DNA of 64,000 nucleotides, from positions 42,148 through 106,147 of the forward strand of contig JAQWTK010000096.1 in NCBI GenBank assembly GCA_029242705.1, in the 5' to 3' direction. Each line of letters starts with the position of its first letter. Position 1 is the first letter of the stretch. The translations under genes were made by a program, and so were the position numbers. Shown in pieces: positions 1 through 64,000 of the stretch. The notes beneath the pieces were generated by a model. It saw only the letters and a list, made by a program, of their open reading frames with translations. It made no database searches and was not told where the DNA came from. Source of the DNA: Gammaproteobacteria bacterium (lineage in GTDB: Bacteria > Pseudomonadota > Gammaproteobacteria > Pseudomonadales > Pseudohongiellaceae).

Positions 1-1023
1 CCTTTTTTTGGTATTGCTCAAGAGGCAGATTATAGGAAATTTAAGACAAATGACGAAGAAAATAACATTGAAATTTTTAAGCGAGCGAGTCCTTCCGTTG
101 TTCACATTACGAACTCTCGTTTAGTTCGGTCCTTTTATGCATTGAATCCACAAGAAGTCCCGCAGGGAACAGGGACAGGTTTCATTTGGGATAAAGAAGG
201 CTACATTGTTACGAACTTTCATGTGGTCCAGCAAGCAAACGTTGTGACGGTAACTTTACAGGACGGAACCAGTTATGAAGCTGTTCCAGTTGGTTCTGAT
301 CCAGATAAGGACTTGGCTGTATTGCGTATTAATGCGCCTGGTTCGGAGTTGAGTCCAGTTGGCTTAGGTGATTCTTCCTTGCTAGAGGTTGGAAGAAAGG
401 TGATAGCGATCGGCAATCCATTTGGGCTGGATACGACTATGACTGTTGGTGTGGTCAGTGCTCTGGGTCGGGAAATTGATTCTATTAGTCGTCGTAAAAT
501 TAGAGATGTTATTCAAACTGATGCGGCGATTAATCCAGGTAATTCGGGTGGACCTTTATTGAATTCTTTAGGTCAATTGGTTGGTGTGAATACGGCGATT
601 TATAGTCCCAGTGGAGCTAGTTCTGGAATTGGATTCGCGATACCGGTTAATACCATAAAGCGTATTATTCCGGAGTTAATTGCTTACGGGCGCGTACAAA
701 CCCCAATCTTAGGAATCACTCATATTCCTCAGCCGGATTATTACAGAGAGCTTTGGGGTATAGAGGGGGTTATTGTGATGGATGTCGTTCCAGGGGCGGA
801 TCCCGCGAGAGTCGGTATGCGTGGGCTGAGCCGAACTCAGCTGGGCCGAATCCAGTTAGGCGATGTAATCTTTGAAATAGCTGGTCAGGCTGTTTCTAAT
901 GAGGATGACTACGCAAATATTATGGAGCAGCATCGCGCTGGCGATGTAATAAAGATTAAAACCAGGCGCGATAATCTTGTCATGGAATACGATATAGAAT
1001 TAAAAGCGCCGCCAGATAGATAA
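1..1023 (+). CDS. HtrA/DegP-family (S1C) serine endoprotease with one PDZ-like domain; 5' end lies outside the window
   Basis: Frame 1 is open from base 1 (..NIEIFKRASPSVVHITN..), so the track ORF at 142 starts at an internal Met. Catalytic His/Asp/Ser contexts are TNFHVV, DLAVL and GNSGGPL. A C-terminal PDZ-like segment is present (GDVIFEIAGQAV). Confidence 0.85.
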   Translation, partial: PFFGIAQEADYRKFKTNDEENNIEIFKRASPSVVHITNSRLVRSFYALNPQEVPQGTGTGFIWDKEGYIVTNFHVVQQANVVTVTLQDGTSYEAVPVGSDPDKDLAVLRINAPGSELSPVGLGDSSLLEVGRKVIAIGNPFGLDTTMTVGVVSALGREIDSISRRKIRDVIQTDAAINPGNSGGPLLNSLGQLVGVNTAIYSPSGASSGIGFAIPVNTIKRIIPELIAYGRVQTPILGITHIPQPDYYRELWGIEGVIVMDVVPGADPARVGMRGLSRTQLGRIQLGDVIFEIAGQAVSNEDDYANIMEQHRAGDVIKIKTRRDNLVMEYDIELKAPPDR

Positions 1024-1036
1024 ACAATAGGGGCTA

Positions 1037-2440
1037 CTATCGGATCTCTAGGTTAGACCTGGCTGTTTGGACTGCATTTAGGACTTGATTAGGAGCGGTC
1101 CCACCAAAATGGCTGCGTGCATTTACCGATCCTTCTAAAGAAAGAATCGAAAAAACGTCATTTTCAATTAATGGCGAAAATTTGGTTAATTTATCGAGCG
1201 GAACCTCCACTAAATCCAGTCCTTCCTGAATGGCGAGAGATACTACTTTGCCCACTATTTCATGTGCGTCGCGAAAGGGAGTTCCTTTTTTTACTAAGTA
1301 GTCAGCTAAGTCTGTAGCCGTTGCAAAACCCTGAGCGGCTGATAAACGCATAATAGTTTTATTACATTTCATTTTTGGTATTAATTTTTTGTAGGCATAT
1401 AAACAATCCTTTATTGTTTCTATTAAATCAAATAAAGGCTCCTTGTCTTCTTGATTATCTTTATTATAAGCCAAAGGCTGAGATTTCATTAAAGTAATCA
1501 AAGAGACTAGGTGGCCGATTACTCGTCCTGATTTCCCACGCACAAGCTCGGGCACATCAGGATTTTTCTTCTGAGGCATGATAGATGACCCTGTACAAAC
1601 CTCATCGGGTAACTCGATAAAGTTAAATTGTGCAGAGGTCCATAAAACTATTTCCTCAGAAAACCGAGATAAATGAGTCATCAATAGACTGCTTACTGCG
1701 GCTATTTCAATAATAAAGTCCCTATCACTTACTGCGTCTAGAGAATTTGGTATTGGTGAATCAAAACCCAATAAATCAGACGTATACTGCCTATCGACTG
1801 GAAATGTTGTTCCCGCTAACGCTGCACTTCCCAAAGGAGACAGATTGACCCTTTTGCGGCAATCTTGAAATCGCTCGAAGTCTCTATCGAGCATTTCAAA
1901 CCATGCCATCATATGATGGCCAAAGGTTATCGGTTGAGCAACTTGTAAATGTGTGAATCCTGGAATTATTGTATCCACTTCTTTTTCTGCTAAATCTAGC
2001 AAGCACTTTTGGACATCAGTAATTAGATTGGAAACCTGATCTATCTGATCTCTCGTATACAATCTAATATCTGTAGCTACTTGGTCATTTCGGGATCTAG
2101 CGGTATGAAGTTTTTTACCTATTTCGCCAATTTTTTCGGTAAGAGCAGCTTCGATGTTCATATGAATATCTTCTAATTTTACCGACCAATCGAATTCATC
2201 ATTCGCAATTTTTTTTGCTATATCTTCAAGTCCTTCTATAATTTTTAATTTTTCTTCTTCAGTTATTATGCCCGCTTTAGCTAACATTTTTGCATGTGCA
2301 ATAGATCCCACAATGTCATATTGATAGAGACGTTTGTCGAATGAAATAGAAGCTGTGAACCGCTCTACAAAAGCATCCGTGCCTTCTGAAAACCTGCCGC
2401 CCCATATCTTTCCTTTTTTTTGTGGTTCTTTATTTTCCAT
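1037..2440 (-). CDS. argH: Argininosuccinate lyase
   Basis: Fumarate-lyase signature [12 protein letters not shown] and an N-terminal WGGRFSE as in ArgH. The track start at 2452 is GTG; the first ATG (MENKEP) is at 2440. Confidence 0.9.
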
Positions 2441-2616
2441 CGCTATGATCACAAAGTGTGTTTACCTAAAAAGTCTTGGGATTATAACAGGATAGTAATC
2501 GCTAAATAAGAAAATTATATGTAGTTTAAAATGCCATTTGATTCTCAAAGACCAGACAAAACCCTATATTTGCCTTAGAATAAGATAGGTTACGGTCATT
2601 TAAGTAAAGCAAACTG

Positions 2617-3543
2617 ATGATTCAATCGACTTTGCGTATTGCGACACGGAAGAGTCCTTTAGCCCTTTGGCAGGCGAATTTTGTGAAAAACGCGCTGCAG
2701 TCAATTCATGGCGATTTGGCTGTTGAGTTAATTCCAATGAGCACTAGGGGCGACAAAATTCTTGATAGCCCGCTTGCGAAAGTGGGGGGCAAGGCATTGT
2801 TTGTTAAAGAGCTTGAAAATGCAATTTTAAATGACCAAGCCGACATAGCGGTTCACTCAATGAAAGATGTCCCAATGGAATTCCCAAAAGGTCTCGAATT
2901 AGCTGTGATATGTGAACGAGAGGACCCCAGTGATGCTTTTGTTTCTAATAACTATGCCACTATTGCAAAGCTCCCAAGCGGAGCTAAGATAGGGACATCA
3001 AGCTTTCGTAGGCAATGTCAACTTAACTATACAAGGCCAGACCTAGACATATGTGATCTTCGAGGAAATGTTGGAACCCGCATAGAAAAGCTTGATAGAG
3101 GAGATTATGACGCTATTATTCTGGCAAGCGCAGGTCTAATTCGTTTACAACTTGGTGAACGAATTGAGAGCCGTCTCTCTTTTGAACATTCTTTGCCAGC
3201 CGGTGGTCAAGGTGCTGTAGGTATTGAATGCCGTATCGATGATGTCAAGACTTTGACACTTATCAATTGCTTAAATCATCAACCGACTGCTACCAGGGTT
3301 TTAGCAGAAAGAGAGGTTAATAAAAGATTACAGGGTGGTTGTCAGGTTCCTATAGCGAGTTATGCAGAATTTCGAGATGATGGCCTTTGGTTACGGGCAT
3401 TAGTAGGAACGATTGATGGTAGTCGCATAATTCGAAGTGAGTGTGTTGACAACTCCAGTCGAGCAAAAAAAATTGGGCGTAAAGTTGCAGAAGATTTGCT
3501 TTCACAGGGTGCCGGAGAAATATTAGAGACTTTGAGAGTTTAA
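2617..3543 (+). CDS. hemC: Porphobilinogen deaminase (hydroxymethylbilane synthase)
   Basis: N-terminus [15 protein letters not shown] and full-length collinearity with HemC. It heads a hemC-hemD-hemX-hemY block. Confidence 0.92.
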
Positions 3544-3560
3544 TATTACAAGTAAATATT

Positions 3561-4376
3561 ATGATTTCTGATTCGCTTAATGGGGTAAATGTTCTTGTGA
3601 CACGACCGCGACTACAACAACAATTACTTAGTTCATTTGTCGAAAGTTATGGTGGAGTTGCCGCGAATTTCCCTCTTATGGAAATAGAGCCCTTAACAGG
3701 CGCAACCATTCTAGAACCTCTAAAATGTAAACTTACAAGTCTAAATAATTATCATCGTCTTATTTTTGTTAGTACTAATGCCGTGGAGTATGGAGCGAAG
3801 TTGATAAATGAATTCTGGCCTCAACTACCAGAAAGTATTGACGTTATAGCAATAGGCCCAAGCACAGCCCGTATGGCTTCGGCCGAGCTAGCATGTAAAG
3901 TATTCCATTCTAAAGCAGGCTCGAGTAGCGCAGATGTGTTATTACTACCGCAATTAGTGAATGTTAAGGATCTTAAAATAGCGATAGTGCGCGGGGTTGG
4001 TGGCCTAGAATTACTAGCGAATACACTTAGGGATAGAGGGGCGGAGGTCGATTATCTGGAGGTCTACCGCCGTTTTCCAACTCACCAACCAGCAGAAGAT
4101 CTGTTTAAAATAATCCGAGAGCTTGATGTGAATGTTTTCTCTATAACTAGTGGAGAATCTTTAGAGAAACTTAACGAATTACTTTTAGAAAATAATGAGC
4201 CAGAAATATACTTTCGTAACATACCAGTTGTCGTGCCATCAGATAGATTATTCTGTATGGCAGAACAATTTGGGTTTAAAACTGTCAAATTAGCAAAGGG
4301 AGCAGATGCAGAATCTACTATTATTGCATTGCAAGAACTTGCTATCGGAGCCGACAAAATAGATAGTGGTAGATAA
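3561..4376 (+). CDS. hemD: Uroporphyrinogen-III synthase
   Basis: Lies immediately after hemC. Has the N-terminal VLVTRP motif and a typical HemD length. Confidence 0.8.
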   Translation: MISDSLNGVNVLVTRPRLQQQLLSSFVESYGGVAANFPLMEIEPLTGATILEPLKCKLTSLNNYHRLIFVSTNAVEYGAKLINEFWPQLPESIDVIAIGPSTARMASAELACKVFHSKAGSSSADVLLLPQLVNVKDLKIAIVRGVGGLELLANTLRDRGAEVDYLEVYRRFPTHQPAEDLFKIIRELDVNVFSITSGESLEKLNELLLENNEPEIYFRNIPVVVPSDRLFCMAEQFGFKTVKLAKGADAESTIIALQELAIGADKIDSGR

Positions 4377-4424
4377 TTGAATATATTCTTATTTTAATAA
4401 TTTTCTGATGATAGAGATTGACTT

Positions 4425-5519
4425 GTGGTAGACCAAGCGGAAACACCGCAAATACTTGATGAAATAGCTAAAGCTAGTTCAAAAGCAGACTTTCGTCCAA
4501 GGAATAAAAAAAATGCTAGACGTCGATTTATCATCGTTTCTGTATTTTTCTTAGTCATCATTGGTTTAGTTGGTTACTTGGGCTGGAGGCAAATCCATTT
4601 TCAGCAAAGTCTGGTTAATCTTGTGATTGAAAACCAAGAACTAAAAGCTGCTATCGAAAGCCAAGAATCTGAAATAGCGCTTATGCGAGAAGAGATTTTC
4701 CAGGCAGACACCACTCAAGAGGTGGATCAAAATTTAAAACTTGAACTAGAAAGATTAAGTCAACAATTCGACGACTTGCAATCTCAGCGAGTAACACAAA
4801 ATTATGAGCCTAATTTTGATTGGAAAATCTCTGAAGCGACATTTTATGTGAGAATGGCAAATCAAAAATTACAATTACAGGGGGATATTGCTGCAACTAT
4901 TACCTTGATTGAAAATGCGGACATTGCGTTAGTAGACTCTGGTAATAATAATGTATTTTTAATAAGGGAAGCTTTAGCCTCAAGTTTGGCTGAACTTCGC
5001 GGTGTCGAAGTGATCGATAGAGAGGGCATATTTATTAGGTTGGGATACATACGTAATCAAGTAGAGCAGATTAAATTATTAGGAGAGCAGAGAGGAAATT
5101 TTAAAAATCAAGCCGCTAACAATTTAGCTATAGTAGATGGGGAAAATAACATGACAAACGTATTGAATCCCCTGTTCAATTTTTTTTCTTCTGCTTTCGT
5201 ATTTAGAAAATGGGAAGATAATTCAGAACTAATTTTTGCAGCAGGCCAACCTGACTTAATTAGACAAAATATATATATGATGTTGGAGCAAGCGAGGTTT
5301 GCTGTAATCGCGAAAAATAACTTGCTTTATCAGCAGAGTATAACAAGCAGTAAGAGGTGGCTTGAAAAATATGGAATGTCCGACCCTTCTCTCAGAGAGT
5401 CGATTATGGACGACATAGAAACTCTGGCATCAATCGATATTGATCCTCCGGCACCTAATCTTAATGAATCACTACGTTTAATAAATCAATTAAAACCTGT
5501 TGTTACATTTCCACGATGA
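4425..5519 (+). CDS. hemX: HemX-like membrane protein
   Basis: One N-terminal TM helix (FIIVSVFFLVIIGLVGYLGW) followed by a coiled-coil-rich region. Sits between hemD and hemY. GTG start. Confidence 0.7.
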   Translation: MVDQAETPQILDEIAKASSKADFRPRNKKNARRRFIIVSVFFLVIIGLVGYLGWRQIHFQQSLVNLVIENQELKAAIESQESEIALMREEIFQADTTQEVDQNLKLELERLSQQFDDLQSQRVTQNYEPNFDWKISEATFYVRMANQKLQLQGDIAATITLIENADIALVDSGNNNVFLIREALASSLAELRGVEVIDREGIFIRLGYIRNQVEQIKLLGEQRGNFKNQAANNLAIVDGENNMTNVLNPLFNFFSSAFVFRKWEDNSELIFAAGQPDLIRQNIYMMLEQARFAVIAKNNLLYQQSITSSKRWLEKYGMSDPSLRESIMDDIETLASIDIDPPAPNLNESLRLINQLKPVVTFPR

Positions 5520-6775
5520 TTCGCTTATTTTTGCTTAGCCTATTAACCATCGTTGGCGTACTTTGGTTAACTTTATATATTGGTTTTCCTGATGATCCAG
5601 GGTATTTATTGGTTGCTTTTGATAGTTATACGTTTGAAACAAGTTTGTTGGCTTTTTTAGTTGCCATTATTTTTGGATATATATTAATAAAGTTAGTTGC
5701 CTTGGCGCTCAAATCAGTAAATCCTCTCCGTTTTATAAGGCTTACGCGATCCATTAGTGATCGAATAAGGACTAAATCTAGAAGCGATACTTTAGAGGGG
5801 CTGCTCTATTTTGCTCGGGGTAATTGGCGGTCTAGTTATAATCTTTTAACTAAGAGCATTAATGACCAAGACGGAAGCGTCATTAATTTATTGGCAGCTA
5901 GTTATGCAGCGCATAAAGCTGAGGAAGAAGATGCTAGTATGAAATGTCTAGACGAAGCTGAAGCTAAGTATCCAGAAATAATTTCTACAATAAACCTAAT
6001 GAGAGCCAAACTTCTATATGAATCAGGGCATGCAGAGCAAGCCGCGCTAATATTGAAGGAGTTTAAAAATGCCTCACCAAATGATATAGGGCTCTTAAAA
6101 GTCTCTAAAGATGTATATGAAAAACTTGAAAACTGGAGTGCTTTGAAAAAGCTGATTCCTAAGCTCGAGAAATATAAAGCTATTAATTCGGAGGAGCTTG
6201 AAAAAATTCAAATGCGGATATTTGTAGAAGAGCTTTATCAAACAAGTGGAGAAGACGAAGATAAAAATGGAAGAGAGGCTCACTTAAATTTGAAAAAAGC
6301 ATGGAAAAAAGGACCTTTGAGATTTCGCGTTAATGAGAGAGTAGTTAATCATTATGCCAACCTGCTAATTAAATCAAATGCTAAGGACGATGCTTCTGTT
6401 GCTATAGAAAAAGCAATTTCAAAAGAATGGAGTAATTTATTAGTGAGCTCCTATGGCAAACTAGACTTTGCTAACTGTGAACAACAGTTGAAAGCAGCGG
6501 AGAAATGGCTGAAGAAAAGACCAGCTGATGCAAATCTATTATTAAGTCTTGGTCGAATTTCCATGAAAAATAAGCTCTGGGAAAAAGCAAAAAAGTATTT
6601 TGAAGAAAGTATACGGTTATCGCCTTCTGCCGAAGCTTATGGGGAATTGAACAGAATGCTTAAATATCTTAGTGAGGACGAGGTTAACGAAGAATTTTTG
6701 CGAAATTATACGGATTTTATTGACGGCCAATTACCCGAAATCTCTTTAGTCGATAGAAACGAAATCGTGCAGTAA
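5516..6775 (+). CDS. hemY: HemY-like membrane TPR protein
   Basis: Two N-terminal TM helices with a TPR-like remainder. ATGA start/stop overlap with hemX. Confidence 0.75.
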   Translation: MIRLFLLSLLTIVGVLWLTLYIGFPDDPGYLLVAFDSYTFETSLLAFLVAIIFGYILIKLVALALKSVNPLRFIRLTRSISDRIRTKSRSDTLEGLLYFARGNWRSSYNLLTKSINDQDGSVINLLAASYAAHKAEEEDASMKCLDEAEAKYPEIISTINLMRAKLLYESGHAEQAALILKEFKNASPNDIGLLKVSKDVYEKLENWSALKKLIPKLEKYKAINSEELEKIQMRIFVEELYQTSGEDEDKNGREAHLNLKKAWKKGPLRFRVNERVVNHYANLLIKSNAKDDASVAIEKAISKEWSNLLVSSYGKLDFANCEQQLKAAEKWLKKRPADANLLLSLGRISMKNKLWEKAKKYFEESIRLSPSAEAYGELNRMLKYLSEDEVNEEFLRNYTDFIDGQLPEISLVDRNEIVQ

Positions 6776-8242
6776 TTATTTAATCCCAAGACTATCCCAG
6801 AGCATGTCGATCTTGTGTTTTATATCTGTACTCATTTCCATTGGTTTACCCCAGGTTCGATTTGTTTCTCCTTCCGATTTATTTGTGGCATCCAATCCCA
6901 TCTTGGAGCCCAAGCCAGATACAGGCGACGCAAAATCTAAATAATCGATCGGGGTATTATCAATCAATACGGTGTCACGAATTGGATCCATGCGCGTTGT
7001 GATAGCCCATATTACATCTTCCCATTGTCGTATATTGATATCATCGTCGACGACAACAATAAATTTGGTGTACATAAATTGACGGAGAAAAGACCAGATA
7101 CCCATCATGACTCGTTTTGCATGACCGGGATATTTCTTTTTCATGCTAACTATTGCCATGCGGTAAGAACACCCTTCAGGTGGCAGGTAGAAATCTTGAA
7201 TTTCTGGGAATTGTTTTTGTAACAAGGGTACAAAAACCTCATTCAATGCGACACCTAACATTGCGGGTTCATCTGGAGGCCTTCCCGTATAAGTGCTGTG
7301 ATAGATCGGGTTTTTCCGATGAGTAATTCTTTTTACGGTAAATACTGGAAAATTTTCTACTTCGTTGTAGTATCCAGTATGATCGCCAAATGGCCCTTCC
7401 TCAGCTAGTTCATCTAGTTCAATGTGGCCTTCAAGAACTATTTCTGCACTGGCTGGCACTTGTAACTCGTTCGTTTGTGATTTTATAACTTCAGTTTTAC
7501 TTCCCCGAAGCAATCCTGCAAATGCGTATTCTGATAGAGTGTCTGGTACCGGGGTTACAGTCGCCAACATCGTAGCCGGGTCGGCACCTAGTGCTATCGA
7601 AACAGGAAAGGCTTTAGTTGGATATTTTGCCTTCCAGTCTTGGAAGTCTAGTGCACCGCCACGATGTGAGAGCCAACGCATAATAAGTTTGTTGGGCCCA
7701 AGCAATTGCATTCGGTAGATTCCTAGATTTTGCCTTTCTTTTTCTGGACCTTTCGTAATAACTAATGGCCAAGTTACTAATGGTCCGGCATCTCCCGGCC
7801 ACGGAGTTTGAATTGGCAATGTTCCGAGATCGACATCTTTTTCTTCAATAACAATTTCCTGGCATGGTGCTGATTTTTTCACATTCGGAGAAATATTAAG
7901 AACGTTTTTGTAACTTGGAAGGCTTTGCCAGAGATCTTTCCAACCAGAAGGTGGTTTTGGCTCTTTTAAGAAAGCTAAAAGATTCCCGACGTCCCGTAGG
8001 CCATCTAAGTTCTCTTGACCCATACCCATAGCAATACGGCGAGTATTGCCAAATAAATTAGCTAATAAAGGCAGAGAAGATCCTTTTACATTTTCAAAAA
8101 GGAGAGCAGGCCCGCCGAGTCGTAAGGTCCGGTCAGATATTTCTGTTATCTCCAACACTGGACTAACTTCTTCGCGTATTCTCTTTAGTTCACCCTCTTT
8201 TTCAAGAAGGTCTATAAAGTCACGTAAATCTTTAAATGGCAT
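6776..8242 (-). CDS. ubiD: UbiD-family 4-hydroxy-3-polyprenylbenzoate decarboxylase
   Basis: N-terminus [44 protein letters not shown] closely parallels E. coli UbiD. 488 aa. Confidence 0.9.
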
Positions 8243-8298
8243 CTAGTGATTCTTAAAAGCGGAGTTTTTCAAAGTAATTGGAGTAGTATAAAGGAGCA

Positions 8299-9558
8299 CT
8301 AACTCCTCTTCATGGAGTTGAAAAATTCGTCATTGGTTTTAGTAGCTTTCAGTTTATCTAGAATAAATTCTGTCGCTTGGACATCTTCCATAGAACTTAA
8401 GAGCTTGCGGAGTATCCACATACGTTGAAGCTCTTCCTCACCTGTCAGTAAATCTTCTCTTCTCGTTCCAGATCTGCGTACATTGATTGCTGGGTAAATA
8501 CGTTTTTCTGCAACCTTGCGATCAAGGTGCAATTCCATATTTCCTGTGCCCTTAAATTCTTCGTAGATGACTTCATCCATTTTGGAGCCTGTTTCAACTA
8601 ATGCAGTTGCAATAATTGTCAAAGAACCTCCTTCCTCAAGATTTCTCGCTGCACCAAAAAAACGCTTTGGTCTTTCTAATGCATGAGCATCAACGCCACC
8701 TGTTAATACTTTTCCGGAAGATGGAATTACTGTGTTGTAAGCTCGCGCTAAACGCGTTATTGAGTCTAGAAGAATTACAACATCTTCCTTATGTTCAACC
8801 AATCTTTTTGCTTTCTCTATTACCATATCTGCCACTTGCACATGACGTGAGGGCGGTTCATCGAATGTGCTTGCAACTACCTCCCCCCGCACCGACCGCT
8901 GCATTTCCGTAACTTCTTCGGGTCTTTCGTCGATAAGCAGAACAATGAGTCTAACTTCTGGATTATTCTTTGCGATGGATTGAGCAATGTTTTGAAGGAT
9001 TAAAGTTTTACCCGCTTTAGGTGGAGAAACGATAAGTCCTCGCTGGCCCTTGCCAATAGGTGCCGTTAAGTCAATTACGCGCGCGCTTAAATCTTCGGTA
9101 CTGCCATTACCTAATTGAAGTTCTAATCGATCTTGCGGGAAAAGTGGCGTTAGATTTTCAAAGAGGATTTTATTTTTAGAGCTTTCTGGCTTACTAAAAT
9201 TGATTTCGCTGATTTTAAGAAGAGCGAAATAACGCTCCCCATCTTTCGGCGGTCTTATCTTGCCAGCGACCGTGTCGCCTGTCCTTAAATTGAATCTGCG
9301 AATTTGACTTGGCGAAACATATATATCGTCTGGCCCCGCTAGATAGGAAGAGTCTGCTGAGCGAAGGAAACCAAAGCCATCTTGAAGAATCTCTAACACT
9401 CCATCTCCGTATATATCTTCTCCATTTTTCGCGTGTTTTTTTAAAATGACAAAGATAATGTCCTGTTTTCTTGATCGAGAAATATTCTCTAATCCCATCT
9501 CATGAGCAGTTTTAAGAAGTTCGGCGATGGGTTTTTGTTTGAGTTCTGTTAAGTTCAT
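8299..9558 (-). CDS. rho: Transcription termination factor Rho
   Basis: 419 aa with an N-terminal MNLTELK..., an RNA-binding domain and Walker [13 protein letters not shown]. Sits downstream of trxA as in E. coli. Confidence 0.95.
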
Positions 9559-10002
9559 AGTAGAAGTTCTATTTTTTAATTAAAATTATTTATACTTAGT
9601 GGTTTTTTTTGAATAGATCGTCTAATAAAAAGTGAGACGAGTCGCGATGCATAAATGGGTAAAACTTTGGGAATTGGTTATTGAATAAAAAGGGTTAGCG
9701 AATTATCAATTTGCAGAGTAGAAATTTACTTTATGGAATGCTTTTTAAATTTTTATCCCGATTATTTTTATGTTACTTATTTTTAGATTTTTCTATTTAT
9801 TAATGCAGCCCTTTCTTTGATAAAGGACATTATAAAATACAGTTGTTCTTTTTTAAATCTTCACAAAGTGCCTAAAATACCGCAATAGCCTATTTGTTAA
9901 TTGGCTTGAGTTACAAAAATATACTTATTATTTTGTTATTTTCCAGATACTTGCGTATTTTTGGCGCCTTGCCGATCAGCGAGACAACACATTAAACGCA
10001 AT

Positions 10003-10329
10003 TTAAATCGCGCTGTCAATAAACTCTGTAAGTTGAGATCTTGAAAGGGCGCCAACTTTTGTGCCTGCTAGCTCACCATTATTGAATAGAATTAGTGTAG
10101 GAATACCCCGGATACCATATTTAGGTGCTGTATCGGGATTAGCGTCAACATCCATCTTACATACTTTTAGTTTTTCACCATATTCATCCGCAAGCTCTTC
10201 TAAAACGGGAGCTATCATTTTGCAGGGGCCGCACCACTCTGCCCAAAAGTCTACCAGAACTGGACCTTCGGCCTTCAAAACGTCTTGGTCAAAACTGTCG
10301 TCCGAAACGTGAACGATATTGTCGCTCAT
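10003..10329 (-). CDS. trxA: Thioredoxin 1
   Basis: 108 aa with the WCGPC active site and a GIRGIPTL cis-Pro loop. Confidence 0.95.
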
Positions 10330-10478
10330 ATATTCATTCCTTATATCTATTAAATCAATAGCTCTGCATTCTTAAATTCTTGATCAATTTCGCTTATAAT
10401 AAAGAGAATTATTTAGGATTCAAGAGGTCAATACGTAAAATTTTTCGTTTAAAAAAACTTATAGCCTAGGAGTACTTA

Positions 10479-11489
<1,011 letters not shown>

Positions 11490-11673
11490 TTAGGAATCTC
11501 TTAACTTATGAATAGTAACGCTTTATATTTGTTGTGGAATGCGATCTTGGGCTTCCTATGGTTTGACCATAACAGAGTTATATCATATCAAATCTGGAAA
11601 ACAAGAAGAATGAGACGAGCTAGGCAGCTTTTCGAATTCTGAAATAGTAGTTTATTTTGTCAAAGGATGCTTC

Positions 11674-12366
11674 ATGTATAAGATCAAAATATTGATTATC
11701 GCCATGATTGTAGTTGCAATCTGCAGTTATTATTATTTTAATTTGGAAAAATTTCTTAGTCTGGAGTATGTTCAGTCGCACTTAGATTTCATGAAAGTTT
11801 ATAAACAGCAGCATTTTGAGGTTTTTGCTGCTATCTTTTTTCTGACTTATATTGTGGTTACAGCGCTTTCTATTCCGGGAGCATTGATACTTACAATAAC
11901 CAGTGGAGCACTCTTTGGGTTGTTTTGGGGTATTATAATTTCTTCATTTGCTAGCAGTATCGGTGCGACTTTGGCTTTCTTGGCTTCACGCTTAATACTG
12001 AGAGAGTGGGTACAAAATAAATATAGAGATTACTTGATTCCTATTAATAAAGGCATTGAGAAAGAAGGAGCCTTTTATCTATTTAGTATTCGCATGATCC
12101 CTTTATTCCCTTTTTTCGTTACTAACCTTCTGATGGGATTAACATCGATTAGCGTGTCATCATTTTATTTGGTAAGTCAGATAGGCATGTTTCTTGGCAC
12201 TATTGTATATGTAAATGCTGGCACCGAATTATCAAAGATCACCTCTCTTTCTGGATTGCTAAGTACCCCAATACTACTTTCATTCGCTTTTCTTGGTATG
12301 TTGCCACTTGTAACGAAATACATTGTTAGTTTTATTCGACAAAGGAATCATGAAAAAATTCACTAA
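11674..12366 (+). CDS. DedA/TVP38 (SNARE-associated) family membrane protein
   Basis: Polytopic membrane protein with DedA-like spacing of helices around the segment ALSIPGALILTITSGALFG. Confidence 0.75.
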   Translation: MYKIKILIIAMIVVAICSYYYFNLEKFLSLEYVQSHLDFMKVYKQQHFEVFAAIFFLTYIVVTALSIPGALILTITSGALFGLFWGIIISSFASSIGATLAFLASRLILREWVQNKYRDYLIPINKGIEKEGAFYLFSIRMIPLFPFFVTNLLMGLTSISVSSFYLVSQIGMFLGTIVYVNAGTELSKITSLSGLLSTPILLSFAFLGMLPLVTKYIVSFIRQRNHEKIH

Positions 12367-13810
12367 GCCCACAAAATTCGATTCCAATGTAGTTGTTATT
12401 GGTGCTGGTTCAGCGGGCCTCGTATCTTCTTTAATTGTCACCAGTGCAAAAGGGAAAGTGGTGCTCATTGAGAAAGACAAGATGGGAGGAGATTGTCTTC
12501 ATAGAGGATGTATACCAAGTAAGTCATTAATCCGCAGTGCCCGTGTAATGTCTTACATCAAGAGAGCAAACGAATTTGGCATAGATACTAGTCCCGGCGA
12601 AATTAACTTTGTAAAGATAATGGATAGAGTAAAAGCCATTATTAAAACTATAGAGCCTCATGATTCGATTGAGCGTTTTACTTCCTTAGGCGTGGAGTGT
12701 GTTAAGGGAGAGGCTAAAATTGAGAGTCCTTTTTTGGTTTCTGTTAATGGGAGAAAGATTAGTACTCGATCAATCATTATAGCTACTGGTGCGAGCCCGC
12801 GGGTTCCTGATATTCCCGGCATTGAAAACATAAATTATTTAACCTCAGACTCGATATGGGGGTTACAAGAATTGCCGAAACGTCTGTTAGTTGTTGGTGC
12901 GGGTCCAATAGGGTGTGAGCTAGCACAAGCATTTAGCAAATTAGGCTCGAAGGTAACTCAGATCGATATGGCGCCTAGAATAATGCCTAGAGAGGATCCC
13001 GAAGTTTCGGCTTTAGTTGCGGATCAATTTTTTGCAGATGGGGTTAATATTTTAACTGAGCATGAGGTTTCATGTTTTGGCCAAGATGATGGGCAAAGTT
13101 ATGCGGAAGTTCTTCATAAGGGGCGAACTATTCGAGTTGAATTTGATGAGGTTTTAGTGGCGGTAGGGCGAATTGCAAATACCACAGGGCTAGGCCTTGA
13201 AAATTTGAATGTTCCACTGACAACACAGGGCAATATTGCGGTAAATCCTGCTATGCAAACAGGGCATCCAAATATTTTTGCTTGCGGAGATGTTGCGGGT
13301 CCTTATCAATTTACGCATATGGCCTCTTACCAAGCATTCTTTGCATCGGTCAATGCAATTTTTAGTGGAATTTGGCGCATAAATACTAAGCGCAATATTG
13401 TGCCTTGGGCCACATTTATCAGCCCTGAGGTTGCTCGAGTTGGCTTAAATGAAGAAGAGGCAAAAGCTAGAGGAGTTGCTCACGAGATCACTCTATATAA
13501 TATGGATAAATTAGATAGATCAATAGCGGACGGCGATTCTCTTGGATTCATAAAGATATTGACAGTACCTAGAAAGGACAAAATTCTCGGGGTGACTATA
13601 GTAGGCCGTCATGCCGGAGAACTTATCGGAGAGTTTGTTTTTGCTATAACTCATGGGATGGGCCTTAAGAAAATTTCAGCGGTCACTCATGTCTATCCGA
13701 CTCTGTCTGAGGCCAATAAGTTTGCCGCCAATGCTTGGAGGGCTGCTCATTTGCCCGATCGGTATTTGCCATTTCTAGAAAGATTTTTCCAATGGCGGCG
13801 AGGAAAGTAG
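12350..13810 (+). CDS. FAD-dependent pyridine nucleotide-disulfide oxidoreductase (dihydrolipoamide dehydrogenase / MerA-like fold)
   Basis: GxGxxG (VIGAGSAGL), redox-active disulfide GGDCLHRGCIPSK, a second NAD(P) fold (VVGAGPIGCE) and a C-terminal dimerisation domain. ATG at 12350 is preceded by AAAGGA; the track start at 12323 is an upstream extension. Confidence 0.8.
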   Translation: MKKFTKPTKFDSNVVVIGAGSAGLVSSLIVTSAKGKVVLIEKDKMGGDCLHRGCIPSKSLIRSARVMSYIKRANEFGIDTSPGEINFVKIMDRVKAIIKTIEPHDSIERFTSLGVECVKGEAKIESPFLVSVNGRKISTRSIIIATGASPRVPDIPGIENINYLTSDSIWGLQELPKRLLVVGAGPIGCELAQAFSKLGSKVTQIDMAPRIMPREDPEVSALVADQFFADGVNILTEHEVSCFGQDDGQSYAEVLHKGRTIRVEFDEVLVAVGRIANTTGLGLENLNVPLTTQGNIAVNPAMQTGHPNIFACGDVAGPYQFTHMASYQAFFASVNAIFSGIWRINTKRNIVPWATFISPEVARVGLNEEEAKARGVAHEITLYNMDKLDRSIADGDSLGFIKILTVPRKDKILGVTIVGRHAGELIGEFVFAITHGMGLKKISAVTHVYPTLSEANKFAANAWRAAHLPDRYLPFLERFFQWRRGK

Positions 13811-13827
13811 TTTAGTTATGTTTAAGT

Positions 13828-15396
13828 CTATGTCTCATTCCATTGGTTTAAAAATTCTTCAAAACTAGTAGTGTCAGAATCTTCTATTATTTTCTGTTTC
13901 GCTAAAGAATCATTACTTATTTTTTGCATATGACTAAAAGTGATTTGATCTAATTTTGCATTACTTAAGGTTTGATGATGCGTTCTTGATTGTTTTATCG
14001 AAAACTCATAAAACGAGAGTTTCTCTTCTTGCATTTCAGATAACATTCGGCCAGAGGGAGTTAGGCTAGGATTATCTATTTTCTTTTCTTGTGTAATTAA
14101 TGACGAGTAGTAGTTATTAGTTTGATGGACGCTATCCAAAAGGCCTGCGCTATAGCTTATATCTTCAATTAGTTCGTGAGACCATTCTTTTATATTCTTT
14201 GGCGTACCCTGCTTATCGAGCATAAGTTTTGAATTCCTGCCATCCTCTACTACTTTGTTAACATTGTTTCCCACTTCGAAAAATTCATTTTCATTACAAT
14301 CCGGGCTATCTGCGAAAAGGCAATGTAATAGAAAAGAGTCTAGAAAACGAATTTGTTCCTCATTAATTCCTAGTGGGGAATACGGATCGAGATCTAGCGC
14401 GCGCACTTCTATATACTCGATTCCTGAGTTAGTTAACGCTTCAAGGGGTTTTTCGCCAGGCTTAACATTTCTTTTTGGGCGAATAGTTGAATAGAATTCA
14501 TTTTCAAGTTGTAAAAGGTTTGTATTAATTTGTCGGTATTCGCCATCAGAGTATTGGCCTATGGAACTATATTTCTCGTAAGGTGTATGGATCGCTTCAT
14601 AGAGACAATCTACATAAGTCTCAAGATCGTTATAGCAGACAAACAGAGATTTTTGTGCTTCACTTTTATAGCCTAAATTACTCATTCTGAGGCATGTCGC
14701 ATCGGGTTTATATAAAGTAAATTCGTCTAGCTCTTCTAAATCATGCTCTCTTCCGGCAGTGAAGCATTTACAAGCTGCCGGGGATGCTCCAAACAAATAT
14801 ATAAGTAACCAGGAATAACGATGAAAATTTCTTATAAGGTGGAGATATTTTTCTGTGCGAAATTTTTGTATCGAGCCATCAAAATTACAGATCTTTTTGT
14901 AAGACTCCCAGAAGGCTTCAGGCATAGAAAAATTATAGTGTATGCCCGCTATTGCCTGCATAAGACTTCCGTAGCGGTTATGTAGGCCATGTCTATAAAG
15001 GGTTTTTAGCTTTCCAATATTTGAAGAGCCATACTGTGCAATTGGAATTTTTGCGCCATCTTCTAATGGGCATGGCATGCTCGTCACCCAGAGCATTTCT
15101 TTATCATCGATATTTTGAACAGTAAAACGATGTATGTTTTCTAGAACCTGTAGGCATTCATGAATGGTGTCAGATACAGGGGTTATGAGTTCTAAAAGTG
15201 CTTCAGAAAAATCTGTTGTGATATATGGGTTGGTTAGGGCAGACCCTAGCGCGATTGGGTGTGGAGACGATGAGATATTTCCATTCGGGGAAACGCGAAG
15301 ACTTTCTTTTTCAATTCCACGCCGGATGTTACCCCATTCATTTTCAAATTTTGGTAAATGATATTGTTGAAGACATTCACTGAGTTGCTTAGCCAA
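13828..15396 (-). CDS. gshA: Glutamate-cysteine ligase (gammaproteobacterial type)
   Basis: 522 aa, collinear with E. coli-type GshA, with typical N-terminal RGIEKESLRV and ITTDFSEALLELITP segments. Confidence 0.88.
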   Translation of the reverse strand: MAKQLSECLQQYHLPKFENEWGNIRRGIEKESLRVSPNGNISSSPHPIALGSALTNPYITTDFSEALLELITPVSDTIHECLQVLENIHRFTVQNIDDKEMLWVTSMPCPLEDGAKIPIAQYGSSNIGKLKTLYRHGLHNRYGSLMQAIAGIHYNFSMPEAFWESYKKICNFDGSIQKFRTEKYLHLIRNFHRYSWLLIYLFGASPAACKCFTAGREHDLEELDEFTLYKPDATCLRMSNLGYKSEAQKSLFVCYNDLETYVDCLYEAIHTPYEKYSSIGQYSDGEYRQINTNLLQLENEFYSTIRPKRNVKPGEKPLEALTNSGIEYIEVRALDLDPYSPLGINEEQIRFLDSFLLHCLFADSPDCNENEFFEVGNNVNKVVEDGRNSKLMLDKQGTPKNIKEWSHELIEDISYSAGLLDSVHQTNNYYSSLITQEKKIDNPSLTPSGRMLSEMQEEKLSFYEFSIKQSRTHHQTLSNAKLDQITFSHMQKISNDSLAKQKIIEDSDTTSFEEFLNQWNET

Positions 15397-15531
15397 ATTA
15401 ACTCCTAATCACGAGGCAACATAACATCCAAAAATCTCTCGTCGATTGGCAATGGGGTCGCATTATGGCAAATATACCTTGTGCTTGCGAATCTCTCTTA
15501 AGGAATTACAAATAATTCAATAAGGATTTCT

Positions 15532-15936
15532 TTAACTTTTTTGCTTGAATTGCTGTATCAGGCGCCTTTGTTTCTTGTTTGGCTTGGTAGGTGATGCCCA
15601 GTGTTTGGGCTGGGCTTTGCGCTGTTCGGAAAGTTTGTTCCTATTTTCAACGCTTTCAGAAGTTTCATCATATAGCAGCTGGGCTTCTTTTGCTCCGCGC
15701 CTTATCTCCGATAAGGCCTTCACAACCACAGTCTTTTCATCGAACCCTTGTCGCAGCCGAATTTTCGTGCCCACTTCGATTTCCTTGCTGGGCTTTGGTC
15801 GGTTCCCCCCAAGATGAACTTTCCCACCATCGATTGCGTGTTTGGCAATAGCTCGGGTCTTATAAAATCTTGCCGCCCATAGCCATTTGTCAATTCGTAA
15901 GCGAGCTGGCTCTGTGGTCTTTTTTTCTTGAATCAT
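15532..15936 (-). CDS. hslR: Ribosome-associated heat shock protein Hsp15 (S4 domain)
   Basis: RIDKWLWAARFYKTRAIAKHAIDGGKVH closely matches E. coli HslR. Sits downstream of yrfG as in E. coli. Confidence 0.85.
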   Translation of the reverse strand: MIQEKKTTEPARLRIDKWLWAARFYKTRAIAKHAIDGGKVHLGGNRPKPSKEIEVGTKIRLRQGFDEKTVVVKALSEIRRGAKEAQLLYDETSESVENRNKLSEQRKAQPKHWASPTKPNKKQRRLIQQFKQKS

Positions 15937-16621
15937 TTTGAATCTTGTTCGATGCTATCGGTGTTAGATTTTTAAAATCGACTACTAAGGGGAAGTCAGT
16001 ATAGCGTATTGGCGGGCTTTGACTATCTGGTTGTTTAATTCCATATAAATATTTTATGCCCTCACGTTTAGCTTGGCACAATACTGGTAAAGAATCATCA
16101 AAAAGTATTGTGCGCTCCGGATTATAGTTTTTCAAACGTTGTAATTTCCTCCAGAAACCACAATTTTCCTTAGCTAATTTTAAATCATGGGAGCTAATAA
16201 GTTGATTGAAATAACCTGAAATGCCTGTATGTTCCATTTTGATTTTTAGGCTTTCTGGGTGAGCATTAGTAATTAATAACAGGCGCTTACCTTGTTGTTT
16301 AAGTGCTGATAAGAATAATTCCACATTTGGTCGGAGCGCAATTTTATGTGTTATCTGTTTTTTTAGTTGAAGGATATCTATCTGTAATTCTTTTTCCCAA
16401 TAGTCGAGACAATACCAATTTAAAGTACCCTGAACTTTCACAGTTTTTCGATGAATTATTTTAAAGGCGTCTTCTTGTGAAATACTATGATTTTGCGAAT
16501 ATATCGTGGGTACGAGTGTTAACCAGAAATAATTATCGAAATGAAGGTCTAACAAAGTTCCATCCATATCGAACATAATTGTGTCAATTTTAGACCAAGG
16601 GACCACTTTTAACTCCATCAA
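15890..16621 (-). CDS. yrfG: HAD-superfamily GMP/IMP nucleotidase YrfG-like
   Basis: DMDGTLLDL..FDNYFW..TLNWYCLDYW..LITNAHP motifs parallel E. coli YrfG. The 3' end overlaps the hslR start by 47 nt. Confidence 0.82.
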   Translation of the reverse strand: MMELKVVPWSKIDTIMFDMDGTLLDLHFDNYFWLTLVPTIYSQNHSISQEDAFKIIHRKTVKVQGTLNWYCLDYWEKELQIDILQLKKQITHKIALRPNVELFLSALKQQGKRLLLITNAHPESLKIKMEHTGISGYFNQLISSHDLKLAKENCGFWRKLQRLKNYNPERTILFDDSLPVLCQAKREGIKYLYGIKQPDSQSPPIRYTDFPLVVDFKNLTPIASNKIQNDSRKKDHRASSLTN

Positions 16622-16721
16622 CTTCTTCTTGGCAACTCAATTCGTCTCGTGCAACATAGTCAATCGTATCGGAATGAGAATATATCTTGAATTTATATCT
16701 TACGCATTAAAAGGACTAGTA

Positions 16722-17552
16722 ATGTGGAATGACGACTTATTAACTAAGTTGCTTGAAATAGCGCGCAAGGCCGGCTCAGAAATACTTGGAGTATATGCGC
16801 AGGATGGAGAGATTGATTTTACTTTCAAAGAGGACAATTCTCCTGTTACCGAAGCGGACCGCCGAGCAAACTCTGTGATTACCGAGCAATTGGAAGGATT
16901 AACTGAGGAAATTCCTATTCTTTCAGAAGAATCGGACCAGATCGCCAGTAAGACTCGATTGTCGTGGACGAAGTATTGGCTGGTTGATCCTCTAGATGGC
17001 ACAAAAGAATTTATAAATCGTAATGGAGAATTCACGGTTAATATAGCCCGTGTTCGAAATGGAGTATCAGATATAGGAATTGTCCACGTGCCAGTGACGG
17101 GCGTTACTTATTTGGGCAAGCTGGGAACGGGAGCATGGAAAGTTGCCTCTGATGGGTCGACTACCCCAATTAGGACATCTAAACTTGGTGGCGATGATAG
17201 TATCGTGAGGGTTGTCACTAGTCGAAGTCACAGAGGTGTGTTTTTAGATAAAATTGTAGAAGCGCTCTCTGCTAAATTTGATAGTGTTGAAGTATCGAGT
17301 ATGGGCAGCTCTTTGAAGCTTTGTCTCCTAGCGGAGGGGAAGGCTGATATTTATCCGAGACTCGCGCCAACGTGCGAGTGGGATACTGGAGCAGCGCATG
17401 CAGTCCTGCTCGCAGCTGGAGGCAATATTTTCGATACTTCGTTTCAAATGTTAAGATATAACCAAAGGCTAGAACTTCTTAACCCATATTTTATAGCGCT
17501 TGGGGACACAGATTATGCTTGGGAAGAGGTCCTTAGCCCAGTTTTCGCATAA
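16722..17552 (+). CDS. cysQ: 3'(2'),5'-bisphosphate nucleotidase
   Basis: DNSPVTEAD, WLVDPLDGTKEFINRNGEFTVNIA and WDTGAAHAVL motifs as in CysQ. ATG at 16722 is preceded by AAGGA; the track start at 16581 overlaps yrfG and is rejected. Confidence 0.85.
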   Translation: MWNDDLLTKLLEIARKAGSEILGVYAQDGEIDFTFKEDNSPVTEADRRANSVITEQLEGLTEEIPILSEESDQIASKTRLSWTKYWLVDPLDGTKEFINRNGEFTVNIARVRNGVSDIGIVHVPVTGVTYLGKLGTGAWKVASDGSTTPIRTSKLGGDDSIVRVVTSRSHRGVFLDKIVEALSAKFDSVEVSSMGSSLKLCLLAEGKADIYPRLAPTCEWDTGAAHAVLLAAGGNIFDTSFQMLRYNQRLELLNPYFIALGDTDYAWEEVLSPVFA

Positions 17553-17697
17553 GTTTTTCTGTACGCCAATTCCCGATTCCGATTTTCAATTGATATAAAA
17601 AATGTGTTGCCTTGCTTAACATCGCAATCCTCATCCATTTCGAATAGAATCGCCAGTCCTTAAAAGTTAAGGAATATCTACTAGGGATAATCTCATT

Positions 17698-18837
17698 ATG
17701 CATGACCGAGCGATCTACAATAGTGATCATGAGCTTTTTCGCGCTAATGCGCGGCGTTTCTTTAGGGACGAACTAGAGCCAAATATAGACGAATGGGAGA
17801 AGGAAGGTCGCCTACCTCGAGAATTTTGGTTGAAGGCCGGAGAAAATGGATTTCATTGTTGTGGGGTTCCAGAAGAACACGGAGGGCCGGGCGCAGATTT
17901 TCTCTATAACATGGTGCTCTCAGAAGAAGTAGGTTTTGCGATAGGTGGTGCTAGCGTTGGTTTTTCAGTTTCCTCTGACATCGTCGCTTATTATTTATTG
18001 CATAGTGGAAGCGATGAACAGAAACAAAAATGGTTGCCTAAAATGGTTTCAGGGGAGGCTATTGCCGCGATTGGTATGACCGAACCTGGCTGTGGAAGTG
18101 ACCTTAAGGCAATGCGAACAACTGCGATACAAAAAGGTAGTGAATATATTATTAACGGGCAGAAAACTTTCATCACTAACGGCCAGAATTGTGATTTCGT
18201 TTTATTAGCTTGCTCGACAGATCCAGAGGCTGGTGCAAAAGGAGTTAGTCTCATAATTGTGGAAGCAGATCGAGAAGGTTTTAGCCGTGGTAGAAATTTA
18301 GAAAAAATCGGACAGAAAGCTGCTGATACTTCAGAGATGTTTTTCTCCGATGTACATGTTCCTGTTACTAACCTTATCGGTAAAGCCGGTGGGGGGTTTG
18401 CAGTGTTGATGAATGAACTGCCTAGAGAGCGCATTACGATAGCATGTCGTGCGTTGGCCGAAGCCCAACGTGCTTATGAATTAACCGTAGGCTATGTAAA
18501 AGAAAGAAAAGCGTTTGGGCAACAAGTCTACGAATTTCAGAATACTCAATTCAAGTTAGCAGAGATGAAAACCGATCTGGCTGTAGGGTGGTCCTATATC
18601 GATCAATGCTTGCTAAAAATTATTGAGGGATGTCTGACCCCTGAAGAAGGTGCGATGGCTAAATTATGGACCACTGAGGCTGGCAATAAAATAGTGGATG
18701 GCTGCTTACAACTTTTTGGCGGTTATGGATACATGAGTGAATATCCTATCTCTCGATTGTTCGTTGATTCTCGCGTAAGGCGCATTTATGGTGGGACATC
18801 GGAGATAATGAAATTAGTAATAGGAAGAACTGTTTAA
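17698..18837 (+). CDS. Acyl-CoA dehydrogenase (about 380 aa class)
   Basis: Has the ACAD N-terminal, middle and C-terminal domains, with GMTEPGCGSD and a C-terminal IYGGTSEI motif. Confidence 0.88.
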   Translation: MHDRAIYNSDHELFRANARRFFRDELEPNIDEWEKEGRLPREFWLKAGENGFHCCGVPEEHGGPGADFLYNMVLSEEVGFAIGGASVGFSVSSDIVAYYLLHSGSDEQKQKWLPKMVSGEAIAAIGMTEPGCGSDLKAMRTTAIQKGSEYIINGQKTFITNGQNCDFVLLACSTDPEAGAKGVSLIIVEADREGFSRGRNLEKIGQKAADTSEMFFSDVHVPVTNLIGKAGGGFAVLMNELPRERITIACRALAEAQRAYELTVGYVKERKAFGQQVYEFQNTQFKLAEMKTDLAVGWSYIDQCLLKIIEGCLTPEEGAMAKLWTTEAGNKIVDGCLQLFGGYGYMSEYPISRLFVDSRVRRIYGGTSEIMKLVIGRTV

Positions 18838-18847
18838 GAGGAATAGT

Positions 18848-20287
18848 ATGTTTGGGATCACTGCCTATGGTGCTTATGTACCACGTGCTAGGTTAAATAA
18901 AAAATCAATTGCTGAGGCTAATGCCTGGTTTGATGCAAGTCTAAACACCTTAGCTAAAGGTGAGCGGGCTATTTGTAACTGGGATGAAGATACAATAACT
19001 ATGGCGGTTGAGGCTGCAAATAACTGTCTAGTATCGAAAACTGGGATTGAGCTAAATTCTCTTTATTTGGCATCAACTACATTTCCATTCCTTGATCGAC
19101 AAAACTCGGTTCTGGTTAGTGAGGCCCTAAATCTTGATAGAGGAATCCGCACTATGGATATCGGGGCCTCGCAACGGGCCGCAACGTCATCGTTAATTTC
19201 ATTGCTTGAGTCGAAGTCAAAAAATAGCTCGCTTCTTATTGCTTCAGAGCATAGGAGAAGCAAGGCCGGCTCCAGAGCAGAGATGCTGTGGGGCGATGGT
19301 GCCGCATCCTTGTTAATCGGCTCAGATAAAGTAATTGCCGAATGTCTTGGCGTTGAAACTTATGCAATAGATTTTGTAGATCACTATAGGGGCGATGATT
19401 CGGATTACGATTATGATTGGGAAGAAAGGTGGATCCGAGATGAGGGGTTCTTAAAAACCGTTCCTAAGGCGGTTAATAACTTACTGGATTCGGCCAAGGT
19501 TAATGCCGCCGACATTAAACACTTCATTCTCCCTAGTGATCAGTCAAGAACTCCTGGTATTTTAGCGAAAAATCTAGGGATCGATCAGGGCGCCATCGTT
19601 GATAATCAAATTGCAAATGTTGGTGTAGCAGGAGTAGCTCAGCCAATATTATTACTGACTAAGGCATTAGAAGCCGCGTTGCCAGGAGAATACATATTAT
19701 TAGTTGGGTTTGGCCAAGGTTGTGATGCGATTCTTTTTAGGGCAACTGATGAGCTTGTTCATTATAAGCCGTTTATTGGGATCGAAGCGGCGATTAAGAA
19801 TCGGCGCGAGGAGTTGAACTATAATAAGTTTCTTAGCTTTAATAATTTAGTTGAAAAAGATATTGGTAAACGAGGGGAAGTCGATAAGCAGACCTATTTG
19901 TCTGGGTATAATCGAAGGAAAGATTTGCTGACTGGGTTTATTGGCGGAAAGTGCAGAGAATGCGGCACCGTGCAAATTCCGAGAGAAAAGTATTGTGTGA
20001 ATCCTGAATGCAACATGCTTGATAGTCAGGACGATTATCCATTTTCCGATAAGAAGGGCACCGTAGCAACCTGGACCGCTGATAGGTTGACGTTTGACTG
20101 GAATCCGCCGGCATATTTTGGCATGGTACAGTTTGAAGGTGGCGGTAAAATCATGATGGATTTTACGGAAGTTGAGGAAGGCACAATTGATACAGGTACT
20201 AAGGTATCAGTTCATTTCCGTATACGGCAGTTTGACACAGTACGGGGGTTTAAAAAATATTTCTGGAAAGCAGTTATCGAAGGCTAG
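18848..20287 (+). CDS. HMG-CoA-synthase/KAS-III-like thiolase-fold domain fused to a C-terminal DUF35 (zinc ribbon plus OB fold); probably non-catalytic
   Basis: The N-terminal 310 aa or so are collinear with HMG-CoA synthase. The nucleophile position reads GASQRAAT where the family has ACYGGT/ACYGAT. The C-terminus carries a 4-Cys ribbon, CRECGTVQIPREKYCVNPEC, followed by an OB-like segment. Confidence 0.7.
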   Translation: MFGITAYGAYVPRARLNKKSIAEANAWFDASLNTLAKGERAICNWDEDTITMAVEAANNCLVSKTGIELNSLYLASTTFPFLDRQNSVLVSEALNLDRGIRTMDIGASQRAATSSLISLLESKSKNSSLLIASEHRRSKAGSRAEMLWGDGAASLLIGSDKVIAECLGVETYAIDFVDHYRGDDSDYDYDWEERWIRDEGFLKTVPKAVNNLLDSAKVNAADIKHFILPSDQSRTPGILAKNLGIDQGAIVDNQIANVGVAGVAQPILLLTKALEAALPGEYILLVGFGQGCDAILFRATDELVHYKPFIGIEAAIKNRREELNYNKFLSFNNLVEKDIGKRGEVDKQTYLSGYNRRKDLLTGFIGGKCRECGTVQIPREKYCVNPECNMLDSQDDYPFSDKKGTVATWTADRLTFDWNPPAYFGMVQFEGGGKIMMDFTEVEEGTIDTGTKVSVHFRIRQFDTVRGFKKYFWKAVIEG

Positions 20288-20370
20288 TAGTATTTTTTTA
20301 TACAGAGTTGACAATTTGAGTTTATAACTTTCAATTTTAACAATTATTTATTAGAGGCGAGATAATAGAA

Positions 20371-21570
20371 ATGGCGAGTGGAATTAAAGATAAGGTTGTC
20401 ATTTTAGGCATGGGCTGTAGCAAATTTGGTGAACGCTGGGACTCCAGCCCATCGGATCTTATGGTCGAGGCGTTTGAGGAATGTATAGAAGACGCAGGCA
20501 TTGAACGAAACCAAATCGAAGCAGCTTGGTTTGGTGCCGGTATCGATGCGTTTAATGTCGGTGCTTCTGCTATGCCCTTAGCAATTGCTTTGCGGCTTAA
20601 CTATATTCCTGTGACTAAAGTCGAAAATATGTGCGCGACCGGGACTGAAGCTTTTCGCGGTGCAGTATATGCAGTTGCTTCTGGTGCTTGTGATATTGCT
20701 CTTGCCTTGGGCGTAGAAAAGCTTAAAGACACTGGATATGGGGGTCTACCGCAAAGATCGAGAGGACTGGAAAACGATATGTACTGGCCGAACTTATCAG
20801 CGCCGGGAGCTTTTGCACAACTAGCTACAGGTTATCGCGCCAAACATAAACACAATAAGGAAGACTTGAAGCGGGCAATGGCGCATGTTTCGGTAAAGAG
20901 CCACGCTAACGGAGCAAAAAACCCCAAAGCGCATTTGCAGAGGGAAATAACTTCTGACCAAGCGGTGAATGCGCCTTACATAGCCGAGCCAATCGGCCTA
21001 TTCGATTGTTGTGGTGTTAGTGATGGATCTGCCTGCGCAATCGTCACTACTCCAGAAATAGCTAAGGCCTTAGGTAAAGAAAACCTCGTTTCTGTAAAAG
21101 CATTACAATTAGCGGTTTCGAATGGAACAGAATCCAGCCATGAAAGTTGGGATGGTTCCTACCTAAAGACTACTCGTATTGCATCTCAACGGGCTTATGA
21201 TGAAGCGGGTATTCGAAAGCCAAAAGAAGAAATCACCATGACAGAGGTGCATGATTGTTTTTCTATTACCGAATTAGTGACGATGGAAGATCTTCAGTTA
21301 GCAGAGGAAGGGAAAGGAGTAACTGATGTTCTCGACGGTAATTTTGACGCCGATGGCAAAACCCCTTGTCAGATTGATGGGGGTCTCAAGTGTTTTGGTC
21401 ATCCAATAGGAGCATCTGGGTTACGAATGATTTACGAGAATTATCTTCAACTAAATGGAAGAGCTGGTTCTCGTCAGTTATCAGATCCTAAGCTAGGGTT
21501 AAACCATAATTTGGGAGGATTTCCACATCAAAACATTTGTTCTATTTCAATTGTTGGGCCCTACAACTAA
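20371..21570 (+). CDS. SCP-x/nonspecific lipid-transfer-type thiolase
   Basis: Nucleophile context NMCATGTEAF, the HDCF motif (TEVHDCFSITE) diagnostic of SCP2-type thiolases, and HPIGASG. Confidence 0.85.
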   Translation: MASGIKDKVVILGMGCSKFGERWDSSPSDLMVEAFEECIEDAGIERNQIEAAWFGAGIDAFNVGASAMPLAIALRLNYIPVTKVENMCATGTEAFRGAVYAVASGACDIALALGVEKLKDTGYGGLPQRSRGLENDMYWPNLSAPGAFAQLATGYRAKHKHNKEDLKRAMAHVSVKSHANGAKNPKAHLQREITSDQAVNAPYIAEPIGLFDCCGVSDGSACAIVTTPEIAKALGKENLVSVKALQLAVSNGTESSHESWDGSYLKTTRIASQRAYDEAGIRKPKEEITMTEVHDCFSITELVTMEDLQLAEEGKGVTDVLDGNFDADGKTPCQIDGGLKCFGHPIGASGLRMIYENYLQLNGRAGSRQLSDPKLGLNHNLGGFPHQNICSISIVGPYN

Positions 21571-21629
21571 TTACTGGAATTGAACGTTTCTCACTTTATT
21601 AAGCATTAACATCAATTAATCCAGCAAAA

Positions 21630-23309
21630 ATGCATGATAATAAATTAGCTCCATTAACAGAGACAGTTGCCAGTATCGATACCGCGAAGCATGTGCTTAA
21701 TTCACTTCACAAATTTGTGAATGTTGGGTTCCGGACGCTTAAAGCAACTTGTACGGTAAACGATAAACTAGATCTTAATTTATTAGACGAGTACCAGCTG
21801 GCTAGCTATGAACTCGCATTTTGTGAATCAGAAATTTCTGCAGCTAGTTCTTTTCTAGACTATTCCGAGCAATATAAGTCTGATTCGCTTGAGCAGAAGA
21901 TGTCACTTTTGTTTGCGGGCGATACATTTCAATCGGTTATTTCCAGATTAAAAACTGTTTCTACTGATGCTTGTTTGGATTGGGATGAAATAGTTGGGTT
22001 TGAAGGGAGTCAAGCTGTCCGAAATCTGATAGAAAATTGTAATTCGAATATTGTTGCTAGTTTGGGTGAGCGCATTTCAGAAGAAGAAATATCACGATTA
22101 CCGTCTGGGTTGGACGAAGAAAAAGAACTAGTGCGGGAAACTTTCCAGCGGTTCTCGGATGAAATAGTCGAGCCCCTTGCGGAAGAAATTCACCGTGAGG
22201 ACAAAGATATCCCACAAGTAATAATAGAGACTGCTGCAGATTTAGGCTGTTTTGGGACTTGTATCCCTGAGAAATATGGTGGACTACAACCAGACGAAGC
22301 CGCAGATAGTCTGAGCATGATTGTTGTTACCGAAGAGCTCTCTAGGGGCTCTCTTGGAGCGGCCGGCAGTTTAATTACCCGGCCAGAGATAGCCGCTCGA
22401 GCTTTATTGGCTGGTGGCACGGAAGACCAGCAACAAAATTGGTTACCAAGACTCGCCGCTGGAAAAATTCTTTGCGCTATTTCAATTACGGAGCCTGATA
22501 CCGGATCCGATGTGGCAGCAGTAACTCTAAAAGCGAAAGCTAGGGAAGGGGGCTGGTTGCTTAATGGTAATAAAACTTGGTGCACATTTGCAGGGCGCTC
22601 AGAGTTAATTATGATGCTTTGTCGCACAAACCCCGATTTATCCTTGGGCTACAAAGGCCTTAGTATGTTTTTAATAGAAAAGCCTTCTTTCTCTGGACAT
22701 CAATTTGAGCATCGTCAGGACGGTGGAGGAAAATTAACTGGTAAAGCTATTGCTACACTTGGTTATAGAGGTATGCATTCGTTCGATCTATTTTTCGAAG
22801 ATTATTTTGTCCCAACAGATAGCTTGTTAGGAGGAAAAGAAGGAGAAGGGAGGGGGTTTTACTACACGATGGCTGGATTTTCTGGCGGCCGCATTCAAAC
22901 AGCGGCTAGGGCAACTGGATTGATGCAAGCAGCATTCGACAGAGCTCTTAATTACTCGAAAGAGCGTAGCGTATTCGATAAAACACTGAATCAATTTCAG
23001 CTTACGCAAATAAAATTAGCAAGAATGTTGGCTACTATTAACGCCTGTCGCCAGTTTAGTTATTCGGTGGCTCGGCTAATGGACAACGGTGCAGGGCAGA
23101 TGGAGGCGAGTTTGGTGAAGTTATTCAGTTGTCGAGCGGCTGAGTGGGTAACGCGCGAGGCTATGCAGATACATGGTGGGATGGGCTATGCGGAAGAAAG
23201 TGCAGTATCCCGTTACTTTGCTGATGCCAGAGTGCTTTCAATTTTTGAAGGAGCCGAAGAGGTTCTTGCCCTTAAGGTAATCGCAAGGGAACTTGTACGG
23301 AACATATAA
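21630..23309 (+). CDS. Acyl-CoA dehydrogenase with an N-terminal extension of about 170 aa
   Basis: An ACAD core from about residue 170 (ITEPDTGSD, C-terminal IFEGAEEV), preceded by a helical extension without recognisable motifs. Confidence 0.8.
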   Translation: MHDNKLAPLTETVASIDTAKHVLNSLHKFVNVGFRTLKATCTVNDKLDLNLLDEYQLASYELAFCESEISAASSFLDYSEQYKSDSLEQKMSLLFAGDTFQSVISRLKTVSTDACLDWDEIVGFEGSQAVRNLIENCNSNIVASLGERISEEEISRLPSGLDEEKELVRETFQRFSDEIVEPLAEEIHREDKDIPQVIIETAADLGCFGTCIPEKYGGLQPDEAADSLSMIVVTEELSRGSLGAAGSLITRPEIAARALLAGGTEDQQQNWLPRLAAGKILCAISITEPDTGSDVAAVTLKAKAREGGWLLNGNKTWCTFAGRSELIMMLCRTNPDLSLGYKGLSMFLIEKPSFSGHQFEHRQDGGGKLTGKAIATLGYRGMHSFDLFFEDYFVPTDSLLGGKEGEGRGFYYTMAGFSGGRIQTAARATGLMQAAFDRALNYSKERSVFDKTLNQFQLTQIKLARMLATINACRQFSYSVARLMDNGAGQMEASLVKLFSCRAAEWVTREAMQIHGGMGYAEESAVSRYFADARVLSIFEGAEEVLALKVIARELVRNI

Positions 23310-23362
23310 TTTGCTAGTTCGAAATTTAGTTTCAAATATTTATATAAGGAAGAATTTGAATA

Positions 23363-24277
23363 ATGAGTGTCCTACTAAAAGATAAAGTTGTCATAGTAAC
23401 CGGGGCTGGTCGTGGTATTGGTCGAGGTATTGCGCTAATGGCGGCGGCTAATGGTGCAAAAGTTGTTGTTAACGATCTAGGTGGAGCAGAAGATGGTTCA
23501 GGGTCTGATGTTAGTCCTGCAGATGAAGTGGTTACGGAAATAAATTCCTTGGGAGGCGAGGCAATTTCTTCATATGCAAGCGTAACTGAATGGGATGCGG
23601 CGCACGATATTGTGGAAACAGCGGTAAATAATTTTGGGCGTGTCGATTGTGTTGTTAATAATGCCGGTAATCTTCGTGACGCAATTTTTCATAAAATGAC
23701 AGAAGAAGAATTTGACTCGGTTATAAATGTCCATCTAAAAGGAACCTTTAATGTTAGTAGGGCAGCTGCAACGCATTTTCGCGCTCAAACTAGTGGTTGT
23801 TTCGTTAATATGACATCTACTTCGGGATTAATTGGGAATTTTGGGCAGGCAAATTATGCTGCCGCGAAACTTGGCATAGTTGGACTTTCGAAATCTATGG
23901 CGCTTGATATGGGTCGATTTAGGGTCAGATCTAATTGTATTGCTCCATTTGCTTGGAGTCGGCTAATCGGAACCATTCCTACAAATACTGAAGAAGAAAA
24001 GGCTCGTGTAGAAAAAATTCAACAGATGACGCCGGACAAGATAGCACCATTAGCTATTGCTTTATGCAGTGATGCCGCAAAAGATGTTTCCGGCCAAATA
24101 TTTGGTGTTCGAAATAATGAAATATTTTTATTTAATCATAATAGACCTATTCGTTTCGCTCACACAGCAGAGGGCTGGTCGCCTGATTCAGTTCTAGAAA
24201 GAGTTATTCCGGCATTCAATTCGGACTTCTCTCCACTGGAAAGATCGGGTGATGTCTTTAGCTGGGATCCAATGTAA
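23363..24277 (+). CDS. Short-chain dehydrogenase/reductase, MFE-2/Hsd4A-like (probable (3R)-hydroxyacyl-CoA dehydrogenase)
   Basis: TGAGRGIGRG cofactor motif, NNAG, and a catalytic YAAAK. The 304 aa length and C-terminal extension resemble the dehydrogenase part of multifunctional enzyme type 2. Confidence 0.8.
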   Translation: MSVLLKDKVVIVTGAGRGIGRGIALMAAANGAKVVVNDLGGAEDGSGSDVSPADEVVTEINSLGGEAISSYASVTEWDAAHDIVETAVNNFGRVDCVVNNAGNLRDAIFHKMTEEEFDSVINVHLKGTFNVSRAAATHFRAQTSGCFVNMTSTSGLIGNFGQANYAAAKLGIVGLSKSMALDMGRFRVRSNCIAPFAWSRLIGTIPTNTEEEKARVEKIQQMTPDKIAPLAIALCSDAAKDVSGQIFGVRNNEIFLFNHNRPIRFAHTAEGWSPDSVLERVIPAFNSDFSPLERSGDVFSWDPM

Positions 24278-24297
24278 AAGTAATAAAGAAGAGTCAA

Positions 24298-25161
24298 ATG
24301 GCTATCGATCCTGAAAAATTATTAAACCGCGAGTTTGGAACCATTCGTGATACTTATACCGAAAAAGATTGCATCCTTTACGCCCTAGGCGTGGGTATGG
24401 GTCTTGACCCTTTAGACGAAGAGTGTCTTAAATTTGTATATGAAGACGGGCTTAAAATACTGCCAAGCCAATCGGTGATAATGGCTCACCCGGGGTTCTG
24501 GGCGAAGGAAGAAGATACTGGCGTTGACTGGGTAAAAGTACTTCACGCGGGGCAAGAAATTATTTTTCACAATCCTATACCTCCATCTGCTACCGTTGAA
24601 GCAACGACGCGGATAACAGAAGTAACAGATAAAGGTGAAAGGGTCGGGGCGCTAATCAATTCAGAACGAATAGTAAGTGATATCAAGACTGGCATGGAAA
24701 TCTGTACGCTGATAACGACTATTCTAGCCAGGGGTGATGGCGGATTTGGCGGTGAAAGGAAAGTCTCGGCTTTCAAGCCTGATGTAATACCCATGAGGGA
24801 CCCTGACGATATTTGCGACCTGCCCACCTTGCCTCAGCAAGCGTTACTCTACCGCCTTTCGGGCGATTTCAACCCATTGCATGCTTCACCTACAGTGGCA
24901 AGGAATGCTGGATTTAAAGCTCCAATACTTCATGGACTTTGTACGTTTGGGGTAATGACCCATGCTCTAATTAAAATGTGTTGCGACTATGATCCTAGCC
25001 GGTTCAAACGAATGCGACTGCGATTCTCAGCGCCAGTTTATCCTGGCGAAACAATTCGTACAGAAATTTGGCACAACGACAATGAGATTGCTTTCCGCTG
25101 TAAGTCGCTTGAGCAAGGAAAAATTGTAATCAACAATGGCTACTTGCTCGTTGAAGGGTAA
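24298..25161 (+). CDS. MaoC-like double hot-dog (R)-specific enoyl-CoA hydratase (hydratase 2)
   Basis: Hydratase-2 motif YRLSGDFNPLHASPTVA in the C-terminal hot-dog. The 287 aa length fits a double hot-dog. Confidence 0.85.
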   Translation: MAIDPEKLLNREFGTIRDTYTEKDCILYALGVGMGLDPLDEECLKFVYEDGLKILPSQSVIMAHPGFWAKEEDTGVDWVKVLHAGQEIIFHNPIPPSATVEATTRITEVTDKGERVGALINSERIVSDIKTGMEICTLITTILARGDGGFGGERKVSAFKPDVIPMRDPDDICDLPTLPQQALLYRLSGDFNPLHASPTVARNAGFKAPILHGLCTFGVMTHALIKMCCDYDPSRFKRMRLRFSAPVYPGETIRTEIWHNDNEIAFRCKSLEQGKIVINNGYLLVEG

Positions 25162-25174
25162 GTAGGAAAAGACA

Positions 25175-26386
25175 TTGCAGCATATTTTAAAGGGAATGCG
25201 AGTAGTAGAGGGCAGCGCTTTTATAGCGGCGCCCTCTGGCGGTATGACTCTGGCTCAGTTGGGGGCCGACGTTATTCGATTTGATCAAATCGGTGGCGGT
25301 ATAGATTATCATAGGTGGCCAATTACGGTTGAAGGCAAAAGCCTTTATTGGCATTCGCTTAACAAAGGTAAGCGATCAATTGCTATCGATTTACGCAATC
25401 CAACTGGGCGCGAACTTATCCAAAACCTCATTACCGATGCGGGTAAAAATAGCGGTCTATTTGTAACCAATTTTCCAGCAAAAGGATTCTTAGCAGATGA
25501 AGTGTTACGGGCTAAAAGGAATGACCTTATTTATATTAATCTAACCGGCGATCGTCATGGAGGAAGTGCGTTAGATTATACCGTAAACAGTAAAGTAGGT
25601 CTGCCCTATCTAAGTGGCGATGGGGGTAAACCTATAAATAACCCATTCCCAGCTTGGGATGTTATAGCGGGACAACAAATTGCCATCGCTCTTTTGGCGG
25701 CAGAGCGCCATCGGCGTCAATCTTCTGAAGGACAATTTGTAAAGTTAGCATTGGCTGATGTAGCTCTTGCAACTATGGGGCATCTCGGTTTTGTTGCTGA
25801 GGCGCAACTAAATGAAGAAGCAAGGCAACCGGTTGGTAATCATATTTATGGTACATTTGGCCATGATTTTAAGTGTAAAGATGGCCGTCGAGTGATGGTT
25901 GTCGGTGTAAGCCCTAATCAATGGAAATCCCTGATTAAAGTAACTAGCACTGAAGATCAAATAGCGTCTTTAGAAAAAAAGCTTAAGCTCAATTTTTCCA
26001 ATGAAGGAGATCGATTCAAGGCGAGGGAAGAAATATATAATCTTTTCGCCCCATGGTTTTCTGAGAATTCCTTTAATGAAGCTAAGATGGCTATGGAGGA
26101 TAATGGGGTTTGTTGGGGACCTTACCAAACGGTGTCAGAATTAATAAAAAGTGATCCAGACTGTTCGGTCAATAACCCGTTATTCTCGTTGATAAATCAA
26201 CCAGGTATTGGCGAATACCTAGTCCCGTCACAAGCGATTAAATTTACCGATCTTGAATCCGAAGCTCCTGCTCCTGCTCCTTTGCTTGGCCAACACACCG
26301 ATGAAATACTTTCAGAAATACTTAGTTTAGGCAGTGCTGAGATCGGTAAATTACATGATGAGAAAATTGTTGCCGGTCCAAAATAG
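25175..26386 (+). CDS. Family III CoA-transferase fold (CaiB/BaiF/alpha-methylacyl-CoA racemase family)
   Basis: N-terminal GMRVVEGS..AAPSGGMTLAQLGADVIRFD, collinear with the family. TTG start at 25175 with AGGAAA upstream; an alternative ATG lies at 25196. Confidence 0.72.
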   Translation: MQHILKGMRVVEGSAFIAAPSGGMTLAQLGADVIRFDQIGGGIDYHRWPITVEGKSLYWHSLNKGKRSIAIDLRNPTGRELIQNLITDAGKNSGLFVTNFPAKGFLADEVLRAKRNDLIYINLTGDRHGGSALDYTVNSKVGLPYLSGDGGKPINNPFPAWDVIAGQQIAIALLAAERHRRQSSEGQFVKLALADVALATMGHLGFVAEAQLNEEARQPVGNHIYGTFGHDFKCKDGRRVMVVGVSPNQWKSLIKVTSTEDQIASLEKKLKLNFSNEGDRFKAREEIYNLFAPWFSENSFNEAKMAMEDNGVCWGPYQTVSELIKSDPDCSVNNPLFSLINQPGIGEYLVPSQAIKFTDLESEAPAPAPLLGQHTDEILSEILSLGSAEIGKLHDEKIVAGPK

Positions 26387-26404
26387 TAAAATAACAAGTA
26401 AAGA

Positions 26405-28000
26405 ATGAGTACAAAAATTCACCAAAATGTTTCAATTGTTGATTTTCTTTTTGAGGCGGCGGAAGCATGGCCAAATAAACCAGCTGTTAGTTTTTTAGGT
26501 AAGACCCAATCCTGGCTAGAGACAAAGTATCGATGTCACGCGGCGGCCACATTGCTTTCCGATGCTGGCGTGCAACGTGGGCACCGGGTCGCATATTTAG
26601 GTTTGAATTCGAATGTTTGTTTTGAAAGCTATTACTCCCCGGCATTGATTGGCGCAGTTATGGTGCCTATTAACTATCGTTTATCTCTTAGGGAAATGAT
26701 TGAATGTGTGGAAGATTGTGAGCCGCGAGTATTAATTGTTGATGAAAATCACATTGAGCAAGCTCGCCAATTAAAAGATAGTTGCGAAAGCTTACAAACC
26801 ATTATTTTTTTTGGAGATGAAGTTACTCCAAATGGAATGACTTCCTATGAGGAAGGCGTTCAAAGAATTATCTCTAGTGGGGCGTATTGTGAGTTAGCTC
26901 CAAGCAAGGGTGATGAGATTGTTATCATTTTTTATACTGGAGGCACCACCGGTCGCTCAAAAGGTGTCATGTTGAGTAATATTAATTTTAAGGTTAATAC
27001 TGATTGCTCAGTTCCGCTTTACCGTATGCAGAGACATTGGGTCTTTCTTATAATAGGGCCTTTATTTCATCTTGCCGCTGGATCTCGCGTTTTTAGTAGT
27101 ACCGCACTTGGGGGTCACGCAGTGATCATGCCTAAATTTGATGTTGCCGGATTATTAGATGCAATTGATCGGTATAATATTAATTCGGCGACTCTCGTGC
27201 CGACAATGTACCAAATGATTTTAGATCATCCTCGGTTAGGGGAGTTTAATTTATCTTCTTTGAAGATGTTGGCTTCGGGGGCCGCACCATTATCTATTGG
27301 GCTCTTAGGTCGCATTGTAAAAGCGTTTCCCGAAACAGAATTCTTTCAAACATATGGTATGACGGAGGCCGCACCAATCCTTACAAGTCTCGATTCTAAA
27401 TATCAAGTGTTACATGGCCCAAATTCGCATAAACTGGGCTCAGTTGGTTTTCCGGTAGATCATATAGATCTTATCATTGCTAATGAGAGCGATCTCCCGT
27501 TACCTCCAAACAGTGTTGGTCAAATTTTGGCTAGAGGCCCCAATATTATGAAAGGATATTGGCAAATGCCTGAATTAACTAAAGAGGCATTGAAAGGGGG
27601 TTGGTTTCATACTGGAGATGCGGGCTATCTAGATGAGGATGGTTTTCTTTATTTAGAAGGTCGTGTTAAAGATATGATTGTGTCGGGTGGTGAGAATGTT
27701 TACCCCATTGAGGTAGAAAATATATTAGAGAACCACAATGCGATATACCAATGTGCAGTTATTGGAATCCCTCATGAAACGTGGGGAGAGGCTGTGCATG
27801 CCATAGTTGTTTTAAAGAAAGACTCCGAAGTTTCAGAGGGTGAACTCATAAGTTTTTGTAAGAACCAGATCGCGGGTTACAAATGTCCCGTGAGCATTAC
27901 CTTTCGGGAAGAACCGATGCCTTTATCTCCGATTAATAAAATTTTAAAAACGGAATTAAGGAAACCGTTTTGGAAGGGTCGAGATAGTTCTATCGTCTGA
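26405..28000 (+). CDS. AMP-dependent acyl-CoA synthetase/ligase
   Basis: AMP-binding motif YTGGTTGRSKGV, then GYLDEDGFLYLEGRVKDMIVSGGENVYP. Confidence 0.88.
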   Translation: MSTKIHQNVSIVDFLFEAAEAWPNKPAVSFLGKTQSWLETKYRCHAAATLLSDAGVQRGHRVAYLGLNSNVCFESYYSPALIGAVMVPINYRLSLREMIECVEDCEPRVLIVDENHIEQARQLKDSCESLQTIIFFGDEVTPNGMTSYEEGVQRIISSGAYCELAPSKGDEIVIIFYTGGTTGRSKGVMLSNINFKVNTDCSVPLYRMQRHWVFLIIGPLFHLAAGSRVFSSTALGGHAVIMPKFDVAGLLDAIDRYNINSATLVPTMYQMILDHPRLGEFNLSSLKMLASGAAPLSIGLLGRIVKAFPETEFFQTYGMTEAAPILTSLDSKYQVLHGPNSHKLGSVGFPVDHIDLIIANESDLPLPPNSVGQILARGPNIMKGYWQMPELTKEALKGGWFHTGDAGYLDEDGFLYLEGRVKDMIVSGGENVYPIEVENILENHNAIYQCAVIGIPHETWGEAVHAIVVLKKDSEVSEGELISFCKNQIAGYKCPVSITFREEPMPLSPINKILKTELRKPFWKGRDSSIV

Positions 28001-28025
28001 GATTTTAGGCTTAATAAATTTTTGC

Positions 28026-28649
28026 TTAACCAAAATTAATTTCTGGACTTAATTTAATTAAGTGGGTAACAAATTTTTCTAGAGCTTCGTATGGTTGACA
28101 ACCAACTAAAGTCAATTCATTGCTATAGAAAGTAGGAACACCAGTAATACCCATTTCACGCGAAAGAGCCCAGTCCTTATCCACGCTTTTTTTAAGGTCT
28201 CGATTGTCTAAAATCTTTTTTGCGGAATTTGGATCTAAACCAACTTCCCCAGCAATTTTAACTAACTCACTGGTTTTTCCAATATTCAAATTGCTTACAA
28301 AATAGGCTTCATATATTGAATTATGTATGGCTTCGCCATTGGGTTGACTATCAGCCCACTTGCCAAGTTCTTGAGCCAAGCGACTGTTGTAGGTATGAGA
28401 ACGATTTCCATAAGCCAGGCCAGCTTCTCGCATTAGCTTGCCCATATTCTCTTTCATTGGTGTTAAGTCACTACCGGGGAATAACTCTTCTAAAGTAATG
28501 CCTTCCTCCGGAGTTTGAGGATGTAGTGGGAAGTGTATCAAGCGAATTTTGATCGGATAATTCTTTTTTAGTTTTTCAATACTTACAGTATTGAGATAAC
28601 ACCAAGGTCAGACATAGTCGATAAATACGTCTAGTTCGATTTTCTTCAT
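28026..28649 (-). CDS. DsbA/FrnE-family thiol:disulfide oxidoreductase with an in-frame TGA at the first active-site Cys position (candidate selenoprotein, U-P-W-C)
   Basis: ATG at 28649 lies 2 nt after the stop of the upstream gene (TAACTATG). Translation gives MKKIELDVFIDYV-TGA-PWCYLNTVSIEKLKKNYPIKIRL and then runs in frame into the track ORF (IHFPLHPQTPEEG...GITGVPTF). The TGA is at 28608..28610. The total of 207 codons fits the family length. The track ORF (TTG at 28541) lacks the whole CxxC region. Confidence 0.6.
28576..28594 (-). other. Candidate bacterial SECIS hairpin
   Basis: mRNA sequence UCAAUAC-UGUAA-GUAUUGA: a perfect 7-bp stem and a 5-nt apical loop containing GU. It starts 13 nt 3' of the in-frame UGA. 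Confidence 0.4.
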
Positions 28650-28651
28650 AG

Positions 28652-30199
28652 TTATAGTTTTTCTCTAGGGATGAGTTTGACTATTTGACCACCCGCATTG
28701 TGTTCAAACAGTAAATAAATGTCGCCGTTATAGCCTTGTTCGATATCCCTGACACGTCCGATTCCCTCGAATAATGTTTCTTTTTCAACGAAGCGATTAT
28801 TTTCAATATCGACGCGGAAAAGGCTGCGAGATTTTAACGAGCCAACAATAAAATCCCCATGCCAATTAGGAAAACTTTCGCTGTCGCTAATTATAAAACT
28901 CGAAACGGCGGGAGACGGAGTTAAATCAACTATTGGTTGCATAATATCTGATAATTCAAATGCAATACCGAGGCCGCGGCCATTTACTAGGCTTCCGTCA
29001 TAATGTAATCCCATTGAATGCAGAGGCCAACCATAATTTTCTGCGGGCAGTAATCGATTTATTTCATCGCCACCACGAGGCCCATGCTCACTCCCCCATA
29101 ATTCGTTATTAACTAGATCATATTCTAGTCCTTGAGGGCTCCGATGCCCCAAGGTATAGATACTTTCATATACGTTTTCTACTCCAACGTAAGGATTATC
29201 GCTGGGAATAGATCCATCGTCATTGACCCGATGTGTTTTCCCACATGGAGTCGTTAGGTCTTGAATTCCCCCGCCTTGACCTCCGCATTTCATGCCTAAT
29301 GTAAAATAAACATGCCCTCGATTATCAAAAGTAACTCGACCTCCAGCACCAACATCGCCAGCAAAAAAATAGTCTTTAAACCGTGCCTGCCAAATAATTT
29401 CTTGGTCTACCCAGGTTCCATCTTCTATTCGCCCACGAACGAGTCTGTTCATAGAGACTGCTCGTTGTTCGTTTCTGCTAGCTTCATTACATTCGTTGCA
29501 GCGGTGGCTATGATAAAGATACACCCAGCCGTTTTCCTCGTAATGGGGATGCAGCACAATATCAAATAGCCAACCCATTCCTCTTTCAATATCGATACGC
29601 GATTCGAGTCGATAGATGTCATCATATGCAGCCGGGGTACCTGTTATTAGTTCAGATTTCTCTCCAGTGGGACTAATAATACGGACGCCCTTAGTTTTTT
29701 CTGTGAGCAGAAGGCTGCCATCGGGTAAGGGAGCAATTGAAAATGGAAGTGGATCTAAATCTGAAGCAATAGACTGTAGCTGGAAATCATGTAGCGAAGT
29801 TTCAAAAACTTTGCGGGGAATTTCCATGGGAGCATCATAATTTGAAGTTACATAGCCGACATTCGCGCGAGTTTCGAGTATGTACATGGCCAAGCCGCGA
29901 ATTTCAATAGGAGATAAGAGGTCACGCCAGCTTGGCATGCCCGCTTCTATATAACCTTCGCTGATACTCGTAATAATATCACTTATAGATTGGCCATTGG
30001 CTAATTCGCCTCTCAAAGACGATCCCTGAGCAGCACCGGTTAGGTCTTCTCCATGACAGACCCCGCAGTTCTCTTGAAACATGAGACGAGATTCTGTTAC
30101 TCCAGAATACGCCTCCGCTTCATCTTGAGCGAAAGAATTGTTTGCGGTTAATAAACTTATAAGGGGGAGGAAAATCCTAAATAAGAGCTTTTTATACAT
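28652..30199 (-). CDS. Exported cytochrome c domain fused to a PQQ-dependent sugar (glucose/sorbosone) dehydrogenase beta-propeller
   Basis: Signal peptide, haem c motif CGVCHGED, then sGDH-family motifs GHRSPQGL and EHGPRGGDEIN. Confidence 0.8.
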   Translation of the reverse strand: MYKKLLFRIFLPLISLLTANNSFAQDEAEAYSGVTESRLMFQENCGVCHGEDLTGAAQGSSLRGELANGQSISDIITSISEGYIEAGMPSWRDLLSPIEIRGLAMYILETRANVGYVTSNYDAPMEIPRKVFETSLHDFQLQSIASDLDPLPFSIAPLPDGSLLLTEKTKGVRIISPTGEKSELITGTPAAYDDIYRLESRIDIERGMGWLFDIVLHPHYEENGWVYLYHSHRCNECNEASRNEQRAVSMNRLVRGRIEDGTWVDQEIIWQARFKDYFFAGDVGAGGRVTFDNRGHVYFTLGMKCGGQGGGIQDLTTPCGKTHRVNDDGSIPSDNPYVGVENVYESIYTLGHRSPQGLEYDLVNNELWGSEHGPRGGDEINRLLPAENYGWPLHSMGLHYDGSLVNGRGLGIAFELSDIMQPIVDLTPSPAVSSFIISDSESFPNWHGDFIVGSLKSRSLFRVDIENNRFVEKETLFEGIGRVRDIEQGYNGDIYLLFEHNAGGQIVKLIPREKL

Positions 30200-30423
30200 T
30201 TTATATTCGTGGTTATTTTAATATCCAAGTTAGAGCATGAGTTGGTTAGGTTCTAGATTGCTTTTCCCTAACCCTACTCTCACCATTCTGTCTTTGCAAT
30301 TATCTAAACGAACTAGGATGACTCCGTTGATAGAGGTATACTGCTGTCCAGTTTATGGGCGTCTGGGTAATATCAGGTAGGCCATTTTAGTATATTTAAT
30401 AATCTAATTATGAGGTGGGGTAG

Positions 30424-32094
30424 ATGCGCAAACTAATATCACTATTAAGCGCGACAGTTTTATTAATCATTGTAGTATCAAAAACTTATGCGCAAGGCGA
30501 TGATGAGGCTTTGGCAATTATGGTGCCTGGCGGTGGCACATATAGCCGACCGATTTCAACCGATTCGGAAGACGCACAAGCGTTTTTTGATCAGGGCATC
30601 CGCATGGCTTGGGGATTCTACTTCCCTGAGTCTATTGCGTCTTACCAAGAAGCCGCGCGTCTAGACCCTAATAGTCCTATGCCGCATTGGGGGATAGCCC
30701 ACGCAGCCGGGCCGAATCCAAACAGTCGCTATCAAGGTTTGCCAGACGACCCTCAAGGAGCCGGACTAGCGGCGATTCGTCGTGCGATGGAGTTGGGAGA
30801 CAATGGAACAGAGTTGGAGCGGGATCTTATCAATGCGACCTTTGTACTTTATAACAAGGATGCAATATCGGATGACAGGGAGAGAGATTTTGCATTCCTT
30901 GCAGCTATGCGCGATTTACATGCAAAGTATCCAGATGATGCAGACATTGCCACTGTTTTTGGCGAAGCGTATATGAATACGACTCGCTGGGATTACTGGG
31001 AGTCTGACGGTTCGGCTAAAACAGGAACCGCGGAAGGGAAGGCGGCTTTGGAGGCTGCCATGGCGATAGAGCATGACCACCCGGGAGCTAATCATTTGTA
31101 CATTCATTTGATGGAGGGTTCTAATCAGCCTGAACTGGCCATGCCAGCGGCTCAAAAATTAGAAGGTTCTTTGCCCATTTCCGGTCACATGGTGCATATG
31201 CCCGGTCATATTTATTTGAGGGTTGGTGAATATGAGAAGGCCATTTTATCAAATGAACGGTCGCAGATTGTGGACGACCAGTTTGCGGAAATCTGGGGAG
31301 ACACTAATTTCCCACTAATCGGAACTTATCCTCTGTCACACAAAATCCATAAGCCTCACGCGCTAGATTTTGTTCGCTATGCAAATATGCTCCAGGGTAA
31401 CTATGATGAGGCAAGTAAAGCAGCTTATCGTAACTCTGGACAAGGAATGGGTGCTCTAAGGGGTAGTAATAAGAATACAGCGCATGCGTGGATGATGGAT
31501 AAGGTCTTTGGAAAATGGGATAAAATTCATGCGGCCAATGCGGAGAATAAAGAACTCGCCAACAGCCCTTACCTGAAAGGTATGTGGGCTTATGTTATGG
31601 GCAGTGCTCATGCTGCTATGGGCCATATAGGTCCAGCGGAGGCGGAGCTGGCTATTATCAGAGAACAAATATCAGCAGATGGTGTGAACGATTCTGGAGT
31701 AGGCCCAACGCCAGCAGATCATGTTCTTAGTTTAGCCATGCATGCCCTTCTTGGCGAGATTGAAGAAGCAAAAGGTAACCTTGATGGTGCAATTTTGCAT
31801 TATGGCCATGCTGTAGAATTCCAAGATAATCTTAATTACACTGAGCCGCCTGATTGGTCGCAGTCAGTTAGATTATATCTAGGTTCCGCACTGTTAGAGG
31901 CTGATCGAGCTGAAGAAGCGGAAGAAGTATATCGTAAAGATTTAGAATGGAATCAACGGAATGGCTGGACAACTTTTGGCCTCTCTCAAGCTCTTGAGGC
32001 ACAAGGAAAACAGCAGGAAGCGATTATCGTAAATCGACAATTCGATGAACTATGGCGTAACGCTGATGTTGAGTTGGAACGTTCTAGACTTTAA
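30424..32094 (+). CDS. Exported TPR-repeat protein of unknown function
   Basis: Sec signal peptide (..VVSKTYAQ) and helical repeat character throughout. No catalytic motif that I can name. Confidence 0.5.
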   Translation: MRKLISLLSATVLLIIVVSKTYAQGDDEALAIMVPGGGTYSRPISTDSEDAQAFFDQGIRMAWGFYFPESIASYQEAARLDPNSPMPHWGIAHAAGPNPNSRYQGLPDDPQGAGLAAIRRAMELGDNGTELERDLINATFVLYNKDAISDDRERDFAFLAAMRDLHAKYPDDADIATVFGEAYMNTTRWDYWESDGSAKTGTAEGKAALEAAMAIEHDHPGANHLYIHLMEGSNQPELAMPAAQKLEGSLPISGHMVHMPGHIYLRVGEYEKAILSNERSQIVDDQFAEIWGDTNFPLIGTYPLSHKIHKPHALDFVRYANMLQGNYDEASKAAYRNSGQGMGALRGSNKNTAHAWMMDKVFGKWDKIHAANAENKELANSPYLKGMWAYVMGSAHAAMGHIGPAEAELAIIREQISADGVNDSGVGPTPADHVLSLAMHALLGEIEEAKGNLDGAILHYGHAVEFQDNLNYTEPPDWSQSVRLYLGSALLEADRAEEAEEVYRKDLEWNQRNGWTTFGLSQALEAQGKQQEAIIVNRQFDELWRNADVELERSRL

Positions 32095-32123
32095 GTCCTG
32101 CATTATAGGTAATTCTTAAAATA

Positions 32124-32155
32124 GAAATGCAGAGCCTAGCTCTGCATTTCTTTCT
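32124..32155 (+). terminator. Rho-independent terminator after the TPR gene
   Basis: Perfect 12-bp stem GAAATGCAGAGC / GCTCTGCATTTC with a 3-nt loop, followed by TTTCT. Confidence 0.7.
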
Positions 32156-32201
32156 GCGATATTTAAATGCGTAATCGAGATAAAAGGTAGAAGGAGTTCA
32201 T

Positions 32202-33272
32202 ATGAGATTCTCTACAAAATTATTTGTGAGCCTGAGTTTATTTGTGACAGGGACATTAGTCTTTGCACAAAATAATATTGGGCCAGTTAATGATTTACCA
32301 AACCCTTATCAAATCGTTACCGGATTTTTTAACATTCCAGCAGGTCGAGAATGGGGCGCGTCGAGCTCGATTGATGTTGATCCCGATGGTAAGTCGATTT
32401 GGATAGCCGAGCGTTGTGGTTCTGATTCCATAAGGGCGCAATACCCAATTAGGGGATGTGCGGAGTCTGATTTACCGGTTGTACTAAAATTCAATTCGGA
32501 TGGTGAGCTTGTCAGGAGCTTTGGTGGTGGGATCTTTGCGGTGCCCCATGGTTTTCACGTTGATCATGCTGGTAATATCTGGGTAACTGATGCTCCATTT
32601 ACTCTGCCGCCCGGTGTCGAGGGGAAGGGCCACATTGTGGTGAAATTTTCACCTGAAGGGGACCGCTTGCTAACACTAGGCGAGCCCGGTGTTACGGGTA
32701 GTGATGAAAATCATTTCAATATGCCTTCTGATGTTCATGTGTCACCAAATGGTGATATTTTCGTTGCTGATGGTCATGGCGGGGATAGCAATGGACGTAT
32801 TGTTAAATTTGATGCTCAAGGAAATTACTTGATGGAATGGGGCGAGCCTGGTACAGGCCCAGGTGAATTCGATGCGCCGCATGGGCTGGCTATGGACTCT
32901 CAAGGAAGGTTATTTGTTTCAGACCGTGGCAATAACCGTATACAAATATTTAATCAAAACGGAAGCTTGCTAGATACCTGGCAACAGTTTAGTCGGAATA
33001 GTGGTATTTATATTGATCGAAATGACATTCTTTATGCCGTAGATTCGGAATCAAACATCAGTCGTGGGCGCGGGGAATGGAGAAGAGGCATTCGAGTAGG
33101 TAGTGCGAGAACAGGAGAAGTACATTACTTCATTCCTGATCCGTTTGACGCTAACAATGGCCCCTATGCAGCCAGTTCAGGCGGCGAAGGTATAGTTGCG
33201 GACCATGATGGGATCATATATAGCGCAGAGGTTGGGCCGAGATCAATAAAGCGTTACTTTCGCTTTGAATAG
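32202..33272 (+). CDS. Exported NHL-repeat six-bladed propeller, peptidyl-alpha-hydroxyglycine lyase (PAL)-like
   Basis: Signal peptide and repeated NHL blades (PHGFHVDHAGNIWVTD; PSDVHVSPNGDIFVADGHG; PHGLAMDSQGRLFVSDRGNNRIQIF). Confidence 0.7.
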   Translation: MRFSTKLFVSLSLFVTGTLVFAQNNIGPVNDLPNPYQIVTGFFNIPAGREWGASSSIDVDPDGKSIWIAERCGSDSIRAQYPIRGCAESDLPVVLKFNSDGELVRSFGGGIFAVPHGFHVDHAGNIWVTDAPFTLPPGVEGKGHIVVKFSPEGDRLLTLGEPGVTGSDENHFNMPSDVHVSPNGDIFVADGHGGDSNGRIVKFDAQGNYLMEWGEPGTGPGEFDAPHGLAMDSQGRLFVSDRGNNRIQIFNQNGSLLDTWQQFSRNSGIYIDRNDILYAVDSESNISRGRGEWRRGIRVGSARTGEVHYFIPDPFDANNGPYAASSGGEGIVADHDGIIYSAEVGPRSIKRYFRFE

Positions 33273-33305
33273 TTAACAATATACAAATCTGAGAAATTAA
33301 TAGTG

Positions 33306-33328
33306 CATCTATGTTTTACGCATAGATG
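33306..33328 (+). terminator. Possible terminator hairpin after the NHL gene
   Basis: CATCTATG-TTTTACG-CATAGATG (8-bp stem) followed by the T-rich TCTTTGTCTTTTT. It overlaps the track start at 33326 of the next ORF. Confidence 0.4.
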
Positions 33329-33358
33329 TCTTTGTCTTTTTATAGCTTAAATACTGAC

Positions 33359-33916
33359 ATGACCAAAATTTTTACATTTAAGCACCGGGTTGCCCAGCAA
33401 TCTGATGTCGGCGCGATAATGGAATTAATGAACCTCTCTATCGACATAAATATGAGAGCTTTTCTTAGTAGTGAACAAATAGAAGCTAATAAAGAGTCTA
33501 TGGGTGTGGATCAGACCCTTATCGATGATGGTACATACTTTGTAGTGGAAACCTTTAAAAGTGGCCAAACTATAATGGTTGGGTGCGGAGGTTGGGGTAA
33601 GCGCCGAACTCTTTATGGCGGAAACCACACTGCGGGGCGCGACGATAATTTTGCTAACCCAGAAATAGAGGCTGCCCGAATTCGGGCTATGTATACCCAC
33701 CCTGATTGGACTAGACAGGGTATTGGTTCATTGCTTTTGGATCTTGGTGAAGGAGCGGCAAGGAAAGCGGGTTTTAAAACGATCGAACTTGGATCAACTT
33801 TACCTGGCGAACCTCTTTATCTTGCCAAAGGTTATAAAGAAGTACGCAGAGAAGAAAGGTTGGCAGAAAATGGACATACAAATACAATTATAAAAATGAG
33901 CAAAAGTCTTGAGTAA
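33359..33916 (+). CDS. GNAT-family N-acetyltransferase
   Basis: Acetyl-CoA-binding segment RQGIGSLLLDLGEGAARKAGF. I prefer the start at MTKIF (33359) because the hairpin covers 33326. Confidence 0.7.
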   Translation: MTKIFTFKHRVAQQSDVGAIMELMNLSIDINMRAFLSSEQIEANKESMGVDQTLIDDGTYFVVETFKSGQTIMVGCGGWGKRRTLYGGNHTAGRDDNFANPEIEAARIRAMYTHPDWTRQGIGSLLLDLGEGAARKAGFKTIELGSTLPGEPLYLAKGYKEVRREERLAENGHTNTIIKMSKSLE

Positions 33917-34115
33917 ATTATTAGAGAATTTCGTGTAAGGTGCGTGAATTTATTTTCTTAATAAAATCTCAATAGGCACACAGTCTGGCCATACAATTTA
34001 TTTGTAATGATCAAGTTATTGTGTGGTTTGTTTGCGATGTATTTATTTTATATATTAAAGGCGTCAGATTTCTCTTATGTAATCATTACAGGCATTACAG
34101 CCCTATCAGGAAATA

Positions 34116-34961
34116 GTGAACGATACTTCTACTTTTATATCTGATCTTTCGGAATTCATAAAAACTAATCCAGAGCTTTTTGTTATTACAGGCGCTGGAG
34201 TAAGTCATGGCTCGGGTATTCCAACCTATAGAGATGACATTGGCAATTGGAAAGGCAATAGCCCAATTCAACATGCCGATTTTGTAAAAAAAGAATCAAG
34301 TCGCAAACGTTACTGGGCGCGAAGCTTTAGTGGCTGGCCTAATATTTCGTCAGCGAAACCGAATAGTGCTCATCTCGCTCTGGCAGATATAGAGTCTATG
34401 GGGTATTTGAAAGTCCTAGTTACTCAAAATGTTGATAGGCTGCATCAAAAAGCCGGGCATCAAGATGTTATTGATCTTCATGGTCGTTTAGATCAAGTAA
34501 TATGCATGGACTGTGGTAATTTAATTTGTCGCGAAGAATTACAAGAATGGCTATGTAAAAAGAATCCACACATGTTAGAAAAAGAAGATACGCGAATAGC
34601 TTTTGGGCCGGATGGAGATGCCGAAGTTCGAGAGGAAATGATTCAAAGTATGAAGGTCCCTAGTTGTTCATCTTGTTTTGGCTTGTTGAAACCCAATGTC
34701 GTTTTTTATGGTAGTACCGTAAAAAAAGAAATTGTATATCACCTTAGCGATCTCTTATTGCAGGCTAAAGCTTTATTGGTGATCGGTACTTCGTTGATGG
34801 TTTATTCTAGTTTTCGATTTTGTAAGCAAGCTAATGAAAATTGCATCCCTATTGCCTGTATTAACCAGGGGGCCACAAGAGCTGATAAGCTATTTTCGTT
34901 GAAAGTTGACGGAGACTGTTCGGAAGTACTAATTAAATTGAGAAATTCACTTATTAGTTAA
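34116..34961 (+). CDS. Sir2-family NAD-dependent protein deacylase (SIRT4-like class)
   Basis: GAGVSHGSGIPTYR, RKRYWARSFSGW, QNVDRLH and a Zn ribbon CMDCG...CSSC. GTG start preceded by AGGAAA. Confidence 0.85.
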   Translation: MNDTSTFISDLSEFIKTNPELFVITGAGVSHGSGIPTYRDDIGNWKGNSPIQHADFVKKESSRKRYWARSFSGWPNISSAKPNSAHLALADIESMGYLKVLVTQNVDRLHQKAGHQDVIDLHGRLDQVICMDCGNLICREELQEWLCKKNPHMLEKEDTRIAFGPDGDAEVREEMIQSMKVPSCSSCFGLLKPNVVFYGSTVKKEIVYHLSDLLLQAKALLVIGTSLMVYSSFRFCKQANENCIPIACINQGATRADKLFSLKVDGDCSEVLIKLRNSLIS

Positions 34962-35009
34962 ATACACAGTAATGCAATTATAACGGAAAATATTTCTATT
35001 AAAATTAAA

Positions 35010-35052
35010 GGTATTAGTGGCCTGATACTTACGTCACTAATACCTTTATTTT
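35010..35052. terminator. Bidirectional terminator between convergent genes
   Basis: Perfect 10-bp stem GGTATTAGTG / CACTAATACC (35010..35019 and 35035..35044). Flanked by A-rich sequence 5' and TTTATTTT 3'. Confidence 0.6.
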
Positions 35053-35095
35053 ACATATTTTGCTCAACCTCTAACCAAACTTAATTTTTTTAAAA

Positions 35096-36265
35096 TTAGG
35101 AAATTGTAATTGTCCGAGTAAATTGCGCATAGTTCTCCCAGCGACTAGCTTTTTCCGGCATTTCTTCCTCCGTTAGTTGCACATGCCCATTTATGTCAGT
35201 AGCGCGAGAGACAAGTGTGTGATCTCCGGGGGATGGATCCCAGTCCATAGTAAAAAGCTTCCATGAATAACGGGTTGATCTTGGATCTATAGTTGCTTCA
35301 CGCCAAGGTTCTCCATCGATCTTTATTTCGACATTACGAAGAGGCGTACCATCAGTTAACACAAACCCCGTTATTTTGTGCTGTGTGCCGAGACGCGTGA
35401 CACGAACAATGGCTGATTTTAATTGAATTTTGGTAACGGAATTTTCTACCCACCTCTCTTCTCCGCCAATCATTTCTTTCTTTAAGGTTACATAATCGCG
35501 GCCCATAAAACGGCCCATGTAACGTCTGTCTTGGATATGAATTTGCGTCAACCACTTAACATTTGCCACACCGTAATAACCCGGTACAACTAAACGTAGT
35601 GGGCGGCCATGCCCTTGTGGCAAATCTTCACCATTCATTTCGAGGGCTAGTATATTCTCTTCTCGCATCGCTTCCGCGACTGGTAGACTTCGAGCAAAAG
35701 ATTGCTCGACTTCGGTATCTCTGTTGGGAATTTCCTCAGTCCCGCTATCCGCGCCAAAAAATACTACTTCCGCACCGTCAGAATTGACTCCGCTTGCATT
35801 AAGAATGTCTCTCAGTCGAACTCCTTTCCAATTCGCATTGCCAACTAGACCTTGAAATCTACCGGTATTGTTTCCACCACATTCGAAACCAGCATCAATA
35901 TCGAACTGACTCATGTTTTGTAAATCTTCTAATGTGTATTCAAGCTCTTGATCTACTAACCCGGTTACCTTAAGCCTATAGTTATCTATATCCATCTCCG
36001 GCTGGCCATAATGTTGGACAACGTAGAAGTCCATATTGTCCGTATAGAAATCAGAAATCATTCTAGTATCTAACCAATGCGGTGCTCCTGGTCGAGCGGG
36101 GCCTCTGCTATAGTCTTCTGGCATATCACTAAATGATACTAGTTCTTCTCCTTGCGCTAAGGCAGGAAGTATCCAATGGGGCACGCTAGCCACTGCACTC
36201 GCCGAGACGCCTGCGCCGATTGTCTTCTTAATTGCCTCTCGTCTATTAATTTTTTCATCGTTCAT
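35096..36265 (-). CDS. Tat-exported sulfite-oxidase-fold (SorA-like) molybdopterin oxidoreductase
   Basis: Twin-arginine signal (NRREAIKK..ALAQ), Mo-ligand Cys context FECGGNN, PLRLVVPGYYGVANVKWL as in SorA, and a C-terminal Ig-like dimerisation domain. Confidence 0.8.
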   Translation of the reverse strand: MNDEKINRREAIKKTIGAGVSASAVASVPHWILPALAQGEELVSFSDMPEDYSRGPARPGAPHWLDTRMISDFYTDNMDFYVVQHYGQPEMDIDNYRLKVTGLVDQELEYTLEDLQNMSQFDIDAGFECGGNNTGRFQGLVGNANWKGVRLRDILNASGVNSDGAEVVFFGADSGTEEIPNRDTEVEQSFARSLPVAEAMREENILALEMNGEDLPQGHGRPLRLVVPGYYGVANVKWLTQIHIQDRRYMGRFMGRDYVTLKKEMIGGEERWVENSVTKIQLKSAIVRVTRLGTQHKITGFVLTDGTPLRNVEIKIDGEPWREATIDPRSTRYSWKLFTMDWDPSPGDHTLVSRATDINGHVQLTEEEMPEKASRWENYAQFTRTITIS

Positions 36266-36292
36266 GGTCAGTTCCTCTAGTCTTTTTGTTCT

Positions 36293-36724
36293 TCAGTCTT
36301 TTGTATTTGAGAAATCGTAAGCTTTCCAATGGTCGGCCCGATATTGATTGGGGTCAGCTAAAACTTTAGATCGAGCCTTTGTAACTTCCTCAACTGTCAG
36401 TTTTTTGAAATCACTTGGAAGAGTTTTAGCATTGAACTCATCTAACATCCAATTCAATACATTAGTTAATTGCGCATTTGAAATCGGAGCATGCGCAGAA
36501 CCAGGCACTCTCGCTAAATAGCCTCGCATAGCTTCTACACTCATCATATAACCAAGTTCGTCGCGTAAGGTGGGGACATTGGGCGGGTTACCTTCGCCAA
36601 GTGGGCGATGGCATCCACTGCAATATAATAAATAATTTGTTCGCGGGCTAGCTGCAAAAACACTCGAGGTCAGGAGTGTGAAGACGACTGCTAAAAATGT
36701 AAGCCAAATCATCTTATCTTTCAT
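36293..36724 (-). CDS. Exported monohaem c-type cytochrome
   Basis: Signal peptide and a single CSGCH haem-binding motif. 143 aa. Lies between mauA and the molybdoenzyme on the same strand. Confidence 0.75.
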   Translation of the reverse strand: MKDKMIWLTFLAVVFTLLTSSVFAASPRTNYLLYCSGCHRPLGEGNPPNVPTLRDELGYMMSVEAMRGYLARVPGSAHAPISNAQLTNVLNWMLDEFNAKTLPSDFKKLTVEEVTKARSKVLADPNQYRADHWKAYDFSNTKD

Positions 36725-36728
36725 TGTT

Positions 36729-37265
36729 CTATTCGTCAGACGCGCCTATTACTAGAGAGACCGTACAGTGATAGCTAGTATTTTCTGTGCCAAAGCACCA
36801 GAGGACAGTACTGCTATTACTATTGAAATATACTGGTTTATCACCTTCAGTGTTGTGACAACTACAGCGAGCGCATACGGCTTTTCCACAACAATCGTTG
36901 TATGACATCAGGTAGTCCCGTCCGTCAACTGGATTAGTACAGGTTCCAACCCAAGTTATAGGCGAGGCCTCTGATCCAGGAGGGCAAGAAGTATAGGTCC
37001 CCCCGCAGCATGTGCAGAGTGTTCCGCTCATAGCGCAATAGCGCCAGTAATCGCAGCTTTGTGGATCGCCGATTTCTTCTATAGATTCTTGTGCAAACGA
37101 ACGAGACACTGGTAGTAATGGGAAGGAGGCTGCACCAGCGACGAACATACCCAGTCTGGAAAGGAAGTGCCTTCTTGACAACTTACGAGCCATAGTCAGG
37201 GTAGTGCGTCGAGCGTGATCATCTATCCAGTAGTATGCTTTATCGATTATTTTGTCTATTTTCAT
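36729..37265 (-). CDS. mauA: TTQ amine dehydrogenase small (light) subunit
   Basis: Tat-type leader (SRRHFLS), then QSCDYWRYC..CPPGS..ITWVGTC..YNDCCG..NTEG..PVY..VLWCFG..YHCT. This is collinear with Paracoccus MauA, including both TTQ Trp positions. Confidence 0.88.
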   Translation of the reverse strand: MKIDKIIDKAYYWIDDHARRTTLTMARKLSRRHFLSRLGMFVAGAASFPLLPVSRSFAQESIEEIGDPQSCDYWRYCAMSGTLCTCCGGTYTSCPPGSEASPITWVGTCTNPVDGRDYLMSYNDCCGKAVCARCSCHNTEGDKPVYFNSNSSTVLWCFGTENTSYHCTVSLVIGASDE

Positions 37266-37936
37266 GACGTCTGTTCCACTGCTGATGTTTCGTATTTTGA
37301 GTCGACAGAGTCCAGTTGAGTACTAACATATTCTTGTACAGTAGCTACACCAGTATCCATGGACTCGATTAAACTTTCTAGATGCTCTCTTGTATTGACG
37401 AGGCCTTTGCTTTTTAAGGTCCCGTCAGGTCCGATTAGTACGGCAAACGGAAGTTTACTCACTTGATAATACATACCCACGGATTGAGATACAAAATAAG
37501 GATAGGTCTCTATCTTTAAATCTTTAATATAAGTTTTGTGTTGTTCGATATCTTCGCCATCACTACCGAATGCCAAGCTCAATCGGTTATTCTCAGATTT
37601 TGCTAAGGATTTTGCAGTTGGCACTAGGGTCTTGCATACTGGGCAAGTTGGCGAAATAAATAATATCAGAGACGCAAGATTTTCTTTATTGGCGCCACCA
37701 ATCGTAATAGTTTCGCCTTGCAATGAATTCGTTTGGATATCTTTTGTAATTTCGCCCACCTTTGGTCCCGTCGTTGGTTGTAAGGCTCCGGCTGGAGCGA
37801 CACGCTCATGAAGAATACCAACTTGCCGAGTTAGCGCGAATACGAGTACCGATAAAAAGACGACCATAATCCAAAGAATTATGGTCGAGACAAATAAGGC
37901 TTCAACCACTAACTTTTCTCCAGGAGTCAATAGCAT
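37262..37936 (-). CDS. mauD: MauD-like thioredoxin-fold accessory protein
   Basis: N-terminal TM anchor and the thioredoxin-like motif SPTCPVCK. Sits between mauE and mauA. ATGA overlap with mauA. Confidence 0.75.
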   Translation of the reverse strand: MLLTPGEKLVVEALFVSTIILWIMVVFLSVLVFALTRQVGILHERVAPAGALQPTTGPKVGEITKDIQTNSLQGETITIGGANKENLASLILFISPTCPVCKTLVPTAKSLAKSENNRLSLAFGSDGEDIEQHKTYIKDLKIETYPYFVSQSVGMYYQVSKLPFAVLIGPDGTLKSKGLVNTREHLESLIESMDTGVATVQEYVSTQLDSVDSKYETSAVEQTS

Positions 37937-38462
37937 TTCGATTGCTGAGCAATTGGTTGGTAGCTAGGTAAATAAACAAGATGCTTATCAAGCCTATAAA
38001 AATACTGAAATAATCCAACAAGCCCAGATCTCTCGTTGTAGAAGGAAATACCGCCATAAGCGCCACAATAATTAAAGTGAAATTTCTCAGAACTAAGCCG
38101 GTAGAAAGGCGCTGATTACCGTTATCTTTATTTCCCGCGAACGCAGCATAACTGCAGCCACAATCTATATAACTTCTTCCTTTGTAAAGATTAATTGAGA
38201 TCGCTATAACATAAATTGAGAGCACCAAAGCACTCAATAAAGGAACCAAGGCTAGGTTGTTAAACAACCAGCCAATCCCGAGGAACAATTCAGTTAAACC
38301 GATTCCGATAGCAAAAAAACCTACTCCTCTCGAGGGAAGCACCTTATATTCACTAACAATTTGTTGAAATTGTAAGCGGTTAGACAATTTATGAGCACCC
38401 CCAATCAAAAATAGGAGGCTGAAGGCTATCGATACTAGGGTTTGAATGGCAGGGTCTATCAT
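37902..38462 (-). CDS. mauE: MauE-like membrane accessory protein
   Basis: Hydrophobic protein with four or more TM segments, 186 aa. Sits between mauB and mauD, and its 3' end overlaps mauD. Confidence 0.7.
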   Translation of the reverse strand: MIDPAIQTLVSIAFSLLFLIGGAHKLSNRLQFQQIVSEYKVLPSRGVGFFAIGIGLTELFLGIGWLFNNLALVPLLSALVLSIYVIAISINLYKGRSYIDCGCSYAAFAGNKDNGNQRLSTGLVLRNFTLIIVALMAVFPSTTRDLGLLDYFSIFIGLISILFIYLATNQLLSNRNAIDSWRKVSG

Positions 38463-38474
38463 TGGTCATTTATC

Positions 38475-39575
38475 TCATAAATCTTCAAATGCAGTGGACC
38501 CCGGAATTTGTATTGACCGCTCATAGGACAAGCTGAGAGCGTCATACACATGGGAGCCTCCTTCATTATCTACTACTAAAAGCTTTGGATTATCTTCTTG
38601 TGTAACCAAGATACTATTAGCTGGTGCTTCCAATTCAATTTTGCTTATACGACGTTGTGTGTTCGAATCTAACACCCATATTTCGGTCCCAGGCTCATGG
38701 TGCGAATCTACTGGGCCGTCGTGCATTGCCACATAAATTAAGCCAGTATCATGATGCGCAGTAATAATTTCGTTTCGACCTCCTGGGCGCCAATTTGCCT
38801 CTGACTCCAGGCGAGGATTCCAACCTTCGTCGATTATTATCTCATCGTCATCTGTGGCGACATGAAAGATTGTGCCGGCATGGGTAATTAGAAACCATCC
38901 GTTTGCGCTAGACGCAACTCGATCAAATACAGCATCTTCAAGTACGCTAAAGAAAACTTCGCTGCGGACCCTATTTTCTTCGAAGCCGCTTAAATCTAGC
39001 TGGATCAATTGTAGGGTGCCATCGCCACATACTTGCAGAAAGTCATTGTCGGAAACAGGCATAATTACTGCGCAACCAGGGGTTGATGCTTCGTAGGTAA
39101 ATATTCGATCTTCTACATCAACTATCGTCACCGAGTGGCCAGGGTTCATATTAAGAACCGCCAAATGTCGGCCATTATTAAGCAGCCCTAGATGGCTTCG
39201 GACCTGCAACCTTGCCATGTAATTGGGAATTTCAATCTCTGCGACCGGCCTTAGGTTTTCGTAGTCATAAATAGCAATAATGTCTGTTCGTTCACCGTGC
39301 ACGCCTCGTGAGAGATAAGACTCAGCGGCATAAAATTCTTCTCGTGGGGGCCAAAAGGTTACCGCTGGAGTATATCGGGAGAGCGATAACATACCTTGCA
39401 TCTCTCCGTTTGTTGCATCGAAAATGTAGCCACCATTCCTGGTCGTGCCAATAAACCAGTTTTTGCCGCGTTCGGGCATGGTTTCGACGCTAATTTCTTC
39501 AGGGGTGATTTGTGCTATTCCTAGCGGTGAAATAAGCAACAGACCTGCAGCGAGTGGGGCGATAAAGCGCATCAA
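38475..39575 (-). CDS. mauB: TTQ amine dehydrogenase large (heavy) subunit, seven-bladed propeller
   Basis: Signal peptide. GERTDIIAIYDYENLRPVAEIEIP and NWRPGG segments parallel Paracoccus MauB ([30 protein letters not shown]). Confidence 0.85.
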   Translation of the reverse strand: MMRFIAPLAAGLLLISPLGIAQITPEEISVETMPERGKNWFIGTTRNGGYIFDATNGEMQGMLSLSRYTPAVTFWPPREEFYAAESYLSRGVHGERTDIIAIYDYENLRPVAEIEIPNYMARLQVRSHLGLLNNGRHLAVLNMNPGHSVTIVDVEDRIFTYEASTPGCAVIMPVSDNDFLQVCGDGTLQLIQLDLSGFEENRVRSEVFFSVLEDAVFDRVASSANGWFLITHAGTIFHVATDDDEIIIDEGWNPRLESEANWRPGGRNEIITAHHDTGLIYVAMHDGPVDSHHEPGTEIWVLDSNTQRRISKIELEAPANSILVTQEDNPKLLVVDNEGGSHVYDALSLSYERSIQIPGSTAFEDL

Positions 39576-39830
39576 TTTTCTCCTTACCTTTTCAATTCCG
39601 CGAGATCTAAAGCTTCTCGTATTCTGGACTTGTGAGTGTATCCTAAATATTTCTCATTGGCTCTAGTCCTGATAGGGTTTTCAGGGTACATTTTATGTTC
39701 TTGAATATGACTATTCCGTGCTAAAGCAAAGAGAGCTTTATTTCAGCAAAAGCACTCTCCATTGTTTTTGTGTCATTAAGAATCTTCGTATACTTAGTGT
39801 GAATAAGATTAATAATGCGGTATCTAACTT

Positions 39831-40997
39831 ATGAATATTTCAGTGTCAGTAATTGAACGTAATCGTAACTCTTTCCGTTTTGGAGCGTTAATTAGCATCG
39901 TTCTATTCCTCTATATAGGAATTAATTATGGGTGGAGGCAGGGATCATTGTTCCTCGTTGGAATTTCAGCAGGTGCAGTGCTTTATCATGCCGCTTTTGG
40001 TTTCACCTCAGCTTGGAGGGAAGTTGTTAATACCGGCAGAGGTGCAGGCCTTAGAGCCCAAATGATTATGCTCGCATGTACGGTATTGGTCTTTACGCCG
40101 TTAATAGCGCAGGGCGAATTATTTGGAATGGGTCTGAGAGGATCTGTGGCTCCACTAAATATAGCGGTTATTGCTGGCGCATTTATGTTTGGTGTTGGAA
40201 TGCAGCTCGGTGGAGGCTGTGCATCGGGTACTTTGTATACGGTTGGTGGCGGTAATAGTCGTATGCTTATAACGTTAGCAGCTTTTATAGCCGGATCCCT
40301 TTTGGGAACTTGGCAGTGGCAACTATGGCAAGGGATGCCGGGAATTGAGCCAATAGCATTAACTCGAAATTTTGGTTTGTTCGGGGGGGTATTGATAAGC
40401 TTTTTTCTATTCGCGGCCGTGTGGTATGCGACGATTATTTATGAACGAAGCCGTCACTCAGAGCTAGTTAACGAGGCTCGGTCAGACTTTTCTGTTTTAC
40501 GCGGTCCTTGGCCATTGCTTGCTGGAGCTTTTGCTCTGGTGCTAGTTCAAGTTGCCACATTGTTATTGGCAGGCCGGCCATGGGGTGTAACATCTGCATT
40601 TGCGCTTTGGGGAGCCAAGATTTCGGGGTTATTGGGCCTCGATGTTTCCGCATGGCCTTATTGGAGTCGTTCAGGGCCTTCTGCTTCTCTCGACCAGAGT
40701 ATATTCAGCGATATTACTTCAGTTATGAATATTGGAATAATACTTGGAGCCTTAGGTGCGGCGAGCTTGGCCAGGAAATTCTCGCCCTCTGCTAAGCTCC
40801 CGTTGGGCCAAATAATTGCCGCAATATTAGGCGGACTGTTGCTGGGCTATGGAGCCAGGATTGCCTTTGGCTGCAATATCGGCGCATATTTCAGCGGCAT
40901 CGGTTCGACTAGCTTACACGGATGGCTTTGGTTTATAGCCGCTTTTGTAGGGAGCACATTAGGCGCGCGAATTAGACCGAAATTTGGGTTGGGCTAG
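39831..40997 (+). CDS. YeeE/YedE-family sulfur/selenium-compound transporter
   Basis: Polytopic membrane protein with the two family Cys motifs LGGGCASGTLY and IAFGCNIGAYF. Confidence 0.8.
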   Translation: MNISVSVIERNRNSFRFGALISIVLFLYIGINYGWRQGSLFLVGISAGAVLYHAAFGFTSAWREVVNTGRGAGLRAQMIMLACTVLVFTPLIAQGELFGMGLRGSVAPLNIAVIAGAFMFGVGMQLGGGCASGTLYTVGGGNSRMLITLAAFIAGSLLGTWQWQLWQGMPGIEPIALTRNFGLFGGVLISFFLFAAVWYATIIYERSRHSELVNEARSDFSVLRGPWPLLAGAFALVLVQVATLLLAGRPWGVTSAFALWGAKISGLLGLDVSAWPYWSRSGPSASLDQSIFSDITSVMNIGIILGALGAASLARKFSPSAKLPLGQIIAAILGGLLLGYGARIAFGCNIGAYFSGIGSTSLHGWLWFIAAFVGSTLGARIRPKFGLG

Positions 40998-41068
40998 TCG
41001 TTAAGACCTAAAATATTTACTAAGAGATTTTAGTGCCTTACATAAACAAAAATAGAGTGCTTGTGATC

Positions 41069-42130
41069 ATGATAAAACTTATAACTATATTGCTCTCTGC
41101 TAGTTTAGTTTCTCCGGCCATTTTTGGACAGCAACCAGAATTCAAATTAGATGTTGATTGGCCGAAAATTCCTTTCAGTGATAATTGGTTAACTGGTGGG
41201 CTTGGAGGGATGTGTATCGATAATAGAGATCATGTGTATCTTCTAAATCGGCAAAATGTTGTTGCAGCTGATCTTGATGGAGCGCGATTGGCACCTCCTG
41301 TTATTGAATTAAACCCTCAAGGTGAGGTTGTGCGTGGATGGGGGGACCCTGAAGTTATTGGGCCGCGCGCGCATGACTGCCATGTTGAAGAGGATGGCAG
41401 CATCTGGATTGTTGCAGCAGGAACTGGGCATATCCAAAAATATTCAAATGATGGAAGCGAAATGTTAATGCAAATCGGTTTATCTGGGACATTTGACTCT
41501 TCTAATGGAACTCGAGAAGGGGCTCCCTTGAATTCTAATGCAGCGCAGTTTTTCTTGCCGTCGGCCTTAGACGTCGATGAGTTTTCTGGAGACATTTATG
41601 TGGCTGACGGCGAATTGCCGGGCGGAAATTCTAGAATAGCAGTGCTAGATAGGGATGGTAATTTTTTGCGACAGTGGGGGTTATATAGGACGGAATCAGA
41701 TGAAGATATTACGCCTTTGCCGCACTGCTTACGATTGTCGAATGATGGTTTGGTTTATGTATGTGATCGTGAGGCAGATAGGATTCAAGTATTTGATAGA
41801 CAGGGTAACTTTGTAAGGAATATCTTTGTGGGATTTGAGTCAGTTTCGCCCGCAGAAGGGCGCAGCAGTGGAAATAGAGGGTCGGCAGTAGTTCTTGCGT
41901 TTTCGCATGATCAAGAGCAGGAGCACATGTTCGTCATAAATCAAAACAGTGTAACGATTGAAGTTTTGGATCGGCAATCTGGTCGGACTATTACAGGGTT
42001 TGGAGATGGTCCGGGGCGCTATCGTGGACAGTTCACCCTGCCACATGGAATCGGAGTTGACTCTTTGGGTAACGTCTATATTGCGGAGCAAGAAGGCAGG
42101 CGTGTCCAGAAATATTTGCTAATAAGATAA
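41069..42130 (+). CDS. Exported NHL-repeat propeller (second PAL-like paralogue)
   Basis: Signal peptide MIKLITILLSASLVSPAIFGQ and NHL blades (PSALDVDEFSGDIYVADG; PHCLRLSNDGLVYVCDREADRIQVF; PHGIGVDSLGNVYIAEQEGRRVQKY). The track start at 41033 is GTG. Confidence 0.65.
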   Translation: MIKLITILLSASLVSPAIFGQQPEFKLDVDWPKIPFSDNWLTGGLGGMCIDNRDHVYLLNRQNVVAADLDGARLAPPVIELNPQGEVVRGWGDPEVIGPRAHDCHVEEDGSIWIVAAGTGHIQKYSNDGSEMLMQIGLSGTFDSSNGTREGAPLNSNAAQFFLPSALDVDEFSGDIYVADGELPGGNSRIAVLDRDGNFLRQWGLYRTESDEDITPLPHCLRLSNDGLVYVCDREADRIQVFDRQGNFVRNIFVGFESVSPAEGRSSGNRGSAVVLAFSHDQEQEHMFVINQNSVTIEVLDRQSGRTITGFGDGPGRYRGQFTLPHGIGVDSLGNVYIAEQEGRRVQKYLLIR

Positions 42131-42133
42131 GAT

Positions 42134-43342
42134 TTAGAAGTCCAGATATTTTTCTAATTGGTCTCCTGTATAACCTAGGCTTCGCAGCACTTCTTCAGTA
42201 TGCTCTCCAAGATTAGGAGCAGGGCCGGGCGTGCGTTTCTCGTACCCGCCAACATCAAAAGGGCTGCTGATTGTTTTGATGGAGCCATATTCTGGGTGAT
42301 CCAATGGAACAACAATACCATTTTTAATTTTTTGTGGATCATTAGCCGCTTCTTCATACGTAAAAATTTTAGAGTGCGGTATGTCGAATGCTGTTAGTCG
42401 CTCTAGCCAATAATTCATGTCTTCCTCTAAAAATGCATCGCTGATTTCTTTGATTAGTGAGTGCATATTTTTTATTCGGTTTTCAGCTGTACAAAACAGC
42501 TCATCGTTAATGAAATTTTCTCGCCTTATGGCTTTGCAAAATGGAAGCCAATCACGGGCGGTGTTAACGAGAGTTAGTTTTAATAGAAGATCGTCTTTGG
42601 TTTTGTAGTTTAGTGAAATAAAATTATAGGCATTATCTCGCGGTCGTTTTTCTCGAAATTCTGCATTGGCAAGTTGTGCTTGTAGCATCACTGAGTTAGA
42701 CCATGCGCCATTTGCGAGCAATGATGTTGTTACTTTGCAGCCTTCTCCAGTTTGGAAGCGTTGATAAAGTCCTGACATAATTGAGGCAAATAGGGTCATT
42801 CCGCTTGGGTGATCACCTGCACCAAAAGGAAAGTTGTGTAGCCATCCTTCATAGGGAAATATGTGATTTTCAAAGGCAGAGCGGGACCAGTAACAAACAG
42901 TATCGTATCCAGGTTTATTTCTTTCTTCCCCTTCTTCTCCATAACCAGTGGCCAGGGCATAGATTATTTTTGGATTAACGGTTTTCATTGTTTCATAGTC
43001 AATTTTCAATCTAGAGATTGCATCGAGCCGATAGTTGGTAATTAGTACGTCAGCATTCTTCACTAATTTGCATAAGACTTCGTAAGATTCTTCCAGCTTT
43101 AAGTCCAGAACGACGCTTTTTTTATTGCGATTTGTCATTTGAAAGGTATAAGGCATATCGGAGATTGGCAGACCCACAATTTTGTGCCAATTCCTATTGA
43201 GATCTCCCGTAACAGGAGGCTCTATTTTGATTACATCGGCACCGTAGTCGCTTAGCACTACTCCAGCTGCTGGTCCAAATACCATGGTGGTGAGTTCTAT
43301 CACCTTGATTCCATCTAGAAGAGGTTTGTTATCTTGTTTCAT
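42134..43342 (-). CDS. Family III CoA-transferase (CaiB/BaiF-like)
   Basis: LDGIKVIELTTMVFGPAAGVVLSDYGADVIKIEPP is a typical N-terminus. 402 aa. Confidence 0.85.
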   Translation of the reverse strand: MKQDNKPLLDGIKVIELTTMVFGPAAGVVLSDYGADVIKIEPPVTGDLNRNWHKIVGLPISDMPYTFQMTNRNKKSVVLDLKLEESYEVLCKLVKNADVLITNYRLDAISRLKIDYETMKTVNPKIIYALATGYGEEGEERNKPGYDTVCYWSRSAFENHIFPYEGWLHNFPFGAGDHPSGMTLFASIMSGLYQRFQTGEGCKVTTSLLANGAWSNSVMLQAQLANAEFREKRPRDNAYNFISLNYKTKDDLLLKLTLVNTARDWLPFCKAIRRENFINDELFCTAENRIKNMHSLIKEISDAFLEEDMNYWLERLTAFDIPHSKIFTYEEAANDPQKIKNGIVVPLDHPEYGSIKTISSPFDVGGYEKRTPGPAPNLGEHTEEVLRSLGYTGDQLEKYLDF

Positions 43343-43527
43343 GTTGTTTTGGTCGCAGTAGATTGACGCTCTAGGTAGTTCAAAAATGCAACCGAAGTAT
43401 AGATGATCGGTATCTCTATAAAAACCGCTGTGTGCGATCTATTCTCTTTATAACCTTCTAGGGTATTCTCTGTTTCGCTCAAGCATATGGAATCATTAAT
43501 GTAGAGAATATTTAGAAGGTATTGGTA

Positions 43528-44307
43528 ATGACTAAATTCTGTAAGGTAACAAAGGAAAATCGAATACTAACCGTAACTATTAATAGACCGGAGCGCCTTA
43601 ATGCCTTGCATCCTCCGGCTAATCTTGAACTTGCTGAAGTATTTGACGATTATGCAAACGACGACGACCTGTGGGCAGCAATTATCACCGGAGAAGGCAG
43701 GGCTTTTAGCGCCGGCAATGATTTAAGGTGGCAAGCTGAGGGGAACGTTAGGCCGCCAATGCCTTTAGGATTTGGTGGATTAACTTCCCGATTCGATTTG
43801 ATAAAACCCGTAATAGCTGCTGTGAATGGCTTGGCTATGGGGGGAGGCTTTGAAATTGCCCTAGCTTGCGATTTGATTATTGGATCTGAGAAAGCCGTTT
43901 TCGCTTTGCCTGAGCCTAAGGTCGGCTTGGCGGCTCTCGCGGGAGGACTTAACCGTTTGCCTAGACACATAGGAGTCAAGCGTGCGTTGGGGATGATTCT
44001 AACTGGTCGCCACGTTTCCGCGAGAGAGGGCGAAGCTTTAGGGTTCGTTAATGAGGTGGTGGGCCATGAAAAAGTGTTGGAGCGAGCATACGAAATTGCC
44101 AATGAAATCCTTACCTGCTCGCCATTATCGATTAGGGCAAGTAAGGATGCTGTATATCGTTCTCTTGATTTCGCTTCTCTGGAAGATTCAATGAAAGATA
44201 TGCGAGAAGAATATGCTGCTGTTAAGGCAATGACAGAAAGCGAGGATTTTATTGAAGGCCCTAAAGCATTTGCAGAGAAACGCGCGCCTAATTGGAAGGG
44301 AAGATAA
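43528..44307 (+). CDS. Enoyl-CoA hydratase/isomerase (crotonase) family protein
   Basis: Crotonase oxyanion segments FSAGNDL and AAVNGLAMGGGFEIALACD. ATG at 43528 has AGAAGG at the right spacing; the track TTG at 43522 does not. Confidence 0.85.
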   Translation: MTKFCKVTKENRILTVTINRPERLNALHPPANLELAEVFDDYANDDDLWAAIITGEGRAFSAGNDLRWQAEGNVRPPMPLGFGGLTSRFDLIKPVIAAVNGLAMGGGFEIALACDLIIGSEKAVFALPEPKVGLAALAGGLNRLPRHIGVKRALGMILTGRHVSAREGEALGFVNEVVGHEKVLERAYEIANEILTCSPLSIRASKDAVYRSLDFASLEDSMKDMREEYAAVKAMTESEDFIEGPKAFAEKRAPNWKGR

Positions 44308-44915
44308 TGAAACTCTATCATTGTAGGAATTCTAGATCAGTGCGCCCATTGTGGGCGCTGGAGGAGTTGGGGCTTAATTATGAACTCGTTGTCATGCCTT
44401 TCCCGCCGCGGTTTGAATACGATGGATATCTCGATATAAATCCATTAGGCACAGTGCCGACTTTCGTAGATGGCAGTCTGATAATGACGGAATCTACCGG
44501 TATTTGTCAGTACTTGGTTGAGAAATATCCTGCTGCTGATTTAGGCTTAAGCAAAGACGAGCCTGAATACGGTGAGTATATAAACTGGTTATTCCGTTCT
44601 GATGCTACGCTAACCTTCCCGCTAGCAATAGTTCTTCGGTATACACAACTAGAACCAGAAGAGCGTCGTAATTCTCAGGTTGTTAAGGATTATGCGATTT
44701 GGTTTCACTCTCGCTTGCGATCGGTAGAGTCCGCATTAGAAGGGAAAGAATTTTTAGTAGGGGAAAGATTTACTATAGCTGATATTACTGTGGGGTATGC
44801 GCTTCAATTTGGGGATCGTCTTGGGCTAAGTGACCGCTACAAGCCAAATTGTTTGCGATATCTGGAAAATCTTTATAAAAGGCCTGCGTATATTAGATCG
44901 CAAGAAAAAGCATAG
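44307..44915 (+). CDS. Glutathione S-transferase family protein
   Basis: N-terminal thioredoxin-like domain (LGTVPTFVDGSLIMTES) plus a helical C-domain. TAATG overlap with the crotonase stop. Confidence 0.78.
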   Translation: MKLYHCRNSRSVRPLWALEELGLNYELVVMPFPPRFEYDGYLDINPLGTVPTFVDGSLIMTESTGICQYLVEKYPAADLGLSKDEPEYGEYINWLFRSDATLTFPLAIVLRYTQLEPEERRNSQVVKDYAIWFHSRLRSVESALEGKEFLVGERFTIADITVGYALQFGDRLGLSDRYKPNCLRYLENLYKRPAYIRSQEKA

Positions 44916-45003
44916 TGGTGATATTTACAAAACCATATCACGGTCATTCAATAACCTTTATAATCTTAGAAAAGTCCTGATTTATCTGATCAAGGTTTAT
45001 TTT

Positions 45004-45195
45004 ATGAGAAACTTATTAGTACTAATATTTGCAGCAGTAGTACTTTTTTCTTGCCAAGCTTCCGAGCAACAGTCATTTCGTAAGATGACCGAAGAAGAAC
45101 TAATTGCTTACAATGCGAATGTTCCGCTAGAACAGAACGTATTTTGCTTTGAAGATGTTCGCACCGGTAGTTTTATAAAAAAATTCGATGCATGA
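45004..45195 (+). CDS. Small putative lipoprotein (possibly interrupted, see findings)
   Basis: Signal peptide with lipobox-like VLFSC. The frame ends four codons after an A7 run. Confidence 0.35.
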   Translation: MRNLLVLIFAAVVLFSCQASEQQSFRKMTEEELIAYNANVPLEQNVFCFEDVRTGSFIKKFDA

Positions 45196-45348
45196 CGTTA
45201 TACGATATTATCACTGAGGTGGAAAATACCTTTTATCTTGACATGTTGAACTATGACCACAGCCCTTACGTGCCTACTCATTTCGGTAATGACTAGTTTA
45301 ATTCATCGCCGAAATTTACAAATAGTAACCTAAAAAAAGGACACTCTA

Positions 45349-47295
45349 ATGAGAAAAAGCATGTTGTTAATTTCTCACAAAACGCTATTTCAATTAGTTG
45401 TCCTCATTTTCTTAGTAACGATATCAAAAGTTTTTGCGACTGACTCTAACAATTATGACTGGAAACATTATGGGAATGATCTGGGCCATACTAAGTATGC
45501 ACCGCTAGACCAAATCAATCGCGAAAATGTTGCTAATTTACAAATTGAATGGAATTGGGAGTCTGTAGATAACCAAGCCGTAATAGAAAGGCCTCAATAT
45601 GTACCCTCCGGCTTTAAGGCTACACCCATAACTCGGGACGGTGTGCTTTATGTCAGTACGCCACTTGGCCATATTGCTGCCATAGATGCTCGTACAGGTG
45701 CTCAAAAATGGATATTTAATACTAATACCTGGGAGCATGGTAGACCCGCGAATAATGGGTTTAATCATCGCGGAGTAACCTTCTGGGAAAAACCTGGCCT
45801 GCTGGGTGCAGAACCGAGGATCATTATGACTACGGCTAATGCGTTTCTTTGGTCGATTGATGCAGAGACAGGCGAGCCGGATGAAAGTTTTGGAATAAAT
45901 GGTAAAACAGATCTAACGCTAGGGTTGGGGCGTGAAGTCGATAGGTCGATGATCGCTCACTCAGCCGCTGTGCCAATAATTGGTGATACGGTTATCGTGG
46001 GCTCCGTTGTTTATGATCAGCCAATGTTTGATATGGTGCCGGAGAAACTAACGGATCTACCACCAGGACATGTTAGGGGTTTCGATCTAAATACCGGTAA
46101 ACAAAAGTGGATTTTCCACACGATTCCTGAGCGAGGAGAATACGGTAATGCTACCTGGGAGGATGACTCTTGGAAAGTGACGGGTGCCGCTAATATTTGG
46201 ACAATGATTTCTGCCGATGAAGAGCTTGGATATGTGTATCTTCCTATTGGCAATCCAGGTAACGATTTTTATGGAGGTCAGAGATTAGGGGATAATTTAT
46301 TTGGCACCAGCTTAGTTGCGTTAAATGCAGAAACGGGAGAACGCGTTTGGCATTATCAGATCGTACATCATGAATTATGGGATTATGACCCGCCTGCTGC
46401 TCCAACGTTGGTAGATATAACGGTAAGTGGGAAGGACATCAAAGCAGTTGCGATGGTTTCCAAGCAAGCATTTATCTACATATTTGATCGTATTACTGGT
46501 AAACCAGTTTGGCCAATAGTCGAAAAACCTGTCCCTTCTAGCACAGTGCCGGGCGAGCGAGCTTCTTTTACACAACCTTTTCCGACCAGACCCGCCGCTT
46601 TTGACTTACAGGGTATTAATGAAGAGACGCTGATAGACTTTACTCCTGAGCTTAGGCAAGAAGCACTGGAAATAGTTAGTGAATTTGATCACGGCGGGTT
46701 ATATACACCGCCTTCTTTAAAAGGTGCGATTGCACTTCCAGGTTGGACAGGGGGTGCAGAATGGAGTGGCGCCGCTTTTGACCCAGAAACTTCTATGTAC
46801 TACATTCCATCGGTCACAAACCCAATTGTTATTCAACTCGCAGAAAACAACCCCAGCGAGACCGAATTTGCATATCGAAGAGATGGTGTGAGAACGATTA
46901 GCGGGCCTCAAGGATTGCCTTTAACAAAACCTCCCTATGGAAGAATTTCAGCCGTAAATTTAGATACTGGTGATTACGAATGGGTAAGACCTAATGCAGA
47001 AGGTATTCGCCAACGCATAATCGATTTGGGGATAGATGATCCTGGCCCCGTTGGTATTCCAATCGTGGCACCTCTATTGGTAACCAAAACATTATTATTT
47101 CAAGCCATAACCGACGGTGTCCCATTATTAAGGGCTATGGATAAAACCACAGGTGAAACAATTGCTGAGATAGAATTGCCAGGTATTCCGCAGGGCGCAC
47201 CTATGACTTACATGTTGGATGGGAAACAATATATTGCAATTACCTGCGGAGGCGGTGCGGACGCCAGATTGCTAGGGCTCGCTCTTCCTAATTAA
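45349..47295 (+). CDS. Exported PQQ-dependent dehydrogenase, eight-bladed propeller (glucose/quinate-type quinoprotein family)
   Basis: Signal peptide and a typical N-terminus WKHYGNDLGHTKYAPLDQINRENVANLQIEW. Repeated W-motif blades. 648 aa. Confidence 0.8.
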   Translation: MRKSMLLISHKTLFQLVVLIFLVTISKVFATDSNNYDWKHYGNDLGHTKYAPLDQINRENVANLQIEWNWESVDNQAVIERPQYVPSGFKATPITRDGVLYVSTPLGHIAAIDARTGAQKWIFNTNTWEHGRPANNGFNHRGVTFWEKPGLLGAEPRIIMTTANAFLWSIDAETGEPDESFGINGKTDLTLGLGREVDRSMIAHSAAVPIIGDTVIVGSVVYDQPMFDMVPEKLTDLPPGHVRGFDLNTGKQKWIFHTIPERGEYGNATWEDDSWKVTGAANIWTMISADEELGYVYLPIGNPGNDFYGGQRLGDNLFGTSLVALNAETGERVWHYQIVHHELWDYDPPAAPTLVDITVSGKDIKAVAMVSKQAFIYIFDRITGKPVWPIVEKPVPSSTVPGERASFTQPFPTRPAAFDLQGINEETLIDFTPELRQEALEIVSEFDHGGLYTPPSLKGAIALPGWTGGAEWSGAAFDPETSMYYIPSVTNPIVIQLAENNPSETEFAYRRDGVRTISGPQGLPLTKPPYGRISAVNLDTGDYEWVRPNAEGIRQRIIDLGIDDPGPVGIPIVAPLLVTKTLLFQAITDGVPLLRAMDKTTGETIAEIELPGIPQGAPMTYMLDGKQYIAITCGGGADARLLGLALPN

Positions 47296-47304
47296 TGTTC
47301 AATG

Positions 47305-48909
47305 TCACATCCTGAAGGTTCCGAATTGTGTAATTTTAGTTGGGGCATTGCGCGCGATTTCCATACATCGCGCAATGACTTGTCTTGTTTGCCTTGGCAA
47401 GATTATCCCATCATCCCAAATTCTGGCTGAGGCATAATAGGGGTGACCTTGTTTTTGGTAAGTATCCAAAATAGGCTTTCGGAAATCCTTTTCTTGTTCT
47501 TTACTCCAGACCTCTTTTGTTGTTTTCAATTGATCTCGCTTGATAGTCGATAGCACTCCTGCCGCTTGCTCTCCTCCCATGACCGATATGCGCGCATTTG
47601 GCCACATAAACATAAATCTAGGATCGTAAGCTCGACCACACATGCCATAGTTGCCAGCACCAAATGAGCCGCCGACTATTATTGTAAACTTAGGCACCTT
47701 GGCACAGGCAACTGCCATAACCATTTTTGCGCCATGTTTCGCAATGCCCCCTTCTTCGAATGCTTTACCTACCATAAAGCCAACAATATTTTGCAAGAAG
47801 AGCAAGGGCGTCTTTCGTTGAGCGCAGAGCTCAATGAAATGAGTTCCTTTTGCTGCAGATTCGCTAAATAAAATACCATTATTTGCGATGATCCCTATCG
47901 CATAGCCATTGATTTTCGCAAACCCACATATCAAAGTTTTTCCATAGAGCGCCTTAAATTCATCAAAACTAGATCCATCAACCACGCGCGCGATGATTTC
48001 TCTTGCATCATACGAAGTCGTTGAATTTAGCGGGATAATACCTTCTAACTCTTCTATATCGTAAAGTGGTAACTTAACTTCCTCATTATGGGTGGTTTGG
48101 AGTTTTCGATTGGTATGGCCAATAATATCTCGGGCGATCTCTAGTGCATGTTTATCATCGTTAGCATAATAGTCAGAGACCCCTGACTTTCGGCAGTGCA
48201 CATCAGCGCCACCAAGGTCTTCAGCATTAACAATTTCACCGGTTGCTGCTTTTACTAACGGAGGCCCTGCAAGGAAAACAGTGGCTTGATTTTTTACCAT
48301 AATACTTTCGTCGCACATTGCGGGGACATAGGCGCCCCCGGCAGTAGAAGAACCCATAACGACAGCGATTTGAGGAATGCCTGCAGCCGACATATTTGCT
48401 TGATTAAAAAAGATACGACCAAAGTGATCCTTGTCAGGGAATACCTCGTCCTGGCGTGGGAGGTTCGCTCCTCCGGAATCAACTAGATAAATACAAGGAA
48501 GATTATTTTGAGCAGCAATATCTTGTGCGCGGAGATGTTTTTTAACAGTTAAAGGATAATATGTGCCCCCTTTTACCGTCGCGTCGTTAACAACTATTAT
48601 GCAATCAATACCATTAATTTTACCAACGCCTGTAATTATGCCTGCCGCGGGGACGTCTTCCTCATAAACATCGTAAGCTGCCAGTTGGGATAATTCTAAA
48701 AAGTCTGAACCTGAGTCGATTAGCGACTTAATGCGCTCTCGGGGGAGCAGTTTTCCCCGAGATTTGTGTTTTTCCTTAGCTTTCTCGGAACCGCCTGATT
48801 CGACTTTTGTGAGTTTTTTCTGAAAGTCATGGATTTGTGCCTGCATAGCTTGCTTATTGGCTTTAAATGCATCACTTAAAATATTTATTTTCGACTCAAT
48901 AGCAGGCAT
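47305..48909 (-). CDS. Acyl-CoA carboxylase carboxyltransferase (beta) subunit, methylcrotonoyl-CoA carboxylase-like
   Basis: 534 aa, collinear with MccB/LiuB-type carboxyltransferases ([24 protein letters not shown]). Confidence 0.82.
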
Positions 48910-49149
48910 TTTTTCTCCTAAGTGAATGGTTAGCTTTACTTATGGGGGATCGTTGGAAATTTAAGTAATTTACCGAATTCCTCAGTGTGACTAAATTGGT
49001 TTATTTTACTCACCACCATTATAAGTAAAATTGTCTCTATTGCTTTCGCTAATTAGGGTATTTAGCTGCTTTAAGAATTTTTCTGGCTTCCTAATTCTTT
49101 TCGTTTTAGTCTCAGCTAATACAAGAAATATTACTCAGAGGAATAAAAT

Positions 49150-50847
49150 TTGACGCTTACATCAATTAGTTACGCTAGTGGTCCTGCAGAAAAGGCTTTG
49201 CTTGGTGACCCCATTGGCCAGTTTTTCGACAAAATAAGTACTCGATACGCTGAACGAGAAGCCATAGTGTCATTGCATCAAAATACGCGTCTTACTTATT
49301 TGCAATTAGCGGGAAGAGTAAACGCTTTAGCTAAGGCTTTTATCAGTACTGGGTTTAAAAAAGGAGACCGCTTAGGGGTTTGGTCGCCAAATAATATTGA
49401 ATGGCTAATAACACAGTATGCAACTGCAAAAGCGGGCATAATCTTGGTAACTATTAACCCCGCTTACCGTTCACATGAGCTTGCCTTTGTCTTGAAGCAG
49501 TCGGGCTGTAAAGGCCTGGTTCTGCAAAACCAATTTAAAACTTCAGATTACGAAGGAATAATCTGTGAGCTTTGTCCGGAAATTAATGATACTGACATTG
49601 GTAAGCTTCATTTAAAAAAGTTTAGAAATCTTACTACTGTTATCTCTATGACCGAATCATCGGTTAGAGGCATATACAACTGGTCCGATTTCTCCGATTT
49701 GGCGAAAAATATTAGCGATAGCGAATTGGCAGATCGTCAGTTTGATCAGGATATGGATGATGCTATAAATATTCAGTATACCAGTGGGACTACTGGGTTT
49801 CCTAAAGGGGCAACTCTTAGCCATCATAATATTCTTAATAATGGTTATTTCGTAGCAGACATAATGAACTTCACAGAGGAAGATCGGCTCGTCGTGCCTG
49901 TTCCCTTGTATCATTGTTTTGGTATGGTGATGGCGAATCTCGGATGTCTTAGTCATGGCGCATGCGCCATTTATCCTAGTGAAGGATTTGAACCGGAATC
50001 CGTATTGGAAGCGGTAGAAAGAGAGAGAGCGACTGCGCTTTACGGAGTGCCAACGATGTTTATTGCAGAGCTTGCGTTATCGAATTTTGGACAATATGAC
50101 CTATCGAGTTTGCGTACTGGAATCATGGCTGGGGCCCCTTGTCCAATTGAAACAATGACGCAAGTTAATAAATTGATGAATATGACTGAGGTTGAAATAG
50201 CATATGGAATGACCGAAACAAGCCCCGTCAGTTTTCAAACTCGAGTTGATTCGCCAGTAACCAAACGTGTTAGCACTGTTGGTAAAGTTCACCCTCACGT
50301 AGAGGTAAAAATAATTAACCCAGAAACTTCGGAAATTTGTCCTATTGAAGAGATGGGAGAATTATGTACGAGGGGATACTCTGTAATGTTGGGTTATTGG
50401 GAGAACCCTGAAGCGACAGCTTTGGCCATAGATGACAATGGCTGGATGCATACGGGCGATACGGCCGTTATGGATGAAGATGGATATGTAAATATCGTTG
50501 GCCGGATTAAAGACATGATCGTGCGCGGAGGGGAAAATGTTTACCCTCGAGAGATAGAGGAGTATTTAATGACCCACCTGAGCATTGAGGCGGTTCAAGT
50601 GACAGGAGTCCCAGATTCTAAATATGGAGAAGAAATAATTGCATGGGTTAGTTTAAAGGAAGGTGATGACCTTTCCGAAGATGAGGTCAGAGAATTCTGC
50701 AGAGGTAAAATCGCGCATTATAAGGTGCCGCGCTATGTGCGATTTAGTGAAGATTTTCCAATGACGGTAACCGGGAAGGTACAAAAATATAAGATGCGGG
50801 AAATCAGTATCAAGGAACTTGGCTTAGAAGAACAGAAAACTGCATAG
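49150..50847 (+). CDS. AMP-dependent acyl-CoA synthetase/ligase
   Basis: [21 protein letters not shown] and [34 protein letters not shown] start. Confidence 0.85.
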
Positions 50848-50879
50848 TATTTTATAGTAATGATGATGGAGTCAAAAAG

Positions 50880-51593
50880 ATGATATATCCGCATGGGGAT
50901 ATTGAGCCTATAGGTACAGATATGTTCATGGTACGAGGCAGCATAAAGTTGAACCCTTTTATGCGCATTAGTCGGAATATGGGAATTGTATGTGAAGAAT
51001 CTGAGGTAACGTTAATTAATCCGATAAGTCTGAATGCAGGTACTGAAGATAAGTTAAGAGCCCTAGGGGAGATTACAAATATTGTGCGTCTAGGAGCGTT
51101 TCATGGGATTGATGATGCTTATTATGTAGAAAAATTTAAAGCACAGTTTTGGAGTCAGCCGAATGGGATGGTCTATAAAGAACCAATTATAGATGTTGAA
51201 ATTGGTATGGGGGGATTAACTCCAGTAGAGGACTGTGAGTTTTTTGAATTTCGTAATACAACCCAACCAGAGTGTGCGTTATTACTTAAGCGAGACGGCG
51301 GGGTTTTATTCACGTGCGACTCCATTCAACATTATGGCGATTACAGTTATAGCAATTGGCTGGCAAAAGTAATTATGCCGCGTATTGGATTTCCAAAAAC
51401 TACGATAGTAGGACCCATTTGGCTCAAACTAATGACTCCGGAAGGGGACGGATTAGAAGAAGAGTTCAGGAGGTTGCTTGAGCTCAATTTCGACAAACTT
51501 TTGTCGGGTCATGGGACTTTTCTTGCTCATGATGCCTTTAAGGAAGTGAAAAAGGCTATCGACAAGGCTTTCTCAGTGGACTCCCTTGATTGA
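50880..51593 (+). CDS. Hypothetical protein, possibly a degenerate metallo-beta-lactamase fold
   Basis: Only weak cues (GAFHGIDD, LLSGHG). Coding-like composition and tight spacing after the ligase gene. Confidence 0.35.
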   Translation: MIYPHGDIEPIGTDMFMVRGSIKLNPFMRISRNMGIVCEESEVTLINPISLNAGTEDKLRALGEITNIVRLGAFHGIDDAYYVEKFKAQFWSQPNGMVYKEPIIDVEIGMGGLTPVEDCEFFEFRNTTQPECALLLKRDGGVLFTCDSIQHYGDYSYSNWLAKVIMPRIGFPKTTIVGPIWLKLMTPEGDGLEEEFRRLLELNFDKLLSGHGTFLAHDAFKEVKKAIDKAFSVDSLD

Positions 51594-52012
51594 ATTAAGT
51601 GGGGTTCAGAGAGCTTTGGTGTAGTGATAATTGAACTCTCTACAACGCCCAATAAGACGGTCGATGATTTTACATGACTGTCTAGCAATGGCAGATGGTT
51701 AAGGGGCTGCAGACTTAACGCAATCTTGTCCCATCTTCCTTATATCGTGTATCACTGCCTTGGCACTGCCTTGGAACGTAATTTTGAAGGGTAAAACGTA
51801 ACTAAGGCATTGATTTATTTATTAAAAAATTGGTCGGGTAGAGAGATTTGAATAGCCAAGCTTATAGAAACCTTTTACATGTGCTTTTCTGTGGTATTTA
51901 ATTGAATTGTGTATGTAGCAAGCGCTATGATGCAGGCACCGAGAAGAATAATTTTTTATAAAGTAATAAACAAAACATAACCTAGTCCTAATACGGGCAG
52001 CAGGGGAAATTA

Positions 52013-53158
52013 ATGAAAACTACTCGACGCGAATTTGGAAAGGTTGCCCTGGGCACAGCTATTGGAGCAATGTCCGGAACGACCCTAATTGGGAATAAAG
52101 CACAAGCTCAAACGCGTAAGGCGCATGCTACCGGCGTATACCATGACGGCATTATGCAGCTAAATCAAAATGAAAGTGCCCGCGGGCCAGGGCCTAAGAC
52201 TTTAGAAGCCATTCGTGCTCATACTACTAAACGCGTAGGCATGGGCTATTCTCCTGATCATGTGAATGAGCTCCGAGAAGGGATAGCTAATTATTATGGA
52301 GTTGGTACGGAAAATGTCCTCTTGTCGACAGGCTCGACACCATTACTTGAGGCCATAACTCGGGCGTACTGCGACGAAAATAAAGCTCTGGTAATTCCAA
52401 TGCCCACTTATTCTACGAGTTTGCAAGCTGCTCGCCGCATAAATGCTAAAGCAATTGAATTACCGCTCGGTAGAGATCTTGGTATAGATCTCGACGCTGT
52501 GGCTAGAAATGCGGAGGGTTCTGGACTCTTGTATGTATGTAATCCCAATAATCCTACGGGCACGGTTCATGGGCCAGATGTCATTGAAAAATTTGTGCGT
52601 AGTGTTATGCGTGAAAACCCCGATGTGCATATTCAAATCGATGAAGCTTATATAAATTATACCAGACCAGGCGCGATGGAAACGGCTCTGCCTTTGGCGT
52701 TAGAGTATGAGAATGTTTCTGTTACCAGATCATTTTCAAAAGCTCATGGGTTGGCTGGGATGCGCATCGGTTATGCTCTTGCGCAAGCTCAAACTCTTGA
52801 AAAAATTGATGCCGCCTGGGGATTGGGTGATGTTAATTCGTTGGCTGCAGTTGCCGCATTAACAGCGTTAGAAGATGAGGAGCATATTACTTGGGAAGCT
52901 CAGGAAAATGCTGAGATAAGGGATGAAGTAGTTGGTTTTTTCCGTAGTCAGGGTCATGAGGTTCCAGATTCGAATACAAACCATATCTTTGTTAATTTAG
53001 GGATGCCTGCTGCTAAATTCAGAGCAGCTTGTTTAGAAAACAATATTTTGGTGGGAAGAGATTTCCCGCCTTTAGAACAAACACACTGCCGTATTTCACT
53101 AGGTAGTCGTGAACAAATGAAGCAAGCAATAGAGGTATTTAAGAAAGCATTAGGTTAG
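52013..53158 (+). CDS. Class I/II PLP-dependent aminotransferase (HisC-like) with a twin-arginine signal peptide
   Basis: Tat motif TRREFGKVALGTAIGAMSG..AQAQ, LNQNESARGP, NPNNPTG, and the PLP-Lys context SFSKAHGLAGMRIGY. Confidence 0.8.
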   Translation: MKTTRREFGKVALGTAIGAMSGTTLIGNKAQAQTRKAHATGVYHDGIMQLNQNESARGPGPKTLEAIRAHTTKRVGMGYSPDHVNELREGIANYYGVGTENVLLSTGSTPLLEAITRAYCDENKALVIPMPTYSTSLQAARRINAKAIELPLGRDLGIDLDAVARNAEGSGLLYVCNPNNPTGTVHGPDVIEKFVRSVMRENPDVHIQIDEAYINYTRPGAMETALPLALEYENVSVTRSFSKAHGLAGMRIGYALAQAQTLEKIDAAWGLGDVNSLAAVAALTALEDEEHITWEAQENAEIRDEVVGFFRSQGHEVPDSNTNHIFVNLGMPAAKFRAACLENNILVGRDFPPLEQTHCRISLGSREQMKQAIEVFKKALG

Positions 53159-53176
53159 GCTATTAAAATTAAAAAA

Positions 53177-53202
53177 GGGGCAGATGGCTGCCCCTTTTTT
53201 TT
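53177..53202. terminator. Bidirectional rho-independent terminator
   Basis: GGGGCAG-ATGG-CTGCCCC flanked by AAAAAA 5' and TTTTTTTT 3'. Lies between convergent genes. Confidence 0.7.
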
Positions 53203-53233
53203 GTTATTAAATTAACATTAACCTTTCTGAAAA

Positions 53234-53884
53234 TTACTCTTCTGTTTCCATTAAAAAATTAGGCCCTAGTGCTGGATTGATGTAATTATCGGGAAGTACT
53301 CTGTCAGGATCAGGCCTAACACTTAAATAATCAACATGAACAGGGACTTCTAGCCAGCCATGTGGAGTACCTGCTGGGATTATTATTATGTCCCCCTCCT
53401 TTACATGCTTTGAAATCCAGTCACCTACAATAAGACCGCTGCAGGAAGGCCCATTTAGCGTCGTCGTAACGTTACTATCATCAGCGAAACCATTCCCGTT
53501 GTAGATTTCACCACCAGTAACTAATGTACCCGATCCAGATGCTATGTAGTATGTTTCAGTCTGGTGTATGTGCATTATTCCCCTGGCATTACTTGGGCGA
53601 GAATTTTCAATTGTTCCGCAAGGACGTTCAGGGTTTTCGTTATCTTGACCGCTGCCGCGTTCGACGGCATTTCGATGAACAATGCCGACAGACAAGTTTA
53701 GTTTTCCAATATCACGACTAACTATCTGGCGATCTACTCCTGGTAATTCATTAACCATTTGCCATTGTTCCTCCGTAATGTATGTAGCGAAGGTTTGGTC
53801 TCCTTGTGCATTTACTATTGAATAGATCGTGAAAGGGGCAATTAAAGTTGTTACATATACCAGTTGAGAAATCAGTTTGCACAT
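53234..53884 (-). CDS. Exported cupin-domain protein
   Basis: Signal peptide from MCKLISQ.. (ATG at 53884, with a GGAAA-type SD upstream). Cupin-like HIHQTETYYIASGSG..GDIIIIPAGTPHGW. Confidence 0.5.
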   Translation of the reverse strand: MCKLISQLVYVTTLIAPFTIYSIVNAQGDQTFATYITEEQWQMVNELPGVDRQIVSRDIGKLNLSVGIVHRNAVERGSGQDNENPERPCGTIENSRPSNARGIMHIHQTETYYIASGSGTLVTGGEIYNGNGFADDSNVTTTLNGPSCSGLIVGDWISKHVKEGDIIIIPAGTPHGWLEVPVHVDYLSVRPDPDRVLPDNYINPALGPNFLMETEE

Positions 53885-54055
53885 AGGGGTTTCCTTTTTT
53901 TGCTGAGTGATTGCGGCCAATGTATTCTGGTTGCCCGAGCATGTCCAGTTTTCAATTATAACTTTAGATAGGTTAGATTTTTTATGAATTAACTAGACGG
54001 TAGGCCCGTAAACGTAGCACCATTAGAGGTAATGTAAATTTATAGGAAAGTTACG

Positions 54056-55522
54056 ATGAGGTTTGTTTCGAGATCAATTTGGGTTTTATGGTTTACTTTT
54101 GTGGTTGCAGGCAACGCGTCGGCTCAAGATCACAAGGCTTCGGTCATTCAATATATTGATGATAGAGCTGATTTGTATACGGATGTGGCCCAGCAGATTT
54201 GGGACTGGGCTGAAGTTGGGTATCTAGAAGCGCAGAGCTCAAATCTACTGCAGCAGCAGCTTCTTAATGCTGGCTTTGAAATTAATACCGGCGTTGCAGC
54301 TATACCGACAGCTTTCGTCGCAACTTGGCGCAATGGCCCCGGAGGACCAACTATCGGCATACTAGCCGAATACGATGCGCTTCCAGGGATTACTCAAGAT
54401 CGAAATCCTTTAAGAGATCCTATAGATAGTAAGTTAGCGGGCCATGCATGCGGCCACCATCTTTTTGGAACTGGTTCTGTTGCCGCGGCAATTGCTACTA
54501 AAATGTGGATGCAAGAAACAGGTCAGGTCGGTGAAATTCGCTTATTTGGAACTCCTGCTGAAGAAGGAGGTGCTGGGAAAGTCTACATGGTCCGAGAAGG
54601 TTTGTTTGATGATGTTGATGCAGTTTTACATTGGCATCCAAGTGACGCAAATTCTGCTGATGCGAGGAGCTCGCTTGCAAATAAATCAGCAAAATTTCGT
54701 TTCACGGGATTATCGGCACATGCTGCGGGAGCACCGCACCGAGGTCGCTCAGCGCTCGATGGGGTAGAGGCTATGAATAATATGGTCAACTTAATGCGGG
54801 AACACGTGCCAATGGAAACTCGTATCCATTATGTGATTACCTCTGGGGGAGCTGCTCCAAATGTCGTGCCAGACTTTGCGGAAGTTTATTACTATGTAAG
54901 GCATCCTGACCCTTCGCAGGTTAATATGATTTTTGAAAGGGTTGTTCAGACTGCGGAAGGTGCGGCACTAGGTACTGATACTGATATGGAATTTGAAGTC
55001 ATACACGGTATTTACAACATATTGCCTAATGTTTCTTTGCAGACGGCGATCCACGCAAATCTCTCCAGAGTCGGAGGCGTTGATTATAACGCTGAGGAAA
55101 AAGAGTTTGCTGAAAAGCTTCGCAGCGCGCTGCCTGTGGATTCTCCTCCAATTACGGAAGCTAATAATGTACGGCCGATGGTAATCGATGAACGAGGTGG
55201 AGGGGGTTCAACAGACGTTGCTGATGTTAGCTGGGCTGTGGCTACCGGAGGAATGCGGGCTGCAACTTGGGTACCAGGCACTTCTTCCCATTCTTGGCAG
55301 GCCGTCGCCGCTGGTGGCACCTCTATTGGGAATAAAGGCATGCTCGTCGCTGCGAAAACACTAGCCATGACCGCTGTTGATCTTTTCATGAATCCAATAT
55401 TATTGGGTAATGCAGTAAGTGAGCATCAGGGTCGATTGCCGGAAGATTGGGTATATGAGCCATTATTGGGAGATCGCCCGCCACCGCTTGATTATAGGTT
55501 GCCGGCTGGTCTCGGAAATTAA
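54056..55522 (+). CDS. Exported M20-family amidohydrolase, AbgB (aminobenzoyl-glutamate hydrolase subunit B)-like
   Basis: Signal peptide. IDDRADLYTDVAQQIWDWAEVGY..IGILAEYDALPG..HACGHH is collinear with AbgB/M20D proteins. Confidence 0.8.
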   Translation: MRFVSRSIWVLWFTFVVAGNASAQDHKASVIQYIDDRADLYTDVAQQIWDWAEVGYLEAQSSNLLQQQLLNAGFEINTGVAAIPTAFVATWRNGPGGPTIGILAEYDALPGITQDRNPLRDPIDSKLAGHACGHHLFGTGSVAAAIATKMWMQETGQVGEIRLFGTPAEEGGAGKVYMVREGLFDDVDAVLHWHPSDANSADARSSLANKSAKFRFTGLSAHAAGAPHRGRSALDGVEAMNNMVNLMREHVPMETRIHYVITSGGAAPNVVPDFAEVYYYVRHPDPSQVNMIFERVVQTAEGAALGTDTDMEFEVIHGIYNILPNVSLQTAIHANLSRVGGVDYNAEEKEFAEKLRSALPVDSPPITEANNVRPMVIDERGGGGSTDVADVSWAVATGGMRAATWVPGTSSHSWQAVAAGGTSIGNKGMLVAAKTLAMTAVDLFMNPILLGNAVSEHQGRLPEDWVYEPLLGDRPPPLDYRLPAGLGN

Positions 55523-55734
55523 GCTATCGTTTCCTAATTTGGTGCTGTAATACAGTAATTTATTCCAGTAGGAGGGCAACTGTATTACCGTGATATTCGA
55601 TGAAGATTTGTTTTGCGCATTGCTTTTAATAGGAATATGCTGACATTAATAAAATAGGGTAGTTAAGTAGAAAGATTAAGACGCCATCGTGAGCGATGCT
55701 AACGTAAATAATAAGAGATATAGAGGAGTATGAG

Positions 55735-57102
55735 ATGTCCATCGGGAATAAATCGTTAACTGGGTTTGATCGCAGAACTTTTATGAAAAATGCCGGTGTT
55801 GCTGCTTTGGCGGGTGCTGGAGGTGTTGCTACCATTTCCCAATCAGCTTCTGCGCAAGAATCCTCAATAAGTATTCCGAGGCTTGCTGGCGGCAAATATG
55901 ATTTCGATACGCCCTATAACCGAGTGGGCTCGGATTGTGCTCGCTGGGATTCGCCTCCTCTGCGTTACCCAGAAGGAACTTTTAAATACGGCATGGGCGT
56001 GGCGTCGATGGATTTCGAGTGTGCCCCATGCATAACTGAGGCATTACAAGATAGGGTTAAGCACCATAACTGGGGATATTTAAGTTCAACAGAGGGGCTG
56101 CGTAACGGTATTCTTCGTTGGAATGGTGAACACCATGGTTTAGACCTTAGTCCCGATGCCGTAACTATTTCTGATGGCGTGTATCCTGGAATGATTGCTG
56201 CGATGCGTGCATTTGTGCCTAGAGGAAATAAATTGCTCCTTTCGACTCCGGCGTACTCTGGTTTTTACAGTATGGCTAGAGCTGCTAACGTCGAGATTGT
56301 TGACAGTGAGATGGAGTATAAGAACGGACGTTACGAAATTAACTGGGAAGATTTGGAAGCAAAAATGACTCCCGACGTGCGGGCAATGATCGTGTGTAAT
56401 CCACAGAACCCGACTGGTAACGTTTGGACAGAAGAAGAATTATTACGTGTTGGAAGACTTTGTCTCGAGCATAATATCATCGTTCTCTCAGATGAGATTC
56501 ATGCTGACGTGATTAGATCTGGTTACAAGTTTACCCCTTTTGGTCGTCTTCCAGATGAAGCCGTGGTTAACAACAGTCTTACGTTTACCGCGATTAGTAA
56601 GACATTTAACCTAGCTGGAATGAAGAACGCTTATTATTATTCTAAGAGTCCTATTATGTTGGGCCGTGTTAATAAGCATCATCGTGCAGAGCTAAGCACT
56701 CTGGGGGTCGTTGCAAACGAGGCGGCTTATAATGAGGGCTGGGATTGGTTTCAGCAAGCCAACTCTTACATGGACGAAAATCACACCTATATCGAGAATT
56801 ATGTTAAGCAAAATATGCCGACTGTAGGTTACGTTCGAAACGAAGGTACTTACATGACGTTCCTCGATTTCACCAAAACGATGGAGACGATTGGGGCGAA
56901 AGAACAACATCGTGCTCACGATAAGGCGAGCCCAGAGCATTATTTCCAAGACTGGCTGGTTCATAATTCAGGTGTATACCTGAACCCAGGTTCAGACTAT
57001 GGTTCTGGAGGGGCCGGGCACATGCGAATGAATATCGCTTCTTCTAGACTAGTAATTCGCGACGTTCTAGAAGCAATGGCTGGTGCTGTTAATAAGGCTT
57101 GA
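55735..57102 (+). CDS. PatB/MalY-type PLP-dependent C-S lyase/aminotransferase with a twin-arginine signal peptide
   Basis: Tat motif FDRRTFMKNAGVAALAGAGG..ASAQ. R.GSDCARWD, VASMDFE, NPQNPTG, and the PLP-Lys context AISKTFNLAGMK. Confidence 0.8.
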   Translation: MSIGNKSLTGFDRRTFMKNAGVAALAGAGGVATISQSASAQESSISIPRLAGGKYDFDTPYNRVGSDCARWDSPPLRYPEGTFKYGMGVASMDFECAPCITEALQDRVKHHNWGYLSSTEGLRNGILRWNGEHHGLDLSPDAVTISDGVYPGMIAAMRAFVPRGNKLLLSTPAYSGFYSMARAANVEIVDSEMEYKNGRYEINWEDLEAKMTPDVRAMIVCNPQNPTGNVWTEEELLRVGRLCLEHNIIVLSDEIHADVIRSGYKFTPFGRLPDEAVVNNSLTFTAISKTFNLAGMKNAYYYSKSPIMLGRVNKHHRAELSTLGVVANEAAYNEGWDWFQQANSYMDENHTYIENYVKQNMPTVGYVRNEGTYMTFLDFTKTMETIGAKEQHRAHDKASPEHYFQDWLVHNSGVYLNPGSDYGSGGAGHMRMNIASSRLVIRDVLEAMAGAVNKA

Positions 57103-57181
57103 TATAAATTTTGCAAATAAAAGGAATTTGATTATTAGGTAAAAGGGAGTATTTGTTGTACTACCTCTTAAAATAATAAAA

Positions 57182-57218
57182 GGCAGTGTTACTTTAGCAG
57201 TAACGCTGCCTTTTCTTT
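57182..57218 (+). terminator. Rho-independent terminator after the C-S lyase gene
   Basis: 11-bp stem GGCAGTGTTAC / GTAACGCTGCC (one G-T pair), a 7-nt loop, then TTTTCTTT. Confidence 0.6.
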
Positions 57219-57236
57219 ATACGACAGCTCAATATA

Positions 57237-58649
57237 ATGATCGATGAAATTCATTTCGCCAACATTAGTTTTGTATCTGAACTGATTAAAAACAAAGATA
57301 TCTCCCCAGTCGAGTTGACGGAATATATGCTCCGGCGTATTGAAAAACTCGATACTAGATTAAACAGTTATGCGACAGTTTGTGCTGACTACGCTATCGA
57401 TAGTGCTAGAGAAGCAGAAAGTGAAATTATGACTGGAAATTATCGTGGGATACTTCATGGAATACCCCTAGCGGTTAAGGATCTTTGTTATACATTAGGT
57501 ATTCGGACTATGGGTGGATTAAAAGTTAGGCGTAATTTTATTCCTGACTTCGATGCAACAGTAGTTGAGAAGTTACGTCTCGCCGGAGCAATTTTGCTAG
57601 GGAAGGCCGCTCTAACTGAAGGAGCATTGTCTGGCTATAATCCGGAATTTGATATACCGCTGAACCCGTGGGGAGAAAAGCTTTGGTCTGGAGTATCGTC
57701 CTCTGGGTCGGGTGTAGCGACGGCAGCGGGGCTATGCTTTGGTGCTTTAGGAACCGATACTGGAGGTTCTATTCGTTATCCTTCTATGGCGAATGGAGTA
57801 GTAGGTTTAAAACCGACTTATGGCAGGGTTTCTCGCTACGGGGTTATGGAACTCGCTGGTTCTTTAGATCATATAGGGCCAATGGCTCGCAGTGTAAAGG
57901 ATGTGGCAATAATGTTTGAAGCAATAGCCGGTAAAGACGAGCTGGACTTGACTACAATTAATGAAAAAGCTCCTTCGATATTAACTAAACTTTCAGGAGA
58001 TATTTCTAATCTATCTATAGGAGTTGACCGGGCTTACATGGAGCTAGGTACAGACACTGGATTAATAAATGCAATAAACATCGCCATCGATACTTTTGTG
58101 GAAATGGGAGCAACCATCGTTGATATACAGATGCCGAGTTCGGATCCGGAGCAGTTGAGGAATTTGTGGTTGCCTATTACTGGTTTTGAGGCCGCTAAAG
58201 CGCATGCTGATACGTTCCCTTCACGAGCTTGCGACTATGGAGCGTATTTGAAGAGTGTTCTTGAATTAGGTGTCTCTATGGATGAATCCGATTATCAAGT
58301 CGCAATGCAAGAAAGATCGGAATATGTAATGCATTTTGAGTCAGAATTAAGTAAAGCAGATGCAGTGATTTGCCCCGCAGGGGGATTTGTTTTTGAAGTA
58401 GATAAGTTCGCCCAATATGGTGATAAAGGCGCTATGCGGGAAGTAATCGGGAAATTTCAAGGTCAATTTACTATCCCCGCAGATCTTGCTGGAACGCCCG
58501 CCCTCGTAGTGCCTTGCGGATTTTCAGATGACGGGCGCCCTTATACTTTTCAATTGTTAGGATCAAAACTTTCTGAAGAAAAATTGTGTATGCTTGGCCA
58601 CGCTTACGAGCAGCGATTCTCTTGGAGCTCGGTCCATCCGAATCTTTAG
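57237..58649 (+). CDS. Amidase-signature family amidase (no signal peptide)
   Basis: AS-family Gly/Ser-rich segment GVSSSGSGVATAAGLCFGALGTDTGGSIRYPS, with an upstream Lys context (PLAVKD). Confidence 0.85.
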   Translation: MIDEIHFANISFVSELIKNKDISPVELTEYMLRRIEKLDTRLNSYATVCADYAIDSAREAESEIMTGNYRGILHGIPLAVKDLCYTLGIRTMGGLKVRRNFIPDFDATVVEKLRLAGAILLGKAALTEGALSGYNPEFDIPLNPWGEKLWSGVSSSGSGVATAAGLCFGALGTDTGGSIRYPSMANGVVGLKPTYGRVSRYGVMELAGSLDHIGPMARSVKDVAIMFEAIAGKDELDLTTINEKAPSILTKLSGDISNLSIGVDRAYMELGTDTGLINAINIAIDTFVEMGATIVDIQMPSSDPEQLRNLWLPITGFEAAKAHADTFPSRACDYGAYLKSVLELGVSMDESDYQVAMQERSEYVMHFESELSKADAVICPAGGFVFEVDKFAQYGDKGAMREVIGKFQGQFTIPADLAGTPALVVPCGFSDDGRPYTFQLLGSKLSEEKLCMLGHAYEQRFSWSSVHPNL

Positions 58650-58692
58650 ATCACATAGTGCGTAATTTAGTTAACTAAAGGTAATTTGAAAA

Positions 58693-59526
58693 ATGACGGA
58701 ATATATTCCACCAAAAGTCTGGAAATGGGACGCTCCTAGTGGTGGCAAATTTGAAAGTATTAATCGGCCCACATCAGGCGCGATTTCTACGACTGAGTTG
58801 CCTGTCGGAAAACACCCGATTCAACTATATTCGCTAGCGACGCCTAACGGTATTAAGGTTACTGTGCTTCTGGAAGAGCTATTAGAGCTTGGGTATAAGG
58901 GGGCTGAATATGATGCCTTTCAAATTAGGATAAGTGAAGGCGAACAATTTGGGAGTGGTTTTGTGAATTTGAATCCAAATTCCAAAATCCCAGCACTACT
59001 TGACCTCTCGACAGAGTCTCCAACAAGAGTTTTCGAATCTGGCGCAATTCTTGTGTATCTTGCGGAGAAATTTGGTGCATTCATACCCAATGATAGTGCG
59101 GTTAGGGCAGAATGTTTTTCTTGGTTGATGTGGCAAATGGGCTCCGCTCCGTTTTTAGGCGGCGGCTTTGGCCATTTTTATTTTTACGCTCCCGAACGTT
59201 TACAATATCCGATTGATCGGTATGCAATGGAAGTGAAGCGGCAATTAGATGTTTTGGATAAGAACCTAGCTAATAGACGATACCTTTGTGGTGACGAATA
59301 TAATATCGCTGATATAGCAAATTACGCGTGGTATGGAGGTTTGGTACTTCATAATATTTATAAGGCCGCAGAATTTCTCGAGGTATCGAGTTATAAAAAT
59401 GTCGTAAGATGGGCTAAGGAAATAGAAGAAAGACCAGCGGTTCAGCGTGGAAGACGGGTAAACCGAACCTGGGGGCCTGAGGAGTCGAGACTAAAGGAGA
59501 GGCATAGCGCTAGCGACTTTAATTAA
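58693..59526 (+). CDS. yghU: Nu-class glutathione transferase YghU-like (GSH-dependent disulfide-bond oxidoreductase)
   Basis: Near end-to-end similarity to E. coli YghU (PPKVWKWD.., LPVGKHPIQLYSLATPNG, FLGGGFGHFY.YAP, GDEYNIADIA, ERHSASDF). Confidence 0.88.
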   Translation: MTEYIPPKVWKWDAPSGGKFESINRPTSGAISTTELPVGKHPIQLYSLATPNGIKVTVLLEELLELGYKGAEYDAFQIRISEGEQFGSGFVNLNPNSKIPALLDLSTESPTRVFESGAILVYLAEKFGAFIPNDSAVRAECFSWLMWQMGSAPFLGGGFGHFYFYAPERLQYPIDRYAMEVKRQLDVLDKNLANRRYLCGDEYNIADIANYAWYGGLVLHNIYKAAEFLEVSSYKNVVRWAKEIEERPAVQRGRRVNRTWGPEESRLKERHSASDFN

Positions 59527-59618
59527 TACGGGAGATATACCAATATTTCTAGACTTTTTTAGAGGTTGTTAGTAATACTAATACATTAATCAATAACTAC
59601 TAATACGAAGGGGTTAGT

Positions 59619-60383
59619 ATGAATACTAGGAAACATCAATTTATAATTGCGGTTTTAGCGCTTATTTCGCCGGCGCTTGCTTTTTCGCAATTGTCCCAAA
59701 TTCAACAGAAGGTTCGGGAAGTAATGGCGATGGATCATCGCAGCGAAGCTGAACTTGCAAGAGATGCGGATCGCGATCCAGTGAATGCCGTAGATTTTAT
59801 GGGATTGGAAGCTGATATGACTGTTATCGAATTCATTCCGGCGGCTCAGGCGTACTACACAAAAATTCTTGGACCAGTTCTCAGGGACAATGGTCATCTC
59901 ATGGCCATCGACACCGAAGGAACTTTCGATCGATGGGGAGATTGGATTGAGATGCCAGAGATGGGCATGGTTCACCCGGTACCGATTGACAATCAGTTCA
60001 ATCGAGACGAAGGGCGTTACATGCCTGGTGAATTAAACTTTGGTGTTCCGGATGGTACCGTAGACAAATTTTTGTATATTCGCGAATACCATAATTTTAA
60101 CGCGGAGGATAAGGCTCGCATTAACGCAAAAGCTTTTGACTCTCTCAAGTCTGGTGGCGAGTATGTAATTATTGACCATACAAAACGTCACATGGAATCA
60201 AACAACGGTGCTAATGGTCGAAGAGAAGATCCAGTATCTGTGATCCATGAAGTGCAGAGAGCCGGTTTTGTTTTAGATAGAGTGTCGGATATGTTTGCGA
60301 AGGAAAGCGATGATCTTTCGCTAGAAGTTGGTCAAATCCCGAACATGACCGATAGATTCTTTTTGGTTTTTAGAAAGCCATAG
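59619..60383 (+). CDS. Exported class-I methyltransferase-fold protein (COG4798-like)
   Basis: Sec signal peptide (..SPALAFSQ) and a Rossmann-like segment MTVIEFIPAAQAYYTKILGPVL. The assignment is from memory of the family and is tentative. Confidence 0.45.
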   Translation: MNTRKHQFIIAVLALISPALAFSQLSQIQQKVREVMAMDHRSEAELARDADRDPVNAVDFMGLEADMTVIEFIPAAQAYYTKILGPVLRDNGHLMAIDTEGTFDRWGDWIEMPEMGMVHPVPIDNQFNRDEGRYMPGELNFGVPDGTVDKFLYIREYHNFNAEDKARINAKAFDSLKSGGEYVIIDHTKRHMESNNGANGRREDPVSVIHEVQRAGFVLDRVSDMFAKESDDLSLEVGQIPNMTDRFFLVFRKP

Positions 60384-60390
60384 TAAATAT

Positions 60391-60435
60391 AATCAAAAAG
60401 CCTTGATGAGTTATATACATCAAGGCTTTTTGATT
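60391..60435 (+). terminator. Long perfect hairpin / terminator
   Basis: Perfect 18-bp stem AATCAAAAAGCCTTGATG / CATCAAGGCTTTTTGATT with a 9-nt loop. It begins 8 nt after the stop codon. Confidence 0.7.
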
Positions 60436-60498
60436 CTGAAATTCCGCGATTACGTTTTTCGTATGTTCCTAATTTTCTAAATCAATGGTAGAGGGAAT

Positions 60499-61677
60499 AT
60501 GAAGCGAAGAAATTTTATTAAATCTACAGCGGCAGTGTCCTTGCTCTTTAGGCCTAGTATTCTTTTGTCCCAATCTTTTGATTTGATCATTAGGAGTGGT
60601 CGAGTAATCGACCCGTCGTTAAATCTAGATATCATTGCGGATGTGGGTGTTACCGGGGGCCGAATATCAGCTATAAGCTCTGAGATAGATGTCACCGCTG
60701 AACAAGAAATCGATGCTCTAGATAAAATTGTGGTTCCTGGATTACTAGATATTCATGCGCACTATGCTCAGGATTCGGAAGGCCCACACATTTGTTTGTC
60801 AGATGGTGTCACTGGGTGGGTAGACGCCGGCTCAGCGGGTGCAGACAATGTAGACGAAATAATTGCGGTGGCTCGGTCGGCACCCCAAGAGGCTCGTATA
60901 CTCCTTAATATTGGAAGGAAGGGCGTAATTTCGGAAGGTGACACTGCAGATATGTCATTAGCGAATGTCGAGGTGGCTAAAGCGGCTATCGCAAGGAACC
61001 TTGATTATATAGTTGGGGTTAAAGCTCGTATGACAGAAGGGGTGACAGCTAATGATCTAGTTGTTATTCGTCGTGCTCAGGAGGTGGCTAGTTACTTTAA
61101 TTTGCCGCTTATGATACACATGGGCCAATCTTCTTCGCCGATGGCGACACTTGTAGCGGAATTGAAACCAGGTGATGTAGTAACCCACATGTATGCTCCT
61201 CCCCCTAATGCCATCATAGATGATAATGGAGAAATCTTCCCCAAAATACTAGAAGCGAGGCGACGAGGAATTTGGTTCGATGTTGCGAATGGGCGCGTTG
61301 ATCATCTTCGCTGGAATACTTTTGATGCAATTATGGGGACAGGCTTTTGGCCTGACACTATTTCAACGGATGGGTTTTCGACAAGTAGAAGCGCCCCGGG
61401 TGTTCGAAATTATCCTAATATAATGTCTAAGTTTTTAAATTTTGGTATGAATTTAAATGCGGTGGTCGCTGCATCTACAATGAACCCCTCAAGAATTTTT
61501 CCTTTTTTAAGAGATAAAGGGACTCTAAATATTGGTGCGCCTGCAGATATTGCGATTCTTGAATTGCGTCGAGGGAATTTTGACTTTATTGATAATTACG
61601 AAAATGTTAGACCTGGAACTATGAGATTATTTCCTTTTGAGACAATTCTTGATGGAAAAATAGCGCCTAGAGTTTAA
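60499..61677 (+). CDS. Tat-exported amidohydrolase-superfamily metallohydrolase (dihydroorotase/deacetylase-like)
   Basis: Tat-like leader MKRRNFIKSTAAVSLL. Metal motif LLDIHAHY and collinearity with the amidohydrolase-fold deacetylase family. Confidence 0.7.
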   Translation: MKRRNFIKSTAAVSLLFRPSILLSQSFDLIIRSGRVIDPSLNLDIIADVGVTGGRISAISSEIDVTAEQEIDALDKIVVPGLLDIHAHYAQDSEGPHICLSDGVTGWVDAGSAGADNVDEIIAVARSAPQEARILLNIGRKGVISEGDTADMSLANVEVAKAAIARNLDYIVGVKARMTEGVTANDLVVIRRAQEVASYFNLPLMIHMGQSSSPMATLVAELKPGDVVTHMYAPPPNAIIDDNGEIFPKILEARRRGIWFDVANGRVDHLRWNTFDAIMGTGFWPDTISTDGFSTSRSAPGVRNYPNIMSKFLNFGMNLNAVVAASTMNPSRIFPFLRDKGTLNIGAPADIAILELRRGNFDFIDNYENVRPGTMRLFPFETILDGKIAPRV

Positions 61678-61707
61678 TTCTTCATTAGTTAATGCGAGGG
61701 AATTGGA

Positions 61708-63093
61708 ATGCCATTTCTTTCTAGAAAAATGGGGAGAAGGATTGGGGTAAGCGCCTTCATCTTTTATATTTTTTTAGTGTTTTTATTTGAAACGCTTCTT
61801 GGTGTAGGTCAGCCGGAGTATGGTAGTACAATGACACTTACTTCCTTCGATGAGAATGGAGAGGCTATAAATCGAGTAGTGGCTCGCCTAGAAAGAGATG
61901 GCGAAATTTATGTCGCAGTAAATCATTGGCCGCGAGCTTGGGCAAGAAGGATTGAGGATAATCCTAATGTACAATTATCTTATCTAGGGAAAACCGAGGA
62001 TTATAGCGCAGTACTTTTATATGGATCTCAGCATGATCGAGCAAATATCGATTTTTCCGTGCCATTTTCATTTAAAGTCTTGACCGGATTTCCACCGAGA
62101 TATTTTTTCCGTTTCGACCCGTTAGATAATTCGGAATCCGTTAGTGCGATACAGTTAACCCCTTCGGTGAATTGTCAGTCGAATAGTGATATAGATTTTA
62201 TCTGTGGGCTAATTAATCCGGAGGACCTATATCGCGTACCGGAATCGGATTGGGTTATTGCCTCGGGTAGAATTTCCGACTCTGAGGGACCAATTTACGC
62301 CGTCAATGTTTTAACTTACCAGGCTCAAGAAATATTCCCAGATAATGCTCTAGCATCAAATTTCGATCAGCAGACTTATAGAGATTGCCCGGGACAAAAC
62401 ACAGTATTTCAACCTCATGGATTAACTATTCGAGAGGGAGCTGAGGACACCCATGATTTATATGTTGTGGGCCATGGGGCTCGAGAAGCTATAGAGGTTT
62501 TTAATTTAGATGTTAGCAACGGTGTTCCTGCTTTGAGTTGGAAAGGATGTATTCCAGCCCCAGAGGGTACTCGGAGAATAAATTCAATTACAGCGCTGCC
62601 AAACGGGTTCCTGGGTGCTACAAATTTTGACACTTCGGGCGGTGAATTATGGGAATGGCACCCGTCAACCAATTGGCTAGAGGTTGCTGGTTCGGAAATG
62701 TTGGGGCCCAATGGTTTAGTATCTTCTATTGATGGAGAGTGGTATTACATTGGGGGATGGAGTGATCGTGCGGTAGTGCGACTTTCTAGGGGTAAAGATC
62801 CAGTTGTAATGGACTACATTTCTGTGGGCTTTAACGTGGATAATGTTCGTTGGGGAGAAGATGGTCGGATCATCGCTGCCGGGCATATTACTAGATGTCC
62901 AGACCAAAACCCGTGCGAACTATCAGCAGTTCGCGTTGCCAAAGTAAATCCGAATAATTTTAACATTGATCAGCTCATTGATTATAAAGGGAACGATTTT
63001 TTTGAGCTGGGAACGGTAGCTATAGATGTCGCTGATGAAATTTGGGTCGGCGGTATTTACGGTAGCTATGGCATTGCGAGATTTCCACAATAG
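61708..63093 (+). CDS. Membrane-anchored two-domain protein: N-terminal split-barrel (DUF385/PNPOx-like) segment plus a C-terminal PON/arylesterase-like beta-propeller (tentative)
   Basis: N-terminal TM helix. DGEIYVAVNHWPRAWARRIEDNPNVQL resembles DUF385-type proteins. FQPHGLTIREGAEDTHDLYVVGHGAREAIEVFNLD resembles the paraoxonase-family motif. Both calls are from memory only. Confidence 0.4.
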   Translation: MPFLSRKMGRRIGVSAFIFYIFLVFLFETLLGVGQPEYGSTMTLTSFDENGEAINRVVARLERDGEIYVAVNHWPRAWARRIEDNPNVQLSYLGKTEDYSAVLLYGSQHDRANIDFSVPFSFKVLTGFPPRYFFRFDPLDNSESVSAIQLTPSVNCQSNSDIDFICGLINPEDLYRVPESDWVIASGRISDSEGPIYAVNVLTYQAQEIFPDNALASNFDQQTYRDCPGQNTVFQPHGLTIREGAEDTHDLYVVGHGAREAIEVFNLDVSNGVPALSWKGCIPAPEGTRRINSITALPNGFLGATNFDTSGGELWEWHPSTNWLEVAGSEMLGPNGLVSSIDGEWYYIGGWSDRAVVRLSRGKDPVVMDYISVGFNVDNVRWGEDGRIIAAGHITRCPDQNPCELSAVRVAKVNPNNFNIDQLIDYKGNDFFELGTVAIDVADEIWVGGIYGSYGIARFPQ

Positions 63094-63118
63094 CTATTCG
63101 ATCATTGGGAATTTAGGT

Positions 63119-63175
63119 ACAAACTAACGAATCGGTGGCTCAAAGAATGGCTCTAGATCTCCATCGTTAGTTTGT
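63119..63175. other. Inverted repeat between convergent genes
   Basis: Perfect 12-bp arms ACAAACTAACGA (63119..63130) and TCGTTAGTTTGT (63164..63175) separated by 33 nt. Confidence 0.4.
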
Positions 63176-63200
63176 CCTGAATTCAAGCCCCTTTCTAGGA

Positions 63201-63578
63201 CTACATCCGGTGTAATGTGCAAATCTTATTTCCGGCCGGATCCTTTAGATAAGCCAGATACATTTTCATCTCACTCCCTTCTCGCACTCCTGGAGGATCT
63301 TCGACAGCTTCCCCGCCGTTTGCCAGTCCAGCTGCATGCCATTCATCACATTCTTCTGGTGTTTTAGCGGCAAAACCTATAGTGCTGCCGTTGCCACTAC
63401 TTGCGGATTCACCGTTTAATGGTTTAGTTATCGCAAAAAGACCTGAATCTGTGCGGTAGAATACTCTTCCTGTATCGTCCATAAATCCAGGCTCTATTCC
63501 TAACGCCCCTAGTGTAGCGTCATAAAACTTCTTAGCTTTTTCGGTGTCATCGGCACCAACAACAATATGACTAAACAA
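63201..63578 (-). CDS. VOC/glyoxalase-family protein
   Basis: 125 aa. N-terminal FSHIVVGADD.EKAKKFYD and C-terminal DPAGNKI are typical of the glyoxalase/bleomycin-resistance fold. Confidence 0.7.
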   Translation of the reverse strand: MFSHIVVGADDTEKAKKFYDATLGALGIEPGFMDDTGRVFYRTDSGLFAITKPLNGESASSGNGSTIGFAAKTPEECDEWHAAGLANGGEAVEDPPGVREGSEMKMYLAYLKDPAGNKICTLHRM

Positions 63579-63800
63579 AATAGTTACCCCTTAATTATTT
63601 GTTTTTATTTAGAGTATTAACTTTATCATAATAGGCTTACGATGGGCTTAAAATTATTTTCGTGCTTGAGCTATTAATAAATAGTATCTGCGAATTATTC
63701 TTCTGAAAATATCTATTTTCTCTAATGTATAAAACTTTTTGTGCTCTTCCTAAAGTTTGTTATTGTTAAGTAGTAGTCCTAAATATTATCGAGATCAAAA

Positions 63801-64000
63801 ATGAGAATACTAATAATATATTCCCAGCTCTTAGGTTTGGCAGCGTTAGTCCCGGCGGTGGTGATCTCAACACTTTGGCTGAATGCGCGTGGTGCCGATG
63901 GCCCGTCTGTTATTTTTCGTGGCGGGATCTTCACGACAGGTCAACTTTATCAAGGTCGGGAGCCAGATTGGAGCTTTACTGATAATGTTAGATTGGTCGA
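63801..64000 (+). CDS. Hypothetical membrane-anchored protein, 3' end outside the window
   Basis: ATG at 63801 opens a frame that runs to the window edge (MRILIIYSQLLGLAALVPAVVISTLWLNARGADGPSVIFRGG...). N-terminal hydrophobic helix. Confidence 0.4.
   Translation, partial: MRILIIYSQLLGLAALVPAVVISTLWLNARGADGPSVIFRGGIFTTGQLYQGREPDWSFTDNVRLV

Follow-up and report, generated by a model that had tools for sequence, protein, structure and literature searches.

A predicted FrnE/DsbA-like selenoprotein with an in-frame TGA at its redox motif and a conserved downstream hairpin

In the window (the whole 64-kb stretch of DNA that was analysed), a mechanical list of open reading frames (ORFs) leaves 110 nt unassigned between a DsbA-family ORF at 28026..28541 and the gene at 28652..30199. 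A frame that starts at ATG 28649 on the minus strand covers this gap and continues into the listed ORF, interrupted by a single TGA. The question raised by this locus is whether that TGA ends translation, reflects an error or decay of the gene, or is read as selenocysteine (Sec). Our data indicate that the in-frame TGA is real and almost certainly encodes Sec at the active site of a FrnE/DsbA-type redox protein, an assignment made from sequence. The complete frame (28649..28026, minus strand) very probably specifies the predicted Sec-containing FrnE/DsbA-like protein. Features of the locus are collected in Table 1.

Table 1. Coordinates of features at the locus, numbered on the forward strand of the window
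Feature	Coordinates	Strand	Remarks
FrnE/DsbA-like selenoprotein CDS (predicted), full length	28026..28649	minus	207 codons plus TAA stop; U is codon 14; from translation
Start codon ATG	28647..28649	minus	2 nt past the TAA of the upstream gene (TAACTATG)
Predicted selenocysteine codon, in-frame TGA	28608..28610	minus	Residue 14, first position of U-P-W-C
Resolving Cys17 of the UxxC redox motif, TGT	28599..28601	minus	Invariant in Sec-form genes
Truncated ORF as given by ORF finder or gene caller	28026..28541	minus	TTG start, 171 aa, without redox motif
Cys184 in VGCQPY motif, TGT	28098..28100	minus	Invariant column in 25 aligned homologues
Predicted bacterial SECIS hairpin	28576..28594	minus	nt 17-35, counting from the U of UGA
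GSDH dehydrogenase and cytochrome c fusion, upstream gene	28652..30199	minus	Same strand; from Pfam

Reading frame, domain and neighbourhood

The minus strand reads ...AAACTATAACT ATG AAG AAA ATC GAA CTA GAC GTA TTT ATC GAC TAT GTC TGA CCT TGG TGT TAT CTC..., and translation of 28026..28649 gives MKKIELDVFIDYV*PWCYLNTVSIEKLKKNYPIKIRLIHFPLHPQ..., with 207 sense codons and the TGA at 28610..28608 as the sole internal stop. There is no further stop and no frameshift in the rest of the gene. Upstream of ATG 28649 the frame extends for just five more codons before a stop, and orthologues start at the equivalent position. Sequence and translation thus agree with the sequence-only reading of this DNA, which had placed an in-frame TGA in a 207-codon frame beginning at this ATG. 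The same reading had taken TGA to be an ordinary stop elsewhere and the recoding to be local, and this also held: among the 54 long ORFs of the window (GC content 42%), 10 end in TGA, 28 in TAA and 16 in TAG. The standard code therefore applies, and the recoding would be local. A scan of the whole window found no second recoded gene. One other in-frame adjacency, at 36293, was rejected as a recoded gene because the downstream gene begins with its own twin-arginine-type signal; these are two separate genes.

When Cys is set at the stop, residues 6-193 match the Pfam DSBA profile (PF01323) over profile positions 2-189 of 191 (E=7e-30), in keeping with the earlier claim that the full length fits the family. 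Since the match spans residues 6-193, the 5' extension is required for a complete domain. The domain owes its first strand and redox helix to this extension, and U-P-W-C (residues 14-17) lies right behind the first strand. No NCBIfam match was found at E<=1e-10. The second Cys of the CxxC motif is kept (DYV-TGA-PWCY), as had been proposed, and the Cys17 codon is TGT in 70 and TGC in 9 of the Sec-form genes. The invariance of Cys184, the third Cys, was seen in an alignment of 25 homologues that comprises four true Cys forms, two proteins with TGA read as Trp, and 19 truncated forms. The C-terminus (...FVTHLIKLSPEINFG) contains no Cys, so the CxxxxC motif is absent. From these features we predict a 207-residue, cytoplasmic, FrnE-type member of the DsbA family; the cytoplasmic prediction follows from the position of the redox motif at residue 14, which leaves no space for a signal peptide.

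The upstream gene matches Pfam GSDH (glucose/sorbosone-type; E=2e-83) and Cytochrome_CBB3. Translational coupling to this gene had been suggested from the short spacing between its TAA and the ATG. The spacing was confirmed, but the arrangement is clade-specific, as the dehydrogenase-cytochrome c gene lies directly upstream in only 10 of the 80 loci compared. The two genes probably form an operon in this clade only. Convergent neighbours on the other strand are acyl-CoA metabolism genes, and a divergent TPR gene is present in 49 of the 80 loci, where its nearest aligned end precedes the Sec codon by a median of 296 nt. We rejected a functional link through the neighbourhood, given that the acyl-CoA genes are on the other strand, the TPR gene is divergent and the dehydrogenase is adjacent in 10 of 80 loci only. 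It should also be noted that the window contains a mau cluster, which is backed by the annotation of the contig from a sister strain.

The TGA codon and its Cys counterparts among relatives

We searched about 5.8 billion proteins and obtained 7,731 relatives at E<=1e-10, of which the best 120 were inspected. Among these best 120 of 7,731, 105 start at (M/V)SIEKLK, 8 codons past the TGA position, and 8 start still further downstream. Two of the remaining proteins have DYVWPWCY and five have DYVCPWCY. For its first 48 residues, one of the Trp forms (P0004) agrees with genomic locus L015, where the codon is TGA; the Trp of P0004 is therefore TGA translated under a TGA=Trp table. The prediction that gene callers would truncate this gene is borne out, with 113 of the best 120 proteins starting past the TGA and two reading it as Trp. 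Standard annotation fails for this family, cutting those 113 proteins just past the active site and giving the other two a spurious Trp. As a consequence of this annotation failure, functional and redox inventories of these marine heterotrophs likely miss an oxidoreductase that bears its active site.

Among species-representative genomes, we compared the DNA of the 80 loci closest to the window gene. The nearest of these, L034, L048, L050 and L056, are the basis for assigning the window to a marine gammaproteobacterium of Pseudohongiellaceae/OM182 type. Codon 14 is TGA in 78 of the 80, well above what chance would give, and TGC in two (L057 and L062). In all 80 loci the frame is open and the peptide before codon 14 is conserved (LDVFTDYV/I). 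The carriers are metagenome-assembled genomes (MAGs) and single-cell genomes labelled Pseudohongiella or Pseudohongiellaceae, OM182, Pseudomonadales, 'SAR86' NORP66 and Gammaproteobacteria, with further carriers labelled Alphaproteobacteria/Rhodospirillaceae and Burkholderiales (Alpha- and Betaproteobacteria). As far as codon identity can tell, the Sec form, not the Cys form, is the dominant one in the 80 nearest genomes.

A sister strain, whose protein (P0001) is 96% identical and is present in the database as the truncated form of the gene, is represented by eight contigs that were assembled independently of one another (Tara Oceans, Logan and NCBI). All eight contain the TGA and an identical hairpin, and gene order is as in the window. 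One conservative replacement, D7E, precedes the TGA.

The TGA had been assigned to the first Cys of the CxxC motif. An aligned Cys is found at this position in seven homologues (P0032, P0056, P0090, P0105, P0106, L057 and L062) and in Deinococcus radiodurans FrnE. The alignment to Cys-containing homologues that had been proposed as a check thus places U on the first Cys of CPWC. Each Cys-form homologue is encoded as one continuous protein.

A hairpin downstream of the UGA and alternative readings of the codon

A hairpin is located 13 nt past the UGA. In the window it reads UCAAUACU-GUA-AGUAUUGA; the stem of 8 bp (most relatives have 7) includes one G.U pair and no unpaired position, and the apical loop GUA exposes G25 and U26. 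The element in relatives (CUC AGU ACC GUG AGU AUU GAA) forms a 7-bp stem, UCAGUAC/GUAUUGA, also with one G.U pair, and a CGUGA loop. Fold energy alone did not differ from that of shuffled sequences (z = -1.15 and -1.29). In 78 sequences of the Sec form, pairing holds for 99.8% of stem cells, compared to 27-44% when the 3' partners are slid. The few stem changes in the subfamily affect one side of a pair and preserve pairing (G.U to A-U or G-C, C-G to U.G), and the same 78 sequences contain no double compensatory changes, so support for the hairpin within the subfamily is a matter of conservation.

This conservation extends to synonymous positions. Relative synonymous entropy over codons 18-24 is 0.155, compared to 0.867 +/- 0.13 over the remaining gene, which makes these codons the lowest seven-codon window in the gene (0 of 100,000 random draws were as low). 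A single codon prevails at Leu18 (CTC, 77 of 79 genes), Ser19 (AGT, 76 of 76) and Ile23 (ATT, 78 of 78). In other parts of the gene, codons with 4- to 6-fold degeneracy carry 1.8-2.3 bits. GC3 of the same genes ranges from 0.31 to 0.89. Outside the hairpin, amino acids are conserved while synonymous sites are saturated. 

With the addition of three divergent Sec-DsbA-like genes, compensatory double changes appear in 4 of 7 stem pairs, in register, although this covariation set adds only three hand-chosen sequences from the 2005 supplement, which keep the same register with different stems. In this family-level set 97.6% of cells are paired, and the observed values were reached by 0-2 of 500 shuffles. 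G25 is invariant and U26 is kept except in eight loci with GGG in place of GUG, six of which are labelled Alphaproteobacteria or Rhodospirillaceae, the others being L071 (Pseudomonadales) and L074 (Gammaproteobacteria). The hairpin is degraded or absent in the Cys-form genes L057, L062, L089, L091 and L092, and Cys forms have Pro, Ala or Asn in place of the Sec-form Val (GUN) that supplies the loop G-U. Judging from these alignments, the hairpin is conserved under selection at the RNA level. 

Scans of the window with Rfam at gathering thresholds and with ARAGORN gave no matches. We know of no general bacterial SECIS model in Rfam, and the Rfam null therefore carries little weight. According to a 2005 survey, a bacterial SECIS is a stem-loop directly past the UGA whose small apical loop contains a G (PMC1088965), and both features are found in the hairpin at nt 17-35.

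We propose that the UGA at 28610..28608 would be read as Sec during translation. The hairpin, with G25-U26 exposed in its apical loop, would be the bacterial SECIS element and would recruit SelB-GTP-Sec-tRNA(Sec) to the ribosome when the UGA enters the A site. The resulting redox centre, U14-P-W-C17, would replace C-P-W-C at the N-terminus, with Sec expected to be a stronger nucleophile than the Cys of FrnE. The product may be a thiol/selenol-disulfide oxidoreductase or reductase-isomerase that acts through a U14-C17 selenenylsulfide. We infer Sec insertion, SelB dependence, cytoplasmic location, and reductase-isomerase activity with its substrates; activity and cellular location are suggested by analogy with FrnE, at modest similarity.

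We used tblastn with Escherichia coli SelA, SelB and SelD (probes validated at 621-920 bits) together with ARAGORN to look for the Sec machinery. No selA, selB, selD or tRNA-Sec was found in the 64-kb window or in about 0.9 Mb of flanks from the 80 loci, which are small parts of the genomes. This result would suit a Sec-independent form of recoding, in which neither SelB nor Sec takes part and the hairpin promotes read-through by a suppressor or near-cognate tRNA for Trp, Cys, Gly or Arg. So would the form of the hairpin, which lies 2 nt further from the UGA than the E. coli SECIS and lacks its bulged U, and conservation alone does not name the inserted residue. However, the recoded site is the catalytic Cys, and sister genes have TGC there, as in a classic Sec/Cys pair; moreover, the position of the hairpin and its apical-loop G are what define a bacterial SECIS in published surveys. 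Elsewhere in the window, TGA serves as a normal stop. Furthermore, Trp or Gly as the nucleophile would inactivate a CxxC oxidoreductase, and TGC would be the simpler way to encode Cys. It is very unlikely that the conserved UGA and hairpin drive Sec-independent read-through at the catalytic position in these aerobic marine Proteobacteria. Much more likely than such read-through is that Sec is essentially fixed in this subfamily throughout Pseudohongiellaceae/OM182-type bacteria (TGA in 78 of the 80 nearest species), that the subfamily has a frozen SECIS in common with MAGs labelled Alpha- and Betaproteobacteria, and that the loop G-U of the SECIS dictates Val21 of the protein.

As most database entries begin past the TGA (113 of the best 120), we also considered whether the truncated protein is the real product, with translation starting at TTG 28541, or at the M/V of (M/V)SIEKLK in relatives, and the 13 codons before the TGA encoding a separate leader peptide, with its stop and the hairpin in a regulatory role. 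Codon 21 is GTG or ATG in most relatives, consistent with such a start. In the window, however, codon 21 is GTA, which is not a start codon. The truncated product would be without the first strand and redox helix of a domain whose match begins at residue 6. Frame and peptide are kept on either side of the TGA, PWCY is invariant even though it precedes the supposed start, and Cys-form homologues encode a single continuous protein. We regard truncation as extremely improbable. A pseudogene, or a sequencing or assembly error in which the true codon is TGC or TGT, one base from TGA, is effectively refuted by the presence of TGA in 78 of 80 species' genomes and in eight independent sister-strain assemblies, by the lack of any other stop or frameshift, and by the conservation of amino acids while synonymous sites are saturated.

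The published selenoprotein family and comparison with known systems

Sec decoding of this TGA would place the gene in a family that is already in the literature. The 2005 Sargasso Sea selenoproteome (Zhang, Fomenko & Gladyshev) lists a 'DsbA-like protein, COG2761, UXXC, 9 sequences' and draws its SECIS (PMC1088965). In the 2008 GOS study (Zhang & Gladyshev), 'DsbA 1, pfam01323, UxxC' comprises 63 selenoproteins in 23 samples, with 704 Cys homologues, and is commoner in marine samples (PMC2398784). A 2006 survey reported DsbA-like selenoproteins in a few anaerobes, which carry SelD as well (PMC1794560). Reviews from 2022 and 2026 name a 'DsbA-like protein (form 1)', in the latter case with PF01323; the table of the 2026 review does not put the family in its 'Experimentally verified' block and cites only the 2005 prediction paper for it (PMC13188914).

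Over 194 aa, the window protein shares 67% identity (E=1e-99) with AACY01028493 from the 2005 supplement. The published sequence begins MKKYNLKVFIDYIuPWCYLSTVSIEKLK... and has the same TGA and the same hairpin DNA as the window gene. AACY01601659 and AACY01473751 are of the same subfamily. The statement in the sequence-only reading that DsbA-like Sec/Cys pairs had been reported from marine metagenomes is thus correct, as shown by AACY01028493 and by both surveys (PMC1088965 and PMC2398784). At the level of sequence, the window gene is a member of the DsbA-like selenoprotein family published in 2005, and all of the defining features of that family were found in it. Because the family has been known since 2005, the gene will not surprise a specialist, and current understanding of selenoproteins is unchanged.

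The new elements here are the quantitative evidence for a SECIS, the lineages in which the Sec form is dominant, and the extent of mis-annotation. With these data, 'DsbA 1', the marine selenoprotein known from the GOS and Sargasso surveys, can be linked to concrete lineages, namely Pseudohongiellaceae, OM182 and their relatives. This lineage assignment is absent from mentions of the family in the accessible text of the 2005, 2008, 2021, 2022 and 2026 papers, and those mentions do not describe a lineage-level picture of a subfamily with Sec fixed. A literature search returned no paper joining Pseudohongiella or OM182 with Sec, and the public protein collection contained no exact record of the 171-aa ORF product or of the 515-aa neighbour. 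Dominance of the Sec form would imply that these aerobes keep the whole Sec machinery. The short, sharply defined candidate SECIS is convenient for a first experimental test of the family.

Among solved structures, the closest is that of D. radiodurans FrnE (5CNW; E=7e-17, residues 2-187), whose CPWCY falls on U-PWCY, so that U-P-W-C (residues 14-17) aligns with FrnE residues 22-25. FrnE (DR_0659) is predicted to be a cytoplasmic thiol oxidoreductase; it acts as a disulfide isomerase and reductase in vitro and contributes to tolerance of cadmium and diamide, and its C-terminal CxxxxC has been proposed to regenerate the active site (PMC8945050). Many, not all, homologues carry CxxxxC, and FrnE of S. 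roseofulvus and D. maricopensis lack it (PMC8945050); the motif is therefore not strictly defining for the subfamily. As the FrnE subfamily is described (cd03024; definition from PMC8945050), the N-terminal motif without a signal peptide is found in the window protein and the C-terminal CxxxxC is not. Common to the window protein and D. radiodurans FrnE (PDB 5CNW and 5E59) are a DsbA-family thioredoxin domain, an N-terminal CP(W/F)C-type motif and the lack of a signal peptide. The window protein differs in having predicted Sec for the first Cys, a length of 207 residues compared to 260 in the solved FrnE chain, no C-terminal CxxxxC tail, and Cys184 where FrnE has Ala (sgAqap).

Periplasmic DsbA of E. 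coli likewise belongs to PF01323 and begins its first helix with a CxxC-type motif, which in that protein is CPHC. The motif of the window protein is instead of the CPWC type and, starting at residue 14, leaves it without a signal peptide, so a periplasmic oxidase role is unlikely. PDB matches to periplasmic DsbA-like proteins were marginal (E about 1e-4).

As described, the E. coli fdhF SECIS has an upper stem-loop 11 nt past the UGA, whose loop contains G23/U24, and its U17 is bulged (PMC8659212). Set against that description, the candidate SECIS is likewise a coding-region stem-loop just past the UGA, and its small apical loop exposes a G-U. It differs in lying 13 nt past the UGA (G25/U26), 2 nt further downstream, and in having an unrelated sequence and a fully paired stem with no equivalent of the bulged U17. 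The closest known system is the DsbA-like form 1 family itself, which has the same Pfam domain, U-P-W-C at the same N-terminal position and the same hairpin DNA. The window gene shows no difference in kind from this family, to which it adds a new sequence.

Residue 21 and the SECIS apical loop

The codon for Val21 of the selenoprotein begins with the two bases, G-U, that lie in the apical loop of the SECIS. Val occupies residue 21 in most Sec-form genes, divergent published ones included (TVS/TVR/TVG), while Gly (GGG) is found at this residue in loci with a GGG loop. Cys-form relatives carry Pro, Ala or Asn at the corresponding position. One residue of the protein, residue 21, appears to be set by this RNA signal.

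Distribution and annotation of the Sec form

The Sec-form gene is also present in MAGs labelled Alphaproteobacteria/Rhodospirillaceae and Burkholderiales (loci L058, L063, L065 and L069-L080), where the SECIS is near-identical and has a GGG or GUG loop. This pattern points to an old origin common to these lineages, to errors in binning, or to a horizontal transfer in which gene and SECIS moved as a unit. Among the nearest database proteins (P0001-P0120, the best 120 of 7,731 relatives at E<=1e-10), 113 of 120 are N-terminally truncated, at or past the SECIS. Two of the 120, P0003 and P0004, owe a Trp at the Sec position to translation of the TGA with a TGA=Trp table. A comparison of the full-length selenoprotein with NCBIfam gave no match at E<=1e-10.

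Other genes in the window

The selenoprotein gene faces a convergent run of genes for acyl-CoA metabolism, whose synteny is kept in approximately half of the related loci. This run encodes two acyl-CoA dehydrogenases, an HMG-CoA-synthase-like/thiolase-associated protein, a thiolase, an SDR, a MaoC-type hydratase, a CoA-transferase (close to 2-methylfumaryl-CoA isomerase, but under that model's cut-off) and an acyl-CoA ligase.

We also identified a methylamine dehydrogenase (mau) cluster through matching genes on a sister contig, L081. Several of its genes overlap, by a few bases each. The TGA stop of the 143-aa ORF is in frame with the following gene; recoding at this TGA was rejected, since the following gene opens with its own twin-arginine-type signal (MNDEKINRREAIKK...).

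In an ORF-poor stretch of ~920 bases, no ORF of at least 120 aa was found on either strand, nor was any tRNA or Rfam match.

Features of the window, with L081 counterparts for the mau ORFs
Feature	Position	Strand	Comparison
SECIS apical-loop codons 20-21	28584..28589	-	Loci L001-L092
Cys184 codon	28098..28100	-	
Acyl-CoA run	17698..28000	+	
ORF-poor stretch	9559..10478		
mau cluster	35096..39575	-	
mau ORF, 366 aa	within 35096..39575	-	Pfam Me-amine-dh_H
mau ORF, 186 aa	within 35096..39575	-	Pfam MauE
mau ORF, 224 aa	within 35096..39575	-	Pfam Thioredoxin_8 (MauD-like)
mau ORF, 178 aa	within 35096..39575	-	Pfam Me-amine-dh_L
mau ORF, 143 aa	within 35096..39575	-	no Pfam match
mau ORF, 389 aa	within 35096..39575	-	Pfam Oxidored_molyb

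Cys184 and comparison with FrnE

A third Cys in the selenoprotein, Cys184 (motif VGCQPY), is constant in all 25 aligned homologues, which comprise 4 true Cys forms, 2 with TGA read as Trp and 19 truncated proteins that start downstream of the redox motif. As the subfamily is without the C-terminal CxxxxC of D. radiodurans FrnE, we speculate that Cys184 might have a role in active-site regeneration. FrnE, in contrast, has Ala at the position of Cys184.

Follow-up and report, generated by a model that had tools for sequence, protein, structure and literature searches.

A probable aau-type TTQ amine dehydrogenase operon with an added SorA-like molybdoenzyme in a marine gammaproteobacterial lineage

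The stretch of DNA analysed here (the window, 64 kb of a gammaproteobacterial contig) carries six open reading frames on its minus strand, which run from position 39575 down to 35096 in the order heavy subunit, MauE, MauD, light subunit, cytochrome and molybdoenzyme. The initial annotation had described this tightly packed order, and all six reading frames were found where it had placed them. A transporter gene lies upstream in the opposite orientation. The features of the locus are as follows.

35001..35047, minus strand: hairpin, the likely terminator of the operon, a 13-bp perfect stem (arms 35047-35035 and 35019-35007) followed by AAUUUU
35096..36265, minus strand: SorA-like molybdoenzyme with a sulfite-oxidase fold (Mo-binding domain PF00174, E 5.2e-47)
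36293..36724, minus strand: orf-2-type monohaem c-type cytochrome of 143 aa (single CSGCH, His39, c552-like fold, Sec signal)
36729..37265, minus strand: light (beta) subunit precursor (PF02975, E 4.7e-48)
37262..37936, minus strand: MauD/AauD-like thiol-disulfide oxidoreductase with thioredoxin-like Pfam matches (TIGR02661 MauD, 180.4 bits)
37902..38462, minus strand: MauE/AauE-like integral membrane accessory protein (PF07291, E 2.2e-18)
38475..39575, minus strand: TTQ amine dehydrogenase heavy (alpha) subunit (PF06433, E 7.6e-30)
39576..39830, between the divergent genes: intergenic region of 255 bp with the presumed promoters of the operon and the transporter gene
39831..40997, plus strand: YeeE/YedE-family (Sulf_transp) membrane transporter, upstream of mauB (PF04143, E 6e-65)

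The mauB and mauE genes are 12 bp apart, mauE overlaps mauD and mauD overlaps mauA (ATGA), and gaps of 4 bp and 27 bp separate mauA from the cytochrome gene and the cytochrome gene from the molybdoenzyme gene. The hairpin folds as RNA at -21.4 kcal/mol (z -3.0) and is located between the convergent molybdoenzyme and SIR2 genes, only after the last gene of the operon. The initial annotation had left room for separate transcription of the cytochrome and molybdoenzyme genes, between which no terminator-like site was found. The small gaps and overlaps, the lack of an internal terminator and the position of the hairpin all indicate that the six genes are co-transcribed as a single predicted operon. 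No confident sigma-70 match was obtained in the divergent region, so its promoter content is presumptive.

The heavy chain is a beta-propeller protein with a Sec-type signal peptide; its true start is likely the ATG at 39572, which is preceded by the ribosome-binding site AAGGAGA. Compared with PDB sequences it scores 126 bits with aromatic amine dehydrogenase (AADH) and 81-83 bits with methylamine dehydrogenase (MADH), and it is 28% identical to AauB of Alcaligenes faecalis. The light chain has a twin-arginine leader (SRRHF). Alignments to PDB MADH and AADH light chains show that W105 and W156, the two tryptophans of tryptophan-tryptophylquinone (TTQ), are retained together with Asp72, the catalytic Asp124 and Thr168. 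It contains 14 cysteines, as is typical of AADH, and these include the two extra cysteines of AADH in a three-way alignment (A1); the mature chain is 54% identical to the A. faecalis AADH light chain. In the same alignment the residues beside TTQ (Tyr165, Phe158-Gly159 and Leu155) match or resemble those of P. versutus MADH, not AADH. Both chains fall below the NCBIfam MADH (amicyanin) equivalog cut-offs (heavy chain 110 bits, cut-off 454; light chain 159 bits, cut-off 197), which are also missed by AADH's own subunits.

MauE and MauD are required for making the disulfide-rich light subunit in mau and aau systems. The position of MauE is conserved across related loci. MauD has a CPVC motif at residues 98-101 and falls just below the TIGR02661 cut-off of 188.6 bits. 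Its true start may be further downstream, since the 5' end of the reading frame overlaps mauE by 35 nt.

The aau cluster of A. faecalis provides the closest known architecture that we compared. The order given in the initial annotation was confirmed in the A. faecalis locus itself (L086), which reads orf-1, aauB, E, D, A, orf-2 (166 aa), an AraC-type gene, orf-4 and hemE. Like the window, this cluster has the B-E-D-A order with a homologous monohaem cytochrome as fifth gene, a light chain with 14 cysteines, no cupredoxin and no mauF, G, C, J, L, M or N. The clusters of Paracoccus and Methylobacterium (mauFBEDACJG(L)MN) share with the window the enzyme superfamily, the B-E-D-A order, the TTQ residues and a twin-arginine light-chain leader, but the window lacks amicyanin, MauG and MauM/N, its operon has no mauF-like reading frame and its light chain has two more cysteines. 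The absence of mauF, G, C, J, L, M and N, also claimed initially, was borne out. A Pfam scan of every ORF of at least 80 aa across the whole 64 kb found no CCP_MauG domain, cupredoxin or MauM/N-type ferredoxin, tblastn with approximate azurin and amicyanin query sequences gave no match in the window, and CxxCH occurs in just two proteins of the window, once in each. The mauF gene was judged by gene content, the operon having no additional ORF that could represent it. The orf-2 homology, the 14-cysteine light chain, the heavy chain closer to AADH and the missed MADH cut-offs uphold the aau-type reading, and we consider it probable that the operon encodes a periplasmic TTQ amine dehydrogenase with aau architecture, not a classical mau system.

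The enzyme is distinct from AADH itself. The light chains group in a marine and sediment clade of their own, apart from AADH, and Tyr165 and Phe158 near TTQ are MADH-like, unlike those of the aau enzyme. The comparison with MADH and AADH places the heavy chain nearer AADH, but with the light-chain clade apart and only 28% heavy-chain identity to AauB the enzyme is not an AADH orthologue. The A. faecalis locus also differs in its surroundings, it lacks a molybdoenzyme and a YeeE-type transporter and has an aldehyde dehydrogenase, a Phenol_MetA_deg protein and an AraC-type regulator gene as neighbours.

The cytochrome is 33% identical to A. faecalis aau orf-2 (E 3e-21), and an orf-2-like gene is also found past mauA in C. 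basilensis (E 3e-24). Thermus c552 is its sole other sequence or fold relative. The core of mauB-E-D-A and cytochrome occurs wherever a genome locus leaves room for it, the cytochrome gene following mauA in 78 of 78, and the reverse check, which starts from the cytochrome, places mauA immediately upstream in 73 of 73 metagenome loci. The cytochrome gene is thus a conserved fifth gene of the cluster core. The initial annotation had the operon extended by a cytochrome c and a molybdoenzyme, and this description holds for the molybdoenzyme, which was added in one sub-lineage, but not for the cytochrome. The cytochrome is presumed to be the electron acceptor of the dehydrogenase.

The molybdoenzyme has a Tat signal (RREAIKK), a predicted Mo ligand (Cys129) and a GAGGA ribosome-binding site about 8 nt ahead of the ATG of its gene. 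It matches SorA with E 1e-32, or E 2.8e-42 using the family profile. Its AlphaFold model shows both domains of the sulfite-oxidase fold (TM 0.70-0.73 to SorA), and its best 28 fold matches are all sulfite-oxidising enzymes or SoxC. It shares with SorAB of Starkeya novella, and with SorT, the Thermus sulfite dehydrogenase and SoxCD, a predicted periplasmic location, Tat export and this fold. It also has the Mo-ligand cysteine and equivalents of SorA His57 and Tyr236, and its gene lies beside a c-type cytochrome gene. In contrast to SorAB, it is only about 26-30% identical, its active-site loop is 10 residues shorter and the adjacent cytochrome is of orf-2 type, not SorB type. Throughout the family Val, Leu or Ile replaces SorA Arg55, and the Arg109 equivalent is not fixed. 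It scores 173 bits on NCBIfam SorA (cut-off 600) and is far under the SorT and SoxC cut-offs too. For these reasons sulfite is only a default guess for its substrate. In one locus (L090) a homologue has a classical cytochrome c as its partner, in support of a cytochrome c as the acceptor. Homologues are also found without mau genes or cytochromes.

The PF04143 domain covers the entire transporter, as in YeeE/YedE (TsuA) proteins, and its cysteine motifs, GGGCASG and GCNIG, line up with those in the solved structure of Spirochaeta YeeE. We take YeeE to have three conserved cysteines, and the window transporter has no cysteine aligned at the first. It differs from the known transporters in scoring far under the TsuA and YedE cut-offs and in having no adjacent YeeD/TusA partner gene. 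A Sulf_transp gene adjoins eight of the nine molybdoenzyme-bearing loci, the window included, and in the ninth (L001) it is found another three genes upstream; none of the genome loci that lack the molybdoenzyme has it. Among the metagenome loci 14 have both genes, 31 have neither and none is discordant. The molybdoenzyme-bearing loci all fall in one clade, with cytochromes at least 70% identical to that of the window, so the association with the dehydrogenase counts as one evolutionary event. The two genes apparently arrived together, once, in a sub-lineage of marine, Pseudohongiellaceae-like Gammaproteobacteria.

This co-occurrence raises the possibility that the seven-gene block of transporter, core, cytochrome and molybdoenzyme acts as a single pathway on an amine that contains sulfur, for example hypotaurine, taurine or aminomethanesulfonate. 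Periplasmic deamination would then yield or lead to sulfite, which the molybdoenzyme would oxidise via the same cytochrome, and transport of the sulfur anion would fall to the YeeE-type protein. The strict pairing of the two added genes at the core, set against outer flanks that vary among loci, the tight operon spacing and the fold matches all favour such a pathway. It would not need Xsc, because sulfinoacetaldehyde derived from hypotaurine reportedly desulfinates spontaneously. Nevertheless we regard it as unlikely. The only changes specific to the light or heavy chains of molybdoenzyme-bearing loci, in comparison with close loci without it, are two conservative hydrophobic swaps (I270 vs F, I280 vs L), so nothing points to a new substrate pocket. 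The association counts as one event, xsc, pta, tauXY and aldehyde dehydrogenase genes are missing from the window, homologues of the molybdoenzyme stand alone elsewhere and SorA Arg55 is not conserved.

A genuine methylamine dehydrogenase, serving methylotrophy or nitrogen supply, is what public annotation implies with the name 'methylamine dehydrogenase (amicyanin) light chain'. The source names in a 712-member cluster at 90% identity favour it too, and a study of North Sea MAGs took the mau genes of HTCC2089/Pseudohongiellaceae as methylamine utilisation (PMC8371827). The MADH-like residues beside TTQ also agree with this. We find it decidedly unlikely, as the equivalog scores and the greater similarity of the heavy chain to AADH speak against it, amicyanin and mauF, J, L, M and N are absent from the window and about 160 related loci, and there are no tetrahydrofolate, H4MPT or formaldehyde-handling genes in the 64 kb.

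How TTQ is matured without a local MauG had been posed as an open question. A true MauG orthologue used as tblastn query gave no match in the window, about 150 related loci have no MauG within 4-10 kb, and the A. faecalis locus has none either. The question is now less open, since six of 80 related loci (L044, L045, L055, L057, L078 and L082) have a true orthologue of P. denitrificans MauG (E 4e-115) next to them, which makes a MauG encoded elsewhere the likeliest route. MauG-dependent maturation is nonetheless an assumption, because none is present in the 64 kb or near most of the related loci. A distal Met or His ligand is not conserved across the cytochrome family, Met is missing altogether from the core in 13 of 67 members, and the axial Met69 of c552 aligns with the invariant P74-G75. 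This is odd for a simple electron carrier and counts against our main explanation. Together with the universal linkage to mauA it could suggest that the orf-2-type protein, its distal haem site being open or unusual, is a catalytic maturation factor and not (only) an electron carrier, which would explain why most aau-type clusters have no MauG; this is very improbable, as all six MauG-bearing loci keep the cytochrome, the bis-Fe(IV) state used by MauG is out of reach for a single haem (PMC6405878), Arg67 and Tyr69 are shared with c552, so the fold looks like that of an ordinary class I cytochrome, and MauG may simply be encoded elsewhere.

We therefore favour, as the probable explanation taken as a whole, an aau-type operon with a dedicated cytochrome, a remote MauG and an added pair of molybdoenzyme and transporter. 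The dehydrogenase would oxidise a primary amine, not specifically methylamine, to an aldehyde and ammonium in the periplasm, and TTQ electrons would pass to the dedicated cytochrome, not a cupredoxin, and on to the respiratory chain. The last step of TTQ formation would be carried out by the MauG encoded elsewhere in the genome. One sub-lineage would have gained, seemingly in a single event, the co-transcribed Tat-exported molybdoenzyme and the divergent transporter. The former may act in the periplasm as a sulfite-type oxyanion dehydrogenase and the latter as its transporter of sulfur anions; they would be co-expressed with the amine dehydrogenase, probably feed the same cytochrome and not be needed for amine oxidation itself. 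On the sequences compared, the operon belongs to a large marine clade whose members are named "methylamine dehydrogenase" in databases, the extra molybdoenzyme marking only one sub-lineage of it.

A tightly packed set of six genes runs in tandem on the minus strand of the window, from 39575 to 35096. ORF coordinates together with Pfam and NCBIfam matches give the features below, and the initial annotation had correctly described the set (heavy chain, MauE, MauD, light chain, cytochrome, molybdoenzyme) as tightly packed or overlapping.

38475-39575, minus strand: TTQ-dehydrogenase heavy chain of the beta-propeller family (Pfam PF06433, E 7.6e-30)
37902-38462, minus strand: MauE (Pfam PF07291)
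37262-37936, minus strand: MauD-like thiol-disulfide oxidoreductase with a CPVC motif (TIGR02661, 180 bits, just under the cut-off of 188.6)
36729-37265, minus strand: light chain (Pfam PF02975, E 4.7e-48)
36293-36724, minus strand: 143-aa protein with a single CSGCH motif (weak PF00034 match)
35096-36265, minus strand: molybdopterin oxidoreductase (PF00174)

The accessory genes mauE and mauD sit between the heavy- and light-subunit genes. Two gene pairs overlap and the gaps are 12, 4 and 27 bp, the last of these separating the cytochrome gene from the molybdoenzyme gene. A sequence scan found no terminator-like site within the operon, and a perfect 13-bp hairpin with a U-rich tail lies directly 3' of the molybdoenzyme gene, before a convergent SIR2 gene. 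Ribosome-binding sites are found upstream of mauB and of the molybdoenzyme gene. A promoter scan gave no match exceeding the shuffled expectation. Because of the tight spacing, the ribosome-binding sites and the position of the only hairpin past the last gene, we infer that all six genes would be carried on one transcript, which is the natural reading of this layout.

The combination of PF02975, PF06433 and MauE/MauD places the predicted product of the locus in the tryptophan-tryptophylquinone (TTQ)-dependent amine dehydrogenase superfamily. The light chain aligns across the whole mature domain with the crystallised light chains of methylamine dehydrogenase (MADH) and with those of aromatic amine dehydrogenase (AADH), with E values of 1e-38 to 1e-43. 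The TTQ tryptophans W105 and W156 align with those of both enzymes, and the same alignment shows no variation at Asp72, at the catalytic Asp124 or at Thr168. The leader carries a twin-arginine motif. The light chain contains 14 cysteines, including an extra pair (C87 and C131) which is common to AADH but is serine in Paracoccus versutus MADH. Among proteins in the PDB the heavy chain matches AADH with 126 bits (E 1e-35) and MADH with 81-83 bits (E 1e-22). The NCBIfam equivalogs for MADH (amicyanin), TIGR02658 and TIGR02659, are missed by both chains (heavy 110 against 454 bits, light 159 against 197), and the subunits of AADH itself likewise fall below these cut-offs.

The locus of Alcaligenes faecalis (L086 among the loci fetched for comparison) has the gene order orf-1, aauB, aauE, aauD, aauA, a 166-aa orf-2, an AraC-type gene, orf-4 and hemE. 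The organisation given for it in the initial annotation, aauBEDA followed by a small monohaem cytochrome ORF, is therefore borne out. The cytochrome of the window is homologous to A. faecalis orf-2 (33% identical across 96 residues, E 3e-21) and also to a 161-aa protein of the corresponding Cupriavidus basilensis cluster (E 3e-24). The aau-like label is justified because this homologous fifth gene is common to both loci, and not merely because genes are missing. An aau-type system of the A. faecalis AADH kind would be expected to take aromatic amines as substrate and azurin as acceptor.

The mau-type MADH (amicyanin) system has mauC and mauG in its cluster, whereas the 64 kb of the window contains neither. 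A Pfam scan of all ORFs of at least 80 aa found no CCP_MauG domain, cupredoxin or MauM/N-type ferredoxin. Only two proteins in the window bear a CxxCH motif, with one motif each, and a tblastn search with a true MauG orthologue found no match there. Manually entered azurin and amicyanin sequences gave no tblastn match, either in the window or in any of 88 loci. For mauF, mauJ and mauL the evidence is ORF content, the operon leaving no ORF over for them. The absences listed in the initial annotation are thus upheld for mauG and mauC by direct evidence, and for mauF by the lack of a spare ORF in the operon. Together with the order B-E-D-A-orf-2 and the cytochrome homology, the missing mau genes support its assignment of the locus to the aau type and not the mau type.

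This likeness does not extend to orthology. In a neighbour-joining tree built from the mature light chains, with a single MADH sequence as outgroup, a marine and sediment clade stands apart from the betaproteobacterial AADH clade; the tree shows clade separation and not branching order. The phylogeny proposed for the subunits was obtained for the light chains, the heavy chain being compared by its 28% identity to A. faecalis AauB. On these two results orthology with AauA and AauB was rejected, the locus has the same architecture and belongs to a different clade.

The clade is large. A light-chain-pattern scan with one genome per species gave at least 582 confirmed relatives, the best 80 of which are all metagenome-assembled genomes (MAGs), from Pseudohongiella/Pseudohongiellaceae, SAR86-labelled, Woeseiaceae and other Gammaproteobacteria and from Vicinamibacteria. 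In a tblastn search with the window proteins, mauB-E-D-A followed by the cytochrome was present in 78/78 genome loci with room for it. When metagenome contigs were searched in reverse, with the cytochrome as starting point, 80 loci emerged; in all 73 with enough sequence mauA is directly upstream. This linkage in both directions indicates that the cytochrome is a dedicated component of the cluster type. The initial annotation had treated both the cytochrome and the molybdoenzyme as extensions of the operon; the molybdoenzyme is one, the cytochrome is part of the fixed core. To our knowledge, MADH and AADH are the only characterised TTQ enzymes. Judged by sequence, the locus is part of a large third clade of predicted TTQ amine dehydrogenases, in which the five core genes are fixed. 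One gammaproteobacterial contig (L039) has two TTQ-dehydrogenase clusters, at 8865-11000 and 16768-20500; the first is without detectable mauE or mauD and the second has two cytochrome matches.

Among solved structures the only sequence or fold relative of the cytochrome is Thermus c552 (TM 0.53-0.57, model pLDDT 80). The axial Met69 of c552 aligns to an invariant Pro74-Gly75 in the cytochrome, and the 20-residue hairpin that precedes it in c552 is missing. Across 67 family members (the window protein and 66 homologues from the fetched loci L001-L087) there is no conserved methionine or second histidine column, the best methionine columns reach 0.52 and 0.49, and in 13 of the 67 the core domain has no methionine at all. 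The haem ligation of this family is predicted to be non-canonical. Tyr69 was considered as the distal ligand of a His/Tyr pair and rejected, since Thermus c552 also has the invariant Arg67-x-Tyr69 and does not use it as a ligand. The cytochrome is presumably the electron acceptor of the dehydrogenase, as no simpler role suggests itself for a c-type haem protein of the periplasm that is strictly tied to a quinoprotein without a cupredoxin.

A dihaem protein adjoins the cluster in six loci (L044, L045, L055, L057, L078 and L082), whose hosts are Vicinamibacteria, Woeseiaceae and one unclassified gammaproteobacterial MAG. The example at L078:10963-12099 matches the crystallised P. denitrificans MauG over its full length (E 4e-115, 387 bits), far above any cytochrome c peroxidase; it is called MauG on this match, the NCBIfam model TTQ_mauG giving only 80 bits. 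As true MauG orthologues adjoin these six loci, MauG appears to be used in at least part of the clade. A local MauG is absent from the other ~74 genome loci (10 kb flanks), from 80 metagenome loci (4 kb flanks), from the window and from the A. faecalis locus. For such loci the economical explanation is that MauG is encoded elsewhere in the genome.

In eight Pseudohongiella-type loci (L010, L014, L015, L017, L023, L025, L028 and L030) a 232-aa gene of the Asp/Asn beta-hydroxylase family (PF05118) directly follows the cytochrome and occupies the slot of the molybdoenzyme, for example at L023:11080-11778. A protein hydroxylase beside a cofactor-bearing enzyme might be a candidate maturation factor. 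It seems very improbable that TTQ in this widespread cluster type is matured without MauG, with the universally linked orf-2 haem protein, in which no distal Met or His is conserved, as the oxidising maturation catalyst or as an obligatory co-factor of that catalyst, or that orf-2 represents a new c-type redox partner dedicated to quinoprotein dehydrogenases with non-canonical ligation; the loci without a local MauG stand beside the six loci that have one. The molybdoenzyme was rejected as a maturation factor or obligatory partner, as it is present in only 9/86 genome and 18/60 metagenome loci and has homologues without mau genes.

The molybdoenzyme has a Tat export signal with the twin-arginine motif RREAIKK, and its molybdenum-ligand Cys129 aligns to Cys104 of SorA. 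Equivalents of SorA His57 and Tyr236 are retained. Its top match is SorA (E 1e-32, or 2.8e-42 with a family profile), followed by Thermus sulfite dehydrogenase, plant sulfite oxidase, SorT and SoxC. An AlphaFold model (pLDDT 77) has the two-domain sulfite-oxidase fold, with TM 0.70-0.73 to SorA, and the best 28 fold matches are all sulfite-oxidising enzymes or SoxC. It differs from SorA in several respects. In each of 14 aligned family members Val, Leu or Ile stands in place of SorA Arg55; the position of Arg109 is variable in the family, and its active-site loop is shorter by 10 residues. The NCBIfam SorA model gives 173 bits against a cut-off of 600, and the SorT and SoxC equivalog cut-offs are also missed by far. 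As to a dedicated, SorB-like cytochrome partner, the c-type cytochrome encoded 27 bp upstream is of the TTQ-linked orf-2 type. Our best guess is that the protein is a dehydrogenase of the sulfite type that passes electrons to a c-type cytochrome. The family is large and marine, with 5685 proteins at E <=1e-20. Homologues occur alone in L002 and L003 and beside DUF169 in L004, L005 and L013; in L090 a homologue comes after genes for a classical cytochrome c and for an enzyme of the xanthine-dehydrogenase type, and other homologues are without a cytochrome. The DUF169 gene is directly beside the homologue whether or not mau genes are present (L004:9262-9951, L005, L013 and six metagenome loci).

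The molybdoenzyme gene follows the cytochrome in 9 of 86 mauA loci (the window, L001, L006-L009, L013, L088 and L089). A divergent gene for a YeeE/YedE-type transporter (PF04143) is upstream of mauB in 8/9 of these; in L001, the ninth, it is more distant by three genes. None of the genome loci without the molybdoenzyme, among the 86 examined, has the transporter gene. In metagenomes, 45 loci have enough flank: 14 have both genes, 31 have neither and none is discordant. The transporter matches Sulf_transp with E 6e-65, and two of its cysteine motifs line up with those in the YeeE structure; the first conserved cysteine is not aligned. The pattern looks like a conserved unit. The loci with the molybdoenzyme are exactly those whose cytochrome is at least 70% identical to that of the window, and since they form one clade the association would be a single evolutionary event; its strict co-occurrence was for this reason down-weighted as strong statistical evidence of coupling.

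Beyond the seven-gene block, which comprises the transporter, the five-gene core and the molybdoenzyme, the neighbours vary, with NHL-repeat and CoA-transferase genes in the window, GAF and CSD genes in L088 and CRISPR-Cas in L089, the last showing that the flanks are not conserved. The L089 system (10160-14632) is of type II, with a 1068-aa HNH/RuvC protein, Cas1 and Cas2, and lies ~1 kb downstream of the molybdoenzyme gene with one small ORF between. In sister lineages the slot after the cytochrome is filled by the Asp/Asn beta-hydroxylase-family gene, by a 160-180-aa protein without Pfam match followed by DUF885, or by gamma-glutamyltranspeptidase. Because other genes take this slot, we regard the molybdoenzyme and transporter as a presumed co-expressed accessory module. 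A sulfur-amine pathway of the hypotaurine or taurine type for the seven-gene block is a minority hypothesis. A comparison aimed at a substrate-pocket signature showed that light and heavy chains from loci with the molybdoenzyme and from close loci without it differ by only two conservative hydrophobic substitutions, and so give no sign of a changed substrate.

Several other features of the window were observed. At 28652-30199 there is a PQQ-type glucose/sorbosone dehydrogenase whose N-terminus carries a fused cytochrome c domain, and at 45349-47295 a separate PQQ alcohol-dehydrogenase-type protein, so that several periplasmic dehydrogenases of the quinoprotein class are encoded in the window. 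Two class I/II aminotransferases (PF00155, 52013-53158 and 55735-57102) have N-termini resembling twin-arginine signals (RREFGKVALG and DRRTFMKNAG); exported PLP aminotransferases would be unusual. The block at 17698-28000 contains two acyl-CoA dehydrogenases, a ChsH2-like OB-fold/thiolase-like pair, an SDR, a MaoC hydratase, a family III CoA-transferase and an AMP-ligase, and resembles clusters for steroid or branched side-chain beta-oxidation. The operon region is flanked by two NHL-repeat beta-propeller paralogues that share 33% identity (32202-33272 and 41033-42130), and this pair recurs in L006-L008.

The window light chain is one of 712 sequences clustered at 90% identity, a set that includes Tara Oceans data and carries the source name "methylamine dehydrogenase (amicyanin) light chain". 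Such genes in HTCC2089/Pseudohongiellaceae were counted as methylamine utilisation in a study of North Sea MAGs (PMC8371827). In the literature on the aau cluster, AADH with MauG and marine mau genes we found no paper beyond this one that treats the present clade. The name is probably a mis-annotation for an abundant marine clade. The methylamine dehydrogenase label is unsafe, which calls for caution where marine methylated-amine turnover is inferred from these genes. The addition of the molybdoenzyme and the transporter makes a new combination of genes, its functional tie to amine oxidation being presumptive. The clade offers a tractable system for asking which redox partner replaces the cupredoxins and where TTQ maturation sits when there is no local mauG.

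Follow-up and report, generated by a model that had tools for sequence, protein, structure and literature searches.

Which reaction is carried out by a sulfite oxidase (SUOX)–fold molybdoenzyme that has a valine in place of the family's central arginine and is encoded next to a TTQ amine dehydrogenase? The question arises from a window of 64,000 nt (contig JAQWTK010000096.1 of a Gammaproteobacteria bacterium). The first-pass annotation had placed the gene at positions 35096 to 36265, which is correct; the strand, to be added, is minus. The gene encodes a 389–amino acid protein with predicted Tat export and with Mo and dimerisation-type domains (ORF, PF00174, AF2/Foldseek), and its match to PF00174 (Oxidored_molyb) reaches 160 bits at a gathering score of 24. 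From its sequence and context, we consider it a putative noncanonical sulfur(IV) dehydrogenase within a module for a sulfur-bearing amine, a reading to which we assign a probability of roughly 40%.

The expected sulfite oxidase fold with a Tat leader, a Mo-Cys, and a PLRL motif was borne out. The twin-arginine sequence RREAIKK lies at residues 8 to 14, and an AxA site (ALA followed by QGE) lies at residues 35 to 40. The twin arginines R8-R9, read from the sequence within the Tat motif N-R-R-E-A-I-K (codons at 36239 to 36244, minus strand), are invariant in alignments A1 to A3. FYVVQHY occupies residues 80 to 86 and FECGGNNTGRFQG residues 127 to 139, with C129 as the Mo-Cys, and they are followed by PLRLVVPGYYG (222 to 232), VKWL (236 to 239), and YMGRFMGRDYV (249 to 259). 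Both the Mo-Cys motif [FLI]EC[SAG]GN and the PLRL..PG Moco-binding motif are therefore present; C129 pairs with SorA C104, and E128, C129, G131, N132, and R224 are invariant in the alignments. H85 and Y258 pair with SorA H57 and Y236 in the HMMER alignment, the active-site tyrosine being kept in R256-D257-Y258 (35492 to 35500, minus strand; motif RFMxRDYV). The two-domain SUOX fold is complete in the AF2 model (pLDDT 84.5), whose two domains match SorA with a Foldseek TM of 0.72 over 385 columns; the TM range for SorA, SoxC, and chicken and plant sulfite oxidase is 0.70 to 0.72 over ~385 columns. The PF03404 dimerisation-domain model was not significant for the protein in the Pfam search and scored 25 bits in a 58% identical paralogue.

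It had been claimed that FYVVQHY replaces FFVR(Y/N)H and that Val83 is the Arg55 equivalent, and HMMER and MAFFT alignments together with clade-wide conservation confirm this. FYVV83Q84H85 pairs with FFVR55YH57 of SorA (2BLF) at high posterior probability, which aligns V83-Q84-H85 (36011 to 36019, minus strand; HMMER with 2BLF/2CA3, MAFFT, conservation) with R55-Y56-H57. The best PDB match is a SorA R55M mutant, and MAFFT with the genome's own Arg-bearing paralogues (MFVRNN and HFERHH) places Val83 in the same column. Going in part by the titles of PDB mutant entries, we take the equivalents of SorA Arg55 to be R78 in SorT, R138 in the chicken enzyme, and R160 in the human one. Human R160Q sulfite oxidase has less than 5% activity (PMC10574614). 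In SorT, Arg78 lies in the active site, forms a salt bridge with a heme propionate of SorU, and carries the main tunneling path of the electrons (PMC4760952); in our protein, this residue is Val.

Of the 120 best database homologues, 119 show the pattern FY[VLI][VI]QHY, and the remaining one, FYVVLHY, keeps the Val. Among GTDB loci, the motif is intact in 78 of 80; the pattern was unmatched in two, one of which contains X residues. Val, Ile, or Leu is found at position 83 in nearly all of ~200 close relatives. A deeper, unnamed branch of the SUOX family, the nearest 37 to 45% identical representatives included, is likewise Arg-less in this column, and the canonical F[FY]VRNH with a long CAGNGR loop appears only among more distant matches. 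Judged by these alignments, the replacement is a conserved character of the clade and not noise.

The second pocket arginine (SorA R109 at Mo-Cys+5, R190 in the chicken enzyme) had been proposed to be lost or displaced; in this clade, it appears to be displaced within a short and variable loop and not simply lost. In the HMMER alignment, SorA C104SGNSR109G pairs with C129GGNNT134GR136, after which the query has a gap of 10 residues. R109 is thereby set opposite T134 in the shortened loop C-G-G-N-N-T134-G-R136 that begins with the Mo ligand C129 (35858 to 35881, minus strand; HMMER, MAFFT). The loop Arg varies in position across the clade (Cys+4, +5, +6, +7, or none), and the loop is wholly devoid of Arg in 13 of 61 nonlinked clade members. 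SorAB of Starkeya novella (PDB 2BLF) is the best sequence match (E ~4e-32, ~27% identity) and is similarly periplasmic and Tat-exported (predicted here), with Mo and dimerisation-type domains and equivalents of the Mo-Cys, His57, and Tyr236. Unlike SorA, our protein has Val83 for Arg55, Gln84 for Tyr56, Thr134 aligned with Arg109, and a post–Mo-Cys loop that is 10 residues shorter. Since one guanidinium is lost, Val and Gln are gained, and the loop is shorter, the enzyme is expected to prefer a substrate with less negative charge or more bulk than free sulfite, an organosulfinate being one example.

In the main competing reading, the protein would still be a sulfite dehydrogenase: the product of amine oxidation would release sulfite, the Mo enzyme would detoxify it, and other arginines would replace Arg55 and Arg109. 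Sulfinoacetaldehyde derived from hypotaurine should lose SO2 spontaneously (compare β-sulfinylpyruvate). A candidate relocated pocket residue is R68 (LDTR; 36062 to 36064, minus strand), which lies 15 residues before V83 and, like Arg256, is invariant in the clade (alignment A2); in the deeper Arg-less branch, D-x-R is found at this place in part of the sequences and W-E in the rest. Arg68, Arg136 (or the Cys+4 Arg), and Arg256 could form a rebuilt anion pocket, and sulfite would then be a possible substrate. The kept Mo-Cys, His, and Tyr, the presence of one loop Arg somewhere in most clade members, the status of SorA as the best match in both sequence and fold, and the association with a YeeE-type sulfur-anion transporter all speak for sulfite oxidation. 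So does the typical association of sulfite dehydrogenases with organosulfonate degradation (PMC4760952, PMC6527743). We nevertheless consider it possible but unlikely, given that the whole clade and the deeper branch lack an Arg without which human and bacterial enzymes are severely impaired and that the loop contains no Arg at all in 13 clade members.

Profile scores argue in the same direction, as they fall three- to fourfold under every curated cut-off: 173 bits versus 600 for SorA (NF052245), 145 versus 570 for SorT (NF052247), and 150 versus 420 for SoxC (TIGR04555). Moreover, the same 2.46-Mb genome already contains three canonical-type SUOX-family genes: a bona fide SoxC and a SoxC-like gene, each followed by a cytochrome c, and a gene for a SorA-like enzyme followed by an unannotated 134–amino acid ORF. 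The protein shares with SoxCD (PDB 2XTS; TIGR04555) the two-domain SUOX fold (Foldseek TM 0.70), but SoxC keeps the HFERHH arginine, and the operon has no SoxD-type subunit. On the basis of its motifs and scores, we assign the protein to a deep, uncharacterized SUOX branch in which a small hydrophobic residue replaces the central Arg.

Genomes of common marine Gammaproteobacteria carry as many as three paralogues from this branch, which has members in other phyla as well. Homologues of the protein are automatically named “YedYZ catalytic subunit” at JGI. The neighbors of nonlinked paralogues include a DNA polymerase II/ACT/HAD synteny group, DUF169, and a luciferase-like monooxygenase with a glyoxalase; no functional clue was found in the neighborhoods of the nonlinked paralogues examined or in those of two distant Arg-less relatives. 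One nonlinked paralogue (L005) is adjoined by a cytochrome c with marginal likeness to the cytochrome of our operon (28% over 87 amino acids). Since Arg-less paralogues occur without an amine dehydrogenase and in housekeeping synteny, the basic substrate of the enzyme must be generally available, which weighs against the reading preferred here.

The SUOX gene is the last of six genes in the operon, and those upstream of it are all on the minus strand. The nearest (36293 to 36724) encodes an exported 143–amino acid monoheme c-type cytochrome with a CSGCH motif, which conservation identifies as the fifth gene of aau-type operons; no Pfam domain was found in it, and it weakly matches Thermus cytochrome c552 (E ~1e-5). 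It is preceded by genes for an aromatic amine dehydrogenase (AADH)–like TTQ light chain with the 14-Cys pattern (36729 to 37265; PF02975, 163 bits), a MauD-like thioredoxin-fold accessory protein (37262 to 37936; TIGR02661, 180 bits versus a cut-off of 188.6), a MauE-like membrane accessory protein (37902 to 38462; PF07291, 67 bits), and a β-propeller heavy chain with an inserted Arg267 (38475 to 39575; PF06433). The first-pass annotation had recognized a TTQ amine dehydrogenase (mauA). That assignment stands, with the refinement that the enzyme is closer to AADH than to MADH: the light chain aligns without gaps to AADH β (2AGL_D), both TTQ tryptophans being present, and the heavy chain scores 126 bits with AADH α versus 83 bits with MADH α. 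Gene spacing ranges from −35 to +27 nt, the gap between the cytochrome and SUOX genes being 27 nt, which fits a single transcript; scans for promoters and terminators gave no signal above the shuffle background. Across 255 nt, a YeeE/YedE-family sulfur-compound transporter is encoded divergently from the operon (39831 to 40997, plus strand; PF04143, 220 bits). Downstream of it lies a gene for an exported NHL-repeat β-propeller (41033 to 42130, plus strand; PF01436, signal peptide read from the sequence). Most linked loci have the NHL-repeat gene within 10 kb, and it also lies beside the SUOX-less operons L144 and L145; its protein may or may not be a member of the module, and its presence could reflect synteny alone.

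The aauBEDA-orf2 operon of Alcaligenes faecalis reportedly, according to Chistoserdov in 2001, comprises the genes for the heavy chain, MauE, MauD, the light chain, and a small monoheme cytochrome c. This gene order (enzyme structure 2AGL) is the same as in our operon; mauG is not known from that cluster and was not found in ours. In contrast to A. faecalis, the marine Pseudohongiellaceae-type gammaproteobacterium studied here has a SUOX-fold enzyme in addition, as well as a YeeE-like transporter encoded divergently, and its heavy chain is distant (the 126-bit match).

Sister aau-type operons contain the cytochrome without SUOX or YeeE, and the cytochrome is therefore part of the amine dehydrogenase core. 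We rejected it as a SorB-like partner of SUOX on the same ground, namely, that it is the conserved fifth gene of SUOX-less aau-type TTQ operons. Unlike SorAB, the locus thus has no SorB-type subunit, and the adjacent cytochrome gene lies upstream. SorT/SorU of Sinorhizobium meliloti (PDB 4PW3) is likewise a periplasmic SUOX-fold enzyme with a separate small cytochrome c, which serves as the acceptor, and is tied to organosulfonate (taurine) degradation (PMC4760952). A predicted complex of mature SUOX, mature cytochrome c, and heme, run without controls, gave an ipSAE of 0.00 to 0.01, a value that carries no weight in either direction.

Electrons might also flow in the opposite direction, from the TTQ enzyme through cytochrome c to the Mo enzyme, which would then work as a reductase of an uncharged S- or N-oxide (a sulfoxide, for instance), as MsrP/YedY and nitrate reductase do. 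MsrP, which is likewise a Tat-exported SUOX-fold Mo domain with a nonsulfite substrate, acts on neutral sulfoxides and is not known to have a comparable Arg-rich anion pocket. An uncharged substrate would fit both the loss of Arg and the hydrophobic Val, and Arg40 of the cytochrome covaries with the presence of SUOX. Yet such a reductase appears improbable: the MsrP/YedY profile (NF003767) scores 54 bits versus a cut-off of 207, the C-terminal dimerisation-type domain, which MsrP lacks, and the RDY tyrosine are typical of oxidizing enzymes, no MsrQ/YedZ-like gene was found in the operon (ORF list and Pfam), and the YeeE-type anion transporter would be left unexplained.

A role in maturation of the amine dehydrogenase was considered as well, with the SUOX-fold protein transferring a water-derived oxygen atom to the light-chain tryptophan. 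We know of no enzyme for the first Trp hydroxylation of TTQ, no mauG was found in the operon, and the only MauG/MbnH-like di-heme protein elsewhere in the genome is distant (132 bits versus a cut-off of 444). Nonetheless, we regard this role as highly improbable since SUOX is missing from many closely related aau-type operons (30 of 30 sampled in the family and 15 of 15 examined in full) and Arg-less SUOX paralogues are also found where the locus or the genome has no TTQ genes.

The reported linkage of mauA, cytochrome, and SUOX genes proved to be conserved. The mauB-E-D-A and cytochrome c genes lie upstream of SUOX in 20 of 20 assessable GTDB loci whose SUOX shares 74% identity or more, all within one family and hence not independent, and in none of 59 more distant SUOX loci (less than 72% identical). 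Each of the 20 linked loci comes from a MAG or a single-cell genome. The linked SUOX proteins form one clade (SH-aLRT 98), as do the linked heavy chains (SH-aLRT 90); the linkage is monophyletic and of single origin. It had been called undescribed, and our literature searches returned no description of it. The divergent YeeE-like transporter is present in 19 of the 20 linked loci, and none of the 15 SUOX-less operons that were examined in full, the syntenic L144 and L145 among them, has YeeE; the two genes are jointly present or jointly absent. A one-residue insertion in the heavy chain (Arg267, PGG-R-NE) was found in 19 of 20 linked versus 0 of 15 unlinked operons, and Arg40 beside the heme motif of the cytochrome was found in 18 of 20 versus 0 of 15. 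Two other candidate markers of linkage failed. Heavy-chain Arg67, next to the MADH αPhe55 equivalent, was withdrawn because close SUOX-less operons have this Arg too, and light-chain identity of at least ~78% is not a predictor, as SUOX-less operons reach 86%.

The SUOX gene could have landed downstream of the operon and then been inherited by descent with no functional link. The slot after the cytochrome is indeed variable, being occupied by an Asp/Asn hydroxylase-family gene in L144 and by no gene in other operons, and the linked loci come from a single family. However, the linkage has persisted while SUOX diverged to 74% identity and is seen with at least four different sets of flanking genes, only 27 nt separate the SUOX gene from that of the cytochrome, and the gain of SUOX coincided with that of YeeE, the Arg insertion in the heavy chain, and Arg40 in the cytochrome. 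A chance association therefore seems to us a poor explanation.

Under the preferred reading of a sulfur(IV) dehydrogenase in an amine module, a SUOX copy would have been added to an AADH-type TTQ operon in one sublineage of Pseudohongiellaceae-type marine Gammaproteobacteria, and the YeeE-like transporter and the one-residue Arg insertion in the heavy chain would have been gained along with it. The unit may then handle, in the periplasm, a primary amine that bears sulfur, for example, an aminosulfinate or aminosulfonate like hypotaurine or taurine; this choice of amine is suggested by the gene association and the one inserted Arg. The TTQ enzyme would deaminate the amine, and the Mo enzyme would oxidize the sulfur(IV) center of the substrate or product by oxo transfer from Mo(VI). 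We infer this catalytic direction and, as electron acceptor of both enzymes, one or more c-type cytochromes; the YeeE-like protein would carry sulfur species across the inner membrane. Xsc was not found in the 90%-complete genome (best HMM match of 292 bits versus a cut-off of 676), which is evidence against the classical taurine-to-sulfoacetaldehyde route. A wider proposal is that the Arg-less branch as a whole oxidizes organic sulfur(IV), for example, hypotaurine or methanesulfinate, to sulfonates and that the operon with YeeE constitutes a new periplasmic amine pathway; we consider it doubtful.

No functional residue of sulfite oxidases is better known than the central Arg, whose replacement by Gln leads to sulfite oxidase deficiency in humans; a large, naturally occurring branch of the family does without it. 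That one member shows a conserved, single-origin association with the genes for a TTQ amine dehydrogenase and for a sulfur transporter offers a concrete route to finding its substrate. The “methylamine utilization” genes reported for Pseudohongiellaceae/HTCC2089 are aau-type operons with a variable sixth gene and no MauG, a point relevant to the cycling of organic nitrogen and sulfur in the sea and to TTQ formation without MauG. Overall, the operon context points to a possible undescribed route for the oxidation of a sulfur-bearing amine. If the wider proposal on the Arg-less branch is true, the reaction would be new to the SUOX fold, and abundant marine Gammaproteobacteria (OM182/Pseudohongiellaceae) would feed electrons from sulfur-bearing amines into their respiratory chain.

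The SUOX-fold molybdoenzyme (389 residues; 35096-36265, minus strand) is encoded by the last of six closely packed genes, which are spaced by −35 to +27 nt. This minus-strand operon begins with the TTQ dehydrogenase heavy chain (38475-39575), followed by MauE (37902-38462), MauD (37262-37936), the TTQ light chain (36729-37265), and an exported 143–amino acid CSGCH cytochrome (36293-36724) directly before the molybdoenzyme. Divergent from it, on the plus strand, lie a YeeE/YedE-family transporter gene (39831-40997) and the gene of an exported NHL-repeat protein with a signal peptide (41033-42130). The latter is one of two NHL-repeat beta-propeller paralogues flanking the region, the other being located at 32202-33272 (+). 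Periplasmic respiratory dehydrogenases are abundant in this part of the window, which also contains a cytochrome c-sGDH (PQQ) fusion (28652-30199, −) and a PQQ alcohol/glucose dehydrogenase-type propeller (45349-47295, +; 618 bits).

The first-pass annotation described a sulfite oxidase–fold protein with a substituted sulfite-binding arginine. All motifs quoted in its support were found in the translated sequence, and the motifs, alignments, and an AlphaFold2 model confirmed the description. Pfam matched the Mo-binding domain alone (160 bits), and NCBIfam scores were 173 bits against a cut-off of 600 for SorA, 150 against 420 for SoxC, 145 against 570 for SorT, and 54 against 207 for MsrP. The top PDB match in phmmer was SorA (~1e-32), the single highest being its R55M mutant. 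In the phmmer alignment, SorA F-F-V-R55-Y-H57 corresponds with high posterior probability to F-Y-V-V83-Q84-H85, and SorA Tyr236 to Tyr258. Val83 also fell in the arginine column when aligned by MAFFT with Arg-bearing paralogues from the same genome (MFVRNN; SoxC HFERHH). The model (mean pLDDT of 84.5, built from 65 sequences) contains both domains, with TM ~0.7 to SorA, SoxC, and Thermus, chicken, and plant sulfite oxidases. Overall, these results show that the SUOX-fold enzyme is periplasmic and that its Mo-Cys/His/Tyr core is intact; its pocket lacks the central guanidinium, and its entrance loop is shortened.

Bailey et al. reportedly observed in 2009 that substitution of SorA Arg55 raises the sulfite Km by orders of magnitude. 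In human sulfite oxidase, the R160Q substitution of the active-site Arg160 lowers activity to <5% (PMC10574614). The equivalent SorT residue, Arg78, lies in the active site, forms a salt bridge with the cytochrome partner's haem propionate, and is on the dominant tunnelling path (PMC4760952).

In the loop after the Mo-Cys, SorA C104-S-G-N-S-R109 aligned with C129-G-G-N-N-T134 (phmmer); Arg136 lies two residues past T134 and is followed by a 10-residue query gap relative to SorA. Loop arginines were counted in the window's protein, in its paralogue from the same genome, and in 80 GTDB loci. Arg was located at Cys+4 in 31 sequences, at Cys+5 in 2, at both +5 and +6 in 9, at Cys+6 in 16, and at Cys+7 in 10, the window's protein included; 13 loops had no Arg, and one further locus gave no pattern match. 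Since Arg is found at +4 to +7 or is absent in the shortened loop, the second arginine is displaced rather than demonstrably lost. The initial claim that both arginines were lost or displaced thus stands as replacement for the first and displacement for the second, which "floats."

Of the 120 best database homologues, 119 have the motif FY[VLI][VI]QHY, and the one that differs (FYVVLHY) still has Val; the motif was also intact in 78 of 80 GTDB loci from a clade-profile search, the other two giving no pattern match. As judged from these sequences, the first arginine (SorA Arg55 column) is truly replaced in the clade. The window's relatives carry the labels Pseudohongiellaceae, Pseudohongiella, or OM182. 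When 1.84 billion cluster representatives were searched exhaustively with HMMER, only 267 clusters reached E ≤ 1e-30. The closest ones outside the clade (37 to 45% identity, Planctomycetaceae MAGs among them) bear generic names at most and share a short loop and RFMxRDYV, and their Arg column is occupied by V, I, L, A, or T; canonical F[FY]VRNH with a long CAGNGR loop appeared only in more distant matches. These shared features place the molybdoenzyme in a deep, uncharacterised Arg-less SUOX branch. On a Planctomycetaceae contig (L109:5254-5979, +), a distant Arg-less relative is preceded by a protein weakly matching cupredoxins, which may be another electron acceptor for this branch.

The linkage of mauA, cytochrome, and SUOX genes noticed at first pass was borne out by a survey of 80 GTDB loci. 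Cytochrome-mauA-mauD-mauE-mauB were directly upstream, in the same order, in all 20 assessable loci with SUOX at least 74% identical, and the YeeE-like gene was divergent from mauB in 19 of these; cytochrome, mau, and YeeE-like genes were found in 0 of 59 loci with SUOX <72% identical. The number of linked loci overstates their independence, because all come from one bacterial family. The identical arrangement occurred on four metagenome contigs with differing flanks. Linked SUOX proteins are monophyletic in a maximum-likelihood tree (SH-aLRT 98), and the sole "unlinked" member is on a contig beginning inside the gene. The molybdoenzyme is co-inherited with the TTQ amine dehydrogenase and cytochrome of its operon and with a sulfur-anion–type transporter; that it is a mere hitchhiker in the operon seems unlikely. 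Heavy chains of linked operons form one clade inside SUOX-less ones (SH-aLRT 90). The window's SUOX is closest to L018 and L019 (93 to 94% identity), and its heavy chain to the L020-L023/L057 group (82%), with L018 and L019 placed elsewhere. This disagreement between trees suggests within-operon recombination between lineages.

Aau-type operons with the same ~140–amino acid cytochrome but without SUOX are common, three distant examples included. In a survey of 200 genomes from the family, 101 encoded a TTQ light chain, and within the same genus the figure was 69 of 82; all 30 TTQ loci sampled in this survey had the cytochrome and lacked SUOX. Since SUOX-less operons keep it, the cytochrome belongs to the amine dehydrogenase core, as orf-2 does in the aau operon of A. 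faecalis. SUOX and YeeE were both absent from 12 loci extended to 12 kb, with light chains up to 86% identical; the two genes are gained or lost together. Two of these 12 SUOX-less loci, L144 and L145, have the window's NHL...SIR2 synteny, and aau-type operons appear to have a variable "sixth gene." In L144, a same-genus genome, an Asp/Asn beta-hydroxylase-family (cupin) gene (4729-5427, −) fills the SUOX slot after the cytochrome. The cytochrome (36293-36724, −) may have a five-coordinate haem, because no Met or second His that could serve as sixth ligand is invariant among the cytochromes of aau-type operons (alignment A4). The 90%-complete genome (2.46 Mb) contains only a distant MauG/MbnH-like di-haem protein. 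Since these operons lack MauG, the cytochrome might act in TTQ biogenesis, instead of or besides electron transfer; a TTQ maturation role for the molybdoenzyme itself is very improbable.

Both TTQ chains are nearer aromatic amine dehydrogenase than methylamine dehydrogenase, and the "extra" light-chain cysteines follow the aromatic amine dehydrogenase pattern. A single TTQ light chain and a single cupredoxin are encoded in the genome. Just two sequence features covary with the presence of SUOX: a one-residue heavy-chain insertion, PGG-R267-NE (19 of 20 linked versus 0 of 15 SUOX-less operons), and cytochrome Arg40, directly after CSGCH (18 of 20 versus 0 of 15). The inserted heavy-chain Arg would suit an anionic amine. 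With one positive charge lost and Val/Gln gained, the pocket would suit free sulfite less well than a substrate that is mono-anionic or bulkier, for example an organosulfinate. We tentatively propose (probability of about 0.4) that the molybdoenzyme is a putative dehydrogenase of a sulfur(IV) center linked to the amine substrate, organosulfinate-like rather than free sulfite, passing electrons to c-type cytochromes; operation as a reductase is improbable.

The main alternative is that the enzyme is still a sulfite dehydrogenase, clearing sulfite released from the deaminated product, with relocated arginines (candidates are Arg68, Arg136 or the Cys+4 Arg, and Arg256). We regard it as possible but doubtful. 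Six PF00174 proteins are encoded on contigs C9, C73 (two), C81 (two), and C85 (loci L010-L015). Besides the molybdoenzyme itself, they include a true SoxC (522 bits; cut-off 420) and a SoxC-like protein, each with a cytochrome c gene immediately after it, as well as an Arg-bearing SorA-like protein and an MsrP-like protein. Given the SoxC, SoxC-like, and SorA-like genes, canonical sulfite-oxidizing capacity is already present. The SoxC-like protein (L010) also lacks the ERHH arginine, reading FYMGTTRG. An Arg-less paralogue 58% identical to the molybdoenzyme (C81:5968-7143, 71 kb away) lies in housekeeping synteny. Xsc gave no match above cut-off in this 90%-complete genome.

Full-text searches found no literature linking TTQ dehydrogenases with SUOX-family enzymes; one study merely lists "methylamine utilisation genes" for HTCC2089/Pseudohongiellaceae (PMC8371827). 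A member of the Arg-less SUOX branch is thus newly seen here within a conserved module of amine dehydrogenase and sulfur transporter.
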